This document shows, one piece after another, positions 1 to 52,814 of a DNA stretch of 52,814 nucleotides. A program made the position numbers and the translations under genes. The stretch comes from a virus (Duplodnaviria > Caudoviricetes): positions 1 to 52,814 of IMG/VR virus record IMGVR_UViG_3300025151_000048; one strand, given 5' to 3'. Below the pieces are notes generated by a model. The model saw only the letters and a program-made list of their open reading frames with translations. It was not told where the DNA came from and searched no databases. Positions within the stretch are counted from its first letter, which is position 1, and the number at the start of each line of letters is the position of its first letter.

Positions 1-201
1 ATACAATCCTCCATCTTCGCCAGGTCTTACAAAATAATCTGGTGGATTTTCTTTTGGATTTTGCATATCACCCGCTACATAAATAGTACCATATTTAAAT
101 AGTTCATCGTAAATAGATTTAAAAAATCTACCTTTTTCTTTTTCTTGCCCACTTATATTAAATGTAATAAGTAAACAAAGTGTAAGTAAAATTTGTTTCA
201 T
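1..201 (-). CDS. Partial exported/outer-membrane protein with signal peptide (runs off left edge)
   Basis: Manual translation MKQILLTLCLLITFNISG|QEKEKGRFF...; basic N-terminus, hydrophobic core, Gln right after the predicted SPase I site (typical of Bacteroidota); not in ORF track because truncated. Confidence 0.7.
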   Translation of the reverse strand, partial: MKQILLTLCLLITFNISGQEKEKGRFFKSIYDELFKYGTIYVAGDMQNPKENPPDYFVRPGEDGGLY

Positions 202-215
202 TTTTGTTTTTGTTG

Positions 216-3200
216 TTAATCGAATAAAAATGCAGTGGCAATACTGTCTTTTATTCTTTGGTTTTCTTCCCTTGTTGCTTTTGCTTTTCGGGCTTTTTCT
301 TTATTTTTTCTATCTTGCTCAGCGTCATATTCAAGCCTTTCTTCAAAGGTCATATTTGCTATTCTTTGTTCTTCTTTTCTTTTGTTTTCTTTTCTAGTCT
401 TTTTAGCTTTTTCAATACCTTCTTTTTTTCTTCTTTCCTTTGCTTCAACTTTTATTAAATCGTGTTCTTCGTTTTTAGCTCCAACTCCCCATGTTCTCCA
501 GCCTAATGCTAAAGCTATTCTTTGCCAAGCAGTATTTCTTTGGTCAAGCGCCTCTGCCACCCCATTAACTTCTATTAAGGCCCTATCTAATGGTAAATTA
601 AACAATGCCGATGCTAATTGTCCTACAACATTGTAGCTAGGGCTTATATTTAATCTACCATCCATTGTAACTTCCCACCCTCTTTTTGCTATAATATCTG
701 CATCAATTCTTGATGTTTGAATAGCGCCATATATTTTTCTAGCCTTACTGCCAATTGGAGGAGATATATTTATTGCTTCAATTATAGTATAAGCATGATC
801 AGCTAAAAATCCTTTTTGCTCTTGCTCATAGTATTCTCTAATTGTATTTTTAACAGTAGATAAAACAGCACCTTTTAATCCAGATCCTCTTAATAAAGTA
901 TCTATCATGCTATTAATTATGGTTTCCTGCTTTTTAGCTTGTCTAGCTAATTCTTTTTCTTCAGTTTCTTCTTCATCACCAAATCCTGGTACTAATGCAA
1001 ATAATGCATTTTGTAATGAAGCAAATATAAAGTTTTGTATCATACCATAATAAACTATCTTAGATATATTGGTTTTTGCATCCCCGCGTCCATTTATAAG
1101 GTCCTGACCAGCTTTTTTAATTAATCTTGAATATTGCATTGGAGTATTCTGGAAAGCCAATATAAGACGCCCTAATACGCTCGCTTGTTCTTGAGAAATT
1201 AACGATGGATCTGCAGATTGCTGATTCATATCAGATATTTTGCTAAAATCTGCCCAGGCTTGTGCTTCTGCTTCAGCTTGAGACATTCCTTGCTTTAAAT
1301 AAGTATTAATTCTATTTCTATAAAAAGTTGCACCACCACTAGAAATTGCAAAGTTATCTGCAAGTTGTGTTGGTGTAAAACCAATTTTTAATAAATAAGA
1401 TATAACACCTCTAACACCACCCCTTTTAGCAGCCTCTGCTAATTCAGCTTCCTGCACATCTCCTTTTAATCCACCTCTTCTTTGTTTTAATTTAGCTGAA
1501 TTCCATATAAATGCAAAGTCTGTCCAATATTGTTTTTGATTTGCAAATGCAATAGCAGATTTTAATGGATTATTATCTGACCAATTTATAAAGTTAAATG
1601 ATGATATAGTTTGTAATAACGCGGATCTTCTATTAAAGAACATTATAGTACCAATGGCATCATTAACCCAATTCATCCAACCATTAACTATTCTGTTTTG
1701 TCCAAATGTTCTATTTCTACCCGTTTTCATTCTATAAATAGAATCTTCTAAAGCCTCTCTATGTTTAGTACCATATAAAGCTTCAATCTTATTAAGGGTT
1801 TTTTCATCAAATATTAAATCAACATTTTCATTAAATTCAGATAAATACTCTTTTCTTAATACTTTATCAGCAAAGTCTCTATAATCTTGCATTATATTGC
1901 CAGAATCCCAAAATTCAGTAGGTTCAATATATTTGGTTCTTTTTGTAATAGATTGTACACCATCTGCAAAACCAGATAATTCAGAATCATTTTCTACAGT
2001 TTTATTTAATAAAGCAACATCTCTTTTTGATAATCCATATTTTGTCATATCATAACCAGACCTAGTAAATAATGTTACTCTAACTGCATTTTCATATGTA
2101 AAGTTTGTCCCTGGTATTTTTTTACCAAGCTTTCTTCTAAAAGGCTTACCCATTAAATTAGTTAATCTACTATAATCTTCTTTCATGGTTTGCCTAGCAG
2201 TTTCTAAAGCCGCTACACCTCTAGCATAAGGTGTCATAATATTATCTTCAATAAATTTTTGGTCTTTTTCACCTTGCTTGCCTTTACCAGCAAATGCATA
2301 TGCCGTTAGCCCTCTAAAATCTTCAGCAGAAGGCGGTATGTACCAATTTAAAAATGACCATTTATCTTTTTGCCTACCTTTAATTCTTGCTTGAATTTTT
2401 GAATACTGAGCTTCAGCTTTAATGCCTTTTTGCCTTTCAATCATTTGATTCATTTCTGCATTCAGCCCTTTGCTCCACGCAATCCTTGCTTGCTGTACTT
2501 TACTTTTTACGTCAAAATTATCTAATACATCTTTAACTGCTTTAACATTAGCAATAGCATCGTCAGCAAAATAAAAGTCATTATAACCTTCCGCAACTTT
2601 CCCAACTATCCAATCTGCTTTAGCTTGAGGGTCCCCATTTGCAAGCCCTGTAATATTTTCTAATTTTAAATCAATACCCATTCCTTTTAAAAATGCGTGT
2701 ATAGCAACCGCCGCCTCAGGATCCCTGGCTGTAAGTATAAACACATTTTCATTGCCAAACTTATCAACCGCTTTTTTAAGTTTATTAAACAATGGTCCAG
2801 GCTTGCCATCTACAACTTTATTAAATTCTGTATAATCAAACTCAGCCCCTTTGCTCATTAATTCATTATGTTTTTTAGCAAATTCAGTAGCATTAATTTT
2901 AAACTTAGTGCCATCAGGCATTGTAACACCAACTTTACTTTTACTAATAGCAACGGTGTCATCAAAATCTAAAACACTAATTCCTTTACGTTTTTTAGAA
3001 AAATCCCAAGTTCTACCTTTACTAAAAGCTATATCTGTACTTTCAAGATATTTAATTGTTTCACTAAGCTTTCTTTTATTAATTACTTTACCTGCTTCTT
3101 CATATGTCTTACCAATTTCTATTTTTTCCCCTTTAGGGTTAAGACTTACAATAGCTTTAATTCTTGGATCACCAAAAGTTAAAAAATTATAATATCTTTT

Positions 3201-6200
3201 CCACACTGGTTGTTCTAATGTGTAGTCTGCGGGCATAAATTGTGTTAGTCTTACTTCGTCTAAAACTTTATCCATTGTTTTAGGAATTAAAGACGTTTGA
3301 TATTTACTAAATAATTTATCAGCCAATGCATCTGCATCAGCATTTTTATTATTTACATAATAATCTATTAAGTTAACTATTACATAATTTGTAGGCATTA
3401 TATGCTCCCATCTATAATCAGAAGCTTTTAACCCTTTTTGTATCGAAGCATATTCTAAATTAGCGGCTCTTTTAATAGGTGATTGCATAGTTTGTTGCAT
3501 AGACATAATAGTCATACCCATGTCCATATTATCAAAAGATCTATCATTTTTAATAATCTTCATCATGTTTTTAACAAAGCCCTGCACTCTTTTTGCTTGC
3601 GCTTTTCTTTCATCAAAATCAAAATCATCCGAAAGTTCACCATTTTTATCAATTACAGAATTAGTTGCTTCTGGTAATAATGTATATTCACTAGGATCAA
3701 TTACTTTGCCATCAATTTTTAATTCAATTAATTGGCCTTTGCCGTCTAGCTTATATTCTATTTCACCCTCATATTCATTTACTATTGTATCAAAGAAATC
3801 CTTATTATTTTCAAATACTTGATAACCTTGTTTAGGTAATTTACCTTTAGGGGCATCAGGATATAATTTTTTCATTTCGGCATCAGTTCTTCTAACTATT
3901 TGCCCTTTTTCTATTTTAAAAGTTCTATTACCTATTCTACCTGATGTAGAAAACATTCCTTTACCTATAGAAAATAAATCTATAATAGCTTGTTTTTTGC
4001 CTTTCTCTGTTCTAAACCTTCTAACAAATCTACCAACTAATCCTCTTTGTTTTTTTATTCTATCAATATCGTCAAACCCTTCAGTTATAGGCTTATCTAA
4101 GTCTAATAGTCTTCTTACAGTCTCAGAGGTTTCAGCATTAACAAATTGGTCTTTAAGGAACTTTCCAAGTACTTTTTTATTAATAATAGGTAGTTTTTTA
4201 ACTACGGGTTTAGCTAAATTAAATAGTTTTGCATAATTATATAAATCGTTTGCAATAGCATTTATTTCTTTTTTCGTTAGAGCATCCCCATATACTTTTG
4301 TTAATTTACTTTTAAAGTATTCTTTCATTTCATTTCTAACCTCTTTCTCGCCTTCTTTATCTAACCCCTTAGGTATATCAACTTTCCCAACATCTAAAAC
4401 AGTTGTAAATTGAGTTAGCCTATCATAAAATATTTCTTTTTTAGCATCTGTTAAATTATTGACACCTTTACTCCAAGCTATATTTCTTGTGCCAAATTGC
4501 ATATCTAAATCATTAACAAATGCTTCGCCCTCATATCCCTCTTTTCTTAATACATCTGTTTGTAATTCAAAAGAAGCAGTTGAAGCCAGCCAATCAGCAT
4601 AAGATAGCACCCTAGCTCCATATACATTGGACGCTTCTCCTTCCGCCTTCATGTATTCTTTAAATTTTTTCCTAGCGTCTTCTTTGTCAATCTTTTTCCA
4701 TTTTCTATTTCTGGAATATATATTTTTAATTTTTTTACCTTGGCTTAACCCTTTATCTATAGCGTCATTATGTGCTCTAGCTTCAGCTACACTCATAAAC
4801 GCAGGTGAACCATCTGTATTTGTTGCTCTTTCTGTTAAAAATGGATATTTAGCATTTGCAGTTCCAATATCCATTCTATCCCACATTGCATCAAAAGTTG
4901 AATCTACAAAATTTTCAACATTGATTCTTTTTTGCTTATTTGATATTTTATCTTTCTTAGGATCTGTATTAAATTTATCACCTCTTTGCATTACATTTCT
5001 AAATAATAAAGAAACTTTTTGTTGATACTCTTTCGATAATTCTGTTCTAAACTCTGGAGTACCTATAGGATTTTTAAATTTACCAAGTTTTGTTTTAAAT
5101 GTTTTTAATATATTATTTTCAATTTCAGTTGTAATTTCAGTGGGAAGTGGGACTAACTTACCATCTGAATCTTTAAATTTTAAAGTATTAAGTAAATCTT
5201 TTTTCTTTTTTCTTTTCTTATTATCTTCCCCTCTTTTTTTATCATCATCAGTTGGGTCTGTATCAGTTATATTTTTTACTTGCGGAGCATTAGGATCTAA
5301 CCTTGCTGGTAATTGATTAAATGTTTGTTTAGCTAAAGTAAACACTCTAAAATATCCTCTATTTCTTACAAATTTATCTAAATCCTGTGTTTTTACAATA
5401 CCATCTTTACCAGGTTTTAAGTATTCTTGCTGAATCATAGTATATAATTCTGTAGCAACATCTCTTTCCCATTCGTCTTTAGTAACATTATTTCTATTCA
5501 TAGGATCAACACCGCTCCAAATATAATTAGCTTGTGATTTAATATAAGGCATCATTTCTTGCATCAATTCCGATTCCATCATATCCTCTACAAGATTCCC
5601 ATCAGAGTCTCTACTTAATTTTTCATTTAAAAAACTATTTAGTTTGTCTCTTTTTTCCTCTTCACTAATTCTACTATATCTTGAGCCGCTAGACCTATTT
5701 TCTTTTATAAATTTATTAAGCAAGCCTTCTAAATTAGTACCTTTTGACGCAGCTAAATCATATACACCCGCAGGGGCATCGGTGTCAATGTCTGAAATAA
5801 GAGTAGTAACCGCTGCACTTTGCTTAGCTTCTTTAATATCTTTCAATGTTAAATCACCTGCTTTAATTTTTTTACCAAGACCAACAACAAAATTATACAT
5901 GTCATTTTCACCTCTAAAATCAAAATTGTAATCAGCATCAAAATGCTTCTGTACCATTGTACCAAATAATAGGGATAATCCTTTATTTTTTTTCTCAGTT
6001 ACAAAATCAACATCTGAACGCCCAACATATTCTAAAAATACAGATATAACTTCTTTGGAGTCAAGTGATCCATCGCTATTATATATACGCCCATCTTTTA
6101 AAAATTCTTTATATAATTTTTTATCAACAGACTTTAAAGTAGTTAAAATTTGCTTTGATATATCTGCGAAAGCAACGTCATGGTCAGTACCAGAAAATAT

Positions 6201-9200
6201 ATCCCAAAATGCTTGATGACCAATTTCATGAGTTTTAATTTCAGACCTTTCATTAATAACTTGATTTTCAACTACAGCTATAGTAACTACATTTTTTATA
6301 GCGACTCCATCATTTTTACCAACTTTTAACCCCTTGATTAAATTATCTTTTAAATTTTTAACCGCATCTTCAATAGTCATAGTTTTACCATCCGGCATTT
6401 TATATTTACCATCTTCCATTAAAGTACCTTGCTCTTCTAATGTAGCTTTAGCAACTGCTGTTAAATCTAATTCATCATTAATATAATTTTCTGCATCTGC
6501 CACAGTATCAAATGATTGGAAATTATATCTATTTTTTACTCCTTTTTTAAGCTTAGCGTTATTTTCTTTAATTTTATCTGTCCAATATAAATCTGATGCT
6601 TCTCTTTCTAGTGCCGAACCTTTTGGGTCTTTACCATCAGCTATTAATTTTTGCTTAGCTTTGTCAATATATTGATTATAAAGCTTAGGATCTTTACCTG
6701 CTAATGCAATAAACTCAGTTCTAAATTGTTGCTTTGCTTTATCGCTTAATGCATTTGTTTTTATTGCATCAAGCTGGTTAAATTGATCTCTTAATAAATT
6801 AATTGCTCTGGCTTTATCTTCTTTAGACATTTCAGAATCAGGAATATTAAGAATTTCATTTGCAGTATTTTGCAATTCCATTTGTGCTTCAGTTATAGAA
6901 ACTATATTAGACGCAGCGCCAGCACCCATATGATTATTAATTAAATCAGTTTGCCTTTCCATTTCAGCATTATACTCTTGGTTTACTTGCTCTAATTCTT
7001 TTATATAAATAGCCCTTGTTCTATCTGAAGATCTACCGTCATTAATTTTTCTACTTAATTCTAATTTTTTATTAAATAATTCCCTTGTTTTCTTTAAAGA
7101 ATTTCTATCAGACATTCTAGACTGATACATTCCTTTTAAAAATGGAACTCCTGCAAATAATAATGTCATAGATGCACCAGAGAACCCTGCATGACCTATA
7201 TTATCTAAGAGGCCTATATTTTTACCCGACATTATTTCAACACCGTTTTGTAAACCCATAGTGGTTGTTTCACCTAATGTTTCTAAAAGTATTTCACTTC
7301 TTAGTGAGGGTAATTGAGAATTAATAAATGCGTTTTGGCCGCCTTCTAATAATTTATCTTGCCCATTGGCAACCCATCTTTGCTGAGCTCTTTTTAATAT
7401 AGGAACTGTTGTATAATGAGAAATTACACCTTCAATTCCACCATATCCAAGCGAGGTTAATAACATGTTAAGTTCAGAATAATCTGCCGTACCCTGCACC
7501 ATTTCTGATTGCATATCTGAATATTTACCACCCGCTGAAGAAGCCCCTATTGTGAGAGCCCCATATCCACCACTCATCATAATAGCAGCAAATATTGGTA
7601 ATTGTGTAGATGTTTCTTGAAGCATAAATCTACCAAATCTACTAGGGCTAGTAAAAGCACCATAATCTCCTGTAAATTCTACGTCTCTAGTATACTGTGC
7701 TCTTTCTCTTTGTGATAATTCATTATACCCTGTAAAAAAGCTTTGTACTCCTTCGCCTAATTTACCCTCAAAAGCTAAATGATCAACAGCCATTCCAGCC
7801 CAACCAAAAGGCGTTAAGTATTCTGTAATTTTATATCCAGTTTGCGCAATACCAAATGCAATATCACCAAACCCAAGCCCAATGTTACCCATATATTTTT
7901 CTCCTAATTGGTAATTCAAAGCAAAAGCTTGTCCTGCAATTTCATCATCAATAATTTCAGCGGCGGCATTATTTGCTTTTTCAGAGTATTCTTCTTGTAA
8001 TTTAAAGCGTGTTAACATATCTTGATATGCTAATGCATATATACCCGCAACATTAGAATTAATAATTTTACCATTTTCCAATACAACATCTTGACCTTCG
8101 CCAAAATCAGGTAAAAATAAACCTTTTTCAGTTGCAAATTGTGTAAACTTTTCTATTTGTTCTTCTGTAAATCTAATATTTTCTGCACCAAGAGGGTTTT
8201 GTATTTGTTCTTCAATTATACGTAAAATTTCTTTGTCTTGTTCAATATAACCAATATTAACATCTTGTTTAGTCATATTTTTATCATACTCTTTAAATTC
8301 ACGTAATTGAGAACTTACCTGACCAAGATAAAAGCGCCCTAATTCTTTGCCCCTATCACCCATTTCTGCAATATGTGTATCAACCCATTTAGCCTGATGT
8401 TCATTTATATGGTCAGTATATAAACGTTGTCTTACAATTTGTTGTGCAACTTTTTCAATAGTAATTTCTTCTTCTTCATCTAGTTTACCGCCATAATTAA
8501 CAAAAACACTTCTTAATTGATTTTCATCTAAATTTTCATTTTTAAGTTTTTCCGAAGTGCTATTTATTAAATCTGAATGAGGATATGTAGTAGTAGTCGT
8601 TCCTTCGTGTATAGTTGCTGTAGGTGAATGTTTTGAAGCAAATGTAACTGTTCGTGGGGATGTTGTGGTAACGGGTTTAAATAAATCTTCATTATTTAAA
8701 TATAATTTTTTGCCTTCCTCTCTAACAGGAGCCATTTCGCTTTCTTGTAAAGATTCATAATATGCGCTTGCTTCCAACCCTAAATGTTCCACTTGCCTCC
8801 ATACATCCCAAGAATCTATATTACCAGCTTCAATTTCTTTCTTTAAAAAATTATGTAATTTTTTATTATTTTCTTCTGCAAGTTTATTAGCCCCCTCTTC
8901 ATCTCTATAATCTAGCCAGTATTTACTTTCGCCATGTAACCCATCTAAATCAAATTCTAATACTATTTCTTCGCCAGATTTTTTACTTTTTATTTTAATT
9001 CTATCCCAGCCGACATCAGTTGCTTCTATTTTTAATCCTGGAATTTCACCTAAAATAGATTTAACCTTTGATAACCCATCATCTTCTTCACTGGTATATA
9101 ACTCGAATCCTTTGCCTTTAACTAGTTTAGTCTTACCCTCTTTATCCTGTTTTGTTGTAACACCTCTTGCTTGGTCAGTAAGAATTTCAGCAAGTTCATC

Positions 9201-9698
9201 AGCTGATTTATCAGTAAAGCCTTTAACTTCTTCATCTAGTTTAATTAATTGTCTAGATTTTATATCATAACCGTACTTACCAGTTTTAATTTTTTCAATA
9301 ATAAAAGCGTTATCCTTATCATCATGACTAAAACGTAATACCCCACCAGCTTTTTTAGCTAGTTCTATAAACAGTCCGCCTTCCCCAGTATAATTTTCCC
9401 AATCTGTTTTAGCAATATCACTAGGTAATTCTTCAAGTGTAATAACTCCGTCTCCATTATCTCTTTTTTTAACTATTTTATTAAAATATAGCTCATCTAC
9501 ATTTTGCCTACCATCTTGGTCTAACCCAATTGCTTCGGGAGCTTTTATAGTTAATCTTCTATCTAATATATTTGGTTCAGCAACCTCTGGAATATCTTCT
9601 ATTTCAGTATTTGCTACCTCCTCATTAAGGGGAATATTATCAAGCCACGAAAAATCTTGAACTTCTTCCGTAGTTTGCTTTAATAATGATCCTTTCAT
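216..9698 (-). CDS. Giant virion ejection/cargo protein (large polyvalent-type polyprotein): zincin metallopeptidase, sigma-region-2-like, EHxxP (HNH-like) and HAD phosphatase modules
   Basis: 3160 aa; third of three genes after the tail nozzle (T7 gp14-16/P22 gp7-20-16-like position); HEIGH at aa 1157; DFDDT..ILTAR..FADD HAD motifs from aa 2244; WEHIMP at aa 2097; Gly-rich hydrophobic segments around aa 600-860. Confidence 0.75.
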   Translation of the reverse strand: MKGSLLKQTTEEVQDFSWLDNIPLNEEVANTEIEDIPEVAEPNILDRRLTIKAPEAIGLDQDGRQNVDELYFNKIVKKRDNGDGVITLEELPSDIAKTDWENYTGEGGLFIELAKKAGGVLRFSHDDKDNAFIIEKIKTGKYGYDIKSRQLIKLDEEVKGFTDKSADELAEILTDQARGVTTKQDKEGKTKLVKGKGFELYTSEEDDGLSKVKSILGEIPGLKIEATDVGWDRIKIKSKKSGEEIVLEFDLDGLHGESKYWLDYRDEEGANKLAEENNKKLHNFLKKEIEAGNIDSWDVWRQVEHLGLEASAYYESLQESEMAPVREEGKKLYLNNEDLFKPVTTTSPRTVTFASKHSPTATIHEGTTTTTYPHSDLINSTSEKLKNENLDENQLRSVFVNYGGKLDEEEEITIEKVAQQIVRQRLYTDHINEHQAKWVDTHIAEMGDRGKELGRFYLGQVSSQLREFKEYDKNMTKQDVNIGYIEQDKEILRIIEEQIQNPLGAENIRFTEEQIEKFTQFATEKGLFLPDFGEGQDVVLENGKIINSNVAGIYALAYQDMLTRFKLQEEYSEKANNAAAEIIDDEIAGQAFALNYQLGEKYMGNIGLGFGDIAFGIAQTGYKITEYLTPFGWAGMAVDHLAFEGKLGEGVQSFFTGYNELSQRERAQYTRDVEFTGDYGAFTSPSRFGRFMLQETSTQLPIFAAIMMSGGYGALTIGASSAGGKYSDMQSEMVQGTADYSELNMLLTSLGYGGIEGVISHYTTVPILKRAQQRWVANGQDKLLEGGQNAFINSQLPSLRSEILLETLGETTTMGLQNGVEIMSGKNIGLLDNIGHAGFSGASMTLLFAGVPFLKGMYQSRMSDRNSLKKTRELFNKKLELSRKINDGRSSDRTRAIYIKELEQVNQEYNAEMERQTDLINNHMGAGAASNIVSITEAQMELQNTANEILNIPDSEMSKEDKARAINLLRDQFNQLDAIKTNALSDKAKQQFRTEFIALAGKDPKLYNQYIDKAKQKLIADGKDPKGSALEREASDLYWTDKIKENNAKLKKGVKNRYNFQSFDTVADAENYINDELDLTAVAKATLEEQGTLMEDGKYKMPDGKTMTIEDAVKNLKDNLIKGLKVGKNDGVAIKNVVTIAVVENQVINERSEIKTHEIGHQAFWDIFSGTDHDVAFADISKQILTTLKSVDKKLYKEFLKDGRIYNSDGSLDSKEVISVFLEYVGRSDVDFVTEKKNKGLSLLFGTMVQKHFDADYNFDFRGENDMYNFVVGLGKKIKAGDLTLKDIKEAKQSAAVTTLISDIDTDAPAGVYDLAASKGTNLEGLLNKFIKENRSSGSRYSRISEEEKRDKLNSFLNEKLSRDSDGNLVEDMMESELMQEMMPYIKSQANYIWSGVDPMNRNNVTKDEWERDVATELYTMIQQEYLKPGKDGIVKTQDLDKFVRNRGYFRVFTLAKQTFNQLPARLDPNAPQVKNITDTDPTDDDKKRGEDNKKRKKKKDLLNTLKFKDSDGKLVPLPTEITTEIENNILKTFKTKLGKFKNPIGTPEFRTELSKEYQQKVSLLFRNVMQRGDKFNTDPKKDKISNKQKRINVENFVDSTFDAMWDRMDIGTANAKYPFLTERATNTDGSPAFMSVAEARAHNDAIDKGLSQGKKIKNIYSRNRKWKKIDKEDARKKFKEYMKAEGEASNVYGARVLSYADWLASTASFELQTDVLRKEGYEGEAFVNDLDMQFGTRNIAWSKGVNNLTDAKKEIFYDRLTQFTTVLDVGKVDIPKGLDKEGEKEVRNEMKEYFKSKLTKVYGDALTKKEINAIANDLYNYAKLFNLAKPVVKKLPIINKKVLGKFLKDQFVNAETSETVRRLLDLDKPITEGFDDIDRIKKQRGLVGRFVRRFRTEKGKKQAIIDLFSIGKGMFSTSGRIGNRTFKIEKGQIVRRTDAEMKKLYPDAPKGKLPKQGYQVFENNKDFFDTIVNEYEGEIEYKLDGKGQLIELKIDGKVIDPSEYTLLPEATNSVIDKNGELSDDFDFDERKAQAKRVQGFVKNMMKIIKNDRSFDNMDMGMTIMSMQQTMQSPIKRAANLEYASIQKGLKASDYRWEHIMPTNYVIVNLIDYYVNNKNADADALADKLFSKYQTSLIPKTMDKVLDEVRLTQFMPADYTLEQPVWKRYYNFLTFGDPRIKAIVSLNPKGEKIEIGKTYEEAGKVINKRKLSETIKYLESTDIAFSKGRTWDFSKKRKGISVLDFDDTVAISKSKVGVTMPDGTKFKINATEFAKKHNELMSKGAEFDYTEFNKVVDGKPGPLFNKLKKAVDKFGNENVFILTARDPEAAVAIHAFLKGMGIDLKLENITGLANGDPQAKADWIVGKVAEGYNDFYFADDAIANVKAVKDVLDNFDVKSKVQQARIAWSKGLNAEMNQMIERQKGIKAEAQYSKIQARIKGRQKDKWSFLNWYIPPSAEDFRGLTAYAFAGKGKQGEKDQKFIEDNIMTPYARGVAALETARQTMKEDYSRLTNLMGKPFRRKLGKKIPGTNFTYENAVRVTLFTRSGYDMTKYGLSKRDVALLNKTVENDSELSGFADGVQSITKRTKYIEPTEFWDSGNIMQDYRDFADKVLRKEYLSEFNENVDLIFDEKTLNKIEALYGTKHREALEDSIYRMKTGRNRTFGQNRIVNGWMNWVNDAIGTIMFFNRRSALLQTISSFNFINWSDNNPLKSAIAFANQKQYWTDFAFIWNSAKLKQRRGGLKGDVQEAELAEAAKRGGVRGVISYLLKIGFTPTQLADNFAISSGGATFYRNRINTYLKQGMSQAEAEAQAWADFSKISDMNQQSADPSLISQEQASVLGRLILAFQNTPMQYSRLIKKAGQDLINGRGDAKTNISKIVYYGMIQNFIFASLQNALFALVPGFGDEEETEEKELARQAKKQETIINSMIDTLLRGSGLKGAVLSTVKNTIREYYEQEQKGFLADHAYTIIEAINISPPIGSKARKIYGAIQTSRIDADIIAKRGWEVTMDGRLNISPSYNVVGQLASALFNLPLDRALIEVNGVAEALDQRNTAWQRIALALGWRTWGVGAKNEEHDLIKVEAKERRKKEGIEKAKKTRKENKRKEEQRIANMTFEERLEYDAEQDRKNKEKARKAKATREENQRIKDSIATAFLFD

Positions 9699-9705
9699 AT
9701 TTTTT

Positions 9706-10824
9706 TTATTCTGGGCAAGCGCCTTGAGCGTATGTTATTGTTCCATCAGAGTGCGTATATTTACATACCATAACACCACCGCCTCTATCTACGGTCTCTT
9801 TTTTTGGAGGTTTTGTATACCCTTTATATTTATCTTCATATTTACCTTTATAATAATCATCATATTCATCACCTAAATCATTTCTGTACATTTCTTCAGA
9901 TTCTTTAGCAACAGTTTTAATACTGCCTAATAAATGATTACTTAGCCATTTTCTTAGAAGTGGTTCATTTTCTAAAACATCAACAAATTCATCAGGTAAT
10001 TCAGGATTATTTATAATAGCCGACCCAGCACCCATTCCATTATCCATTACAATAGACATTAAATCCTCTCTAGACATGCCGTCTAATATATTATCTATTT
10101 TATATCTATAATTTCTTTCTAAATAGCTACCATCTTTAATAACCGACTTTAAGTTATGAGCTGTTTCTGTTAATGTTCTAAGTTCATTAAAACCTTCTGC
10201 GTTTATTAAATTATAATCATATCTAGGGTCACCAGACATTTTATTCATGTCTATTAACTCTTCACCATGTAATAAACTAACACCACCATTTTCATCAATT
10301 TCAATATCATATTCGTTATGTGGACTATATAAATTATTTAAATTTATTCTAGACTCATCTGAATATGCACTAATTAAATTATTGCCAAAGTCTTCGTAAT
10401 ATTTACCTCTTCTTTCTTTAAAACCATCTAAAGTAGTACTTAAATTTTTAATAGCGCTATTTATGCCATTCATTTTTTGTACAGCTCTTATATATTCTTC
10501 GCTCATAGGGTCTGCTTTTGCAGCTATTCTAGACGCTTCAAAATAATCATTTTTTTGAGTAATTAAAAATTCATTAACCTCAGGCCTCATTGATTCTTCA
10601 ACTTTAGAAAGATCAAATGAACCATAATTATTAACATATTTTTGCATTTCTAATTCATCTGCTCTTTGACGCGCTAATTTATCTCTATATTTTAGCAAAG
10701 CCATACGACTATCTCCACCCATTAATCCCTTATACATAGGTGTCATAATATCTACATATGGTTTAGAGGCTGCCCCTGCCCCTCTAATTAATGCCGCTTG
10801 TTGTTTTATTGGTGAATTTTCCAT
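9706..10824 (-). CDS. Putative middle ejection (internal virion) protein
   Basis: 372 aa helical protein between the small and giant ejection-like genes; N-terminal SPIKQ motif. Confidence 0.55.
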   Translation of the reverse strand: MENSPIKQQAALIRGAGAASKPYVDIMTPMYKGLMGGDSRMALLKYRDKLARQRADELEMQKYVNNYGSFDLSKVEESMRPEVNEFLITQKNDYFEASRIAAKADPMSEEYIRAVQKMNGINSAIKNLSTTLDGFKERRGKYYEDFGNNLISAYSDESRINLNNLYSPHNEYDIEIDENGGVSLLHGEELIDMNKMSGDPRYDYNLINAEGFNELRTLTETAHNLKSVIKDGSYLERNYRYKIDNILDGMSREDLMSIVMDNGMGAGSAIINNPELPDEFVDVLENEPLLRKWLSNHLLGSIKTVAKESEEMYRNDLGDEYDDYYKGKYEDKYKGYTKPPKKETVDRGGGVMVCKYTHSDGTITYAQGACPE

Positions 10825-10834
10825 GTTATTTATA

Positions 10835-11488
10835 TTATACTGCCTGATTTTGTTCTATATGATCAGCACCAGCTCCTAATAAGCTACCAACCCCTCCCAT
10901 TATACTTTGAGTTGCTGCTTGTCTTGCTTGATTTGCAGCTGCTACTCTTTGTTGGGACATTCCTAATAATGTACTTACTTTTTGTCTTTCTAGCCCTCTT
11001 GCTGTTTCTGCACCAGCTAGCTCTGCTTGATCTACTGCTGCCGCTCCTTGTGCCGCTTTTACTTGGTTTGCAGATTCTTGCGCGCCTAAGCCCGCTGCAG
11101 TTTGTTGTGCTGCTACATTACCTTGCCCTGCTAATGCTTGAGCCATTGCGGCAATACCAGAACCTCCTGCAGCACCACCCATATTAGACATAATATTAGA
11201 CATATTTTGCTGTTGCTGCTCTCTTTCAAAATTAGCTGCTTGTTGATTTACAGTTAAATCTTCAAATTGATTTTCCATATTAGCCGCAAGGTTAGATGTA
11301 TCTAAATTTTCAAATCTAGCTTTATTTCTATTCATTTCAGCCATAGCCGCTCTTTGCTCTTGCCTTCTTCCCTTGCCACCAATAATGCCACCCGCAATAC
11401 CGGTTAACCCAGTTATTGCGCCTTTCATTACGCCGGCGGTAAGACCTGCTTGTTTTATTGCTGATGAGTTATATAATCCTTGTGCCAT
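10835..11488 (-). CDS. Putative small ejection/DNA transfer protein (P22 gp7/T7 gp14-like)
   Basis: 217 aa, Ala/Gln/Gly-rich with Gly-rich hydrophobic ends and a coiled-coil middle; immediately downstream of the tail genes. Confidence 0.65.
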   Translation of the reverse strand: MAQGLYNSSAIKQAGLTAGVMKGAITGLTGIAGGIIGGKGRRQEQRAAMAEMNRNKARFENLDTSNLAANMENQFEDLTVNQQAANFEREQQQQNMSNIMSNMGGAAGGSGIAAMAQALAGQGNVAAQQTAAGLGAQESANQVKAAQGAAAVDQAELAGAETARGLERQKVSTLLGMSQQRVAAANQARQAATQSIMGGVGSLLGAGADHIEQNQAV

Positions 11489-11512
11489 TTTTTATTAATT
11501 AATTGTTATTAT

Positions 11513-11541
11513 TATTATTACATTTTTAATCAGTAAACTAA
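11513..11541 (-). promoter_or_regulatory. Candidate late promoter TTA-N17-GTAATAWTA
   Basis: Same motif and spacing at 11513, 31263 and 46693, each intergenic and upstream of a minus-strand gene block. Confidence 0.5.
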
Positions 11542-11543
11542 CT

Positions 11544-11888
11544 TTATTTACTGCTTTGGAACACTTCTGAACCAACAGAAAATAATTCAACTTCTGTAGT
11601 AGAATCATTTCTAAATTGAACTTCTGCATAATATCCTTTTAAATTTGATGTATTTGCTCTAGATTCTTTTGCAAAGAATATATAGCTACTATTAGTAGGC
11701 GGGTCTACATTAACAGGTATTTGTGCTGTAACTGTTGTGTTGCCATTGGCGGCTACAGTTATACTTGCAATAGCGCCTATTTCGATAATAGTATCACCAC
11801 CATCATTAGTATAATATAATACATCTCCAATTTGCGCTGATACATTCAACGCAAACGGGAATAGTAAAGTTATTAATTGTGTATCCAT
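11544..11888 (-). CDS. Tail protein resembling the C-terminal piece of the tail stabilisation/nozzle protein
   Basis: 114 aa ending LKGYYAEVQFRNDS..VELFSVGSEVFQSSK, a beta-rich ending recalled from related phage nozzle proteins. Confidence 0.5.
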   Translation of the reverse strand: MDTQLITLLFPFALNVSAQIGDVLYYTNDGGDTIIEIGAIASITVAANGNTTVTAQIPVNVDPPTNSSYIFFAKESRANTSNLKGYYAEVQFRNDSTTEVELFSVGSEVFQSSK

Positions 11889-11900
11889 TTTATATTTTTA

Positions 11901-13964
11901 TTATGTACAACCTGTACCTCCTCTTGTTATAGTTGTATTTGCTGAATCTGCCGCTTCTGGATCCCATCTTTGACCACAGAAAGTATTACCACTTGTTTCA
12001 TTTCCAACCGATATATTTTGTAAATTACCGGTACAATCTATATATGTTATAGTTGTTGTTTTGGATGTTTTACCAGTATACACATATGTATATGTATAAC
12101 AATTTGCAGAACAAGCACCAGCGTTTGTAATTGCAACTGTACCATCTCCACTTGTTGTATATGTTGCAGCTGGAGTAGTTAAACCACAGAATGTAAATGA
12201 ATCACCATTAGGTACTTTTATAGTATAAGTTTTACCACTACAAGCTGTGAAATCTAAAGATCCACCTCTAGGTGCACTACCCGCATTATCATTAAGTGTC
12301 CAAGTACAACATGTATTTGTGCTGCCAACTGTTATTAATGATGTTAAATCTAATGTAAATGTTTGTGAAGTATCCCCATACTTTTCAATAATTCCATTAA
12401 CTTTTATAGTAACAGTGGTTTGGTCCGCGGATAAAGTTGCTGTTACTGGTAATTCTAATACACTCCCTTTTCTATTGCTAAATTTTAACTCAGAGCCTCC
12501 TTCAGCAACAGTATATGGTAAATGTAACTGTTGAGGTGTTACAGTTAAATTATTACTAGCTATACTAGAAACTGTACATACAGGTGGTGTGCCAGCAGTA
12601 GTAACACTATAAGCGGCATTAGGGTCAGCCGCTTCCATCCTCATACCTGTGGCAATACCAGTTACCACCGCTACAGGCACCGTAGTGCTTAACTGTACTT
12701 CCTCTGTATTTTCTGTTGTATATTCAGTTAGGTTTGTCCAAGAGACTGTAGGGTTAGAAACTAAAGATATAGCTTGTCCAGCTGCCGCTGTAACTGTCCA
12801 CTTTATTGTATTATAATAATTACTACTACCAACTGAAGGAGAAGAATTTGAAGGATATGTTCTTGTTATTGTAGTGCTTGCTTGTTCAGCATCATTTAAT
12901 GCCGCAGATGTAACAGTTAAATTAGCGCCAGTAGTATTAAATGTTAATATTACTTTGCCATATTGATTTATACAAACAGGATTAATTTGCGGGAATGGTT
13001 CTATTAAATCCCCATCTAAAGTAAAACAATATTGGTCGGCTGTTGCAGATGCTGGTATTTCTATATTAACATCTACATACCCAGAAGCTGGTATAGTTTG
13101 TATAGGCGTTATTGAATAAGAATAAACAATTCCGCTATCTTCTGGTAATGTAAGTATTTCCCCATTGCTAGATTCTAAAGTAAATGTTGCGCCAACATTA
13201 CCATATACACGCATTGTTTTTTGGCATCCATCAGGCCCTACGTCAGAGGTATCTAATGTGTAATTTGTTATTTTAATTTCAGGTACTTGTATTTGAGTAG
13301 GTTGAAATAATTTAATCCTTACTTTATCATTTATTAAATAAGCATCACTACCTTCGCCACATTTATCAGTAAAGGTATAGTTTACACTTATTGTAGTTGA
13401 TGTTACCTGCCCGTCTGAATTAGTAGTATTGGTTTCTGTAACGCTATATTGATTAGAGTCTGATACAAATAATTCTGCAGACGGAATAGTTTGATTTGCA
13501 AAAAAGTATCCACTTTGACACGTATATGTTCTTGAAAATAATGTAACTGTTTGCCCTTCTACGCCACAGACATTAAATATTGTGTTTTCTGGTATAGGAC
13601 TACCAGTTTGAATATTATAATATGTGCTTCCTCCAGAAACTTCTAAATCTATATCGCAGCAAAGCTCACTTATAACTGCCTCGCCAGAAATACAAAGAGC
13701 TAAATCAACATTAGCCGCGGGCATTGTAAATGGATTATCAAAAGTAACTGTGCATAATACATTATTGCCATCTTGAGTAAATATAACAGTATTTATATAA
13801 TTTAAATCTGTATTTGTCCAAGAAAAATCATTGGCATTAATTGAATAACCTTCATCTGGTGTTATTGTTAATACAGCAGTAGGATGAGTATTATATACAT
13901 TTGTACCAGAAACTGCAGTATAAACTACGGATGTTATTGTATAATTATTTAAAGATGTAGGCAT
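11901..13964 (-). CDS. Tail-associated beta-rich (Ig-like) protein with Cys-containing C-terminal repeats
   Basis: 687 aa, Thr/Ser/Val-rich; two C-terminal repeats (CxxWT..FTACSG..FTFCG / CYTYT..YIDCTG..NTFCG). Confidence 0.6.
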   Translation of the reverse strand: MPTSLNNYTITSVVYTAVSGTNVYNTHPTAVLTITPDEGYSINANDFSWTNTDLNYINTVIFTQDGNNVLCTVTFDNPFTMPAANVDLALCISGEAVISELCCDIDLEVSGGSTYYNIQTGSPIPENTIFNVCGVEGQTVTLFSRTYTCQSGYFFANQTIPSAELFVSDSNQYSVTETNTTNSDGQVTSTTISVNYTFTDKCGEGSDAYLINDKVRIKLFQPTQIQVPEIKITNYTLDTSDVGPDGCQKTMRVYGNVGATFTLESSNGEILTLPEDSGIVYSYSITPIQTIPASGYVDVNIEIPASATADQYCFTLDGDLIEPFPQINPVCINQYGKVILTFNTTGANLTVTSAALNDAEQASTTITRTYPSNSSPSVGSSNYYNTIKWTVTAAAGQAISLVSNPTVSWTNLTEYTTENTEEVQLSTTVPVAVVTGIATGMRMEAADPNAAYSVTTAGTPPVCTVSSIASNNLTVTPQQLHLPYTVAEGGSELKFSNRKGSVLELPVTATLSADQTTVTIKVNGIIEKYGDTSQTFTLDLTSLITVGSTNTCCTWTLNDNAGSAPRGGSLDFTACSGKTYTIKVPNGDSFTFCGLTTPAATYTTSGDGTVAITNAGACSANCYTYTYVYTGKTSKTTTITYIDCTGNLQNISVGNETSGNTFCGQRWDPEAADSANTTITRGGTGCT

Positions 13965-13965
13965 A

Positions 13966-16900
13966 TTAACAGTTATTTAATTGATTCATAGTCTTTATTT
14001 GAGTTATAATTCCATTTTCATAAACGACAAATTTAAATACACCGTTCATATTAGGCCAATTAGCATTAGTATTCCAATTTTGTATATTAAAAGTCCAACT
14101 ACAAGTATTATATGTAGTGGTACTAGGGTTTTGGCCACTTGATTGTATACAATCATTAGAATCAATATGATTAGAATTCCATGCAAATATACCATCATCG
14201 CTGTTGCCCATTGGAGTATCATCCATGTTATAAAGCTGTGTCCCAACTTGTATTCCATCCCCTGGCGCATATTTAAAACTAGTACCTATTCTATCGGTAT
14301 TTGTATATCCGCCAATTGATGCTAAAAATTCAAGAATTCCACATTTAGCTGTTTGCGCTCTATCTGCTGGGGCAGTTGATGAGTAAGCTGTTAGCAGGTT
14401 TAATACTGGTCCATTATTTTTACAAGCTATGCCGGTTGTTGCTGTAAATGTTATATAAGACGCAGGTTGAGTACATGCCGCCAATGTATTATATTGTGTT
14501 TTTGCAGTTATTTTACTATTTTCAACAGTTATAATATAATATGTATCAGGCACTGTAGCGGAGTTGTCATTTGCATTTAATGCACTATCACTTGGATCGC
14601 CTTGTCCTATATATAAATATTTACCATCCCATGCAGAACCAATTAAATTAAAGGGAGCAAATTCTTCATGCAGATAAGTACCTACTTCAATTCCCGCGCT
14701 AGCTAAGTGGTTGAATTTTTTAGACTCCTTAGTAATATTAGTAGCACCTACGGGATATTCATTATAAAATGTTTCAATAGCACATTTTACATTTTGATCA
14801 CTAGTTTCGGGTCTAATATCTGTAGTTCCGTTAGAGCCTCCCCATAAATACCAAAAATAACTTTTATAATTAGGTGTTTCAGTTGATTCTGTAGAACAAG
14901 AAGTATCTACACTTACTGTAATATTATATGTAGTAGGATTACTAGATGTTACAGTTGCATTACCTATACCCTGAACTGGGAATGCACTACTATCTATATT
15001 ATTGTCACAATTATCTACATACCTATTTGTTAATCCTTTTATTTTTTGGAACCATTTATTTTCTTTCTTTTTAAATTCTTTTATAGAACCTTCTTCAATA
15101 TCTGTATTTATATAATTAGTATACCAACCAGTTTTTGATAAAGTTTCACTATTAATTAGTGATGGCGTTATTTGCTGGTGGATTACTTGGTCCATAGTTA
15201 ATCCGCTTAATCCAGAAGACGTTCCGTATGTATATCTTCTAGAACTTGAGCCACTAAAGTTTAATGTTTTAAATCCTTTTACAGTTTCTGTGGCATCATT
15301 TAATACAACATTTACAGAACTATCATATTGTGTATCATATATATTATTATATGTATCATTAGAATATTCTTCCCAAATTAACCCTTTGTTAAAAGTATAA
15401 TACCTATCATTTATAGATACACCACTTTCCAAAGGATATACAGAACTACCTGATTTTGAATAATAAGATTTTCTACTAGTCCATCCACCGACAGTTTCTT
15501 TAAATGATAATGTTGTAGTATATATATTATCTGTAGTATCATCGGCCACCTCACAATGCGTTCTATCTTTAGGTGTTGAAGATAATTTATCTTGCCACTC
15601 CGCAGTTAAAGAATCTAATGTTAAATTATAATTTTCTTTATCATCATCATAACTACCTATAATTTTAGTACATACAGGCAAATTATCAGAAAAGAAATCA
15701 GCCATTCCTTTTAATGCAATATTAGTAATACCGTCTTGTGATAATCTAATTATTGCACCTCTATTTTTATCTGCAAAATAGCTTCTAAATCCATAAGCAG
15801 AAAATGACTCTGGATTTTTACTAATACCAAATTCACCAGCATAAGGCATTGCTTGCCCCAATACTTTGTTGTTAGATATAAGCTGTGGGTTCCCGCTGGC
15901 TTCAAATAAAGCATCTTTATTGGCTAATATTTGCAAACACTTATCTTCGCATAAGGTAATTAAATTGGTGTTCCTAGAATGCAGTTTTTGAATACTGCCA
16001 TATTCTGGGTTTAAGTCTTTTGTAATAGGTTCCCCTTGTATAAATTGATTAGTTCTATTTATACCAGACATAGAATTATATATACCAGAAAATATTAATC
16101 CACTGCCTCTTCTTTCTTCAGCATAAGGCCCTTCAAATATACTAGATACTTTTACACCTTTACCAACAATAGGGGCATTAAAATCATCTCTAATTCTATC
16201 AGATTCTACAGCATTACCGAATGAATAAACATTAGAATAATCTAATACTTTAGGTGAAGCGCCGTTAATTTCGGATATAGGAAATGCTTTACTTGCTTCA
16301 TAATATATATCAATATCAACAGCTTCTTTTGGCTCTGTTTCAAATATAGCTGGGTTTGTAGATGATAAAATAGAATTATTATCTGAAGATGAAGAATCTT
16401 CTGTTCGCACTTCAATACCCGCAAGCTTTCCTAAAGCAGTAGCAGATCCATCTCCAATCCATTCATCTCCAAAGCTACCCAGCGGCTCTTCTAATTCTAA
16501 GGCTATAGCTATATGCTTATTTTTTGAAGAATCTACCATGCAATTACTATCACAATCACTACATACAAATTTTTTTCTTCCTCTCCATTGTCCACATCTG
16601 TAATGGCGTTTAACCGTATATTCCCCTGAAACAAAATCAGCATTATCTGTACCAGCCTTACCAACTAATCTTATTTTAGCACCCTCAGCTAAATCAGTCA
16701 TAGGTTTACCAGTATATTGTAAACCATGAGTACTAAATTCTTCTTCATCAACAGTCCTACGCCCAACATAAACCATTGAAATATATTTCCCACCTACATA
16801 AGGGCGATTATAAACCTCATGCATTTTTGTCTCGGGGTCGCTATTAGGTGGGCCACCATGATTGCTGGTTGTATTTTTAGATCCATTTCCACCGCCTACA

Positions 16901-19647
16901 AGATCACCCATTAATTTATATTTACCATTACAAGGGCTCCATCCGCAGGCATCACCAGGATATACAGCAACTCTAGTGTCTGAACCTCTATCCCCCCAAT
17001 AAAAACCAAAACCATCAGATTCCTCATCACAATATAAATCCTCGTTTACAAATGTTCTGGTTCCTCCGTCTCTTTGACTTACATATATAGAAGCTGAAGT
17101 GCTATAATTTTTATTTAAAGTTGTAAAAGGTTTAACTATATTAGTTTCAAAATCAGTATCTTTATTTATTTTAACAAAAAACCTGCCTTCAAATTCTGGT
17201 AAATTATTAGGCATCCTTTTAAATAGCCTCATTGTAACTAATGTCCCATTGGGCAATCCATTAAGGCCCATAAATGCAGCAGAGCTTCCCATTTTTTTAT
17301 CTAATGTAACTTTATAATCTCTACTATCAGCATCACCCGTAACCGGGCCTCCGCTTAATACACCTAATAAATCGGTCTTATTAGAAGTATATAATATTTG
17401 TATCTCTACATCCCCATTAAAACCTTGTCTAAATTGTGGGTTTTCATCAACTTTTGGACCTTTAAAATTTAATTCTGAAAAGTCAGAATCAAATCCAGAG
17501 ACAACTTCAATTTCGTAATCAACAGCAATACATTTTTTAGTATTAGCTATAAAATCAGGGGCTGAGTTTTCAATATCTAATATTTTGTATCTACAAGGGC
17601 CAATAGAAGGATTATTATTATCATGCTGTTTTTTTAGTATAAGATACGTTTCCATATCAACTTTATTTCTTTCTGATGAAGGAAAGCTAAGCCATACATT
17701 CCCATCTTCTGCTGGATAATATCTATCTAATGCTAAATTATAATATTCATTAGATGTATCTTTAATAAAGTATTTAGCATGAGTAATCCAACTTGGCATA
17801 TTAGGTATCGTTTCTAATTTAGCCGTTAATTTATTTACTTTATCAGCATTCTGTTTATCAATTTGGATAGTTGCATCAGAATTTGTAAATACAGGTGTTT
17901 GTCTACCATAGGTATCTTGAAATACAATTCCTAATTGATATTTTCTTATTGTTTTAATTGAGCTAAAAGGCCTAAGAGAATTATTGTTTTCAGCAGCATC
18001 AATTTCAGGGTCATTACCTGGGTGGGTATTATTAGATGTATTTAATATTAATTTAGATTTTGGTACATCAAAATTTTGTGTATAATTAGCATATATTAAT
18101 CTATTTGCAGATATTTCTTGCGCTAAAGCTTTTCTTGGAACATTATCCCATGGTCTAAGCAATTGGTTTGCCTCTACAGTTTTGCCAATTAATTCTGTCT
18201 TTAATTGAAAAGATGTTATTGATTTGTCTTTTATAGTATCAACTACATATATATTATTTGATCTAGATTTTTTAAATAAAATATCTACTTCAACAACCTC
18301 TGCACTTCCCCATTCCCAATCTTTTATTATTAATGACCTTATATGGTTTTGCATACCTAAATTATATCCGTCTGAAGATAAATATTCAAAATCATCGCCT
18401 TCAAAAACAACTTGTGTAAATGGTGAAAAACAAGAGTACTCCCCGTTTTCATATTTCCATCTATATGCAAACCTAGGAAATTCAAATTCAAACATTGGAT
18501 CTTTTTCTTCCAATAACGCTTCCCATGTTATTAAAATAGATTCATTATTAATATCAACTTGCCTTAATATATTTGAAGGTATAGATAATATTCTTCCCGT
18601 AATATATTGTCCATTTGGATTTTGGGTAAGTACTATTCTTATTTGATATTCATCTTCATTATTATTATCACCTACAATACTACCTGATAAAACTATTATA
18701 TCTCCTTCTAACCAACCAGTAGGGGCTTGATTAAAAGGACCTATAGTTACAGTTTCCATATTGTCTTGGTATTTTCTATTTTCTTCATCTAATAAAGAAT
18801 CTTCATACCATTCGCCATATGTAGGCAAAGGCCTATATCTTACTGCTAAATATTCAGTAGCTGGATATGTTATATATGTAAAATTTTCATATGTATCTCC
18901 AGTTTCTGGGTAATTACTTGTGAAATTATATATAGTGGATATTGGCGTAACCCCAGTTCCTGGTACTTCTACGCCCTCTGAAGACCTAGTGGATGTTGCA
19001 ACGTCAATTGCCGGTGCGGTTAAAGGAGATTTTTTAATTACTGTTATGTCAGCTTCAACAAAATCTGCGCCCAAAGGAGTTTCATATTCTCCATTAGAAG
19101 TATTATATGTGGGTATTTTAGAATGTATATGAAAAGTACTAGAACCTTTTTTAAATTTTTTTATATTTATTTTTTTTGGCTCTGTTTGATTATCAGTCCA
19201 AAATAATAAATCATCTACTATATTTATACCAGTTATATGATTTTTACTTTTAAAACTAAGTATACCTTTAGTGTCAACTAAAATAGGTACAACTACTTTT
19301 GTTTTGGTATTATATTCTGCTATTGCGCTAACATTATCACTTGCAATAAACCAGTATATACACTCAGTAGGCTCATGCCTTATAGATCCAATACAAACAG
19401 GATTTGATAAACTACTTATATAATCACTATCAGCCCAATCAGATGTAGATACAATATTGCTTATGCCGCTACCTAATCCTTTTTTCTGAGTATTACCTTT
19501 GATGTTTTGCAATGCGCCAACATGACTATCTTCAGATGTAGCCACTGTAACATTTAATGCATCTCTATACTCGCCATTTGGTACCATTCTTTCGTCGATG
19601 TCTTTATTCATTCGACCCGACGTAAAGTTATGAATTAATTCCGGCAT
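13966..19647 (-). CDS. Tail stabilisation / nozzle (muzzle) protein
   Basis: 1893 aa; N-terminal FTSGRMNKDIDERMVPNGEYRDALN and LLFWTDNQTEPKKINI, typical of crAss-like/P22 gp10-like nozzle proteins; follows the ring proteins. Confidence 0.75.
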   Translation of the reverse strand: MPELIHNFTSGRMNKDIDERMVPNGEYRDALNVTVATSEDSHVGALQNIKGNTQKKGLGSGISNIVSTSDWADSDYISSLSNPVCIGSIRHEPTECIYWFIASDNVSAIAEYNTKTKVVVPILVDTKGILSFKSKNHITGINIVDDLLFWTDNQTEPKKINIKKFKKGSSTFHIHSKIPTYNTSNGEYETPLGADFVEADITVIKKSPLTAPAIDVATSTRSSEGVEVPGTGVTPISTIYNFTSNYPETGDTYENFTYITYPATEYLAVRYRPLPTYGEWYEDSLLDEENRKYQDNMETVTIGPFNQAPTGWLEGDIIVLSGSIVGDNNNEDEYQIRIVLTQNPNGQYITGRILSIPSNILRQVDINNESILITWEALLEEKDPMFEFEFPRFAYRWKYENGEYSCFSPFTQVVFEGDDFEYLSSDGYNLGMQNHIRSLIIKDWEWGSAEVVEVDILFKKSRSNNIYVVDTIKDKSITSFQLKTELIGKTVEANQLLRPWDNVPRKALAQEISANRLIYANYTQNFDVPKSKLILNTSNNTHPGNDPEIDAAENNNSLRPFSSIKTIRKYQLGIVFQDTYGRQTPVFTNSDATIQIDKQNADKVNKLTAKLETIPNMPSWITHAKYFIKDTSNEYYNLALDRYYPAEDGNVWLSFPSSERNKVDMETYLILKKQHDNNNPSIGPCRYKILDIENSAPDFIANTKKCIAVDYEIEVVSGFDSDFSELNFKGPKVDENPQFRQGFNGDVEIQILYTSNKTDLLGVLSGGPVTGDADSRDYKVTLDKKMGSSAAFMGLNGLPNGTLVTMRLFKRMPNNLPEFEGRFFVKINKDTDFETNIVKPFTTLNKNYSTSASIYVSQRDGGTRTFVNEDLYCDEESDGFGFYWGDRGSDTRVAVYPGDACGWSPCNGKYKLMGDLVGGGNGSKNTTSNHGGPPNSDPETKMHEVYNRPYVGGKYISMVYVGRRTVDEEEFSTHGLQYTGKPMTDLAEGAKIRLVGKAGTDNADFVSGEYTVKRHYRCGQWRGRKKFVCSDCDSNCMVDSSKNKHIAIALELEEPLGSFGDEWIGDGSATALGKLAGIEVRTEDSSSSDNNSILSSTNPAIFETEPKEAVDIDIYYEASKAFPISEINGASPKVLDYSNVYSFGNAVESDRIRDDFNAPIVGKGVKVSSIFEGPYAEERRGSGLIFSGIYNSMSGINRTNQFIQGEPITKDLNPEYGSIQKLHSRNTNLITLCEDKCLQILANKDALFEASGNPQLISNNKVLGQAMPYAGEFGISKNPESFSAYGFRSYFADKNRGAIIRLSQDGITNIALKGMADFFSDNLPVCTKIIGSYDDDKENYNLTLDSLTAEWQDKLSSTPKDRTHCEVADDTTDNIYTTTLSFKETVGGWTSRKSYYSKSGSSVYPLESGVSINDRYYTFNKGLIWEEYSNDTYNNIYDTQYDSSVNVVLNDATETVKGFKTLNFSGSSSRRYTYGTSSGLSGLTMDQVIHQQITPSLINSETLSKTGWYTNYINTDIEEGSIKEFKKKENKWFQKIKGLTNRYVDNCDNNIDSSAFPVQGIGNATVTSSNPTTYNITVSVDTSCSTESTETPNYKSYFWYLWGGSNGTTDIRPETSDQNVKCAIETFYNEYPVGATNITKESKKFNHLASAGIEVGTYLHEEFAPFNLIGSAWDGKYLYIGQGDPSDSALNANDNSATVPDTYYIITVENSKITAKTQYNTLAACTQPASYITFTATTGIACKNNGPVLNLLTAYSSTAPADRAQTAKCGILEFLASIGGYTNTDRIGTSFKYAPGDGIQVGTQLYNMDDTPMGNSDDGIFAWNSNHIDSNDCIQSSGQNPSTTTYNTCSWTFNIQNWNTNANWPNMNGVFKFVVYENGIITQIKTMNQLNNC

Positions 19648-19650
19648 ATT

Positions 19651-20802
19651 TTAGTGTTTTATAAATTTAGATTTACCTCTCATTACTTGAGCTAATTCTT
19701 CTGCTTTTAAATTACTTAGTCTTAATTTTGCTTTTCTAGTTTCAGCAAACCTTTCTTTTTTGAATCTAGCAACTAAATACTCAGGTGTATTTGCCCTTGT
19801 TGCTAAAATAGCATGTGCAATATACTTATACATTGCTTCTTCAGCAAATTTATGAACTAGCATTTCGTCATCTGTTCCTAAACTGTCGCTTATATATTTT
19901 AAAGTGATTATTTTGCCAGTCATACTTGAATCAAAATATATCATACCTTTTAAAGGATCAATAAAATATGAACCATTTGATTGCGCATTTTCAGGATTTA
20001 ATCCATATCTTTTACCAGCTAATCCATTATTCCTAGGATAATGAGAATCAGTTCTTGTTTCACTAGTTGTAGCGTTTTCAAACTTTTTCCAGGTCTCTGA
20101 ATTATATGCTGTTAATAAAGTGCCATCATTATCAAAAGAATAATTAAAATCTCCATCTTGTAATAAAGCTTGCGGGTTGCTAGTTTTTCTAGCAGGGTAA
20201 ATAATTCTTTCAATACCATCTGCATCTACCCATGACAATTTAACATAGTTTACATAATCATGTGGCAACTTCATAGTAAGGGAAGGTGGTATTTCTATTT
20301 CTTGTGATTTCTCTGACCTTAAAGTATCATAACTAAATTCAGCTAAACCCCTTTGCGCGTGAAAAGCCACATCTACTCTTCTAGCTTTACTTATTATTTT
20401 TTCTTCACCAACATAAGATATAATAAAATTATTTATTATATTTTCTAAAGTAACATATTGATAATCGCCATATTCTTCAGCAATTAATGTTTCTCTAAAT
20501 AATATAGTTAATCCTGTTAAAGGCGCGCCGCTGGCAGCCTGTACATCTGTATTTACATCTGTATTAGTAAAAACAATATTATAAGAATCATCTGCAGTTG
20601 TATCGCCTGGAGATGTTCCATTATAAGAATAATTACTTTTACTTATTTCAATATCATTTATAAATACTTGTATATCTGCTTGCTGCGTAGGTCTTGTTGT
20701 AAAGTATGCCGTTGTTACATTAAATGTAACTGTTGTTCCATCTCCTGTAAAACTTTGACTTTGGTCATAATACCCTTGTTGTGTTCCTTCAAATAGTGGC
20801 AT
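19651..20802 (-). CDS. Tail ring/tubular structural protein
   Basis: 383 aa; LPHDYVNYVKLS motif; lies between adaptor and nozzle. Confidence 0.6.
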   Translation of the reverse strand: MPLFEGTQQGYYDQSQSFTGDGTTVTFNVTTAYFTTRPTQQADIQVFINDIEISKSNYSYNGTSPGDTTADDSYNIVFTNTDVNTDVQAASGAPLTGLTILFRETLIAEEYGDYQYVTLENIINNFIISYVGEEKIISKARRVDVAFHAQRGLAEFSYDTLRSEKSQEIEIPPSLTMKLPHDYVNYVKLSWVDADGIERIIYPARKTSNPQALLQDGDFNYSFDNDGTLLTAYNSETWKKFENATTSETRTDSHYPRNNGLAGKRYGLNPENAQSNGSYFIDPLKGMIYFDSSMTGKIITLKYISDSLGTDDEMLVHKFAEEAMYKYIAHAILATRANTPEYLVARFKKERFAETRKAKLRLSNLKAEELAQVMRGKSKFIKH

Positions 20803-20805
20803 ATC

Positions 20806-21513
20806 TTATTGTTTTTCTTGTTGTATTGTTTGTATTTCTTCTTGATTTGCAATTTGATACATTTGAACTTCTTTAGTAGATAACCCAGCTAGTTCTAATA
20901 TTTTTTCTACTAACGCAACCTCTTCAGATGCATGAACTTCAAAATTAGTACTTGTTCCTGCATTATATAAAGCTTCGCCATAAACCATATTATATCCCCA
21001 ATTAGGAGCCGCTGGTCTTGCTATTAGGTTACAAGTAACACTAGCAGTAATAGTAATGGGATATACTTGAATTGTGAATTCACCTGTTTTTATATATGCA
21101 GGTCTAATTAAGTTTGGAGTTGTTAATGGAGAAGATTGGATTTTTCTTAAATCGCCTTTGTTTATATGCTCTATTGTAACATATGGTCTATCTGCGCTTT
21201 CTTTATACATTAAATCTCCCATTCTATAATGTGCAGGTAAAGTTCCAGCTCCACCAGCACCCATTGCTACATCTTGATTAAATTGCTCAAATATACTTAT
21301 TTTTTCTTCAAGTATATTTAACATATCTGAATATTCAGTATTATTCCCAGACATTCTTCCAAATTGATTAATATCATAAAAATACTGCTCAAATATATCT
21401 AGTTGTGCTTGTTCAGCAAATAGATTAAATTCTTGAGGAGTGACATATCCACGTTGCTCTTTATTAAGAACACTCAAAACAGTTTGGTAAACAGCATCTA
21501 TATTTACAGCCAT
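20806..21513 (-). CDS. Head-tail adaptor / ring protein
   Basis: 235 aa; LNKEQRGYVTPQEFNLFAEQAQ..PxxPNWGY; position downstream of capsid genes. Confidence 0.6.
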   Translation of the reverse strand: MAVNIDAVYQTVLSVLNKEQRGYVTPQEFNLFAEQAQLDIFEQYFYDINQFGRMSGNNTEYSDMLNILEEKISIFEQFNQDVAMGAGGAGTLPAHYRMGDLMYKESADRPYVTIEHINKGDLRKIQSSPLTTPNLIRPAYIKTGEFTIQVYPITITASVTCNLIARPAAPNWGYNMVYGEALYNAGTSTNFEVHASEEVALVEKILELAGLSTKEVQMYQIANQEEIQTIQQEKQ

Positions 21514-21515
21514 AA

Positions 21516-21677
21516 TTAATAAGGGAATTTTTTATTTAAATATTCTTTACGCTTACCACAGCCGCAATCTTGGCCTGTAGCTTCGCTAATTTTTTCTACA
21601 ACTTTTTTTATTCCAGTTGCTTCTGTAATGGCCTCAACGGTATCGCCAAAACCACGATGTTTCATTTTAAAAGCCAT
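21516..21677 (-). CDS. Small 53 aa protein with CGC motif (not in ORF track)
   Basis: MAFKMKHRGFGDTVEAITEATGIKKVVEKISEATGQDCGCGKRKEYLNKKFPY; fills the gap and stops 2 nt before the next ATG. Confidence 0.75.
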   Translation of the reverse strand: MAFKMKHRGFGDTVEAITEATGIKKVVEKISEATGQDCGCGKRKEYLNKKFPY

Positions 21678-21691
21678 ATATAATATTTTTA

Positions 21692-21725
21692 GTAAATACA
21701 GCCGCCATTAAGACGGCTGCTTTAC
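21692..21725 (-). terminator. Stem-loop, probable terminator/processing site
   Basis: Minus strand GCAGCCGTC-TTAAT-GGCGGCTGT followed by ATTTACT, just after a stop codon. Confidence 0.55.
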
Positions 21726-21732
21726 ATTGTTT

Positions 21733-22506
21733 TTATTTAACTTTCTTTGCTAAAACCTTATAAACTTCCATTCCTTCATCTGTCTTAAACCATGCGGCTA
21801 AAGCGCTATAAGGATGTTCTTCATAAGGAACAACACATAATTTTTTACCATTTGGATAAGTAAATAATCTTTGATCCGCTGATAATTTTATATGATTTTG
21901 TTCCACAGCTTTTGCTCCAAAATTTCTAAGCTCAACATTTTCATCATTAGCTAATTGTAAAAATACACTTGGTCTTCTTCTAGCCATTAATAATATATCT
22001 CGCTTAATTTCTTTACTACTCATATCTAAGACTTCACTTCCAATTTCAGCTCTTAATATAGCTTCTGCATGTTCAATATCAATTGTTGTTGCCGCGTTCA
22101 TAGCTGCTAATTGGTATTCTAAATCTCCTAATTCGTCAGTAGCAATTTTTACTTCATCATATTCCTTAAATACATCATTTGCCATAGGGTGATAAACAGA
22201 CATTAATAATTGTAAACACTGATCTTCTTTCCCAACAAATAATTTACCATTTCTTAACACAATTCTACCTAAAGTAGATTCCCCCTTTTGTTCATCAACA
22301 AATGGAGTAGGTTGATTAGTGGCATATTTAAGTTCTCTATTGTAACCTTTTTCTGGGTCAAACCAGAGTAGAGGTCTTTTTGCAGTATGCATTGATGCAA
22401 TACTAAATACTAAAGGTTTATTTCTACCAGTTAAGGTATATAACCTATCTTTAATTTCCCAGCCTTTTGGCTTGGTCAATTGTCTTTCTTTTTTTGTTTT
22501 TTCCAT
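21733..22506 (-). CDS. Hypothetical protein downstream of major capsid gene
   Basis: 257 aa ORF, co-oriented, A-rich start context. Confidence 0.6.
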   Translation of the reverse strand: MEKTKKERQLTKPKGWEIKDRLYTLTGRNKPLVFSIASMHTAKRPLLWFDPEKGYNRELKYATNQPTPFVDEQKGESTLGRIVLRNGKLFVGKEDQCLQLLMSVYHPMANDVFKEYDEVKIATDELGDLEYQLAAMNAATTIDIEHAEAILRAEIGSEVLDMSSKEIKRDILLMARRRPSVFLQLANDENVELRNFGAKAVEQNHIKLSADQRLFTYPNGKKLCVVPYEEHPYSALAAWFKTDEGMEVYKVLAKKVK

Positions 22507-22530
22507 GATATAATATAATTAAATAATTTT

Positions 22531-22588
22531 AAAAATAAGGTTACTGGGCGCCCCTTGAGCAAAGCTTTTTGGCGCCCCTGTATCCTTA
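22531..22588 (-). terminator. Rho-independent terminator after major capsid gene
   Basis: Minus strand TAAGG..GGGCGCC....GGCGCCC..CCTTA followed by TTTTT. Confidence 0.7.
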
Positions 22589-22598
22589 ATAAAATGTA

Positions 22599-24071
22599 TT
22601 ATGAGTTCTTCAATAATACAAAGTTGTTAGCCGCTTGTACACATAAACATCTTTCTGATAAGAAATTTACTTGCATAACGTCTAAGTCAGAAGTATAAGC
22701 ACCACCAACAGAACCAGTAATCCAAGACTTCAATCTTCTATCGTCAGCTTCAGAAGCTCTATAACGAATATGTAAGAATGGTCTTGAAATATTTCTACCC
22801 ATATTTTGATCATATACAGTAGAAGTTCCAGCAGGTACCATTATACCTTCAACATCAGAAATTAATCCTCTTGTAGTTGAATCATTTAAGTATTTCCAAT
22901 CAGACTTATAGAAATCATAAGAACCTCTTCTAAATCCAGAGAAACCTAAATTAAGAGCCATATCTGCAGAGTTATCAAATACTCCATAAGAAGTACCATC
23001 AGCTCCGTAAGAATTTTGATTAGCTAACATTTTGTCAATAGCAAGCGCAGTGCTTCTATTTAAGAACATCATGTTCTCTTCAATAGCACCTTGCTTATCA
23101 AGCTCTTGTAAAATATTATCAAACTCATCAATACCACCGCCTGGGTAAGAGTTACCAAAGCTTTGATCGTTATATACTAATCCTCTATTTTCAACTGCAG
23201 AGAATAAACCTTCAGAACCTGCAGGAGCAGCTCCTAAATCAGTAGTTCCTGCAACACCAGAAGCAGCAACAGCTTTTTCAGCCTCAATCATTGCCATTTC
23301 TAATTTGTCTTCAAATCTAATTCTTGTTTCAGACTCAGATTTTAAGTACCATAAGTAACCAGAAGCACCAGCCTCAGTAGCTACTTCAACCCAGCCAATT
23401 TGAGCAGTATCAGATCCAGCGATCTTATACTTAGCTTTCATAATGATTGGTTTGTTAGAAAACTTCATGAATGGAGCATCAACTGATTGTTGCTCTTCGT
23501 TGTCAGTTCCTTTTCCATACTCAGAACCATAAATAAATAGTTTTACTGCACCTGCAGAAAAACCAGCGTCGTTTCCACCTGCTAATACAATACCAGCATA
23601 TGAATATGCAGATACGTCAAATGTTACACCACCACCAGCTTTACTTACTATTCTTGCTTTTACAGTTTTGTTTCCTTGAGCAATAACTACTGTATCACCA
23701 ATAGAATATAAAACTATTTGTTGTGCAGCAGTTAACCCTTCACCATCAGTATCAGTTACTAAAGTAACTCTATCGCTAGTTGCGTTAACGTTTGCAATTG
23801 TAGCATTATTAGATGCTACGTGGATTCTTCCTTGCTCAGACCAAACAACTTCATCAGAAGCCATTGGCATTTCAGCTCCAACCATTCTTAAAAATCCAGA
23901 AATAGTACGGTTACCGTATCTTTCTACTTCTTTTTCATAAACTTCTGGTAGGAATTGTCTAGCAAAGTTAAAATCATTATCGGCGATGTTCAGATAATTA
24001 TCATCAAACGCCAGTTTGTTGGGGCGCGGGGTTACGTGTAGTAACTCAGCACCAGTTCCAGCTAAAGCCAT
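22599..24071 (-). CDS. Major capsid protein
   Basis: 490 aa; follows portal and scaffold, followed by a terminator; QFLPEVYEKEVERYGNRTISGFL..WSEQGR and FLSERCLCVQAANNF resemble Bacteroidota podophage capsid proteins. Confidence 0.85.
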   Translation of the reverse strand: MALAGTGAELLHVTPRPNKLAFDDNYLNIADNDFNFARQFLPEVYEKEVERYGNRTISGFLRMVGAEMPMASDEVVWSEQGRIHVASNNATIANVNATSDRVTLVTDTDGEGLTAAQQIVLYSIGDTVVIAQGNKTVKARIVSKAGGGVTFDVSAYSYAGIVLAGGNDAGFSAGAVKLFIYGSEYGKGTDNEEQQSVDAPFMKFSNKPIIMKAKYKIAGSDTAQIGWVEVATEAGASGYLWYLKSESETRIRFEDKLEMAMIEAEKAVAASGVAGTTDLGAAPAGSEGLFSAVENRGLVYNDQSFGNSYPGGGIDEFDNILQELDKQGAIEENMMFLNRSTALAIDKMLANQNSYGADGTSYGVFDNSADMALNLGFSGFRRGSYDFYKSDWKYLNDSTTRGLISDVEGIMVPAGTSTVYDQNMGRNISRPFLHIRYRASEADDRRLKSWITGSVGGAYTSDLDVMQVNFLSERCLCVQAANNFVLLKNS

Positions 24072-24105
24072 AATTTTAATTTTTAATTGTTAATTATTGT
24101 TTAAT

Positions 24106-25281
24106 TTATCGTTTTTTAAATCCCCATTTAACTTCGTTTCCACTTGCATCAACAGATCTATAAACAGTTCCTTTGATTTCGGATTTTTGATGCCCTTGTC
24201 TAGGTGCCATGCTAACATTCTTTGCTTTTGCAATACTGTCTTTCATAGCGTCTGCTTTTCCCTGCTCATAAAAATGGTTCGCAATTGCATCGGGATTCAT
24301 TGCTGTGAATAAAGATTTATGATACCCTGCTGCGTCTTGCATTTCATTGTTTTTGTTTAAGAACCTCTTAACAAAATTAGAAATATCGCTTTGTGTATCT
24401 TTTACTTCATTCGCGTTCTTAACATTATATCTATACCTTTTATCTCCTACCTTATATTCAAAACCTTTGAAGTCCTTGTTGAAAACTTGGTTAGTCCTGT
24501 TATCGAACGTTTCTTTTTGCTTTTCAGCAATTTTTTTATCCTCATTATATCTATTAAAGAAATTTATAGCTTTTTGTTGTTCTGGTAATAATTTAGAACC
24601 AGCTTTAATTTCTTCGTAATATTGAGCTTTCATGCTATTTAAGTGGTTTTTAGCATTTGCTAATTCCTCTTTCCTAGCTAACTTTTTTCTTTTAATTTCT
24701 CTTTCATCATCTTCATCTTCATTATATGCAAAATTATCTTCTATTAAGAAGTTAATTTCACCCTGATCAAGATGAGGTTTAGTTACACTATAATACTCAC
24801 TTAATAATTGTGCCTCATTTAATTTATCAACATCTTGATTAAGTTTTACATAGTCTTCTAAACTACCTCCTGTTTCATCCATAAAGTTTATAACTTTTTG
24901 AATATCTTCAGGAATTTGAGCCCCAGTTTCTTTAGCGTCTTCAACTGCTTCAACAATTTCTTCTGCTAAATCCTCAGCCTCTTCTTTAATTTCTTCTTCA
25001 CTAATTTCTTCTAATACAGGCAGCTCAGCGCTTTCTACCGTAGCTTCTTCAGTGGTTTCTTTTTCTTCAACTACTTCTTCAGCAGCATCTTCAACAACCT
25101 CTTCCTCTTTAGGTTCTTTAGTTTCTTCATCTTTAGGCACTAAATTAGTAAAATCAATTTTATGCACACCGTCTTCTTTTACGGTTACTTCAGGAACTAA
25201 TTCCTTTTCAGCCGAAGGCGTTTTGGTTTCTTTAACCTCTTCTACTACCTCTTCGACTACTTTTTCATTTTTTTTAGCCAT
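24106..25281 (-). CDS. Capsid scaffolding protein
   Basis: 391 aa; very acidic low-complexity N-half, helical C-half with FYEQGKADA; between portal and capsid. Confidence 0.7.
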   Translation of the reverse strand: MAKKNEKVVEEVVEEVKETKTPSAEKELVPEVTVKEDGVHKIDFTNLVPKDEETKEPKEEEVVEDAAEEVVEEKETTEEATVESAELPVLEEISEEEIKEEAEDLAEEIVEAVEDAKETGAQIPEDIQKVINFMDETGGSLEDYVKLNQDVDKLNEAQLLSEYYSVTKPHLDQGEINFLIEDNFAYNEDEDDEREIKRKKLARKEELANAKNHLNSMKAQYYEEIKAGSKLLPEQQKAINFFNRYNEDKKIAEKQKETFDNRTNQVFNKDFKGFEYKVGDKRYRYNVKNANEVKDTQSDISNFVKRFLNKNNEMQDAAGYHKSLFTAMNPDAIANHFYEQGKADAMKDSIAKAKNVSMAPRQGHQKSEIKGTVYRSVDASGNEVKWGFKKR

Positions 25282-25312
25282 AATAAAATATTATAAAATT
25301 ATACAATTAATA

Positions 25313-27739
25313 TTACTGAGGTTCAAATGAACCCAAGTCAAATCCTCCACCCATTATATCATTACCAGATGACTCAAAATTTTTAGGCGGAGCGTCATTC
25401 TGTCTTTGAGCTATCAACTCACTTTGTTGAGTAGCTTGTATTTTTGTTCTATCGTCTTTACGATCTTCTTTATATTTTTCTTTTTGTTTTGCGCCTTCAG
25501 TTTCTTGGCCCTTTAGCTGCATATTAAAATCAAACTCTAAAGTCATAAGGTCTTTTTTAAGCAATGCCTCTTCTTTCATTTGCCTAGATTTTATTTCACC
25601 TTTTAATTTTTCTAATTCACTTTCTATTTGAATTAAAGCTTGTTTCTTTTCAACTTCAGCTTGTGCTGCAACTTGTTGAGCCTGCGCATTTGCTTGTGCT
25701 TGTGCTTGAATATTTCTTTCTTGCAGTTCTTGTTCTTTTTCTTGTTTTTTCTTACGTCTTACTTTTAAAAGTTGATTTGCAAGTTTTACATTTTTTATTT
25801 CTCTTAAATCAATAGCATCTTCTAAATCAATTAATCCACCAGCAACTGCTGCTTGTATATTATTTTCAAGCATTTGTTTTTGTTCTTCATCTGGAGCCAT
25901 TTCAATAAATATACCAAAATCATATAAATGTAGTTCAGACATTTCTTTTAATGTACCAACATTATGATTACCTATTTTATGAATAAATGCTTCTGCCGTA
26001 GGTGAATATTCTAATATATCTGATATTCTAAGTGATAAACCTTCTGCTAATTCTTGTGTAATAAATACACCGGCATTTAATATATGCCTTGTAGCTGTAT
26101 TAGAATTTGCTGCTGCTAATTTTTGTACACCTACCAATGCTCTTGAATCTGGTGTACTACCATCTCTAGCTTCATTTAATCCGGTCACATCTCTTATCAT
26201 TTGAAGATAATAATTGTAATTAGCTATAAGACTTTGCATTTTAACACCACCCGCATTATTTTGTATTTCTTGTATAGGTATTTTACCAGGGTTCATATCC
26301 CCATCGCTTGTAAAAGATCTACCAATAATACTACCAGTTTGGAAGAACATGTTTAATGCTTCTTGTGGGTTATAGTTTGTTCCATTACCTAAATCAATTT
26401 CAGCTAACCCATCAGCGTCTAAATAAATACCATCTGGCACCATTCTTGATAATACTTGCTGTAATTTTAAATGAGTTAATTGAATCATATCAGCAAAACC
26501 AGTAATACGTTTAACTAAAGAATCAATTTTACCCTTATACATTCTAGGGGCACAAATAGCGTAATTCATTTTAACCTTAGTGTAATCACTCTTAGGTCTC
26601 ATCATGTTTTTAGCTAGCTCCCATTTTAGTAAATGCTTTGTGCCTAAAATTAAAACTCCTTCATATAATACTTCTAATGATCTAGATATTTTACCAAATT
26701 CACCAGTCATTTCTTCAATTGGCGGGTCAAATGTATCATCTCTTAATATAATTTTTGAAGCACCAGTAGAAGTTTCTTTAACTTTATAAACCTCATTCAT
26801 ATAGGTTTTATAATTAAAATATAAAACTTGAATTTGATTTTTATCTTGATAATAAGCGGTATCATATCTATTATTTGAATAGCCGTTATTATGTAAGCTT
26901 TGACTTGAAATATCTTTTAAATCTTCTTCTGTTAAATGTGGAAATTCCTTTTTTAATTCGTTTATAGGTATCGTTTTTACTTCACCTACATAATAAACAT
27001 CACTGAAATATGGGTCTTCTGTATAAGAATAAACCATATTAGCAGGGTCTACATAGTCTACTTTTACGCCCTCAGCTTCTGTAAAAGTATTTTTAACAGC
27101 GCCAATACCTAATGTAGTTATATCGTATGTAATTCTTCTTTTAGTTAAATCATATCTATTACCTTCTAGTAATACATTAATAGCTTGCTCTTCAGCTAAT
27201 TCAACTTCTTGCTTATAACTAAGCTGCATATGAAGATCTAATTCTTCTTGACTATCAGGTAATTTTTCTGGTGGATTTTCAAATAAGTTTATACCAAAAG
27301 CCTCTTGCGCAAATTTATTAAGCTCCTGAGTTTCCATGTCTCTTAATATAGACTCCATATATTTAGTTCTTTTACTAACGCCATATGGGTCTTGGGAATA
27401 TGCCTTTACATCAAAAGTTCTTTCTGATATACCATTAACTACTATATCAACGAATTTAGGTATAATAGGAACGGGATTCCAATCTAAATTAAGATAAGAT
27501 AAATCACCATTAATAGATAATTCATCTTTATATTTTTGTATTGATTGTTCACCTCTTGCATATAGTCTTAATCTATTGAATTCTGCTTGGTTATTTCTAT
27601 ATCTTAAATTAGATCCATCTCTATCAAACCACTCATTCTCTATAGCTTTAGCAACCTTAAGCCCATACTCTGCGCTTTCTTTTTCTTGGTCACTTACTAC
27701 TTGACTAGGGAAAAATCCTTTTACAACTGACTCAGCCAT
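25313..27739 (-). CDS. Portal protein
   Basis: 808 aa directly after terminase; VPIIPKFVDIVVNG, IRDVTGLNEARDG; Q/A/K-rich coiled-coil C-terminus. Confidence 0.85.
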   Translation of the reverse strand: MAESVVKGFFPSQVVSDQEKESAEYGLKVAKAIENEWFDRDGSNLRYRNNQAEFNRLRLYARGEQSIQKYKDELSINGDLSYLNLDWNPVPIIPKFVDIVVNGISERTFDVKAYSQDPYGVSKRTKYMESILRDMETQELNKFAQEAFGINLFENPPEKLPDSQEELDLHMQLSYKQEVELAEEQAINVLLEGNRYDLTKRRITYDITTLGIGAVKNTFTEAEGVKVDYVDPANMVYSYTEDPYFSDVYYVGEVKTIPINELKKEFPHLTEEDLKDISSQSLHNNGYSNNRYDTAYYQDKNQIQVLYFNYKTYMNEVYKVKETSTGASKIILRDDTFDPPIEEMTGEFGKISRSLEVLYEGVLILGTKHLLKWELAKNMMRPKSDYTKVKMNYAICAPRMYKGKIDSLVKRITGFADMIQLTHLKLQQVLSRMVPDGIYLDADGLAEIDLGNGTNYNPQEALNMFFQTGSIIGRSFTSDGDMNPGKIPIQEIQNNAGGVKMQSLIANYNYYLQMIRDVTGLNEARDGSTPDSRALVGVQKLAAANSNTATRHILNAGVFITQELAEGLSLRISDILEYSPTAEAFIHKIGNHNVGTLKEMSELHLYDFGIFIEMAPDEEQKQMLENNIQAAVAGGLIDLEDAIDLREIKNVKLANQLLKVRRKKKQEKEQELQERNIQAQAQANAQAQQVAAQAEVEKKQALIQIESELEKLKGEIKSRQMKEEALLKKDLMTLEFDFNMQLKGQETEGAKQKEKYKEDRKDDRTKIQATQQSELIAQRQNDAPPKNFESSGNDIMGGGFDLGSFEPQ

Positions 27740-27740
27740 A

Positions 27741-29957
27741 TTATTTTTCTATTAGTTTTGAGCGCATACCCTCCTGTTTATATTTAGCTATGCTTATATT
27801 TAGTTTTTCTTTTTTAATTGTAGGATTAGGTTTATATAAATGTCTATTACATGCCATAATAGCTAATCCTGAGCTTATTGCGGCATCAAATTTTGTTCTA
27901 TTATTTATATCAAATCTAGCCCAATCCTGCAATGTTCTTTGGAAATATACATCTCCAAAAGAATTGTCTTCTTTTATACCAACATTATTTTGTATATACA
28001 TTTCAATTGCAGCGGCATGAGCTTGTTTTACATCTTCACTTGAATTAGGTATTCCACCTACTTCTTTTTCTGCTGTAGATAATTTATTCCAAACTCTATC
28101 GGGTCTATTCATTGAATATCCTCTATAACCTCTTCTTCTTAAATAATATAATAATCTTGGTTTATTATTTTCACATAATATTGGCATTCCGTAAAATACT
28201 AATGCCATTAGTACATCTTCAAAAAATATTTCCGCTGTTTGAGGCCTAGCTACATATTCTAAAAAGAAATGATTGGGCGGATGATTTTCCATAGAAAATT
28301 TAGTTAATCCATGTAATGCGCCTTTAGACCCTTTGCCATCCGTTGTTCCTGATATATCATAACTATCACAACCAAACGCACCTATATGTTCATTGCCGGG
28401 ATATTTCATACCATTTTTAGTAATATACTTATTTTGTATACTTATATCCGGAACCCAACTTATTTTAAATCTCCCTTTTGGATTTGGATAAAACATAACA
28501 GATGAATCTTTTATACCATTAACCCATTGAAAACTACCAGTGGTAATTTTAGAATCATTATTTAAATCCTCATTAAAATCAATTTGCTCGTATATTTTTG
28601 CTAAATTAAATATACTATTTTGGGTTTCATCTCTGAAAGCATGTTCTTCAGTGCGTGGGAATTGTCTATAAAACTCATTTAAAGCATCCCCATCGTGTTT
28701 TAATCCCTCAACCTCATTTGTCCAGTGTTCAAGAATTCCTATATCTATATAATCCCCATAGGGCCCCTTTGTCTCTGTTTCTGGTGTGTCGAATACAGGT
28801 AGGCCATAAGAATCAATGAATCCCTCGTAGTTCCATTCCATAGGAATGAACAAAGAATATAGTCCTGAGCTAGTCTGTCCATTGCGGTTTCTTTTTGTGA
28901 CATCTGAATCTTTATATAATTTTTTGAAGTTATCACCACCTTTATCTAAAGCATTTGATGTACTCCCCATCATACACTTTCCAATAATTCTACTACCTAA
29001 CCTTAAAGTAGTTTTAGTAACCCTCCAGTTATTTAAAATATTATTAGGTCTTTCCCATTTACCACTTTCATCATGTACTAATAGTTTTAGCTTTTCACCA
29101 TCATAACTATTATCACCAGTATTTTTCCAATCAATTGTAGTATCTAAACCCTGTAAATCTTCTTGATGATCTGTAGACTGTATACTTCTTCTAGTTAATT
29201 TACTAGCTGGCACCCTATATGCTAATTCTGTTTTAGGTCTATCCATACCATCTTGGATAGGTTTAAAAAAGAATGGATAATTAACTGATATTGGCACAAC
29301 CTTGTCAGTAAACATTTTTTTAGCATCTGGACCAGTTTTAGATAATATGCCGTATCTTGCGTCACTAGATATTGTTGCTAAATTTACTACTTCACCTGAC
29401 GCCATAAAAGAAAACCCAGAACGCCTATTTTTTAAATAACACATTCCATAACATCTTTTATCAGCTTTACATGCTTCCCAAAATAAATAAAATAATCTAT
29501 TTGCCTCTCTAAAATCAGGCTTACCTACATCTATTTTACTCCATTGTAAATACATATAATGAGTTCCAGTAATATATGTGGGTATCCCCCTATTATAAAA
29601 CCAAAATCCATCTTCCCTTTTTTGAAATTCATTTTCAATATAATCTATATATTGTTTTTTAAAATCATCAGGGTATTGTTTCCAATCAAATATTGTTTTT
29701 ATTCTTTGTAACTGTTTTGGATATTCAGTTACCTCCCAAGTGTCATTTTGAAATTTATGTACTTTTTTAGGGACCTTTGGCAAAGCTATTCTAAGATTTT
29801 GTATCTCATATATTTCGCCTATCATCCCTGACTTACTTATAACAACAACGTCATGCTCTTTGTTATAGCCGTATTCCCATTTTTTTGCTTTATTAAGCCT
29901 TTTAATAGTATTTATCCTAATAGGCTCTATAACCTTATATAAAGTTTGCTGATACAT
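27741..29957 (-). CDS. terL: Terminase large subunit
   Basis: Walker A-like KNRRSGFS, Walker B LLVHDESGK, coupling motif GST, RNase H-fold acidic residues FGCDSYD / CENN / KFDAAIS. Confidence 0.92.
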   Translation of the reverse strand: MYQQTLYKVIEPIRINTIKRLNKAKKWEYGYNKEHDVVVISKSGMIGEIYEIQNLRIALPKVPKKVHKFQNDTWEVTEYPKQLQRIKTIFDWKQYPDDFKKQYIDYIENEFQKREDGFWFYNRGIPTYITGTHYMYLQWSKIDVGKPDFREANRLFYLFWEACKADKRCYGMCYLKNRRSGFSFMASGEVVNLATISSDARYGILSKTGPDAKKMFTDKVVPISVNYPFFFKPIQDGMDRPKTELAYRVPASKLTRRSIQSTDHQEDLQGLDTTIDWKNTGDNSYDGEKLKLLVHDESGKWERPNNILNNWRVTKTTLRLGSRIIGKCMMGSTSNALDKGGDNFKKLYKDSDVTKRNRNGQTSSGLYSLFIPMEWNYEGFIDSYGLPVFDTPETETKGPYGDYIDIGILEHWTNEVEGLKHDGDALNEFYRQFPRTEEHAFRDETQNSIFNLAKIYEQIDFNEDLNNDSKITTGSFQWVNGIKDSSVMFYPNPKGRFKISWVPDISIQNKYITKNGMKYPGNEHIGAFGCDSYDISGTTDGKGSKGALHGLTKFSMENHPPNHFFLEYVARPQTAEIFFEDVLMALVFYGMPILCENNKPRLLYYLRRRGYRGYSMNRPDRVWNKLSTAEKEVGGIPNSSEDVKQAHAAAIEMYIQNNVGIKEDNSFGDVYFQRTLQDWARFDINNRTKFDAAISSGLAIMACNRHLYKPNPTIKKEKLNISIAKYKQEGMRSKLIEK

Positions 29958-30232
29958 TACTTAGATCTTCTTTCTGCAAACCCACTAAAAGATTCAACTT
30001 TTTCTTCTTTTTTAGGTTTGTTATTAAGCATATCTTCTTCTTCTTGTATTCTATTTAATATTTCAAAAGCATCAAATATTGCTAACTTTTTTGTTGCTGC
30101 AGCATTTTTTAATCTATCAGCTGATATATCATCATCTGAATCAACAATAGGTTCTTTAGCAACTTTTATTAATTCATCTACTGCTTTATGCCCAGCTTGG
30201 ATTATATTTTTTTTCGTCTCCTTGATATTCAT
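29957..30232 (-). CDS. Probable terminase small subunit
   Basis: 91 aa helical protein overlapping the terL start. Confidence 0.5.
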   Translation of the reverse strand: MNIKETKKNIIQAGHKAVDELIKVAKEPIVDSDDDISADRLKNAAATKKLAIFDAFEILNRIQEEEDMLNNKPKKEEKVESFSGFAERRSK

Positions 30233-30782
30233 ATTTAATTGTAATAAAGTGTGTTGGTATTCTATATAGTCTTTTACCTTCTATTATAAATTCATATTCA
30301 CAATTAGGTCTAAACCCAATTAAAGAATCTTTATATATACCTTTTTCATTTAAATCTGGGTCTACATATTTTATAATTCCTCTTAATGGTATTTCTTTTT
30401 CAGTAGAAAACATATCAGTATTTTCTAACGGATGTACAAAATTATATCCTTTAACCGGTTTCCATTCACCATCTCTTTTATATGCAAATATTTGGTCAGG
30501 CATAACAAAGTACATATCCTCTTTATAAAAAGATTTAGAATTTTTTTCTCTACCTTTTATATCATGCCATCTTCTAAATACATTATGGTGTACAATTACT
30601 TCATCACCTTGCCTTATCTCAGTACAGCCAACTGTTGGTGTTTCTAATACTATTGCATTTCTGCTAACATTTTGATGTGTATATATCTCTGTATTTAATA
30701 TAAGAGTTGTGCCATCTATATCTTTAGTATTATTGTATCTGGTATTTTTAGGTTTAATTATAAAATTGGTTACGCTACGCAT
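30186..30782 (-). CDS. Tandem two-domain GroES-like co-chaperonin
   Basis: Two GroES-like halves: FIIKP..GTTLILNT..AIVL..IRQGDEVIV and FVHPL..RGIIKY..IYKDSLIGF..EFIIEGKRLY. Confidence 0.6.
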   Translation of the reverse strand: MRSVTNFIIKPKNTRYNNTKDIDGTTLILNTEIYTHQNVSRNAIVLETPTVGCTEIRQGDEVIVHHNVFRRWHDIKGREKNSKSFYKEDMYFVMPDQIFAYKRDGEWKPVKGYNFVHPLENTDMFSTEKEIPLRGIIKYVDPDLNEKGIYKDSLIGFRPNCEYEFIIEGKRLYRIPTHFITIKYEYQGDEKKYNPSWA

Positions 30783-31000
30783 TAGTAATCTAAATTGTAT
30801 TCTACTGAGATAGCCATGTTTTTATTAAAATCTTTCCAAGGAATAATATTGTCATTCTTTTTTATAAATACACAATACTTATCTTTTTCTTCTAATATAC
30901 AATCTATAACATGCCCTCCATAAACTTCTTGCCCAACAGAATAGTGCATAGAGTCGTTTTTATAATCTTTCCCTATACTAATTTTCCTTACTAGACTCAT
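30782..31000 (-). CDS. Hypothetical protein
   Basis: 72 aa, translationally coupled to neighbours. Confidence 0.65.
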   Translation of the reverse strand: MSLVRKISIGKDYKNDSMHYSVGQEVYGGHVIDCILEEKDKYCVFIKKNDNIIPWKDFNKNMAISVEYNLDY

Positions 31001-31229
31001 CTTCTGCTTCTGTTATAACGCCATCGCTAATATTAATATTTACTTTACCGTATTTTTCTTCAAGTTCTTTATGAGCTTCACCAAATTCAGTTCTTTCAAT
31101 TTCTACAATTTGATGCAGTACTTTATGCTTTGCATTTTCAATATTACCAAGCTCTAATTTTAAATTATTTAATTTACCAATAATACTTTGTAAATTTTCT
31201 AGTTCTTTTTTAGTTATTTTTTTTGCCAT
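30978..31229 (-). CDS. Small coiled-coil hypothetical protein
   Basis: 83 aa; first gene after a candidate late promoter. Confidence 0.65.
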   Translation of the reverse strand: MAKKITKKELENLQSIIGKLNNLKLELGNIENAKHKVLHQIVEIERTEFGEAHKELEEKYGKVNINISDGVITEAEDESSKEN

Positions 31230-31262
31230 TTTATTTAATTTTAATTGATTAATTTCTATATA

Positions 31263-31291
31263 TATTATTACTTATTTACTGTAATTTATAA
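31263..31291 (-). promoter_or_regulatory. Candidate late promoter TTA-N17-GTAATAWTA
   Basis: Second copy of the motif, upstream of the packaging/head block. Confidence 0.5.
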
Positions 31292-31294
31292 ATA

Positions 31295-31615
31295 TTACCA
31301 AGGAACGCCTACCATTACTGTTGGCGGGTTCTGTGTTTTAACTATATCTGCATCTATTTTAGCTTTTAAATCACTTATTGGAAGATTAGCTTCTAACCAG
31401 CCTTCAACTTTAGATTTAGTTAAATTAGCATAAGCAGTCCAATCACTAAGATCACTTGTTTGTATTTCTACTATACCAGAAAGTGTACTTTTAGTGTTAT
31501 CGGAATCATCAATTCCTATATAATTATAAGGTATCGCTGTTACTACATTTACTCTATTTCCTACTTTTGGGATACATTTTAATTGTCCAATTTCCCAAGT
31601 ATATGTTATTGCCAT
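31295..31615 (-). CDS. Tail-fibre-associated small protein
   Basis: 106 aa, MAITYTWEI...YANLTKSKVEGW...PW; family commonly found next to fibre genes. Confidence 0.55.
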   Translation of the reverse strand: MAITYTWEIGQLKCIPKVGNRVNVVTAIPYNYIGIDDSDNTKSTLSGIVEIQTSDLSDWTAYANLTKSKVEGWLEANLPISDLKAKIDADIVKTQNPPTVMVGVPW

Positions 31616-31636
31616 AATTTATTTATTAATTTATAT

Positions 31637-32128
31637 TTAACATTGTGTGCTAGAAGATACTTGCTCATCTTCAACTTCTATATGATAATAATAACCAAAG
31701 TGAGGCCCAATTTTATAATTACCATCACTTAATGGAGTAGTACCCGCTGAATCTGAATAAACACTATCATTAACCCCCGGTAGTGTACTACTGCCATCAT
31801 GATAATAAGTTTGATTAACAAATGCGCTACCTAAACTACAAGGTGATTTTGATTGTACAGTAGAGCTAGTATAACTAGTTAAAGATGCTGTTGCGTCTTT
31901 ATCGTAACTATAAAAACTTTGAAAAGTAACAGGTGTTGTGCTTGGTGGATAAGAAGCACTATTAGTATTTATTGATGGATAAGATTGCCCTGACCCATAT
32001 GAATTTCCACCCGCAACTAAATCCCTAACAGATATAGGGTTTGTAATTGTTCCTGAGCCCCAAGTGCCATATGCGCATTCTTGAGCCATATTTTTCAAAT
32101 TTAAAGCACCACTACCTGGAATTGCCAT
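31637..32128 (-). CDS. Tail-fibre tip/associated protein
   Basis: 163 aa, Ser/Thr-rich; MAIPGSGALNL N-terminus; overlaps the end of the fibre gene. Confidence 0.55.
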   Translation of the reverse strand: MAIPGSGALNLKNMAQECAYGTWGSGTITNPISVRDLVAGGNSYGSGQSYPSINTNSASYPPSTTPVTFQSFYSYDKDATASLTSYTSSTVQSKSPCSLGSAFVNQTYYHDGSSTLPGVNDSVYSDSAGTTPLSDGNYKIGPHFGYYYHIEVEDEQVSSSTQC

Positions 32129-35100
32129 CTTTTACTTGTTTTTTAAGTTCTTCAACTTCAGCTTTTAAATCTTTAATAGCTTCAATTAAATACCCTGTTA
32201 AGTTACCATATGATACACCCAATGTATCATTTGTTTCAGTAACTAATTCTGGAGCTACTTCTTGCATTTCTTGCGCTATAACCCCAGCCCCTGGGTTGTT
32301 AGTATCTATTCTAGTAAAACTAACACCGCGCATGTCGTATACTTTAGAGCCATCTAAAGTTTTAATATCTTTCTTTAATTTTCTGTCAGAGAATGCTACA
32401 ACGTCATTATTAAATGTTGCTTTACCAGCTTCCGACATATCTACTGTTAAGGCCGTAATAGCGGACATTCCATCTTCCCCTTTAAGAATAAAATCACAAT
32501 CAGAATTTACAATGTCTATTGTAAAGTCCCCTCTGGAAACATCTAATTGAGGTGTTGAATCACAATTAAATGTAAATGCTGTAGTGCCAGAGTCCTGCAT
32601 ATATATTTGATCGCCTGCCGCATCCAATGTAATATCACCGCTACAATCTATTTTAAAGCTACCGGTAACATCCATTTCTGGAGTGGAATCTAAATTAAAT
32701 ACAATACGCTCTGAGCCGCCATCTTTAAATCTAATTTGATCACCCGCAGCATCAAATATAATATCCCCTACATTAGTATCAAAATACCAATTAGAGCCAT
32801 CATGTAATATAGACGCGTCTCCATCAGAACTTGCTCCGGTACCAAAATGACACCCTACACTGTCAGGGAAGCCTGCTTTTATATTAAAATAAACAACATC
32901 ACCACCGGTTACCGCATGCATTAACTCCATGTATTGAGTATCACCACCAGCTCCTAACATTAATTCATCATTCGCCATTACTGTAATATCACCAGAGCCG
33001 TCTATTGTAAAGTTACCAGTAACATCTAACTCAGGCGTTGAATCTACATTTAAAGTAACAATTGTTGAACCCGCATGCTTAAAGTTTATTTGTTCACCAT
33101 CAGCATCTAAATTAATATCTCCCGGAGCATCAATAGTAAAGTTACCAGTACCGCTTTCTGAAAGAACAACGTCATTACTACCATCAGAGGTAATAGACAT
33201 ATCACCTACAATTTCTAATCTATCTGCACTTTCATCCCACAGCATATATTTACCAGCGGTAGCTCCATGAAATTTAACGTCATAACCAGTATCATCTACA
33301 CCGACTGTTACATTGCCATTTATTTGGGTGGTAGCGTCTATTGTAGTGGTTCCATTTAGATAACTAGTTCCATTGTTATAAAAATCATAACTTGTATTTG
33401 TAGCACCAATATATAGTCCGTCTGCTTGTAAATCTCCAGTACAAGTTATATCTTGAGAGGAGTCTATTGAAAGAGCACTTGTACCAGCTGTTACTATTCT
33501 AAAAGTATCATCACCTCCTCCAAAACCAAAATATGTATTAGTAGGATCTTCACCTATATGATAAATATCACCAGCTATATTCATTGTTCCAGAAAAAGAC
33601 GTATTTGTTGCTGTTATTCCAGAATTAAATGTTGCATATCCAGCATCTGACATATCTAACGTAAGGGCTGTAATATCTGCGCCACCATCTGTACCTTTAA
33701 ATATAATATCAGCATCATCAGCGGATTGGTCTATGAATAAATCCCCTGTATTATTATAAATATAAGAATTACTTCCGTCATGGTATAAATCTAAATCTTT
33801 GCCTGCACCAAGTGTTATATGCGATTTATCTGCCCAGATAGTATATGTTGCGGTTGTTACACTGCCGTCATGTGTTGCTTCACCACCATCAAGCCAAAAA
33901 TATGTTGTAAAACCACCATTCCCATCATCTGCCCTAAAAGCAATATCTTTATCAGTAGCTGTTGATTTTATTTCAAGATCACCAGTAACATTTAAAATAC
34001 TACTCATATCACTACCTGTACTACTATGATAGATTCTTAAATCTCCACCACTGGCGTCACCAAGTTCTATTTGTTTTTCATCAGGTATAATTATGTCCCC
34101 TAAAAAAGTTGCATTACCAGTATCTAAAGCTATTGTTAAAGGTGTTATACTAGTTGTTGAAATAGTAAAATCAGTACCCGTTGCTGTTAATGATGGATCT
34201 AAGCCACCACCCGCTAAGTTGTTAAATGTTAATACTGGTGTTGATTTTGCTATGGTAACATTACCTGCAAAAGTTGCAGATGAATCATTATTTTCTAAAT
34301 ATAATATATCATCACCATCGCCATCTATAAATTTAAAACCACCTCTACCTGCTGTTCCACCTGTAGCTGCGTTTGTTTTAAAATCTAATCTACCATAACC
34401 AGCAGCAGCATCACCAGTATTTTCTACTCTTTCTAAAGTTGTTACAATGTCAGCTGTAGTTATTTTAAAATTATCATAAGGTGTACCACCAGCTAATCTA
34501 TTTACATTTATAGTTCCGCTTATTGTAACATCACCTGCAAAAGTTGATGTTCCTGTTCCAGCAACTGTTATACCACTATTAAAATGTGCCCAACCAGCAT
34601 CTGACATATCTAATCTAAAAGCTGTTATATTTGTTCCGCTAGTTCCATTCCCATCATTACCAAGAAATTTTATATCTTTATCTTCGGTAATATTTTTTAT
34701 AACAAAATCTTGAGAACTATTTGATAATCTACCAAATTCAGCACTACTAGCTCCTCTTAATACTATGTCATTTCCACCTGAATCTAATCTTATATCATCT
34801 ACAGCAGCAATAGTAAAATCACCACTACTACTTTCTGCAAGTGTAGCGGAATTACTACCATCTTCAGAAATATATAAAGTACCTTCTAAATAATTTTTTG
34901 ATGCCCCAGTAGAGTATATTCCCCAGTGGTTTGTTACAGTTGCGCCTCCTGCAACTGCCGAACTGCCATAAAACTGATAACCACTAGTAACTGTGCCATC
35001 ATTTATATCAAGAATACCATGAACAGCCCTTGCAGTATTCATTGTGGCACTATCTACTTCCATTTCTACTTCAAATCTCCCGCCATCTGCATAGGTAAAC

Positions 35101-36065
35101 ATACCTCCACCACCACCAGTTGTAGTATCTACTTTTCCAAATACTCCATATACATTACTAATTACTTTGTCACTATCAGCACTCTGAGTCGCCTCAAAAT
35201 GTCCTCCATATAAATTACTTATAGTTCCACCCGCATTATCAGCTTGTGCGGAACCATGAACACCTTTAGCATTATTTACTGCTCCAGCTGTATGTCCGGC
35301 GATAGTTTGAAATCTACCTCCTGATACATTACTTACAGTATCATATGCAGTAGTTCTACCATTTTTAGCATAAGAATATACCCCATAAAGTAAATCAGCA
35401 TCTCCAGTATCAACTACATTTGCTTCTAAACCATATAATCTAACTTCATCTGATGTATCTCCACTTGTAGATGAACTGTCTAAATCTGCATATATTGCTC
35501 TATATGTTCTATCAGCTGAAACCGCTGTTGAACCTGATACATTAAAATCTGATTTAAAATTAGTATAATTTACATCATCATCAGTAGATACATCGTGCTT
35601 TAGTTTAAACCTATCGGTAGTAGAAGGTGCCCCACCAAATCCTAGATACTGCTTAGAACCACTTAATAGTAGTTCCATATTTTCATTACTTGTAACGCTT
35701 GAGTTTAATCCAAAATTAAATATACTATCTTTTGCACCAAAATAAACAGTTGTGTCGTTATCTGCTAGGGTAAATTTAGCTGTATCATCTGTACTTGCCA
35801 TTGAGAGTAACACGTTCCCAGTCCCAGAATCAATACTGATACCAGAAGATAAATTTTGAAAAAATGCTTGTGTTTCAGATATGTATAATTTTCTGCTACC
35901 ATTTACAGCAAAACCAACTTGATGGTCACCAGGCCAGTACATACCAGTATTAGTGTCTCCAGTGTTACCTATTGCTGGGGCACTTACACTGCCATCAGGC
36001 AAAGATAATACTCCTGATACAGTTAATGTACCGGTAATAGATTGATTGCAAATTACATTTGACAT
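32112..36065 (-). CDS. Tail fibre with C-terminal peptidase S74 intramolecular chaperone
   Basis: 1317 aa, Gly/Asp/Thr-rich repeats; FSDRKLKKDIKTL...GVIAQE...VSYGNLTGYLIEAIKDL is the S74 signature. Confidence 0.9.
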   Translation of the reverse strand: MSNVICNQSITGTLTVSGVLSLPDGSVSAPAIGNTGDTNTGMYWPGDHQVGFAVNGSRKLYISETQAFFQNLSSGISIDSGTGNVLLSMASTDDTAKFTLADNDTTVYFGAKDSIFNFGLNSSVTSNENMELLLSGSKQYLGFGGAPSTTDRFKLKHDVSTDDDVNYTNFKSDFNVSGSTAVSADRTYRAIYADLDSSSTSGDTSDEVRLYGLEANVVDTGDADLLYGVYSYAKNGRTTAYDTVSNVSGGRFQTIAGHTAGAVNNAKGVHGSAQADNAGGTISNLYGGHFEATQSADSDKVISNVYGVFGKVDTTTGGGGGMFTYADGGRFEVEMEVDSATMNTARAVHGILDINDGTVTSGYQFYGSSAVAGGATVTNHWGIYSTGASKNYLEGTLYISEDGSNSATLAESSSGDFTIAAVDDIRLDSGGNDIVLRGASSAEFGRLSNSSQDFVIKNITEDKDIKFLGNDGNGTSGTNITAFRLDMSDAGWAHFNSGITVAGTGTSTFAGDVTISGTINVNRLAGGTPYDNFKITTADIVTTLERVENTGDAAAGYGRLDFKTNAATGGTAGRGGFKFIDGDGDDILYLENNDSSATFAGNVTIAKSTPVLTFNNLAGGGLDPSLTATGTDFTISTTSITPLTIALDTGNATFLGDIIIPDEKQIELGDASGGDLRIYHSSTGSDMSSILNVTGDLEIKSTATDKDIAFRADDGNGGFTTYFWLDGGEATHDGSVTTATYTIWADKSHITLGAGKDLDLYHDGSNSYIYNNTGDLFIDQSADDADIIFKGTDGGADITALTLDMSDAGYATFNSGITATNTSFSGTMNIAGDIYHIGEDPTNTYFGFGGGDDTFRIVTAGTSALSIDSSQDITCTGDLQADGLYIGATNTSYDFYNNGTSYLNGTTTIDATTQINGNVTVGVDDTGYDVKFHGATAGKYMLWDESADRLEIVGDMSITSDGSNDVVLSESGTGNFTIDAPGDINLDADGEQINFKHAGSTIVTLNVDSTPELDVTGNFTIDGSGDITVMANDELMLGAGGDTQYMELMHAVTGGDVVYFNIKAGFPDSVGCHFGTGASSDGDASILHDGSNWYFDTNVGDIIFDAAGDQIRFKDGGSERIVFNLDSTPEMDVTGSFKIDCSGDITLDAAGDQIYMQDSGTTAFTFNCDSTPQLDVSRGDFTIDIVNSDCDFILKGEDGMSAITALTVDMSEAGKATFNNDVVAFSDRKLKKDIKTLDGSKVYDMRGVSFTRIDTNNPGAGVIAQEMQEVAPELVTETNDTLGVSYGNLTGYLIEAIKDLKAEVEELKKQVKDGNSR

Positions 36066-36084
36066 TTATTTTATTTTATTTTGT

Positions 36085-38457
36085 TTACCCACACGGTCTC
36101 ATGTTGACAGAATAAGTGTCATCAGTTATATTTCCGTTGAATAAAATTGTTAACGTAGTACCGTCAGTTGCCCTAGTTATACATGGATATACTGTTGAAA
36201 AGTCACTTTGAAGCATTACTTCTACCATTACTTTTCTTGAATCCATTGAACCAAAGTTTGACATTGTAATTACATATGTTGTTGTACCAGCACCACTATC
36301 ATAAGTTCTGGCTATACCAGTTGTATCGTCATCTAAATGCTCATTACCATATCCTTTTGCAGCATTAGAAAGCATTGAAGGTTCAACTGCTCCAGCTTGA
36401 ATAGTTGCAGCTGCCGTAACATTACCACTACCATCAAAACTTGGAGATGTCCAAACAACATCACCAGTCATACCTATTGTTCTACCTGTAGCTAAAGCTG
36501 TTGCTGTTGTAGCATTACCAGCAAAAGTTGTAGCGGTCATAGTACCAGTGCTAGGATTATATGTAAGACCAGTATCTGTTTCTATTCCTTGACTACCGGT
36601 TGCGCCATCAACAAAAGTTGGGTAAACTGTTTCATCTGAACTGTTATTCGCTGACGCTGTAACGTTGGTGGCTACTGTTGCAGTATCCGCTGTACCAGTT
36701 ACATCACCAGTTATATTACCAGTAAATGTTGCTGTAACACCTGTTGTGGTTAGCATTCCAGTACTTGGATTATAAGTTAATCCTGTATCAGATTCCGCGC
36801 CTTGTGTACCAGTAGCTCCATCTACAAATATTGGGTATACAGTTTCATTTGTAGAGTTGTTAGCAGATACCGTAATATTTGTTGCAACAGTGGCTGTATC
36901 AGCAGTACCTGTCACATCACCTGTCACATCACCTGTCACATTACCTTCTAAGTTTGCAACTAATGTACCTTTTGTTTCTATGTCCGCAGTGTTCCCTGGT
37001 TCTGTCGTTGTAAGTCCAAGATACCATTTAGGCGTAGATATACCCGTGCTAGCATCATAATACATTACATTATATTTAGTACCAGAAGCAACTATTTTAC
37101 CATACCATCCAATATCAACCGAGTTAGCTGAATTATCTTTAGCGTATTTAAACATGTTGTCACCGATAGCGACTGTTGTTGAATCAATAATTGTTGATGT
37201 ACCATTTACTGTTAAATCACCAGCTACTGTTAAATTATCTGCTACAGTCGTTTCAGAAGTTGAATGACCTATTGTAATTGCAGTACCACTTATACCAGTA
37301 CCAATAGAAACTGATTCGCTTGAATTCCCGGTATCTATTATTAAATAAGCATCACTACCTTGTTTTATTGTAAGAGCAGTAGCTGAATTATCACTTACTG
37401 CTATATTAATATCTGTACCATCTGCAGATATACTATCTAAAGCAATATCGCCAACATTTGTTATATTACCATCTGATACACTTAAGCTATCAACTGTTGC
37501 AGCGCCTGTATTAAATGTACTACTACCATTATCTATATTACCAAATCCTGAACTTATTGCCCCACCGCCTAAAGTACCAACACTTGTTATATTTGTTTGC
37601 GCCGCCGTTTGTAAAGTTCCTGCTAATTGAGTTGCAGTTAATCTTCCAGTGGATGGATTATAATAAAAATCACCATCCATTTCAAGACCTACATTACCAG
37701 TAGAGCTTGTTGCACCTTCAACAAATGTGATTAAATTATTTTCGTTTGTACTTTCATTATCTGTAACTAAAACATGCGCAGCATTCGTTGCATCTGTTAC
37801 AGTTATACCCGCTATATATGTGCTTAATGCTGTTCCAGCAACCGTATAAGCATCAGCCTCCATAGTTCCATCAATATCAGCATTACCTGAAATATCTAAA
37901 GAAGCACCATCAATTTCTCCAGTTACTGTGATACTATCTACATAAGCATCTTTCCATCTTACTGAACTTGAACCTAAATCAACATCACTATCAGTTTCTG
38001 GTCCAAATATTCCATCCGCTACATATACTTGTTCTGCATTGTCAGCATAGAAATGAATTTGATTTGCTGTTTCAAAATCTATTTTAGTTTGGTCGTCTTC
38101 ACCAAGTTTAAGATCTGTTGCAAGTATACTAGTTATAGTGGTTTGAGCTGCACTTACTTCAATATCATCTGCATTAGCAGTAATACCATTACCACCTATA
38201 ACATTTAATGTTGGTATTGGTCCACTTAAATTTGTACCTGTCATACCAGTACCTGCTACAATTGCAGTTAAGTCACCAGTTGCTGACCCTAATGCAACCC
38301 AACTAGATCCATCATGATATTTTAATTTGTTACTATCGCCGGTATCAACATATAATGCCCCGATAGAAGCAGTTGGCGCCGACCCGCTTGCGAACACTCG
38401 CATATTTTGCAACACATTGTTGTTTATATCGAGATTACATAAATATTTTAAAGCCAT
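36085..38457 (-). CDS. Tail fibre protein
   Basis: 790 aa; GNVTGDVTG repeats and a duplicated ANNS.ETVYP.FVDGATG.QG.E.DTGLTYNPSTG module. Confidence 0.8.
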   Translation of the reverse strand: MALKYLCNLDINNNVLQNMRVFASGSAPTASIGALYVDTGDSNKLKYHDGSSWVALGSATGDLTAIVAGTGMTGTNLSGPIPTLNVIGGNGITANADDIEVSAAQTTITSILATDLKLGEDDQTKIDFETANQIHFYADNAEQVYVADGIFGPETDSDVDLGSSSVRWKDAYVDSITVTGEIDGASLDISGNADIDGTMEADAYTVAGTALSTYIAGITVTDATNAAHVLVTDNESTNENNLITFVEGATSSTGNVGLEMDGDFYYNPSTGRLTATQLAGTLQTAAQTNITSVGTLGGGAISSGFGNIDNGSSTFNTGAATVDSLSVSDGNITNVGDIALDSISADGTDINIAVSDNSATALTIKQGSDAYLIIDTGNSSESVSIGTGISGTAITIGHSTSETTVADNLTVAGDLTVNGTSTIIDSTTVAIGDNMFKYAKDNSANSVDIGWYGKIVASGTKYNVMYYDASTGISTPKWYLGLTTTEPGNTADIETKGTLVANLEGNVTGDVTGDVTGTADTATVATNITVSANNSTNETVYPIFVDGATGTQGAESDTGLTYNPSTGMLTTTGVTATFTGNITGDVTGTADTATVATNVTASANNSSDETVYPTFVDGATGSQGIETDTGLTYNPSTGTMTATTFAGNATTATALATGRTIGMTGDVVWTSPSFDGSGNVTAAATIQAGAVEPSMLSNAAKGYGNEHLDDDTTGIARTYDSGAGTTTYVITMSNFGSMDSRKVMVEVMLQSDFSTVYPCITRATDGTTLTILFNGNITDDTYSVNMRPCG
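36907..36941. repeat. 12 bp tandem repeat (ACCTGTCACATC, about 3 copies) within the fibre gene
   Basis: Direct reading; in frame, encodes (N/D)VTG repeats. Confidence 0.8.
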
Positions 38458-38482
38458 AGTTTTTTTGTTTTATTTTAATTTG

Positions 38483-39178
38483 TTAGTTTAAATATGCTTT
38501 ACCAGAGTTTGCACTTGATAAAGTCACTGTTACATTATTTGCGTCTATATATTCTACTTCTCCTTGAACTTGATCACCTGTAGGTAAAACTATTGTTACA
38601 GAAGGATTTTTATTTAAGTTATGGTTAATAGACCATGTAGTCGCTACGCTAGCTTGGTAATGTATATAATTTAAATCTTTCTTTTTACTTGTTATAGTAT
38701 AATATTGATTATTAATTAAACTACCATTGCCGCTTTTATAAGTTATAGCCAGTGTGTAAAAATTACTATCACCAGCTAAATTTGTTAAAGTGTCTAAGCT
38801 ATAAATACCAAAAACATTTGGATTATCTATAGATGTTATTGTTATTTCAGTAGAGATCCAAGTATCTATAAGATTTACTCTAGTATTTACAGTATCACCG
38901 TAATTATATTTACTAGCTATAATTGATGTTAATCCATTAAATGCAACTTCATCAGCAGATGCTGTTGCAAAAGATAGACTACCCTTCTTTCTTCCGCCAG
39001 TCATTTTAGAATCAAAGAAATAAGAAACCATCGGCGCACCTAGATTATTAAAGTAAGTTATAGACTTACCTAAAGCATCTAAAGAATATTGTTTTGTGGC
39101 CCCGCCCTGGTCAGAACCCAATAATAAATCTGATTTTGATGGATCGGAATCTATTGGATACTTATTAATTCTAGCCAT
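38483..39178 (-). CDS. Virion structural (fibre-anchoring) protein
   Basis: 231 aa; C-terminal WSINHNLNKNPSVTIV..GEVEYID..SGKAYLN domain seen in tail proteins. Confidence 0.55.
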   Translation of the reverse strand: MARINKYPIDSDPSKSDLLLGSDQGGATKQYSLDALGKSITYFNNLGAPMVSYFFDSKMTGGRKKGSLSFATASADEVAFNGLTSIIASKYNYGDTVNTRVNLIDTWISTEITITSIDNPNVFGIYSLDTLTNLAGDSNFYTLAITYKSGNGSLINNQYYTITSKKKDLNYIHYQASVATTWSINHNLNKNPSVTIVLPTGDQVQGEVEYIDANNVTVTLSSANSGKAYLN

Positions 39179-39634
39179 TTATTTTTTGAATATACTTGTT
39201 ACCTTTTCTCCACTACGTCCGCCGAAATACGCTAATACAACAGCCATCATTACTTTTTCAAAAGTATCATTCCATGTAACTCCTATATTAAAAGGTATTG
39301 ACTCTACACTATCTAATATACCAGCTAAAGAAAATATTACAATACACCATACTAAAACTAGTGGGCGTACATTTTTTGAAAGCCAAGAATCAGATGCAGC
39401 GTCTGCTTGCCATCTCGAAGTTATAGCTTCTATTTCTTTATTTTGTTGTTCGTATATTAATTGTTGAAGTTTAATTTTATCGTCATTACTAGCGTCTGAT
39501 TTGCCAATAGCAGATATAGCTTCCTCTGGGGAAGTAACCCCTTTTAGAACATTACCCAAAGTTGGGTTAATTACAGAGGCCGCGCCAAATAAAAGTTGCC
39601 CTACGGTTGTATCTTTAAATTTCTTTTTACTCAT
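39179..39634 (-). CDS. Holin (GTA 3TM-holin-like)
   Basis: RWQADAASDSWLSKNVRP followed by two hydrophobic helices and AYFGGRS. Confidence 0.75.
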   Translation of the reverse strand: MSKKKFKDTTVGQLLFGAASVINPTLGNVLKGVTSPEEAISAIGKSDASNDDKIKLQQLIYEQQNKEIEAITSRWQADAASDSWLSKNVRPLVLVWCIVIFSLAGILDSVESIPFNIGVTWNDTFEKVMMAVVLAYFGGRSGEKVTSIFKK

Positions 39635-39839
39635 TTTTTAAGGGTTTTTCTATAACATATTTAGCTCCAGGAAATGTATAATCAAAACCAGGATACATAA
39701 CTTTAGTATAGCCTCTATCATCTATACCTAAAACTTTATGTTCTACACCTTTCATTGTTATTTTATTTCCTTTAATTATATTATAAGGGTTATGTCTGTC
39801 TGGACTATCTTTTAAATATCCTTTTATTGAGAAGCTCAT
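39627..39839 (-). CDS. Hypothetical protein
   Basis: 70 aa; ITMKGV..VLGID..MYPG.DYTFPG..V.E.P; coupled to neighbours. Confidence 0.65.
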   Translation of the reverse strand: MSFSIKGYLKDSPDRHNPYNIIKGNKITMKGVEHKVLGIDDRGYTKVMYPGFDYTFPGAKYVIEKPLKNE

Positions 39840-40912
39840 TACTTGCCTCTTTTAGCTCTATTCTTAATTCTTTTTTCAAGCCTCTTCTTTTTCTTTTCGC
39901 TTATACCTTTTCTGTTAAGCTTACCTTGAAGTCTTCTAGTTCTATTTGATGTAGTACTTCCGTCGCCAAAACCATGTTTTTCATACAATCTTCTAGTTCT
40001 ATTATCCATATACTTACCAGCCTCAATATCAATATTTCTTGGCATTTGGCCTACATCAGCTGCGGCCATTGCGTCATATAACTCTGGAGAACCTGCAGTA
40101 TAGCCACCTTCGTTAATTAATTTACTTTCAAGTGCTTTATATTCATCAGCATTAAGTGGTCTTCCTGAAGTACCTTGATTATGCTGACCTAAATTAACAC
40201 CCATCATATTTCTTGTATGTGGGGAATCTTCAGCTAAATTAAATACTGAAAGATCTGAATCTGTAGCTCCTGATAAAATTGCTAAATCTTCAGCTCCAGG
40301 CTCCATACCTCTTCTTATAGCTCTTCTAACTCTTCTATTAGCTGCTGCTCTTTTTCTTTCTGATGATCTACCTATAACATTAATCATTCTTTGATTACGT
40401 CTTGCTTGGTGAGGAGTTAATATATTTGTATCTCTACCTTCATATGATCTTGAAAAGCTTTCTTGGTGCATTTGATCATCTCCACCACCCTCAGCACAAT
40501 CACATGTTTGAGTTGCTTCATTCCATACAGGTGTTGAACCATCAGCACAAGCCTCATATTCAGAACAACGATCAAATTGGTCATCTGGCAACCTATCACA
40601 ATTTACTTCTGGACAAGTTGGGCTAGTACCGCTTTCTACACCTTCACAACATTTTGCCCATTTATCTACGTCATCTCTTCTTGAAGCGTTAACTAAAACA
40701 TCATCAGCCCCTTCTAGCTCTTGGTCTAGAGTTACTCCACCTGCACCTATATTTATATTTGATTCTACATTAGGATCATCAATACGTTGTAAAAATGGAG
40801 TTTCACCCCATAGGTCATTACCTTGCCCGTCTCCGGCGAATCTAGGATTGACCGGCATGATTTGTCTGTTGTGCCCTAATTTAAGAGAGCCTCTTTTCAT
40901 TCTAAAAGCCAT
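39839..40912 (-). CDS. Putative internal virion protein with Cys-rich insert and basic C-terminus
   Basis: 357 aa; starts MAFRMK, has TPFLQ motif, 8-Cys segment and Arg/Lys-rich tail. Confidence 0.55.
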   Translation of the reverse strand: MAFRMKRGSLKLGHNRQIMPVNPRFAGDGQGNDLWGETPFLQRIDDPNVESNINIGAGGVTLDQELEGADDVLVNASRRDDVDKWAKCCEGVESGTSPTCPEVNCDRLPDDQFDRCSEYEACADGSTPVWNEATQTCDCAEGGGDDQMHQESFSRSYEGRDTNILTPHQARRNQRMINVIGRSSERKRAAANRRVRRAIRRGMEPGAEDLAILSGATDSDLSVFNLAEDSPHTRNMMGVNLGQHNQGTSGRPLNADEYKALESKLINEGGYTAGSPELYDAMAAADVGQMPRNIDIEAGKYMDNRTRRLYEKHGFGDGSTTSNRTRRLQGKLNRKGISEKKKKRLEKRIKNRAKRGK

Positions 40913-40919
40913 AATTTAT

Positions 40920-41369
40920 TTATTCTGTTGTTTCTATTGGTTTACCACACCTACCTTTTTTCTCATCCCAGGCTCTACCTAGTTCTGAGCAAGCTGATTT
41001 TGCTTTTTCTAATTTAGCAGCTTCTTCCGCGTCTATTTTAGCATGTTCATTATCTCTACATTCTTGGTGCTTCATTCCTTCTAATCCTCCGCAAGGATCT
41101 ATTGGTTCATTTTCGTTTTGACATTTTTTTAATGCAAGACCTTTAAGACCTTGCTCAATACAACTTTTTCCTTCGCTTGCTGCTTCAGCTGCTTCAGTAG
41201 TTGCACCTATACCCATTCCAGCTTCCATTGCGCCCATTATATTTGTAAAGCCTAAACCTGCAGCAGCGCCAGCGCCATGTACCAAATTTGCGTCAGCCTG
41301 TTTTATTGGCGAAACACTATCTACCATGCCTGGGCGAATTACATTGTTATATCTTAATTTAAATGCCAT
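40920..41369 (-). CDS. Putative internal virion protein (SPIKQ motif)
   Basis: 149 aa; MAFKLR..SPIKQADANLVHGAGAA; three Cys pairs. Confidence 0.55.
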   Translation of the reverse strand: MAFKLRYNNVIRPGMVDSVSPIKQADANLVHGAGAAAGLGFTNIMGAMEAGMGIGATTEAAEAASEGKSCIEQGLKGLALKKCQNENEPIDPCGGLEGMKHQECRDNEHAKIDAEEAAKLEKAKSACSELGRAWDEKKGRCGKPIETTE

Positions 41370-41380
41370 AATTTAGTTTG

Positions 41381-41731
41381 TTATGCGTTACCGTACGCGC
41401 GTTGTTTTGCTGATGCTTCCCAAGGAAATCTTCCATCGCCTTCTTTTAGCCATTTACCTTTCCAAAGAATTTTACCATTACCTCTAGGATAACTATTTCC
41501 ATTCCAAATAACTTCATTGTCATTGTAACTTAGTTTACCTGTTTTCATGTCTTCTTGGTGTTTAAGCTCCTCCTTAACAGCATATGCCTGTCTAGCCGGC
41601 GAAGCGTCTTCACTTACAAATATAGTACCATCCATATTAGCTTCAGCTACAACACCTGGCTCTAATTTTTTTTCAATTACAGGATGACTGCTTCTTTGCT
41701 TAAATGGTGAATTAAGTTGTATATAAGTCAT
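41381..41731 (-). CDS. Putative small zincin-like metallopeptidase (EExxH variant)
   Basis: 116 aa; beta-strand AEANMDGTIFV, helix AVKEELKHQ, downstream PWE third-ligand-like motif; N-terminal SPFKQ. Confidence 0.45.
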   Translation of the reverse strand: MTYIQLNSPFKQRSSHPVIEKKLEPGVVAEANMDGTIFVSEDASPARQAYAVKEELKHQEDMKTGKLSYNDNEVIWNGNSYPRGNGKILWKGKWLKEGDGRFPWEASAKQRAYGNA

Positions 41732-41732
41732 T

Positions 41733-42197
41733 TTATCCTTTAGCTACCTTTTTTGCAGCTTTTTTGCCAGCTCTAGCTATTTTACGCTTTGCTTTTCTTT
41801 CTGCTCTTCTTTTTAGTTTTTCAACTTTTGGATTTGGTGATGCACCAGTTTCTGGATCAGGCACACCATACCCACCAGCTTTTTCAATTTTATCTTCAAG
41901 CCACATTTCTACATCTTTACTTGCTTCAAACTCAGCTGTTTCTACAGGGTCTACACCTAGTTGTTTTACTGGGCTTCCTGTTGCATTTCCGCCACCCGAT
42001 CCATCTAGTGGAGATTTTGGTGAATTATTAAATAAGTATGATTCAGGTTTAGTTGCTATAGGCATATTTCCAGCAGGAGTAGTTACAACACCACCTTCTG
42101 CTTTAATATTTTGCTCACCCTCACCTTGGCCAATACCAGACATAGCCGACCTTACTCTCATTGTTATCGGTATATTTGCTGTTCCTTTTGTTCCCAT
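41733..42197 (-). CDS. Putative internal virion protein (SPVKQ motif, basic tail)
   Basis: 154 aa, low complexity, Lys/Ala-rich C-terminus. Confidence 0.55.
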   Translation of the reverse strand: MGTKGTANIPITMRVRSAMSGIGQGEGEQNIKAEGGVVTTPAGNMPIATKPESYLFNNSPKSPLDGSGGGNATGSPVKQLGVDPVETAEFEASKDVEMWLEDKIEKAGGYGVPDPETGASPNPKVEKLKRRAERKAKRKIARAGKKAAKKVAKG

Positions 42198-42215
42198 GTT
42201 ATTTATTGTTAATTT

Positions 42216-43034
42216 TTAATTTATAGTATGCGGTGGGTTAACACCTTTTTTGTTAAAATAGTTTTCTCTTTCTTCTTTACTCATCGAAGCCCATTTTGCT
42301 AATCCTAGCCCACCAGCTGGGAAAAGATAATTGTGCTCTCTATGAGGGCCACTATAATATGCTTTCATTGCATCTTGATCTTTAATACTAGGAATATCCC
42401 CACTACCCTTTAAACTATCTGTAACTCTGCGCATTTCAGAAAGATAGTTTTGTGTAAGTTTATAATCATAAGGGCCAGTGTGAAAAAATTCTTCTTCTGA
42501 CATTTCTTCACCCTCTATTTTTTTTTTAGTTTCACCGTCATCAGCTACTAAATACTCATCACCTCCTATAAACTTATTTTTTTTTTTAACTTGTTTAATA
42601 GGGGCAGTACCACCTGTTTGTAATTCTGGTTTTGGTTTTGTAATATTTTCAACAAAATTTTGCGCCGCATCACCAACTTTTGACATTACTGATTTAACTT
42701 TTGGATGCTTTGATACTGCAACTAAAGCGGGACCTGCTACACCGAATGCTGCTCCTTTTAGGAAAGTTGATGCTGCATTTTTCCAGCCATTAGCTTTTTC
42801 AGTAACTGGTTTAACAGTAGTAGTTTCATCTTGTTTCCAATTTCTCCTTGTATACTCATCTCTTCTTTCTTGAGTATTTAAAGGATAGTCCTTCATTTTT
42901 TTAGCCTTAACCTTAGGTTTAGACCTTATATCTTTAAATGTTTGTAGCAATGGAGACGGTACAGGAAGAGCCGTTGGGCTTTCGTCTAGTTGTTTAGTCG
43001 CAGCTACATTTTTATGTGGTTGTTGATAAGCCAT
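42216..43034 (-). CDS. Putative internal virion protein (ATKQ/SPLLQ/APIKQ motifs)
   Basis: 272 aa; three motif-like copies. Confidence 0.55.
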   Translation of the reverse strand: MAYQQPHKNVAATKQLDESPTALPVPSPLLQTFKDIRSKPKVKAKKMKDYPLNTQERRDEYTRRNWKQDETTTVKPVTEKANGWKNAASTFLKGAAFGVAGPALVAVSKHPKVKSVMSKVGDAAQNFVENITKPKPELQTGGTAPIKQVKKKNKFIGGDEYLVADDGETKKKIEGEEMSEEEFFHTGPYDYKLTQNYLSEMRRVTDSLKGSGDIPSIKDQDAMKAYYSGPHREHNYLFPAGGLGLAKWASMSKEERENYFNKKGVNPPHTIN

Positions 43035-43053
43035 GATTAATTAGTTTTATTTG

Positions 43054-43419
43054 TTATCCTTTAGTCCAGTAAGCATACTCAAGCACAGCTGTACCAGCAG
43101 CTGATTTAGCTCTAACCCCTTGAGCTGCTTTTATTGGGAAAAAGCATATTTCGGTAGGGCTTAAATCTGAAAACGCCTGCGTTCCATTTATTGTCTCTAA
43201 AACAACTGTCTGAGTTGAATCAGTGTTTTTAGCATAAAAATACACTATATCAGTTGATGACGTAGGAACTAAGTTTGTTGCAGCTGTTGTTAAAACAGCA
43301 TTTGATATACCAACAGAAGGATTAGTAGTTGTCAAAGTATCAGTTACAGATAAACCTAAAGTTTCGTTTGCTGAAACAGTTGTACTATCTAATGTTAATT
43401 TTGCAGTTATTGTTGCCAT
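43054..43419 (-). CDS. Small beta-rich structural protein (possible capsid decoration)
   Basis: 121 aa, Thr/Ala-rich; YFYAKNTD..LSPTEICFFP..LEY pattern. Confidence 0.5.
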   Translation of the reverse strand: MATITAKLTLDSTTVSANETLGLSVTDTLTTTNPSVGISNAVLTTAATNLVPTSSTDIVYFYAKNTDSTQTVVLETINGTQAFSDLSPTEICFFPIKAAQGVRAKSAAGTAVLEYAYWTKG

Positions 43420-43438
43420 TTGTTTGTTTGTTTATTAT

Positions 43439-43879
43439 TTATCTATCTTTATCTTTAATCATATCATCTATAGCTTTATTATAAACTTTGTCTGTATATG
43501 ATTTATTATTATAAAATGTGTTTCGCTCGCTAGTAGGCAAATCTTCCTCAGCAAGTAATATTTTGTATATCCTAGTGATTAATTGTTTACACCGGAAGGA
43601 TGTTTTGTAAACAGTATATTTAATTGAAGTTCTATTGCGGTGGCGCCATACATCTATCCAACCTTCTCTACGAAGCCTTTCCCATCGGTTTTTATCCCAT
43701 GAATATGTATATACGCCATCTATAAAATCATTACGCGTAAAATGGGTTTTACAATCTAAATAGATAAGTAATTCCAAATCCGCGTCTTTTAGGCCATAAG
43801 TTTTACAGGCCCATTTTCTAACGAGCCTATAATACTTAAGTAATTTTATATCTTTTATATCTTGTGCAGAGAGCTTCAT
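43439..43879 (-). CDS. Putative winged-helix DNA-binding protein
   Basis: 146 aa; YGLKDADLELLIYL...RLRREGWIDVW...YKTS resembles a MarR-like wHTH. Confidence 0.5.
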   Translation of the reverse strand: MKLSAQDIKDIKLLKYYRLVRKWACKTYGLKDADLELLIYLDCKTHFTRNDFIDGVYTYSWDKNRWERLRREGWIDVWRHRNRTSIKYTVYKTSFRCKQLITRIYKILLAEEDLPTSERNTFYNNKSYTDKVYNKAIDDMIKDKDR

Positions 43880-44133
43880 TCTACCAATACTACATCTCCT
43901 AAATTTATAACTGTGTATAATTTATCTTTATAGGAAATACCATGACCAGCATGTTTGTCGTAAAAGATAATATCGTCTTTACTAACTCCCAGTACTTTGT
44001 CACCCACGCTAATAACTTTAGCTTTTTTGTACCTAACCTCAGTATCTTTAGCTTCTGCTATAACGAGGCCGCCAACTTCTCTTGGCTCCTCTTTTATCTT
44101 TTCTATTATTATATAGTAGTTTATTGCCTTCAT
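43876..44133 (-). CDS. groES: Co-chaperonin GroES
   Basis: Mobile loop VGGLVIA, KAKVISVG, DIIFYDKHAG, DVVLVE; start moved to 44133 (ATGA overlap with the groEL stop). Confidence 0.9.
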   Translation of the reverse strand: MKAINYYIIIEKIKEEPREVGGLVIAEAKDTEVRYKKAKVISVGDKVLGVSKDDIIFYDKHAGHGISYKDKLYTVINLGDVVLVE

Positions 44134-45695
44134 TCTTCTCTTACATTTGAAATTACACAATCTGCAGAGATAATTGTTTTTGCAACAGATACCGCATTTT
44201 TCAATGCTGACTTGGTAACTAATAGCGGATCGATAATACCTGCTTTAATCATATTCTTAGTACAACCACAAGTTACATCAATTCCTGTTCCCTCTTCATA
44301 AGTATGTTTTGCTCTTTCAGCCATATTAGCATTTTCTAATACTTTTATAAATGGGGCTTGAATTGCATTTATTAATATAGTCTCTCCTCCTCCTTTATGG
44401 AATTCTATCCTTTCAGCAGCATTTAATAGTGCAACACCACCGCCTGGGACTATACCTTCTTCAATTGCAGCTTTTGTCGCATATAAAGCATCTTCTACTC
44501 TATCTTTTTTCTCTTTTAACTCAACTTTTGAGTATGCACCTACTTTTATAATACCAACTAAGCCAGAAAGCATAGCCAATCTTTTTTGATGTAGGCCTTT
44601 CCAAAATTTATCTTTGGTTTCCTTGATCTTTTTTTCTACTACTTTGATCCTTTCTTCAAAAAGCTTAGGATCTTTGTCTACAGTAAGCACAGTAGATTTT
44701 TTATCTGTTACAGATTTTTTAGCTCTACCTAAAACATCAGGGCTAATCATGTCCATATCGTCGCCAAGTTCCTCATCGATAATTTTTGCACCCGTTAATA
44801 GTGATAAATCTTCTAAAGTATCTCTTTTTGATGGGCCAAATCCTGGAACATCTATAACATTTACCTTAATATTGCCTTTTACCTTGTTCATTAGCAAAGT
44901 TGCAAAAGGTTGTTGCTCTAATTCTGCAATTATAAGCAGTGATTCTTTAGATTTTACTATAAATTCCAAAATACTTTGTATTTTACGTACATTTTGGATG
45001 GGAGAATTTACAATTAATATATATGGATTGTCTAAAATTGCTTTATGCTTGTCTTTATCAGTAATTAAATGGGGAGATTTTAATTTACAGTCAGAAAGCT
45101 CAACACCATCTACAATTTCGATGTGATCTTGCTCAGTTTCTGAGGTTTCCATTAAAACTACGCCATTTTTACCTACTTTTCCGTAAGCTTCTGCAATTAA
45201 ATCGCCCAATTTTTCGTCATTATTACAAGAAATTCTTGCAACATGCTTAATCATCTTCTCATCTGCGGGTTTTTTAATTTTTTCTAGGTATTCTAGTACC
45301 TTTTCTAAAGAAAAATCTATGCCTTTTTTGATATGTCTAATATCTTCGAAGCCATCATACTCTTCATATTCTTTTAAAATGGAGTGAGCAAGGATAGTAG
45401 CCGTAGTGGTACCATCCCCTGCTTCTTCCACTGTATTACTAGCAGCTTCTTTTATTAAAGTAGCTCCTATATGTTCGACCGGGTCTCTTAAGACTACGCT
45501 TTCCGCAACGGTTACTCCGTCTTTTGTAATTACCGGCCGACCCATGGTGTCTTCATAAACAACACATCTTCCCGATGCTCCTAATGTTGAGCCAACTGCT
45601 TTGGCTAACTTAGTAACACCGTTCATGATTTTTTTCCTAGCCTTTTTATTAAAGCTAAGATCTTTAACTATATTGTTAGGGTTATTATAATTCAT
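44130..45695 (-). CDS. groEL: Chaperonin GroEL
   Basis: ITKDGVTVA, AGDGTTTAT, KEKKDRVEDAL, EEGIVPGGG, AGIIDP; no GGM tail. Confidence 0.97.
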   Translation of the reverse strand: MNYNNPNNIVKDLSFNKKARKKIMNGVTKLAKAVGSTLGASGRCVVYEDTMGRPVITKDGVTVAESVVLRDPVEHIGATLIKEAASNTVEEAGDGTTTATILAHSILKEYEEYDGFEDIRHIKKGIDFSLEKVLEYLEKIKKPADEKMIKHVARISCNNDEKLGDLIAEAYGKVGKNGVVLMETSETEQDHIEIVDGVELSDCKLKSPHLITDKDKHKAILDNPYILIVNSPIQNVRKIQSILEFIVKSKESLLIIAELEQQPFATLLMNKVKGNIKVNVIDVPGFGPSKRDTLEDLSLLTGAKIIDEELGDDMDMISPDVLGRAKKSVTDKKSTVLTVDKDPKLFEERIKVVEKKIKETKDKFWKGLHQKRLAMLSGLVGIIKVGAYSKVELKEKKDRVEDALYATKAAIEEGIVPGGGVALLNAAERIEFHKGGGETILINAIQAPFIKVLENANMAERAKHTYEEGTGIDVTCGCTKNMIKAGIIDPLLVTKSALKNAVSVAKTIISADCVISNVREE

Positions 45696-45722
45696 TATAT
45701 TAAATTGTATTTATGTGGTTTA

Positions 45723-46010
45723 TTAAAATGTTTTTACTACTGTAGGCCCTTTTAAATAATCTAATTTCCTTTTGTAGTGTTCTACTGATCCATCAATAGC
45801 GGCTTCTGCGCCTTCTACTGTTTCTCTACGTGTAACATCGTGCCATAAATCTTCTTTTTCTAGATCTTTGTACTCTGTTTGGTAAAATCCATTTGGTAAT
45901 TGGGTTATTCTCCAGTTTTTCTTTTCTGAAATATGTTTCCAACCATTAATGGTTTCATCGGATACTTGTGGTTGACTAGTCCACGTTCTAGTCGAATAAA
46001 ATAGTGTCAT
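45723..46010 (-). CDS. Hypothetical protein
   Basis: 95 aa, co-oriented ORF upstream of groEL. Confidence 0.65.
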   Translation of the reverse strand: MTLFYSTRTWTSQPQVSDETINGWKHISEKKNWRITQLPNGFYQTEYKDLEKEDLWHDVTRRETVEGAEAAIDGSVEHYKRKLDYLKGPTVVKTF

Positions 46011-46034
46011 TGGTTTTGGTTTTAATGATTAATA

Positions 46035-46074
46035 AAAAATAGATATAAGGCGCCAATTAAGACGCCCTAATCTA
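46035..46074 (-). terminator. Rho-independent terminator
   Basis: Minus strand TAGAT-TAGGGCGTC-TTAATT-GGCGCCTTA-TATCTA followed by a T run. Confidence 0.65.
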
Positions 46075-46089
46075 AAAAGGTTTTGTAAC

Positions 46090-46395
46090 TTACGATACAA
46101 CTACTGCTGAAGGATCTATTGAGTCAGTATCAATATCTACTGCTACTAACTTTAGTTCTGAATCAGCCATTAGCGTATTATAAGCGGTTTGAAAAGCTTC
46201 GATAGCTTTCCAGTCTGCTACTCCAGCAACTGTAATACTTACTAGTCTACCACCACTGTTACTACATGTAACTGTAGTTGCATTATGCAAAGACTGCCCA
46301 AAATTAGTTGTACTATCTACTGATAAATAGTGCGTATAAGATTGACCACTTGCTAAAACTGTAAAGGATAATTGCTTTTTTCCGTAATTTGCCAT
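46090..46395 (-). CDS. Hypothetical protein
   Basis: 101 aa, A-rich start, followed by a terminator. Confidence 0.6.
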   Translation of the reverse strand: MANYGKKQLSFTVLASGQSYTHYLSVDSTTNFGQSLHNATTVTCSNSGGRLVSITVAGVADWKAIEAFQTAYNTLMADSELKLVAVDIDTDSIDPSAVVVS

Positions 46396-46455
46396 GATTA
46401 ATTGTTTTATGTATTATGTATTTGTTTTTGGGTATATCGAATAAGGTATTTGGTG

Positions 46456-46686
46456 TCAGTAACCATAAGAGCTACTAGTATTTTCGTTTTTGGTACCACC
46501 TTCGCCACCACCCCTATTTTTCGATGCTGGTATACACTTTCGTGTGCGATGGTCATAGTCATATCCTTTGCGGCAGTTTTGCTTCTGTGCATCTCTTTTC
46601 TTTCTCTTACCCCATTCGCTCATGGCATAGGCTTTGTCGCGTGCGTCCTTAGCTCTACGTGCTGCCGGAGATAATTTCTGTCCCAT
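46456..46686 (-). CDS. Small basic protein with minimal HNH-like motif
   Basis: 76 aa; KGYDYDH...IPASKNRGG; first gene of the late arm. Confidence 0.5.
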   Translation of the reverse strand: MGQKLSPAARRAKDARDKAYAMSEWGKRKKRDAQKQNCRKGYDYDHRTRKCIPASKNRGGGEGGTKNENTSSSYGY

Positions 46687-46692
46687 ATCTAT

Positions 46693-46721
46693 TAATATTA
46701 CATAAGTTTGTAGAAAGTTAA
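46693..46721 (-). promoter_or_regulatory. Candidate late promoter TTA-N17-GTAATAWTA
   Basis: Third copy of the motif, 6 nt before the first late-arm ATG. Confidence 0.5.
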
Positions 46722-46725
46722 GAAA

Positions 46726-46843
46726 GTGACGCTAGCCTTATATTATATATATACTTATCCTATATATTATACGAAGTATAATATTATAAGGGCGTAAGGT
46801 GACACTAGGGTATTACTTATATACATTATATACCTAACGTCAC
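46726..46843. repeat. GTGACRYTAGS boxes (46726, 46799, inverted 46833-46843) and a perfect hairpin at 46764-46784
   Basis: GTGACGCTAGC, GTGACACTAGG, reverse-complement GTGACGTTAGG; ATATTATAC-GAA-GTATAATAT. Confidence 0.65.
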
Positions 46844-47095
46844 ATATATTGGGAGTTTGGGTTACTCTTCTCTATATACCCTATCCCCTTCAACACAAAG
46901 TCATTTCTTTTAACCCACCCCCCTTATCTTTATTTCTTTCCGTCCTCAACCTCAGTCGTTTCCGTGTATAGCATTATTACCTTGTCAACCTAGTTGTCTC
47001 TGTCTTCATCCTCGTCTTACACGGTTTATCCAGACATTCGACACTTTGTCATGACACAACGTCACACGATGTATAGCATTTCTACATTCACTAAC

Positions 47096-47127
47096 TACAT
47101 TTCATTTGCGAATAGTAATTGATAATA
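47096..47127 (+). promoter_or_regulatory. Early promoter-like motif TACA-N7-TGCG-N10-GATAATA (copy 1)
   Basis: Five copies with identical spacing, each just upstream of a plus-strand gene. Confidence 0.75.
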
Positions 47128-47153
47128 ATAATGTAACAAATAAATAATAAAGT

Positions 47154-47405
47154 ATGATATTAGTAAATGTAAGTAAGAGAGGTACATTAAAATTCCAACT
47201 AAAAGATGGTAGACATGTATTGAGTTATAATTCTGGATATGTCAGAATGGATAGTGGTAGAAGTGATAGACTTTACCAACTAAATAAAGTAAGAAGAATT
47301 GAATTTCCAAATAGTACTTTTTATACATATGAAAGAGTTTTAATTCCTTGTCCTAAACAAAGATATAAATACCTATTAAACTTTGAAATGAGAAATTGTA
47401 AATAA
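47154..47405 (+). CDS. Early hypothetical protein
   Basis: 83 aa ORF after promoter motif. Confidence 0.65.
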   Translation: MILVNVSKRGTLKFQLKDGRHVLSYNSGYVRMDSGRSDRLYQLNKVRRIEFPNSTFYTYERVLIPCPKQRYKYLLNFEMRNCK

Positions 47406-47407
47406 TT

Positions 47408-47451
47408 TACATTTGTAAACATTGAGAGTTAGAGGTATACATATGTAAACA
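47408..47451. repeat. Palindromic direct repeat TACATWTGTAAACA x2 (candidate operator)
   Basis: 47408-47421 and 47438-47451, 30 bp period; extra GTAAACA at 47461. Confidence 0.55.
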
Positions 47452-47480
47452 AATTAGTAAGTAAACAAAATTACTACTTT

Positions 47481-47512
47481 TACAAACCAAATGCGAACTA
47501 AATAAGATAATA
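47481..47512 (+). promoter_or_regulatory. Early promoter-like motif (copy 2)
   Basis: TACA-aaccaaa-TGCG-aactaaataa-GATAATA. Confidence 0.75.
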
Positions 47513-47542
47513 ATAATAAATAAGTAAATTAAATCTAAAGTT

Positions 47543-47848
47543 ATGAAAACTAAACAATTAAGTAAGACAATTGCTAAACTGTCTCAAAAAGAATTAGCAG
47601 AAATTTTCCCGCCAATTACAAGAAAAAACTTTGTTGTAAGAAAATCTTGGCTAGGTAGAAACCAGATTATAACATTTGTTAACAATAAAAACGTTAAAAT
47701 CACTTATAATCATGATGAAGTTTTAAAGGTAATGTTGCCAAAACTAAACATAATGCCTTGCTGGATTAAGCGTGGTTATTGGAGTCAATCAACTGACATG
47801 CCAACTAATGTTAGAGATATTGTACTTGACAGAGTAGAATTATCTTAA
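47543..47848 (+). CDS. Early hypothetical protein
   Basis: 101 aa ORF after promoter motif. Confidence 0.7.
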   Translation: MKTKQLSKTIAKLSQKELAEIFPPITRKNFVVRKSWLGRNQIITFVNNKNVKITYNHDEVLKVMLPKLNIMPCWIKRGYWSQSTDMPTNVRDIVLDRVELS

Positions 47849-47854
47849 AACAAC

Positions 47855-47900
47855 TGATATGACGGTCTTTAGGTGAGTTCGATTCTCACCATATCAACTA
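47855..47900 (+). ncRNA. Miniature tRNA-like element (acceptor stem + T-arm only)
   Basis: TGATATG/CATATCA 7 bp, 11 nt linker, GTGAG-TTCGATT-CTCAC, then A-CTA; intergenic. Confidence 0.65.
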
Positions 47901-47919
47901 ACAATTAAAATTAAATAAA

Positions 47920-48054
47920 ATGAAAAGAAAATTTCAACACTATGTGATTACTACATTTTTAGTGTCACTGGCAACACTGGCTTTATCAGGAATTATAATG
48001 ATTTCTTATCACCTAATGTTTAACAACCCAACAATAACTTTTGGAGGATGGTAA
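47920..48054 (+). CDS. 44 aa single-TM membrane peptide (not in ORF track)
   Basis: MKRKFQHYVITTFLVSLATLALSGIIMISYHLMFNNPTITFGGW; A-rich start. Confidence 0.65.
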   Translation: MKRKFQHYVITTFLVSLATLALSGIIMISYHLMFNNPTITFGGW

Positions 48055-48320
48055 GAAATGAATATAATGGGTGGACAAATTATGCCACGTGGAGAGTAAA
48101 TTTAGAGATATTTGATAATTACCAATGGGACGATGAAGAAATTAAGAATCTAACGGTTGATTATCTTGAAGAAATGATAGAAAACTACGTATTTGACCAT
48201 CATGGTGATATGGGATTAATGGAAAGTTATGCAAGAGCATTTTTAAGTGAAGTAAATTATTACGAAATAAAACAAGAAATATTAGAAGATTATGAAAATG
48301 AAAAAAAATATAATAGATGA
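48048..48320 (+). CDS. Phage hypothetical protein (NGWTNYxTW motif)
   Basis: 90 aa; YNGWTNYATWRVNL. Confidence 0.7.
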   Translation: MVRNEYNGWTNYATWRVNLEIFDNYQWDDEEIKNLTVDYLEEMIENYVFDHHGDMGLMESYARAFLSEVNYYEIKQEILEDYENEKKYNR

Positions 48321-48612
48321 AATGGTGTTTGACACCAAAAATGACAGATGGATATTCTTAAGTGACCTAGATTCTGGTGAATTTGAATATAATAATAAAT
48401 TGGTGAAAGTATTTACTACTGATAGAGGATATAAATTTTTCCAAACTAATTGGGGAAATACTCAAATATCTTCAATATCTTGGCAAAATTGTAAAGATAT
48501 TATTAAAGATAGAACAGAAAATGCAGAACATTATGCAAAATTAGAACAATTAAGTTCAGATACTCTTGCAGAAATGTATAAAAATAACCATAATAACTGG
48601 ACAGGAGATTAA
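48292..48612 (+). CDS. Early hypothetical protein
   Basis: 106 aa ORF overlapping the upstream gene. Confidence 0.6.
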   Translation: MKMKKNIIDEMVFDTKNDRWIFLSDLDSGEFEYNNKLVKVFTTDRGYKFFQTNWGNTQISSISWQNCKDIIKDRTENAEHYAKLEQLSSDTLAEMYKNNHNNWTGD

Positions 48613-48615
48613 AAT

Positions 48616-48741
48616 ATGAAAAGAGATTTATATAGATTTGCAAAAGCAAGAAAATACGGTGAAAGAATTATATTGTGGGAAGACGAATGGTATAGAAAAT
48701 ACAATAAAAATTACAATGTAAGTGCGAAACTAAATGGATAA
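48616..48741 (+). CDS. 41 aa hypothetical peptide (not in ORF track)
   Basis: MKRDLYRFAKARKYGERIILWEDEWYRKYNKNYNVSAKLNG; fills the gap. Confidence 0.5.
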   Translation: MKRDLYRFAKARKYGERIILWEDEWYRKYNKNYNVSAKLNG

Positions 48742-48743
48742 TA
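48712..48743 (+). promoter_or_regulatory. Early promoter-like motif (copy 3)
   Basis: TACA-atgtaag-TGCG-aaactaaatg-GATAATA. Confidence 0.75.
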
Positions 48744-48750
48744 TAATTGT

Positions 48751-48939
48751 ATGAGATGTAAATGTAAAAATATAATTCCACAAGGTAGATTGCGATTAGG
48801 TTATAAAACTTGTGTAAATTGTTCAACAGTAGAAATGCATAGTTATATACCTATAATAGCAAATAAACAAATACAAGAATTGCAAATAGTTTCGCCATCA
48901 CTATCTGCGTTAGTACATAAATCATGGCGTAGAAAATAG
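48751..48939 (+). CDS. DksA/TraR-like C4 zinc-finger protein
   Basis: CKC..IPQGRL..GYKTCVNCS resembles C..C...IP..RL......C..C. Confidence 0.6.
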   Translation: MRCKCKNIIPQGRLRLGYKTCVNCSTVEMHSYIPIIANKQIQELQIVSPSLSALVHKSWRRK

Positions 48940-48943
48940 AGAA

Positions 48944-49060
48944 ATGATACAATTAATATTAAGTGACATTAGGTTTTTAATACTACAGTATAAAGACGGT
49001 AAAATAGAAATAAAAGAATTATTAAATAAATTAGAAGAATTAATAAATGAATACAATTAA
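48944..49060 (+). CDS. 38 aa hypothetical peptide (not in ORF track)
   Basis: MIQLILSDIRFLILQYKDGKIEIKELLNKLEELINEYN; fills the gap. Confidence 0.45.
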   Translation: MIQLILSDIRFLILQYKDGKIEIKELLNKLEELINEYN

Positions 49061-49247
49061 ATTTACAAGTAAAACAACATTAAAATTAAATGGTGTTGAG
49101 TATGGTGGATATGAATTAGGTGAAATACCACCAAGTTTTGGATACAAAGAAAAATTTGATGGCGTGAATGAACACGGTGAAGACAAATTTAAATATGGTA
49201 TTAACCAATGGTTTAATTATAAAGGATTAACATGGGTAATAAAGTAA
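49047..49247 (+). CDS. Early hypothetical protein
   Basis: 66 aa ORF. Confidence 0.65.
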   Translation: MNTIKFTSKTTLKLNGVEYGGYELGEIPPSFGYKEKFDGVNEHGEDKFKYGINQWFNYKGLTWVIK

Positions 49248-49453
49248 TAAAAGTAATACAATATGTCTTAGTAGGTGGAATATGTTTTATATTAGGTATA
49301 TTTTATACATTTTATAAAATTGACCAAAGAGTATGGGACGAAACCATTAATAAAGCATGGGACATAGAAAATAGAGCAATGAATTTTCCAGAGAAATCTT
49401 GTTATAATTGGCAAGATATTGAACTAATAATCTTTGGTGAAATACAAGAATAA
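49232..49453 (+). CDS. Small membrane-anchored protein
   Basis: 73 aa with an N-terminal hydrophobic helix. Confidence 0.6.
   Translation: MGNKVIKVIQYVLVGGICFILGIFYTFYKIDQRVWDETINKAWDIENRAMNFPEKSCYNWQDIELIIFGEIQE

Positions 49454-52814: not shown

Follow-up and report, generated by a model that had tools for sequence, protein, structure and literature searches.

P0001, a giant protein of the virion module, appears to be punctuated at its module joints by a short repeated motif lying downstream of an HExxH...E metallopeptidase-like domain. Putative self-cleavage by the zincin domain of P0001 itself is the best reading of the motif, with a probability of about 40% on the sequence comparisons described here. 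The copies would be processing sites recognised by that domain, whose action inside the capsid or following injection would divide the precursor into five pieces: an N-terminal one retaining the protease, a module of about 425 aa with a sigma-2-like start, a module of about 483 aa, a Pnkp-like HAD phosphatase of about 183 aa and a conserved C-terminal domain of about 750 aa. These piece sizes (425, 483, 183 and 750 aa) had been given in an earlier note on this DNA, and the arithmetic is correct. The features are collected in Table 1.

Table 1. Features of P0001 and its gene, with nucleotide positions in the window.
Feature	Residues	Nucleotides	Strand	Basis and setting
Gene of the giant virion-module protein P0001	3160 aa	216..9698	-	ORF list and translation
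Predicted zincin-like (gluzincin-type) metallopeptidase region	~1120-1300	5799..6341	-	alignment A4 and sub-threshold profile matches
HEIGH	1157-1161	6216..6230	-	sole HExxH of P0001; H, E, H invariant 56/56 in A4
Glu1216, candidate third metal ligand	1216	6051..6053	-	59 aa past first His; A4 column E150, 56/56
Site 1, LAASKG	1315-1320	5739..5756	-	pattern scan [IL]A[AWF]SKG; end of low-confidence linker, directly before sigma-2-like match
Helical module, weak sigma-factor region-2-like match	1322-1462	5313..5735	-	VIA
Site 2, IAWSKG	1740-1745	4464..4481	-	pattern scan; short low-confidence loop between helices
Site 3, IAFSKG	2223-2228	3015..3032	-	pattern scan; C-terminal end of helix, 5 aa before HAD fold
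Extra degenerate copy, WDFSKK	2231-2236	2991..3008	-	immediately before HAD strand 1; corresponds to relatives' -11 copy
HAD-fold phosphatase domain (motif I DFDDT, aa 2244-2248)	2233-2396	2511..3002	-	VIA and alignments A2, A3
Site 4, IAWSKG	2406-2411	2466..2483	-	pattern scan; helix end, 10 aa after HAD fold, start of conserved C-terminal region
Conserved all-helical C-terminal region	2411-3160	219..2468	-	A3, AF2

In the window, that is the whole stretch of 52,814 nucleotides analysed, the gene of P0001 is the last and largest and is preceded by those of the portal, the capsid, a muzzle-like protein and two smaller proteins. Portal and TerL are among its neighbours by PHROGs, and Pfam places crAss_MUZ_C in a 1893-aa neighbour. 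The phage is probably podovirus-like with Flavobacteriia-type hosts, and P0001 its giant internal protein of the 'ejection' or polyvalent kind. A tblastn search of aa 1050-2410 and aa 2411-3159 against 50,697 phage records gave no match and no cultured relative.

The four copies of [IL]A[AWF]SKG described earlier were recovered at exactly the same coordinates, and their conservation is at the protein level as had been stated, since the Ser codons vary (TCA, AGT, AGT and AGC) and 4 of the 18 bases are not the same in the two copies of IAWSKG. Composition predicts 0.0017 matches in P0001 against the 4 observed, and 0.088 for AxSKG. Exactly the four sites reach at least 4/6 identity to IAWSKG (1000 shuffles: mean 0.49, maximum 3), and three matches reach at least 5/6 (mean 0.013, maximum 1). 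No longer repeat was found around the copies, the short motif alone being common to the sites, and in the other ORFs of the window the junction motif gave a single, chance-like match in TerL and was absent elsewhere. It is thus very improbable that the copies are without common function, whether through chance, through composition or as relics of an old duplicated linker. Such an origin would be favoured by the richness of these proteins in K, S and F and by the occurrence of [FWY]S[KR] at conserved places inside folded domains (FDFSEFSKVV within HAD in 53/129 proteins, IIFSKENLN in 20/129 and DFSKVSDE in 19/129), but the low expectation, the shuffles with at most 3 weak matches and the lack of a longer repeat already make it disfavoured.

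Across the family the motif has the form hydrophobic-[A/K]-[F/W/Y]-S-[K]-x, of which the P0001 hexamer is a local form, and copies lie at about -900, -470, -20 and +164 aa relative to HAD motif I. [FWY]S[KR] is present at the site 2 position, about -470 from DFDDT, in 55/129 proteins (with 14 own-hexamer copies) and at the site 4 position, +164, in 66/129; the site 3 position, -45 to -3 from DFDDT, is represented in 43/129, typically as xFSKxPKGIS. The profile of site 2 scores 22.6 against that of site 4 and exceeds all 80 random windows, which again speaks against copies without common function. For site 1, 4 relatives have own-hexamer copies between -807 and -920; relatives read IANSAS or VALSSG there, and neither profile similarity above background nor convincing conservation or co-variation was seen at this site. 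The motif as first noted is therefore conserved in homologues in part: a looser form stands at the same positions, but the exact hexamer is not conserved, three of the four sites differing in the closest homologue P0002, and site 1 is weak.

Scanning proteins with their own site-4 hexamer gave 27 further copies at identities of at least 5/6, whereas hexamers from members less than 60% identical gave 4.7, a further point against the absence of a common function. Relative to HAD motif I these copies cluster at -950 to -800, -550 to -450 and -50 to 0. Own-hexamer matches amount to 0.57 per 1000 aa downstream of HExxH (control 0.20) and 0.05 upstream (control 0.05), so the position of all copies C-terminal to HExxH, claimed for P0001, holds family-wide with enrichment downstream only. 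Larger relatives with added modules have added copies (P0025, P0112, L067 and L073), and P0025 and P0112 carry a P-loop kinase module.

Aromatic-Ser at site 4 was found in 71/110 HExxH-bearing relatives (39/110 without) and in 4/11 proteins lacking HExxH, and P0013, in which HExxH is degenerate (EELFH), retains the motif at all three sites; the link of the motif to an intact active site is weak for these reasons. Both observations would permit the copies to be processing sites of an enzyme other than the cis HExxH domain, either a second phage protein or a protease of the host's cytoplasm or periplasm. This is unlikely, however, as the virion module yielded no second protease and no further protease family (9 proteins scanned by PHROGs, 9 by Pfam) and the own-hexamer copies are confined downstream of HExxH; a host enzyme would in addition leave the lineage-specific co-variation described below unexplained unless host range tracks it.

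The predicted zincin itself is documented by alignment A4 (n = 56), in which H1157, E1158, H1161 and E1216 are invariant in 56/56 sequences and a strand-like conserved stretch, VVTIAVVEN, precedes the HExxH helix. Such an HExxH with an invariant downstream Glu is the pattern expected of a working gluzincin. Profile matches were sub-threshold, one to the M48 peptidase 3c37_A over HExxH (E 0.071) and, among the 56 members, others to ATLF (4), M78 (2), M90 (2) and M91 (1). By ESM features the region resembles LPD23, LPD1 and MuF_C clusters (score 0.96), while no Pfam LPD or MuF_C model matches P0001 by HMMER. Neither AF2 nor VIA recovered the zincin fold, and it is not confirmed because AF2 pLDDT is below 50 up to HExxH. 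The zincin assignment of the earlier note accordingly stands for the sole HEIGH with its downstream Glu, but not for the fold.

All four sites consist of a helix end followed by a break, with block pLDDT values of 37-73. Elsewhere in aa 1100-3160 [FWY]S[KR] occurs eight more times, in blocks of pLDDT 55-95, six of these tripeptides being at 85-95. Site 1 ends a linker of pLDDT <50 (AF2 model residues 193-222) and VIA matches start 2-4 aa on, at aa 1322-1324. The loop of site 2 (model residues 635-643) likewise has pLDDT <50, sites 3 and 4 are predicted to be helical at block pLDDT 66-73, and two extended linkers of low confidence, aa 1466-1500 and 1829-1855, are without the motif. The idea that the motifs sit in linkers thus holds in that they mark module boundaries outside recognisable fold cores, with low confidence at sites 1 and 2, but sites 3 and 4 are helical and not disordered. 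The tight bracketing of the HAD domain was borne out, site 3 ending 5 aa before and site 4 starting 10 aa after the match at aa 2233-2396. In the segment of site 4, N2417 (55/55), E2421 (53/55) and G2425 (53/55) of alignment A3 all exceed the motif residues (F/W/Y 37/55, S 41/55 and K/R 27/55), and conservation of this kind would suit a folded structural element and counts against a simple linker.

The helicity of sites 3 and 4, predicted at moderate confidence, and the highly conserved segment around site 4 are in favour of a possible though rather doubtful alternative, in which the motif serves for docking or as a hinge and is not cut. Each copy would end a helix at a module joint and bind one common groove, which might be offered by the conserved C-terminal domain, by the portal or capsid interior or by the pair of small ejection-type proteins encoded next to it. 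Such binding would compact the 3160-aa chain for packaging or order it during ejection, and the HExxH domain would act elsewhere, e.g. on host proteins or the cell wall, in keeping with retention of the motif in HExxH-degenerate relatives such as P0013. These partners are candidates only, however, and docking gives no obvious reason for the restriction of the copies to the region past HExxH or for their placement exactly at module borders, those of inserted modules included. A six-residue hydrophobic-x-aromatic-Ser-Lys footprint is moreover typical of a protease cleft, which was counted against docking.

The copies within one protein also co-vary, a new observation that had not been foreseen in the earlier note. 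They have non-majority residues in common at -2, -1, +2 and +3 (z about 3-6), and co-variation is absent from the flanks -6 to -3 and +4 to +6 (z about -1.7 to 2.1); its limitation to the six motif positions is again difficult to reconcile with copies lacking a common function. When each 70%-identity cluster was represented once, sites 2 and 4 gave 7 observed against 2.2 at position -1 and sites 3 and 4 gave 5 against 1.1 at position +2, each reached by 4/3000 shuffles, in controls that ignore kinship among the proteins. When this was done with 60%-identity clusters, the co-variation was no more than a trend. The copies agree on a non-K residue at -1 (A, Q, M or S) in nine 70%-identity clusters and at +2 in ten, L in five of these. 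Lineage-specific co-variation points to one co-evolving reader. Cleavage sites under the control of a protease encoded in cis would be expected to bear this signature, which would be equally expected for the common binding partner of a docking element. Returning to self-cleavage, we infer the zincin domain to be this reader, and reading to amount to cutting. Since the bond cut by zincins is commonly followed by a hydrophobic P1' residue, the scissile bond would likely lie just before the aromatic, with a P2-P4' footprint.

The modules that would be released differ in how well they can be named. VIA matched the HAD domain to 4xrp_A (Z 9.6, rmsd 2.5, 123 aa) and to T4 Pnkp (5uj0_B, Z 9.6; 1ltq_A, Z 8.8), making it closest to the 3'-phosphatase domains of polynucleotide kinase-phosphatases; A2 and A3 show no variation at its motif residues D, F, D, D and T, and Pfam gave a weak DUF2608 match (E 1.6e-4). 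The sigma-2-like module matched 9m7y_F (Z 6.1, rmsd 4.1, 89 aa), 8x6g_H (Z 6.0), 8z6g_B (Z 5.6) and sigma70 (8tom_L, Z 4.1), with further sigma factors mixed with dynamin stalks among the matches of aa 1322-1462, and these weak matches are all below the trust level for helical folds. Conservation within the family is highest in the C-terminal region (42-62% identity to the query in A3), to which no fold is assigned and whose AF2 pLDDT is mostly 80-95. A search with its profile gave 4,688 cluster representatives at E up to 0.001, and in the 150 listed the match is situated near the C-terminus. A Pfam search of the region gave no match, and LPD39 (28% of members) and LPD38 clusters are among those that resemble it by ESM features. 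Delivery of several takeover enzymes, as once proposed, is therefore solid for one, the HAD phosphatase; the sigma-like module is a weak match, and no activity is assigned to the pieces of 483 and 750 aa.

Repeated cleavage consensuses are familiar from other viruses. T4 prohead protease cuts internal head proteins after L/I-x-E, the corresponding sequence in phiKZ-like phages being S/A/G-x-E. As there, a repeated short consensus in a packaged internal protein would mark the putative cuts of P0001, but in prohead processing a dedicated protease acts in trans on many proteins, whereas the motif of P0001 is confined to one protein, which bears a predicted peptidase of its own. RNA-virus polyproteins likewise combine one chain, an internal protease and a lineage-differing consensus at domain joints, the cleavage being putative in P0001, which differs in belonging to a DNA phage, in being virion-delivered and in its peptidase type.

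Among phage proteins the precedent is mixed, because P1 DdrB is processed but N4 gp50 is packaged unprocessed. DdrB, virion-associated like P0001 and with a C-terminal zincin-like domain, is the one case of known processing cited in the passages of PMC5512222 on such proteins, being cut before packaging; it is much smaller and of other architecture, and those passages describe no repeated site motif. The sections of PMC5512222 and PMC13434306 on gp50, which bears HExxH and is not processed, would favour docking. Like P0001, gp50 (PDB 9pnt; PMC13434306) is an ejected virion protein, of about 3500 aa, with an HExxH subdomain (C1, residues 2124-2375), after which comes a large, wholly helical region that has no structural relatives; unlike in gp50, no RNA polymerase module was detected in P0001. 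The structural match between aa 1169-1266 and gp50 2247-2357 (Z 2.9, rmsd 5.2, 93 aa) is far too weak for a claim of homology. The description of gp47 of the E. coli Stx phage phi24B (10.64898/2026.04.10.717836) also favours docking. This 2811-aa virion protein with LPD5, LPD1, LPD38 and MuF-C metallopeptidase domains is, like P0001, a proposed internal ejection protein, and in the part of that account compared here the authors suggest a peptidoglycan (cell-wall) role for the peptidase and neither mention fragments nor report processing.

Autoprocessing by the peptidase was proposed for polyvalent proteins by Iyer, Burroughs, Anand, de Souza and Aravind in 2017 (PMC5512222). As portrayed in the main-text passages of that paper, these proteins resemble P0001 in being giant, multi-domain products of the virion module that join an HExxH hub to unrelated enzymatic modules, here the HAD phosphatase, and look-alikes of P0001 by ESM features have LPD23, LPD1, MuF_C, LPD38 and LPD39. 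The same passages name no cleavage motif, whereas P0001 has a defined, co-varying junction motif.

The giant virion-module protein P0001 carries four related hexamers, LAASKG at aa 1315 (site 1), IAWSKG at aa 1740 (site 2), IAFSKG at aa 2223 (site 3) and IAWSKG at aa 2406 (site 4). Their coordinates and codons, and the HEIGH at aa 1157 as the sole HExxH of the protein, were found exactly as claimed in the earlier note, which had suspected a self-cleaving polyprotein. Only 0.0017 matches to the hexamer pattern were expected from composition as compared with the four observed. In 1000 protein shuffles, identity to IAWSKG of at least 4/6 occurred 0.49 times on average (maximum 3) against 4 observed, and identity of at least 5/6 occurred 0.013 times (maximum 1) against 3 observed. 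The motif was absent from the other real ORFs of the window, bar one chance-like match in TerL. The reading favoured here, with a probability of about 0.4, is that the zincin of the chain cleaves it in cis at these motifs. A longer repeat around the motifs was rejected, segment-versus-segment blastp giving E-values of only 0.17-0.5 and hhalign aligning just the 9-column motif. In a profile comparison over those 9 columns, sites 2 and 4 scored 22.6, more than any of 80 random windows (maximum 16.7), sites 2 and 3 gave a marginal 14.6, and site 1 did not rise above the random-window background.

A family search with aa 1280-2450 at E up to 0.001 matched 302 proteins, all metagenomic, 1,800-3,800 aa in length and almost all without a Pfam domain. 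The profile of the HAD and C-terminal part matched 4,688 cluster representatives (50% clustering) at E up to 0.001, 1,991 of them still at E up to 1e-30, and lay near the C-terminus among the 150 matches listed. The search for related loci gave none with the single protein and 80 with the family alignment A1. No match was found among 50,697 cultured phage records when aa 1050-2410 and 2411-3159 served as tblastn queries. No Pfam or PHROG model exists for the HAD and C-terminal module family, and searches of the whole protein and its segments against Pfam, PHROGs and PDB sequences returned nothing usable besides a weak DUF2608 match on the HAD segment. The architecture is constant and consists of a variable N-terminal part, the HExxH, approximately 950-1100 aa, the DFDDT of HAD motif I and then approximately 900 conserved residues. 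In two related loci (L069:4709-12603 and L022:6338-14363) the giant gene is broken into overlapping ORFs by a frame change, which could be a sequencing error or frameshifting. Natural gene splits at the motifs were considered and rejected, as these breaks sit inside conserved domains and away from the junction motifs. Short family members, which may be truncated gene calls, begin at scattered points 123-613 aa before DFDDT and give no support for such splits.

Conservation of the motif in homologues, a check named in the earlier note, was seen for a looser core at equivalent positions but not for the exact hexamer, three of the four sites differing in P0002, a relative of 62% identity. The core derived from the alignment is hydrophobic-[A/K]-[F/W/Y]-S-[K/R]-x. 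In the subfamily P0003-P0011 it takes the form [IV]A[F]S at all of sites 2-4. Distant relatives show RGN[IV]KFSK at site 2, with xFSKxPKGIS preceding the HAD and QQAK[IV]KFSK following it. Among 129 non-redundant proteins with one DFDDT, the tripeptide [FWY]S[KR] was present in the site-2 window of 55, the pre-HAD window of 43 and the post-HAD window of 66. The tripeptide alone is not diagnostic, because it also occurs at conserved places within folded domains (in the HAD of 53/129, at +380 in 20 and at +570 in 19). When each protein was scanned with its own site-4 hexamer, 27 further copies were found at identity of at least 5/6, as compared with 4.7 for hexamers from members less than 60% identical. 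Relative to DFDDT the copies fell at -950 to -800 (5), -550 to -450 (14), -50 to 0 (6) and +350 to +600 (3). Sites 1-4 of the query lie at -929, -504, -21 and +162; the clusters are equated here with these four positions, the ones given in the earlier note. At 4/6 identity such copies numbered 0.57 per 1000 aa after the HExxH, with a control value of 0.20, and 0.05 before it, where the control was also 0.05.

Copies within one protein are more alike than equivalent sites across proteins. Examples are IAWSK / IAFSK / IAWSK in the query, VAFS at three sites in P0003-P0011, VQFSK / WQFSR / VQFSK in P0030, VMFSK / VMYSK / VMFSK in locus L039, AKFSL / SKFSL / AKFSL in P0019 and VQFSE / PKYSE / IKFSE in P0036. 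Co-variation was quantified as the number of proteins whose two sites share a non-majority residue, relative to shuffled pairings, with positions counted from the aromatic residue as 0. The excess was confined to positions -2, -1, +2 and +3 (z of about 3-6), and the flanks from -6 to -3 and from +4 to +6 showed none (z from -1.7 to 2.1). When each 70%-identity cluster was reduced to a single representative, sites 2 and 4 shared such a residue at position -1 in 7 proteins (shuffled mean 2.2, reached in 4/3000), and sites 3 and 4 did so in 5 proteins both at position -1 (mean 1.3, reached in 8/3000) and at position +2 (mean 1.1, reached in 4/3000). At 60% identity, where 9-18 clusters were usable, only a trend was seen. 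Position -1 involved A, Q, M or S and position +2 involved L, E, R, D, Q or S, a variety of residues that implies repeated events. Site 1 did not convincingly co-vary with sites 2 and 4. The co-varying footprint spans exactly six residues and is identical in extent to the hexamer of the earlier note. This is strong but not final evidence, because the shuffles do not keep relatedness, that the copies would be read by one lineage-specific partner. An uncut docking or hinge motif is a somewhat less probable alternative, as a shared docking groove would give identical co-variation. That the motif copies have no function is very improbable, given their excess over shuffled sequence and their co-variation.

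The residues H1157, E1158, H1161 and E1216 are invariant in 56/56 members of A4, the alignment of the HExxH region. E1216 follows the first His by 59 aa and would be the third metal ligand, on a downstream helix. In the AF2 model of aa 1100-2299 HEIGH is at the start of model helix 58-69 and the part before the HExxH has a pLDDT below 50; at least 90% of A4 members share a Gly ahead of a strand-like stretch. Structure searches with VIA and Foldseek listed no peptidase for the HExxH part, whose model is of low confidence. A profile match to the M48 peptidase 3c37_A was sub-threshold (E 0.071), and the Pfam matches in A4 members were to ATLF in 4/56 (best E 0.0022), M78 in 2, M90 in 2 and M91 in 1, all below curated cut-offs. 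Language-model look-alikes of the domain were the LPD23 (score 0.96), LPD1 and MuF_C clusters. From its sequence the domain is a probable gluzincin. P0013 (EELFH) keeps all the sites, which speaks against the polyprotein reading. A link between loss of the HExxH and loss of site 4 was rejected, the difference in retention of site 4, 4/11 relatives lacking the HExxH versus 71/110 bearing it, being too weak and confounded by relatedness. Cleavage by an enzyme other than the zincin is considered unlikely; the presence of all sites in P0013 may be set on its side, and the restriction of the copies to the region after the peptidase on the other.

AF2 models built with family alignments had a mean pLDDT of 75.6 for aa 1100-2299 and of 83.1 for aa 2200-3160 (pTM 0.72). 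Site 1 closes a 30-residue stretch of pLDDT below 50 and site 2 lies within a 9-residue low-confidence loop, whereas sites 3 and 4 each form a last helix turn, with a block pLDDT of 66-73 and 71, respectively, followed after site 4 by a break at Gly2411. The proposal that the motifs sit in linkers agrees with the models for sites 1 and 2, and the structured look of sites 3 and 4 stands against it and against the polyprotein reading. Elsewhere within aa 1100-3160, [FWY]S[KR] occurs eight times, in blocks of pLDDT 55-95, six of these at 85-95. No motif was found in the low-confidence linkers aa 1466-1500 and 1829-1855. The former (window 5199-5303, minus strand) is a Lys/Asp-rich low-complexity linker with a pLDDT below 50 that divides the 425-aa piece in two. 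The segment around site 4 is conserved in the family as DVKSKVQQA[KR]xKFSKxLxxxFNxIIExxxG. In A3, the alignment of the HAD and C-terminal part, N2417 is found in 55/55, E2421 in 53/55 and G2425 in 53/55, and the motif residues are less conserved (aromatic 37/55, Ser 41/55, Lys/Arg 27/55). Foldseek gave no match in the PDB at E up to 0.001 for either model.

The HAD fold was recovered over aa 2233-2396 by 4xrp_A (Z 9.6, rmsd 2.5, 123 aa), 5uj0_B (Z 9.6), 1ltq_A (Z 8.8) and then dozens of HAD enzymes. The fold thus starts 5 aa after site 3 and ends 10 aa before site 4. By its modelled structure the domain is clearly a HAD, nearest to the 3'-phosphatase domains of polynucleotide kinase-phosphatases. 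DFDDT (aa 2244-2248, DxDxT with the nucleophile Asp) is invariant in the family alignments A2 and A3, and the columns L-T-A-R, A-K-A and F-x-D-D, taken by reading as HAD motifs II-IV, show conservation of at least 90%, up to invariance, in A3. Where relatives contain additional modules, the motif too is present in additional copies. In P0025 a P-loop kinase (PF06414, 2199-2340) is flanked by copies at 2152 and 2575, with another at 3009, the kinase of P0112 (783-951) is followed by a copy at 990, and loci L067 and L073 have an insert of approximately 440 aa after the HAD with xRYSKKI on both sides. The P-loop, matched by the Pfam models Zeta_toxin/AAA_33, lies 34 aa after HAD motif I in P0025 and L012; in P0112 the kinase is near the HExxH, approximately 900 aa before the HAD. 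The combination suggests a virion-carried kinase-phosphatase pair for end healing in some relatives. The helical part right after site 1 (aa 1322-1462, window 5313-5735, minus strand) gave weak matches to sigma-factor region 2 (Z 4.1-6.1, and 4.8-6.1 among the top rows; phage gp79, SigB, AlgU, sigma32 and sigma70) mixed with dynamin stalks and TetR domains. These scores are within the noise for helical bundles, and alignment there is limited to the close subfamily. If real, a sigma-like module delivered by injection would be notable.

The query chain contains both a predicted protease and a site consensus that recurs at its domain joints. The polyprotein reading accounts for copies at the joints and only after the protease, for a six-residue footprint of two fixed and four co-varying positions, and for the invariant catalytic residues and the cassette-like inserts. 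It is opposed by the 39/110 HExxH-bearing relatives without an aromatic-Ser at site 4. Somewhat more tentative is its extension to the whole family of 4,688 representatives, which would be injected self-cleaving polyproteins whose own zincin reads a 'cleavage code' of six residues specific to the lineage, each precursor giving free modules that could be swapped as code-flanked cassettes. The modules freed here would be the sigma-like part, the Pnkp-like phosphatase and the conserved C-terminal domain. If true, DNA phages use a polyprotein strategy for injected proteins, the gain of modules is explained by inserts bringing their own flanking motif, and the mature proteins injected by thousands of uncultured aquatic phages become predictable by rule. 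Should the motif instead prove a docking element, it would still mark the organisation of a 3000-residue chain for packaging and ejection.

The query works like the polyvalent proteins described by Iyer et al. (2017) and is grouped with them by architecture, being likewise a large virion-module protein with an HExxH hub and an unrelated HAD, joined by a kinase in relatives. No LPD or MuF_C Pfam model matched in the whole protein, 8 segments or 3 relatives; language-model look-alikes were LPD39 (score 0.95) and LPD38 (score 0.93). An N4-like RNA polymerase gave no PDB sequence match, and in the models, which cover aa 1100-3160, N4 gp50 (9pnt) matched through its HExxH subdomain the HExxH-adjacent part only, at a Z of 2.9 that is too weak to use. 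In passages of PMC5512222, P1 DdrB is reported as processed and N4 gp50 as not, a mixed precedent, and zincin autoprocessing of phage and plasmid polyvalent proteins has been predicted there since 2017 without defined sites. No cleavage motif for such proteins was found in literature searches or in passages of PMC5512222, PMC13434306 and 10.64898/2026.04.10.717836. New here are a junction motif that can be defined, its confinement to the part of the chain that follows the peptidase, and the concerted evolution of its copies. The family supplies candidate sites at residue level, an invariant active site and a co-variation signature pointing to key residues, which makes the autoprocessing prediction directly testable.

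The window is a phage-like contig of 52.8 kb, and the giant gene and its landmark neighbours are listed in the table below. The minus-strand virion module also holds capsid-type structural proteins and several small proteins.

Landmark genes of the virion module in the window
Feature	Coordinates	Strand	Basis or remark
Large terminase	27741-29957	-	PHROGs
Portal	25313-27739	-	PHROGs
1893-aa protein, crAss muzzle C-terminal domain	13966-19647	-	PF25729 E 2.3e-7; PHROG 14478
Giant protein, 3160 aa	216..9698	-	ORF and translation; last gene of the virion module

The closest relatives of the portal are from Flavobacterium, Cellulophaga, Maribacter and Tenacibaculum podoviruses (43-54% identity), and the muzzle-type neighbour suggests a crAss-like muzzle on the tail of a Flavobacteriia-type podovirus. 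The nearest deposited relative by portal, MW202828.1 (locus L001, 741-12320), has in the equivalent slot a giant of 3859 aa with two HExxH, HEFGH at aa 1615 and 2500. It has no similarity to the query detectable by blastp (best E 0.22) and lacks a motif of this form; the slot is kept and its occupant replaced. The giant gene is regularly preceded (window 9706-11488, minus strand) by a Gly-rich protein of approximately 210-250 aa, with a GGIIGSGKRKREQR-type stretch in relatives, and a protein of approximately 370-630 aa; the pair is also found before the giant gene in loci L010, L022, L041, L052 and L069. Together with the giant the two bring to mind the trio of ejection proteins in T7- and P22-like podoviruses. 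The N-terminal third of the giant (aa ~600-850, window 7150-7900, minus strand) has, as read from the sequence, several Gly/Ala-rich hydrophobic stretches of membrane-active look, which would suit a role in the envelope-spanning conduit.

What the first reader, a model, noticed from the sequence alone, without database searches (positions are those of the whole stretch)
4482..5738. Sigma-factor-like module embedded in the injected virion protein
Seen: between the first two SKG motifs, ELMQEMMPYIKSQANY..TKDEWERDVATELYTMIQQEY..QDLDKFVRNRGYFRVFTLAK (nt ~5330-5570). By eye this follows the helix pattern of sigma70 region 2 (L...LV.SIA..Y / .DL.QE...L..A...F / F..YA...IR..I). No virion RNA polymerase is recognisable, unlike crAss or N4 phages. 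Inference: the phage may inject a pre-made sigma-like factor that redirects host RNA polymerase to its non-canonical early promoters. The similarity is weak and unverified.
Basis: inference. Interest (0 to 1): 0.82.

Follow-up and report, generated by a model that had tools for sequence, protein, structure and literature searches.

The report
Sigma-like domain inside giant phage protein
A giant protein of an uncultured marine phage, probably carried in its particle, contains a small helical domain that looks most like the part of bacterial sigma factors that grips RNA polymerase, but the likeness is weak and no complete sigma factor is present.

Summary
The ORF ends a phage structural gene block syntenic with Cellulophaga phage phi38:1.

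No sequence method finds sigma in this window. Pfam, NCBIfam and PHROGs give nothing, and profile-profile scores equal shuffles.

Other evidence points weakly to sigma domain 2:
- Protein-language-model features are nearest to Sigma70_r2 clusters (0.94).
- Docking on a flavobacterial beta-prime fragment got weak support (0.48; best control 0.00).
- In a sister clade, the module at the same position matches a sigma-2 profile above all shuffles.

Verdict: partly supported. A sigma-2-only module is plausible, comparable to T4 gp55, but it is not a whole sigma factor. Packaging, injection and promoter reading are untested. This scan noted the same idea on other genomes before.

The parts
216..9698 (-). 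Giant ORF, 3160 aa, last gene of the structural block. It is the positional equivalent of phi38:1 gp101, which is annotated 'structural protein'.
4473..5738 (-). The module, aa 1321-1742, bounded by AASKG (aa 1316-1320) and IAWSKG (aa 1740-1745).
5310..5738 (-). N-domain, aa 1321-1463: five predicted helices, sigma-2-like by predicted fold and by language-model features.
5322..5570 (-). Three-helix core, aa 1377-1459.
5202..5309 (-). Charged linker, aa 1464-1499 (pI 9.5), pLDDT under 50, variable among relatives.
4473..5201 (-). [not shown]
4464..4481 (-). Boundary motif IAWSKG. The family form [RK][VIG][AKS][FW]S is present at this alignment position in 20 of 22 giants. Candidate processing site (inferred).
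5739..5753 (-). Upstream boundary AASKG, read A-x-S-S/A-G/S before TNL in relatives.
6216..6230 (-). HEIGH zincin-type motif (aa 1157-1161), about 160 residues upstream of the module and nearly invariant in the family. Candidate processing protease (inferred).
47096..47126 (+). Promoter-like site TACA-N7-TGCGAA-N8-GATAAT, copy 1. Any link to the module is inference only.
47481..47511 (+). Promoter-like site, copy 2.
48712..48742 (+). Promoter-like site, copy 3.
50175..50205 (+). Promoter-like site, copy 4.
52266..52296 (+). Promoter-like site, copy 5 (2 mismatches).

Best explanation
Residues ~1321-1463 of the giant protein form a very diverged helical domain of the sigma-70 domain-2 type. A disordered charged linker joins it to a conserved 243-residue domain of unrecognised fold (aa 1500-1742). 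The pair sits as one module inside a multi-domain protein that is probably packed in the capsid and leaves it with the DNA. The most likely working is as follows. Once in the cell, possibly after being cut out at the conserved [RK][VI][AK][FW]S boundary motifs, the sigma-2-like domain docks on the clamp helices of the host RNA polymerase beta-prime subunit. T4 gp55, a sigma-2-only factor, does the same. The module thereby takes hold of host transcription at entry. It is not a complete sigma factor, because no sigma-3 or sigma-4 was recognised. If promoter reading occurs, the novel C-subdomain would have to stand in for sigma-4, as gp33 does for gp55. Shown: the domain exists, is strongly conserved, and its predicted fold and language-model features are closest to sigma-2. 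Inferred: packaging, cleavage, delivery, polymerase binding and any promoter specificity.
Confidence: 0.45

Rival explanations
1. The N-domain is an ordinary helical bundle with a structural role in the capsid interior or the ejection apparatus, such as a spacer, an oligomerisation unit or a channel-wall unit. Its likeness to sigma-2 is the coincidence expected for three to five packed helices.
Against: Two methods that share no model, AF2 with VIA and ESM features on the single sequence, pick the same family out of thousands. The whole sigma-2 domain of several ECF factors is covered, for example 80 of 80 residues of the SigE N-domain and AlgU 5-95. The positional equivalent in clade B carries the most conserved sigma-2 sequence motif above all shuffles. 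The near-invariance of surface-type polar, aromatic and basic residues suggests a conserved partner rather than a spacer.
Confidence: 0.35
2. The domain is sigma-2-like and binds the beta-prime clamp helices, but as a decoy. It blocks host sigma factors, giving host shut-off or a pause of transcription at entry, and reads no promoter itself.
For: Only domain 2 is recognisable, and no sigma-4 was found by sequence. The docking result, weak as it is, concerns binding only. The window's third helix lacks the sigma 'FSTYA..WWIRQ' letters that clade B partly keeps.
Against: The invariant aromatic and basic third helix (KFVRNRGYFRVF) looks more like a nucleic-acid-facing surface than is needed for a plug. 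Five copies of a conserved, non-host-type promoter-like site with a -10-like GATAAT need some reader. The strongly conserved C-subdomain is unexplained by a plug.
Confidence: 0.12
3. The giant protein hides an unrecognised polymerase, for example in its most conserved C-terminal 750 residues. The sigma-2-like domain is then its built-in promoter-recognition part, in the way the sigma-like fifth subunit serves the phiKZ non-virion polymerase.
Against: There is no DxDGD-type metal motif in the large ORFs. There is no PF00940 match (weak test). The whole-family profile has no PDB sequence hit at E<=1. There are no Pfam or PHROG hits.
Confidence: 0.05

Closest known systems
Sigma-70 family, domain sigma-2 (regions 1.2 and 2.1-2.4; Pfam PF04542), especially ECF factors (AlgU 8z6g_B, SigK 4nqw_A, SigW 5wuq_A, SigE N-domain 8b3z_A) and sigma70 1sig_A
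   Same: The predicted helix arrangement is the same. Whole sigma-2 domains superpose on aa ~1322-1464 at rmsd 2.8-3.1 A. The middle helix is acidic and the last helix aromatic and basic. Docking on beta-prime is weakly supported.
   Different: No sequence or profile similarity in this window. The domain has about 50 extra residues in loops. It is embedded in the middle of a 3160-aa protein rather than being a free 20-70 kDa factor. No sigma-3 or sigma-4 was recognised.
T4 gp55 with gp33: a sigma-2-only late factor plus a separate flap-binding protein unrelated to sigma-4 (PMC7892883, passages read)
   Same: It is a diverged sigma-R2 homology domain without sigma-4. In gp55 the acidic residues of one helix contact the clamp helices, and a second, structurally unrelated part takes the place of sigma-4. 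That is the role I propose for the C-subdomain.
   Different: gp55 is a free protein made late in infection, not a virion component. It carries a helix-loop-helix and a sliding-clamp-binding tail, for which I have no evidence here. gp55 did not appear in my fold lists, and similarity of the C-subdomain to gp33 was not seen.
Virion-delivered transcription machinery: N4 virion RNA polymerase and crAss-like phage phi14:2 gp66 (recalled, not read here)
   Same: A giant protein at the end of the structural genes is thought to be ejected with the DNA so that early genes can be transcribed before any phage protein is made.
   Different: Those proteins are polymerases themselves. Here no polymerase is recognisable. 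The module would have to use the host core enzyme.
Free-standing phage ECF-like sigma factors (phiEco32 gp36, identical to SU10 gp32)
   Same: They are phage-encoded sigma-family proteins of a podovirus. The SU10 proteomics table lists the sigma factor with one peptide (PMC4281155, passages).
   Different: They are complete, sequence-recognisable sigma factors, encoded as separate middle genes and used for middle and late promoters.

Membership tests
Sigma-70 family, domain sigma-2 (PF04542) | Sequence match to the family HMM at or above its cut-off | tested here: not met
   No Sigma70 family at E<=10 for aa 1320-1738 or aa 1357-1477. No PF04542 match at E<=10 in six frames of the record, while the control rang in 11 of 14 genomes. 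NCBIfam shows none. HMMER's filters drop most matches above E of about 0.1.
Sigma-70 family, domain sigma-2 (PF04542) | Profile-profile similarity to an alignment of sigma-2 domains | tested here: not met
   For the window's clade, hhalign scores were 11.3 (121 of 150 shuffles as high) and 12.1 (34 of 100). The positional equivalent in clade B does pass: 25.5, P 5.8e-4, 0 of 100 shuffles.
Sigma-70 family, domain sigma-2 (PF04542) | Sigma-2 fold: helices 1.2, 2.1, 2.2 and 2.3-2.4 in the family's topology | tested here: inconclusive
   [not shown]
Sigma-70 family, domain sigma-2 (PF04542) | Binds the beta-prime clamp helices of core RNA polymerase | tested here: inconclusive
   Complex prediction gave weak support: 0.48 against a best control of 0.00. 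The mark was reached by 58 of 80 solved and 2 of 110 mismatched pairs. At 0.60 or under it was reached by 7 of the 80 and by both mismatches. Contacts agree in at least 76% and the partner's pLDDT is at least 75. No interface was given and no experiment was done.
Sigma-70 family, domain sigma-2 (PF04542) | Conserved region 2.3/2.4 residues that melt and read the -10 element | not testable with these tools
   Only ranges of the structural alignments are returned. The third helix is invariant and rich in F, Y and R, but a residue-by-residue equivalence could not be established.
Complete sigma-70-type sigma factor | Sigma-4 domain (helix-turn-helix for -35 and beta-flap; Pfam Sigma70_r4, name recalled) by sequence | tested here: not met
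   No such family at E<=10 over aa 1320-1738 or in NCBIfam.
Complete sigma-70-type sigma factor | Sigma-3 or sigma-4 fold in the C-terminal half of the module | tested here: inconclusive
   [not shown]
T4 gp55-type sigma-2-only factor | Helix-loop-helix after the last sigma-2 helix and a sliding-clamp-binding tail | not tested
   After aa 1459 the model is disordered (pLDDT under 50 for model residues 144-179). No clamp-binding motif was searched for.
Packaged or ejected internal virion protein | Gene in the structural block, collinear with a known virion protein gene | tested here: met
   The order is terminase, portal, capsid-type proteins, a 1893-aa homologue of phi38:1 gp97, four small genes, then the giant. 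This matches phi38:1 gp90-gp101.
Packaged or ejected internal virion protein | Protein detected in purified particles, or lost from them on ejection | not testable with these tools
   The phage is uncultured (IMG/VR record). phi38:1 gp101 is only annotated 'structural protein' by similarity, and the similarity to it is one 61-residue stretch.

The most novel reading that the evidence does not exclude
The phage ships a ready-made, split sigma substitute inside its capsid. A zincin embedded in the same polyprotein (HEIGH, aa 1157) would cut at the conserved [RK][VI][AK][FW]S linkers and release a two-part factor. One part is a sigma-2-like domain that grips the beta-prime clamp helices and reads the -10-like GATAAT. 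The other is a domain of new fold that replaces sigma-4 and reads the upstream TGCGAA and TACA boxes. Host core polymerase would then be redirected to five non-host-type early promoters before any phage gene is expressed.
Probability: 0.12. Interest if true: 0.9.

Novelty: new variant of a known kind. Interest (0 to 1): 0.6.

Why it matters
Phages are known to start their programme in three ways. They use host holoenzyme on host-like promoters, inject a whole polymerase (N4, crAss-like; recalled), or inject an enzyme that modifies the host polymerase (T4 Alt; recalled). A capsid-borne sigma-type domain would be a fourth way, delivering only the specificity or docking subunit. In three full-text searches I found no paper describing a sigma domain built into a virion protein. 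The family is confined to uncultured marine phages of flavobacteria, so it bears on how abundant ocean phages take over their hosts. The C-subdomain is also a confidently predicted, conserved domain without a known fold. The claim is directly testable with a cultured relative.

Tried and rejected
Sequence searches that gave nothing:
- Pfam and PHROGs on the whole 3160-aa protein gave only PASTA at E 0.77.
- Pfam on six typed module segments of relatives gave only FluMu_N at E 0.14.
- Pfam on six whole relatives gave nothing relevant.
- NCBIfam gave one irrelevant lipoprotein match at E 0.0023.
- The whole-family profile against PDB sequences gave 0 hits at E<=1.
- tblastn of all three thirds of the protein against 50,697 phage records gave no match.

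Standalone homologues:
- phmmer of the module against 1.84 billion representatives gave 7 hits, all giants or one fragment.
- The profile of the N-domain against proteins of 82-280 aa gave 4 hits, all fragments on contigs of about 1 kb or less.

Fold searches without a usable answer:
- Foldseek PDB on the whole module: best E 0.16.
- Foldseek BFVD: best E 0.056; a Vibrio phage sigma factor at rank 41 with E 0.48 is noise.
- ESM Atlas on the C-subdomain: no usable hit.

Other tests:
- hhalign of clade A against clade B found no similarity.
The three related IMG/VR records reached by the search for related loci are 57%, 63% and 100% complete and hold no copy of the motif. The two close ones are fragments that end 1.6-2 kb after the giant gene, so the test is uninformative.
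- My first pattern had the wrong spacing (N9) and found nothing in the window. It was corrected to N8.
- The phage GroEL found no bacterial relative in genome contigs, so no host-like genome handle was obtained.
- Supplementary files of papers were not consulted. The virion proteomes of the Cellulophaga phages may be in such files.

Full report
WHAT IS THERE. The window carries a 3160-codon ORF on the minus strand (216-9698). SKG occurs at aa 1318, 1743, 2226, 2282 and 2409, so the stretch lies between the first two. The record is an IMG/VR virus contig of exactly the window's length. It is linear and 87% complete by CheckV.

CONTEXT. PHROGs name the upstream genes as terminase large subunit, portal and several 'virion structural proteins'. 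There is also a 1893-aa protein (13966-19647), a tail-fibre protein, and phage GroEL and GroES. The 1893-aa protein matches 87 phage records by tblastn. The best are Cellulophaga phages phi38:1 and phi40:1 (Pervagoviridae, Callevirus), phi18:3, phi19:3, phi13:2 and Tenacibaculum phage Gundel. In phi38:1 the gene order is the same. The last gene, gp101 (1691 aa, annotated 'structural protein'), ends 37 nt before the end of the record, which is where the window has its giant. BLASTP of the two finds only a 61-residue Gly-rich hydrophobic stretch (aa 688-747, E 2e-5). 'Virion protein' is therefore an inference from position, and 'injected' is a further inference.

THE FAMILY. A word-indexed search with aa 1320-1740 found 17 other proteins, all from metagenomes and nearly all of 2,700-3,350 residues. 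An exhaustive phmmer search against 1.84 billion representatives found 7, again all giants or a fragment. The proteins fall into two clades. In clade A (the window plus P0002-P0013) the whole module is conserved at 41-73% identity. In clade B (P0014-P0022) only the second half of the module (aa ~1500-1742) aligns, at 34-39% identity. The first half is replaced by a different conserved sequence at the same position. No standalone small homologue exists in either search. The three thirds of the giant have no tblastn match in 50,697 phage records.

SEQUENCE TESTS FOR SIGMA. These are negative for the window:
- Pfam and PHROGs on the whole protein gave nothing.
- Pfam on the module at E<=10 gave nothing.
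- NCBIfam gave nothing.
- PF04542 in six frames of the record gave nothing, while the control rang in 11 of 14 genomes.
- The family profile against all PDB sequences gave 0 hits at E<=1.

I then built sigma alignments from tool-fetched genes. The first used six E. coli sigma factors. The second was a 32-sequence sigma-2 alignment: 5 E. coli sequences plus 27 from five genomes. hhalign of the clade-A N-domain scored 11.3 and 12.1, reached by 121 of 150 and 34 of 100 column shuffles. That is no signal, and the second alignment is in a different register from the structural one.

STRUCTURE. AF2 on aa 1321-1742 with 18 rows gave mean pLDDT 74.6 and pTM 0.54. The model has two bodies joined by a disordered stretch, model residues 144-179.

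LANGUAGE-MODEL FEATURES. The window's 150 N-domain residues alone are nearest to named Atlas clusters that carry Sigma70_r2. The scores are 0.94, 0.94 and 0.93, and two of the three clusters are viral. Twenty of 30 hits are in that set, and recognition is 2602. The shared-feature count of 125 of 256 is low, and the tool says 4-10% of shuffled proteins reach 0.9. By itself this is only a lead. The C-subdomain gave no usable hit.

DOCKING. The N-domain was tested against residues 200-400 of Flavobacterium johnsoniae beta-prime, chosen to include the clamp helices. The numbering was assumed from E. coli by recall. The verdict was weak support:
- The median score was 0.48 (runs 0.64, 0.40, 0.48) and the best of 3 controls was 0.00.
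- Contacts agree in at least 76%, and the partner's pLDDT is at least 75.
- The mark was reached by 58 of 80 solved complexes and 2 of 110 mismatched pairs. At 0.60 or under it was reached by only 7 of those 80 and by both mismatches that passed.
- The beta-prime piece folded poorly (pLDDT 45-49).

Such a pass may also reflect memory of solved sigma/beta-prime complexes. If so, it shows likeness rather than binding.

THE SISTER CLADE. The clade-B sequence at the same place reads, for example, '...FLIKSYNPAGGTKLSTYIYGQIDNRLQGVI'. hhalign places it on sigma regions 2.1-2.4, with this motif on 'AVDKFDP.RG.KFSTYA.WWIRQ'. Against six E. coli sigmas the score is 24.2 (P 0.006), and 0 of 150 shuffles reach it. 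Against the 32-sequence profile the score is 25.5 (P 5.8e-4, probability 29%), and 0 of 100 shuffles reach it (mean 11.5, sd 2.2, max 16.5). The signal rose in P-value and probability with the better profile. With all filters off, the best local match to the sigma-2 HMM anywhere in 5 of the 9 clade-B giants is this very motif at HMM positions 45-60, although every score is negative. Single-sequence Pfam does not see it.

Two clades of one giant-protein family therefore each carry something sigma-2-like at the same position between homologous flanks. One shows it by sequence profile, the other by predicted fold and language-model features. The caveats are real. The two are not demonstrably homologous to each other (hhalign probability 0.2%). 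MAFFT aligns them one helix out of step with the sigma mapping. Clade-B rows were also part of the alignment used for the first fold.

HOW IT MOST LIKELY WORKS. I put about 65% on the N-domain truly having the sigma-2 fold. I put about 45% on the fuller statement that it docks on host polymerase after delivery. The best analogue is T4 gp55. [quoted passage not shown] Its three acidic residues on H3 contact the clamp helices and it reads a -10-like element. The unrelated gp33 clamps the flap-tip helix in place of sigma-R4. Here the middle helix (KDEWERDVATELYTMIQQEY) is acidic. The third (QDLDKFVRNRGYFRVFTLAKQT) is invariant and rich in aromatic and basic residues. The conserved basic C-subdomain (pI 9.35) could play the gp33 or sigma-4 part, but nothing shows that.

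The module's borders carry a recurring motif, [RK][VIG][AKS][FW]S. It is present at alignment position ~1740 in 20 of 22 giants and at ~2406 in 17 of 22. At ~2231 the script counted 6 of 22, but that count omits strict-motif copies a few residues upstream, including the window's own at aa 2223. A nearly invariant HEIGH lies upstream. Release by proteolysis is plausible but untested.

TACA-N7-TGCGAA-N8-GATAAT occurs 5 times forward, 0 reverse and 0 in the control. All copies are in the plus-strand region 47-52.3 kb. I could not test any link to the module. The motif is absent from three related IMG/VR records and from phi38:1, and the two close relatives are fragments.

WHAT IS KNOWN AND WHAT IS NEW. 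Three full-text searches returned no paper describing a sigma domain within a virion protein (listings and abstracts seen). The nearest item is the free-standing ECF-like sigma of SU10 and phiEco32, listed with one peptide in the SU10 proteomics table (PMC4281155, passages). This scan's own notebook shows the same idea raised and followed up on at least seven other phage genomes. It also records one case of a complete ECF sigma inside an ejection protein, where a later check put the bold reading at 10 in 100. Those are unchecked AI notes, not independent evidence, and a sequence look-up found no look-alike window. For this window the evidence is weaker than a 'real copy'. I file it as a new variant of a known kind: a sigma-2-like domain in an unprecedented setting, with membership in the sigma family not established.

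LIMITS.

Noticed in passing
window 216-9698 (-); aa ~1740, ~2223 and ~2406: A short motif, [RK][VIG][AKS][FW]S (IAWS/IAFS in the window, VAFS in most relatives, KFS in clade B), recurs at the borders of conserved blocks. It is at alignment position ~1740 in 20 of 22 giants and at ~2406 in 17 of 22. At ~2231 the script's cluster count was 6 of 22, which leaves out strict copies a few residues upstream such as the window's own at aa 2223. It flanks the module and the HAD-like domain and looks like a polyprotein processing or linker code.
   Followed up: partly
window 6216-6230 (-), aa 1157-1161: The HEIGH zincin-type motif is nearly invariant across the family, about 160 residues upstream of the module. 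No Pfam peptidase family is reported. It could be the protease for the linker motifs.
   Followed up: no
window 2484-3014 (-), aa ~2230-2405: HAD-type motifs (VLDFDDT, FILTAR, YFADD) are nearly invariant in the family alignment, yet no HAD family appears in Pfam at E<=1 for the whole protein.
   Followed up: no
[not shown]
   Followed up: partly
window 47096-52296 (+): There are five copies of TACA-N7-TGCGAA-N8-GATAAT, all on the plus strand in the divergent small-gene region. None is on the reverse strand or in the reversed-pattern control, and none is in three related IMG/VR records or phi38:1.
   Followed up: partly
window 216-2465 (-), aa 2412-3160; L009, L010: The C-terminal ~750 residues are the most conserved part of the family, with long invariant runs such as GTIMFFNRRSALLQ and NFINWSDNN. 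They have no family, PDB-sequence or phage-record match. Related contigs L009 and L010 end 1.6-2 kb after this gene, and the window ends 215 nt after it. As in phi38:1, a genome end probably lies just downstream.
   Followed up: no
window 7458-7637 (-), aa 688-747: This Gly-rich hydrophobic stretch is the only segment above the hydropathy threshold in the protein. It is the one part with detectable similarity to phi38:1 gp101 (E 2e-5).
   Followed up: partly
window 44130-45695 (-) and 30186-30782 (-): The phage encodes GroEL and a GroES-like protein just before the terminase, as in phi38:1. The GroEL found no bacterial relative by the pattern search of genome contigs.
   Followed up: no
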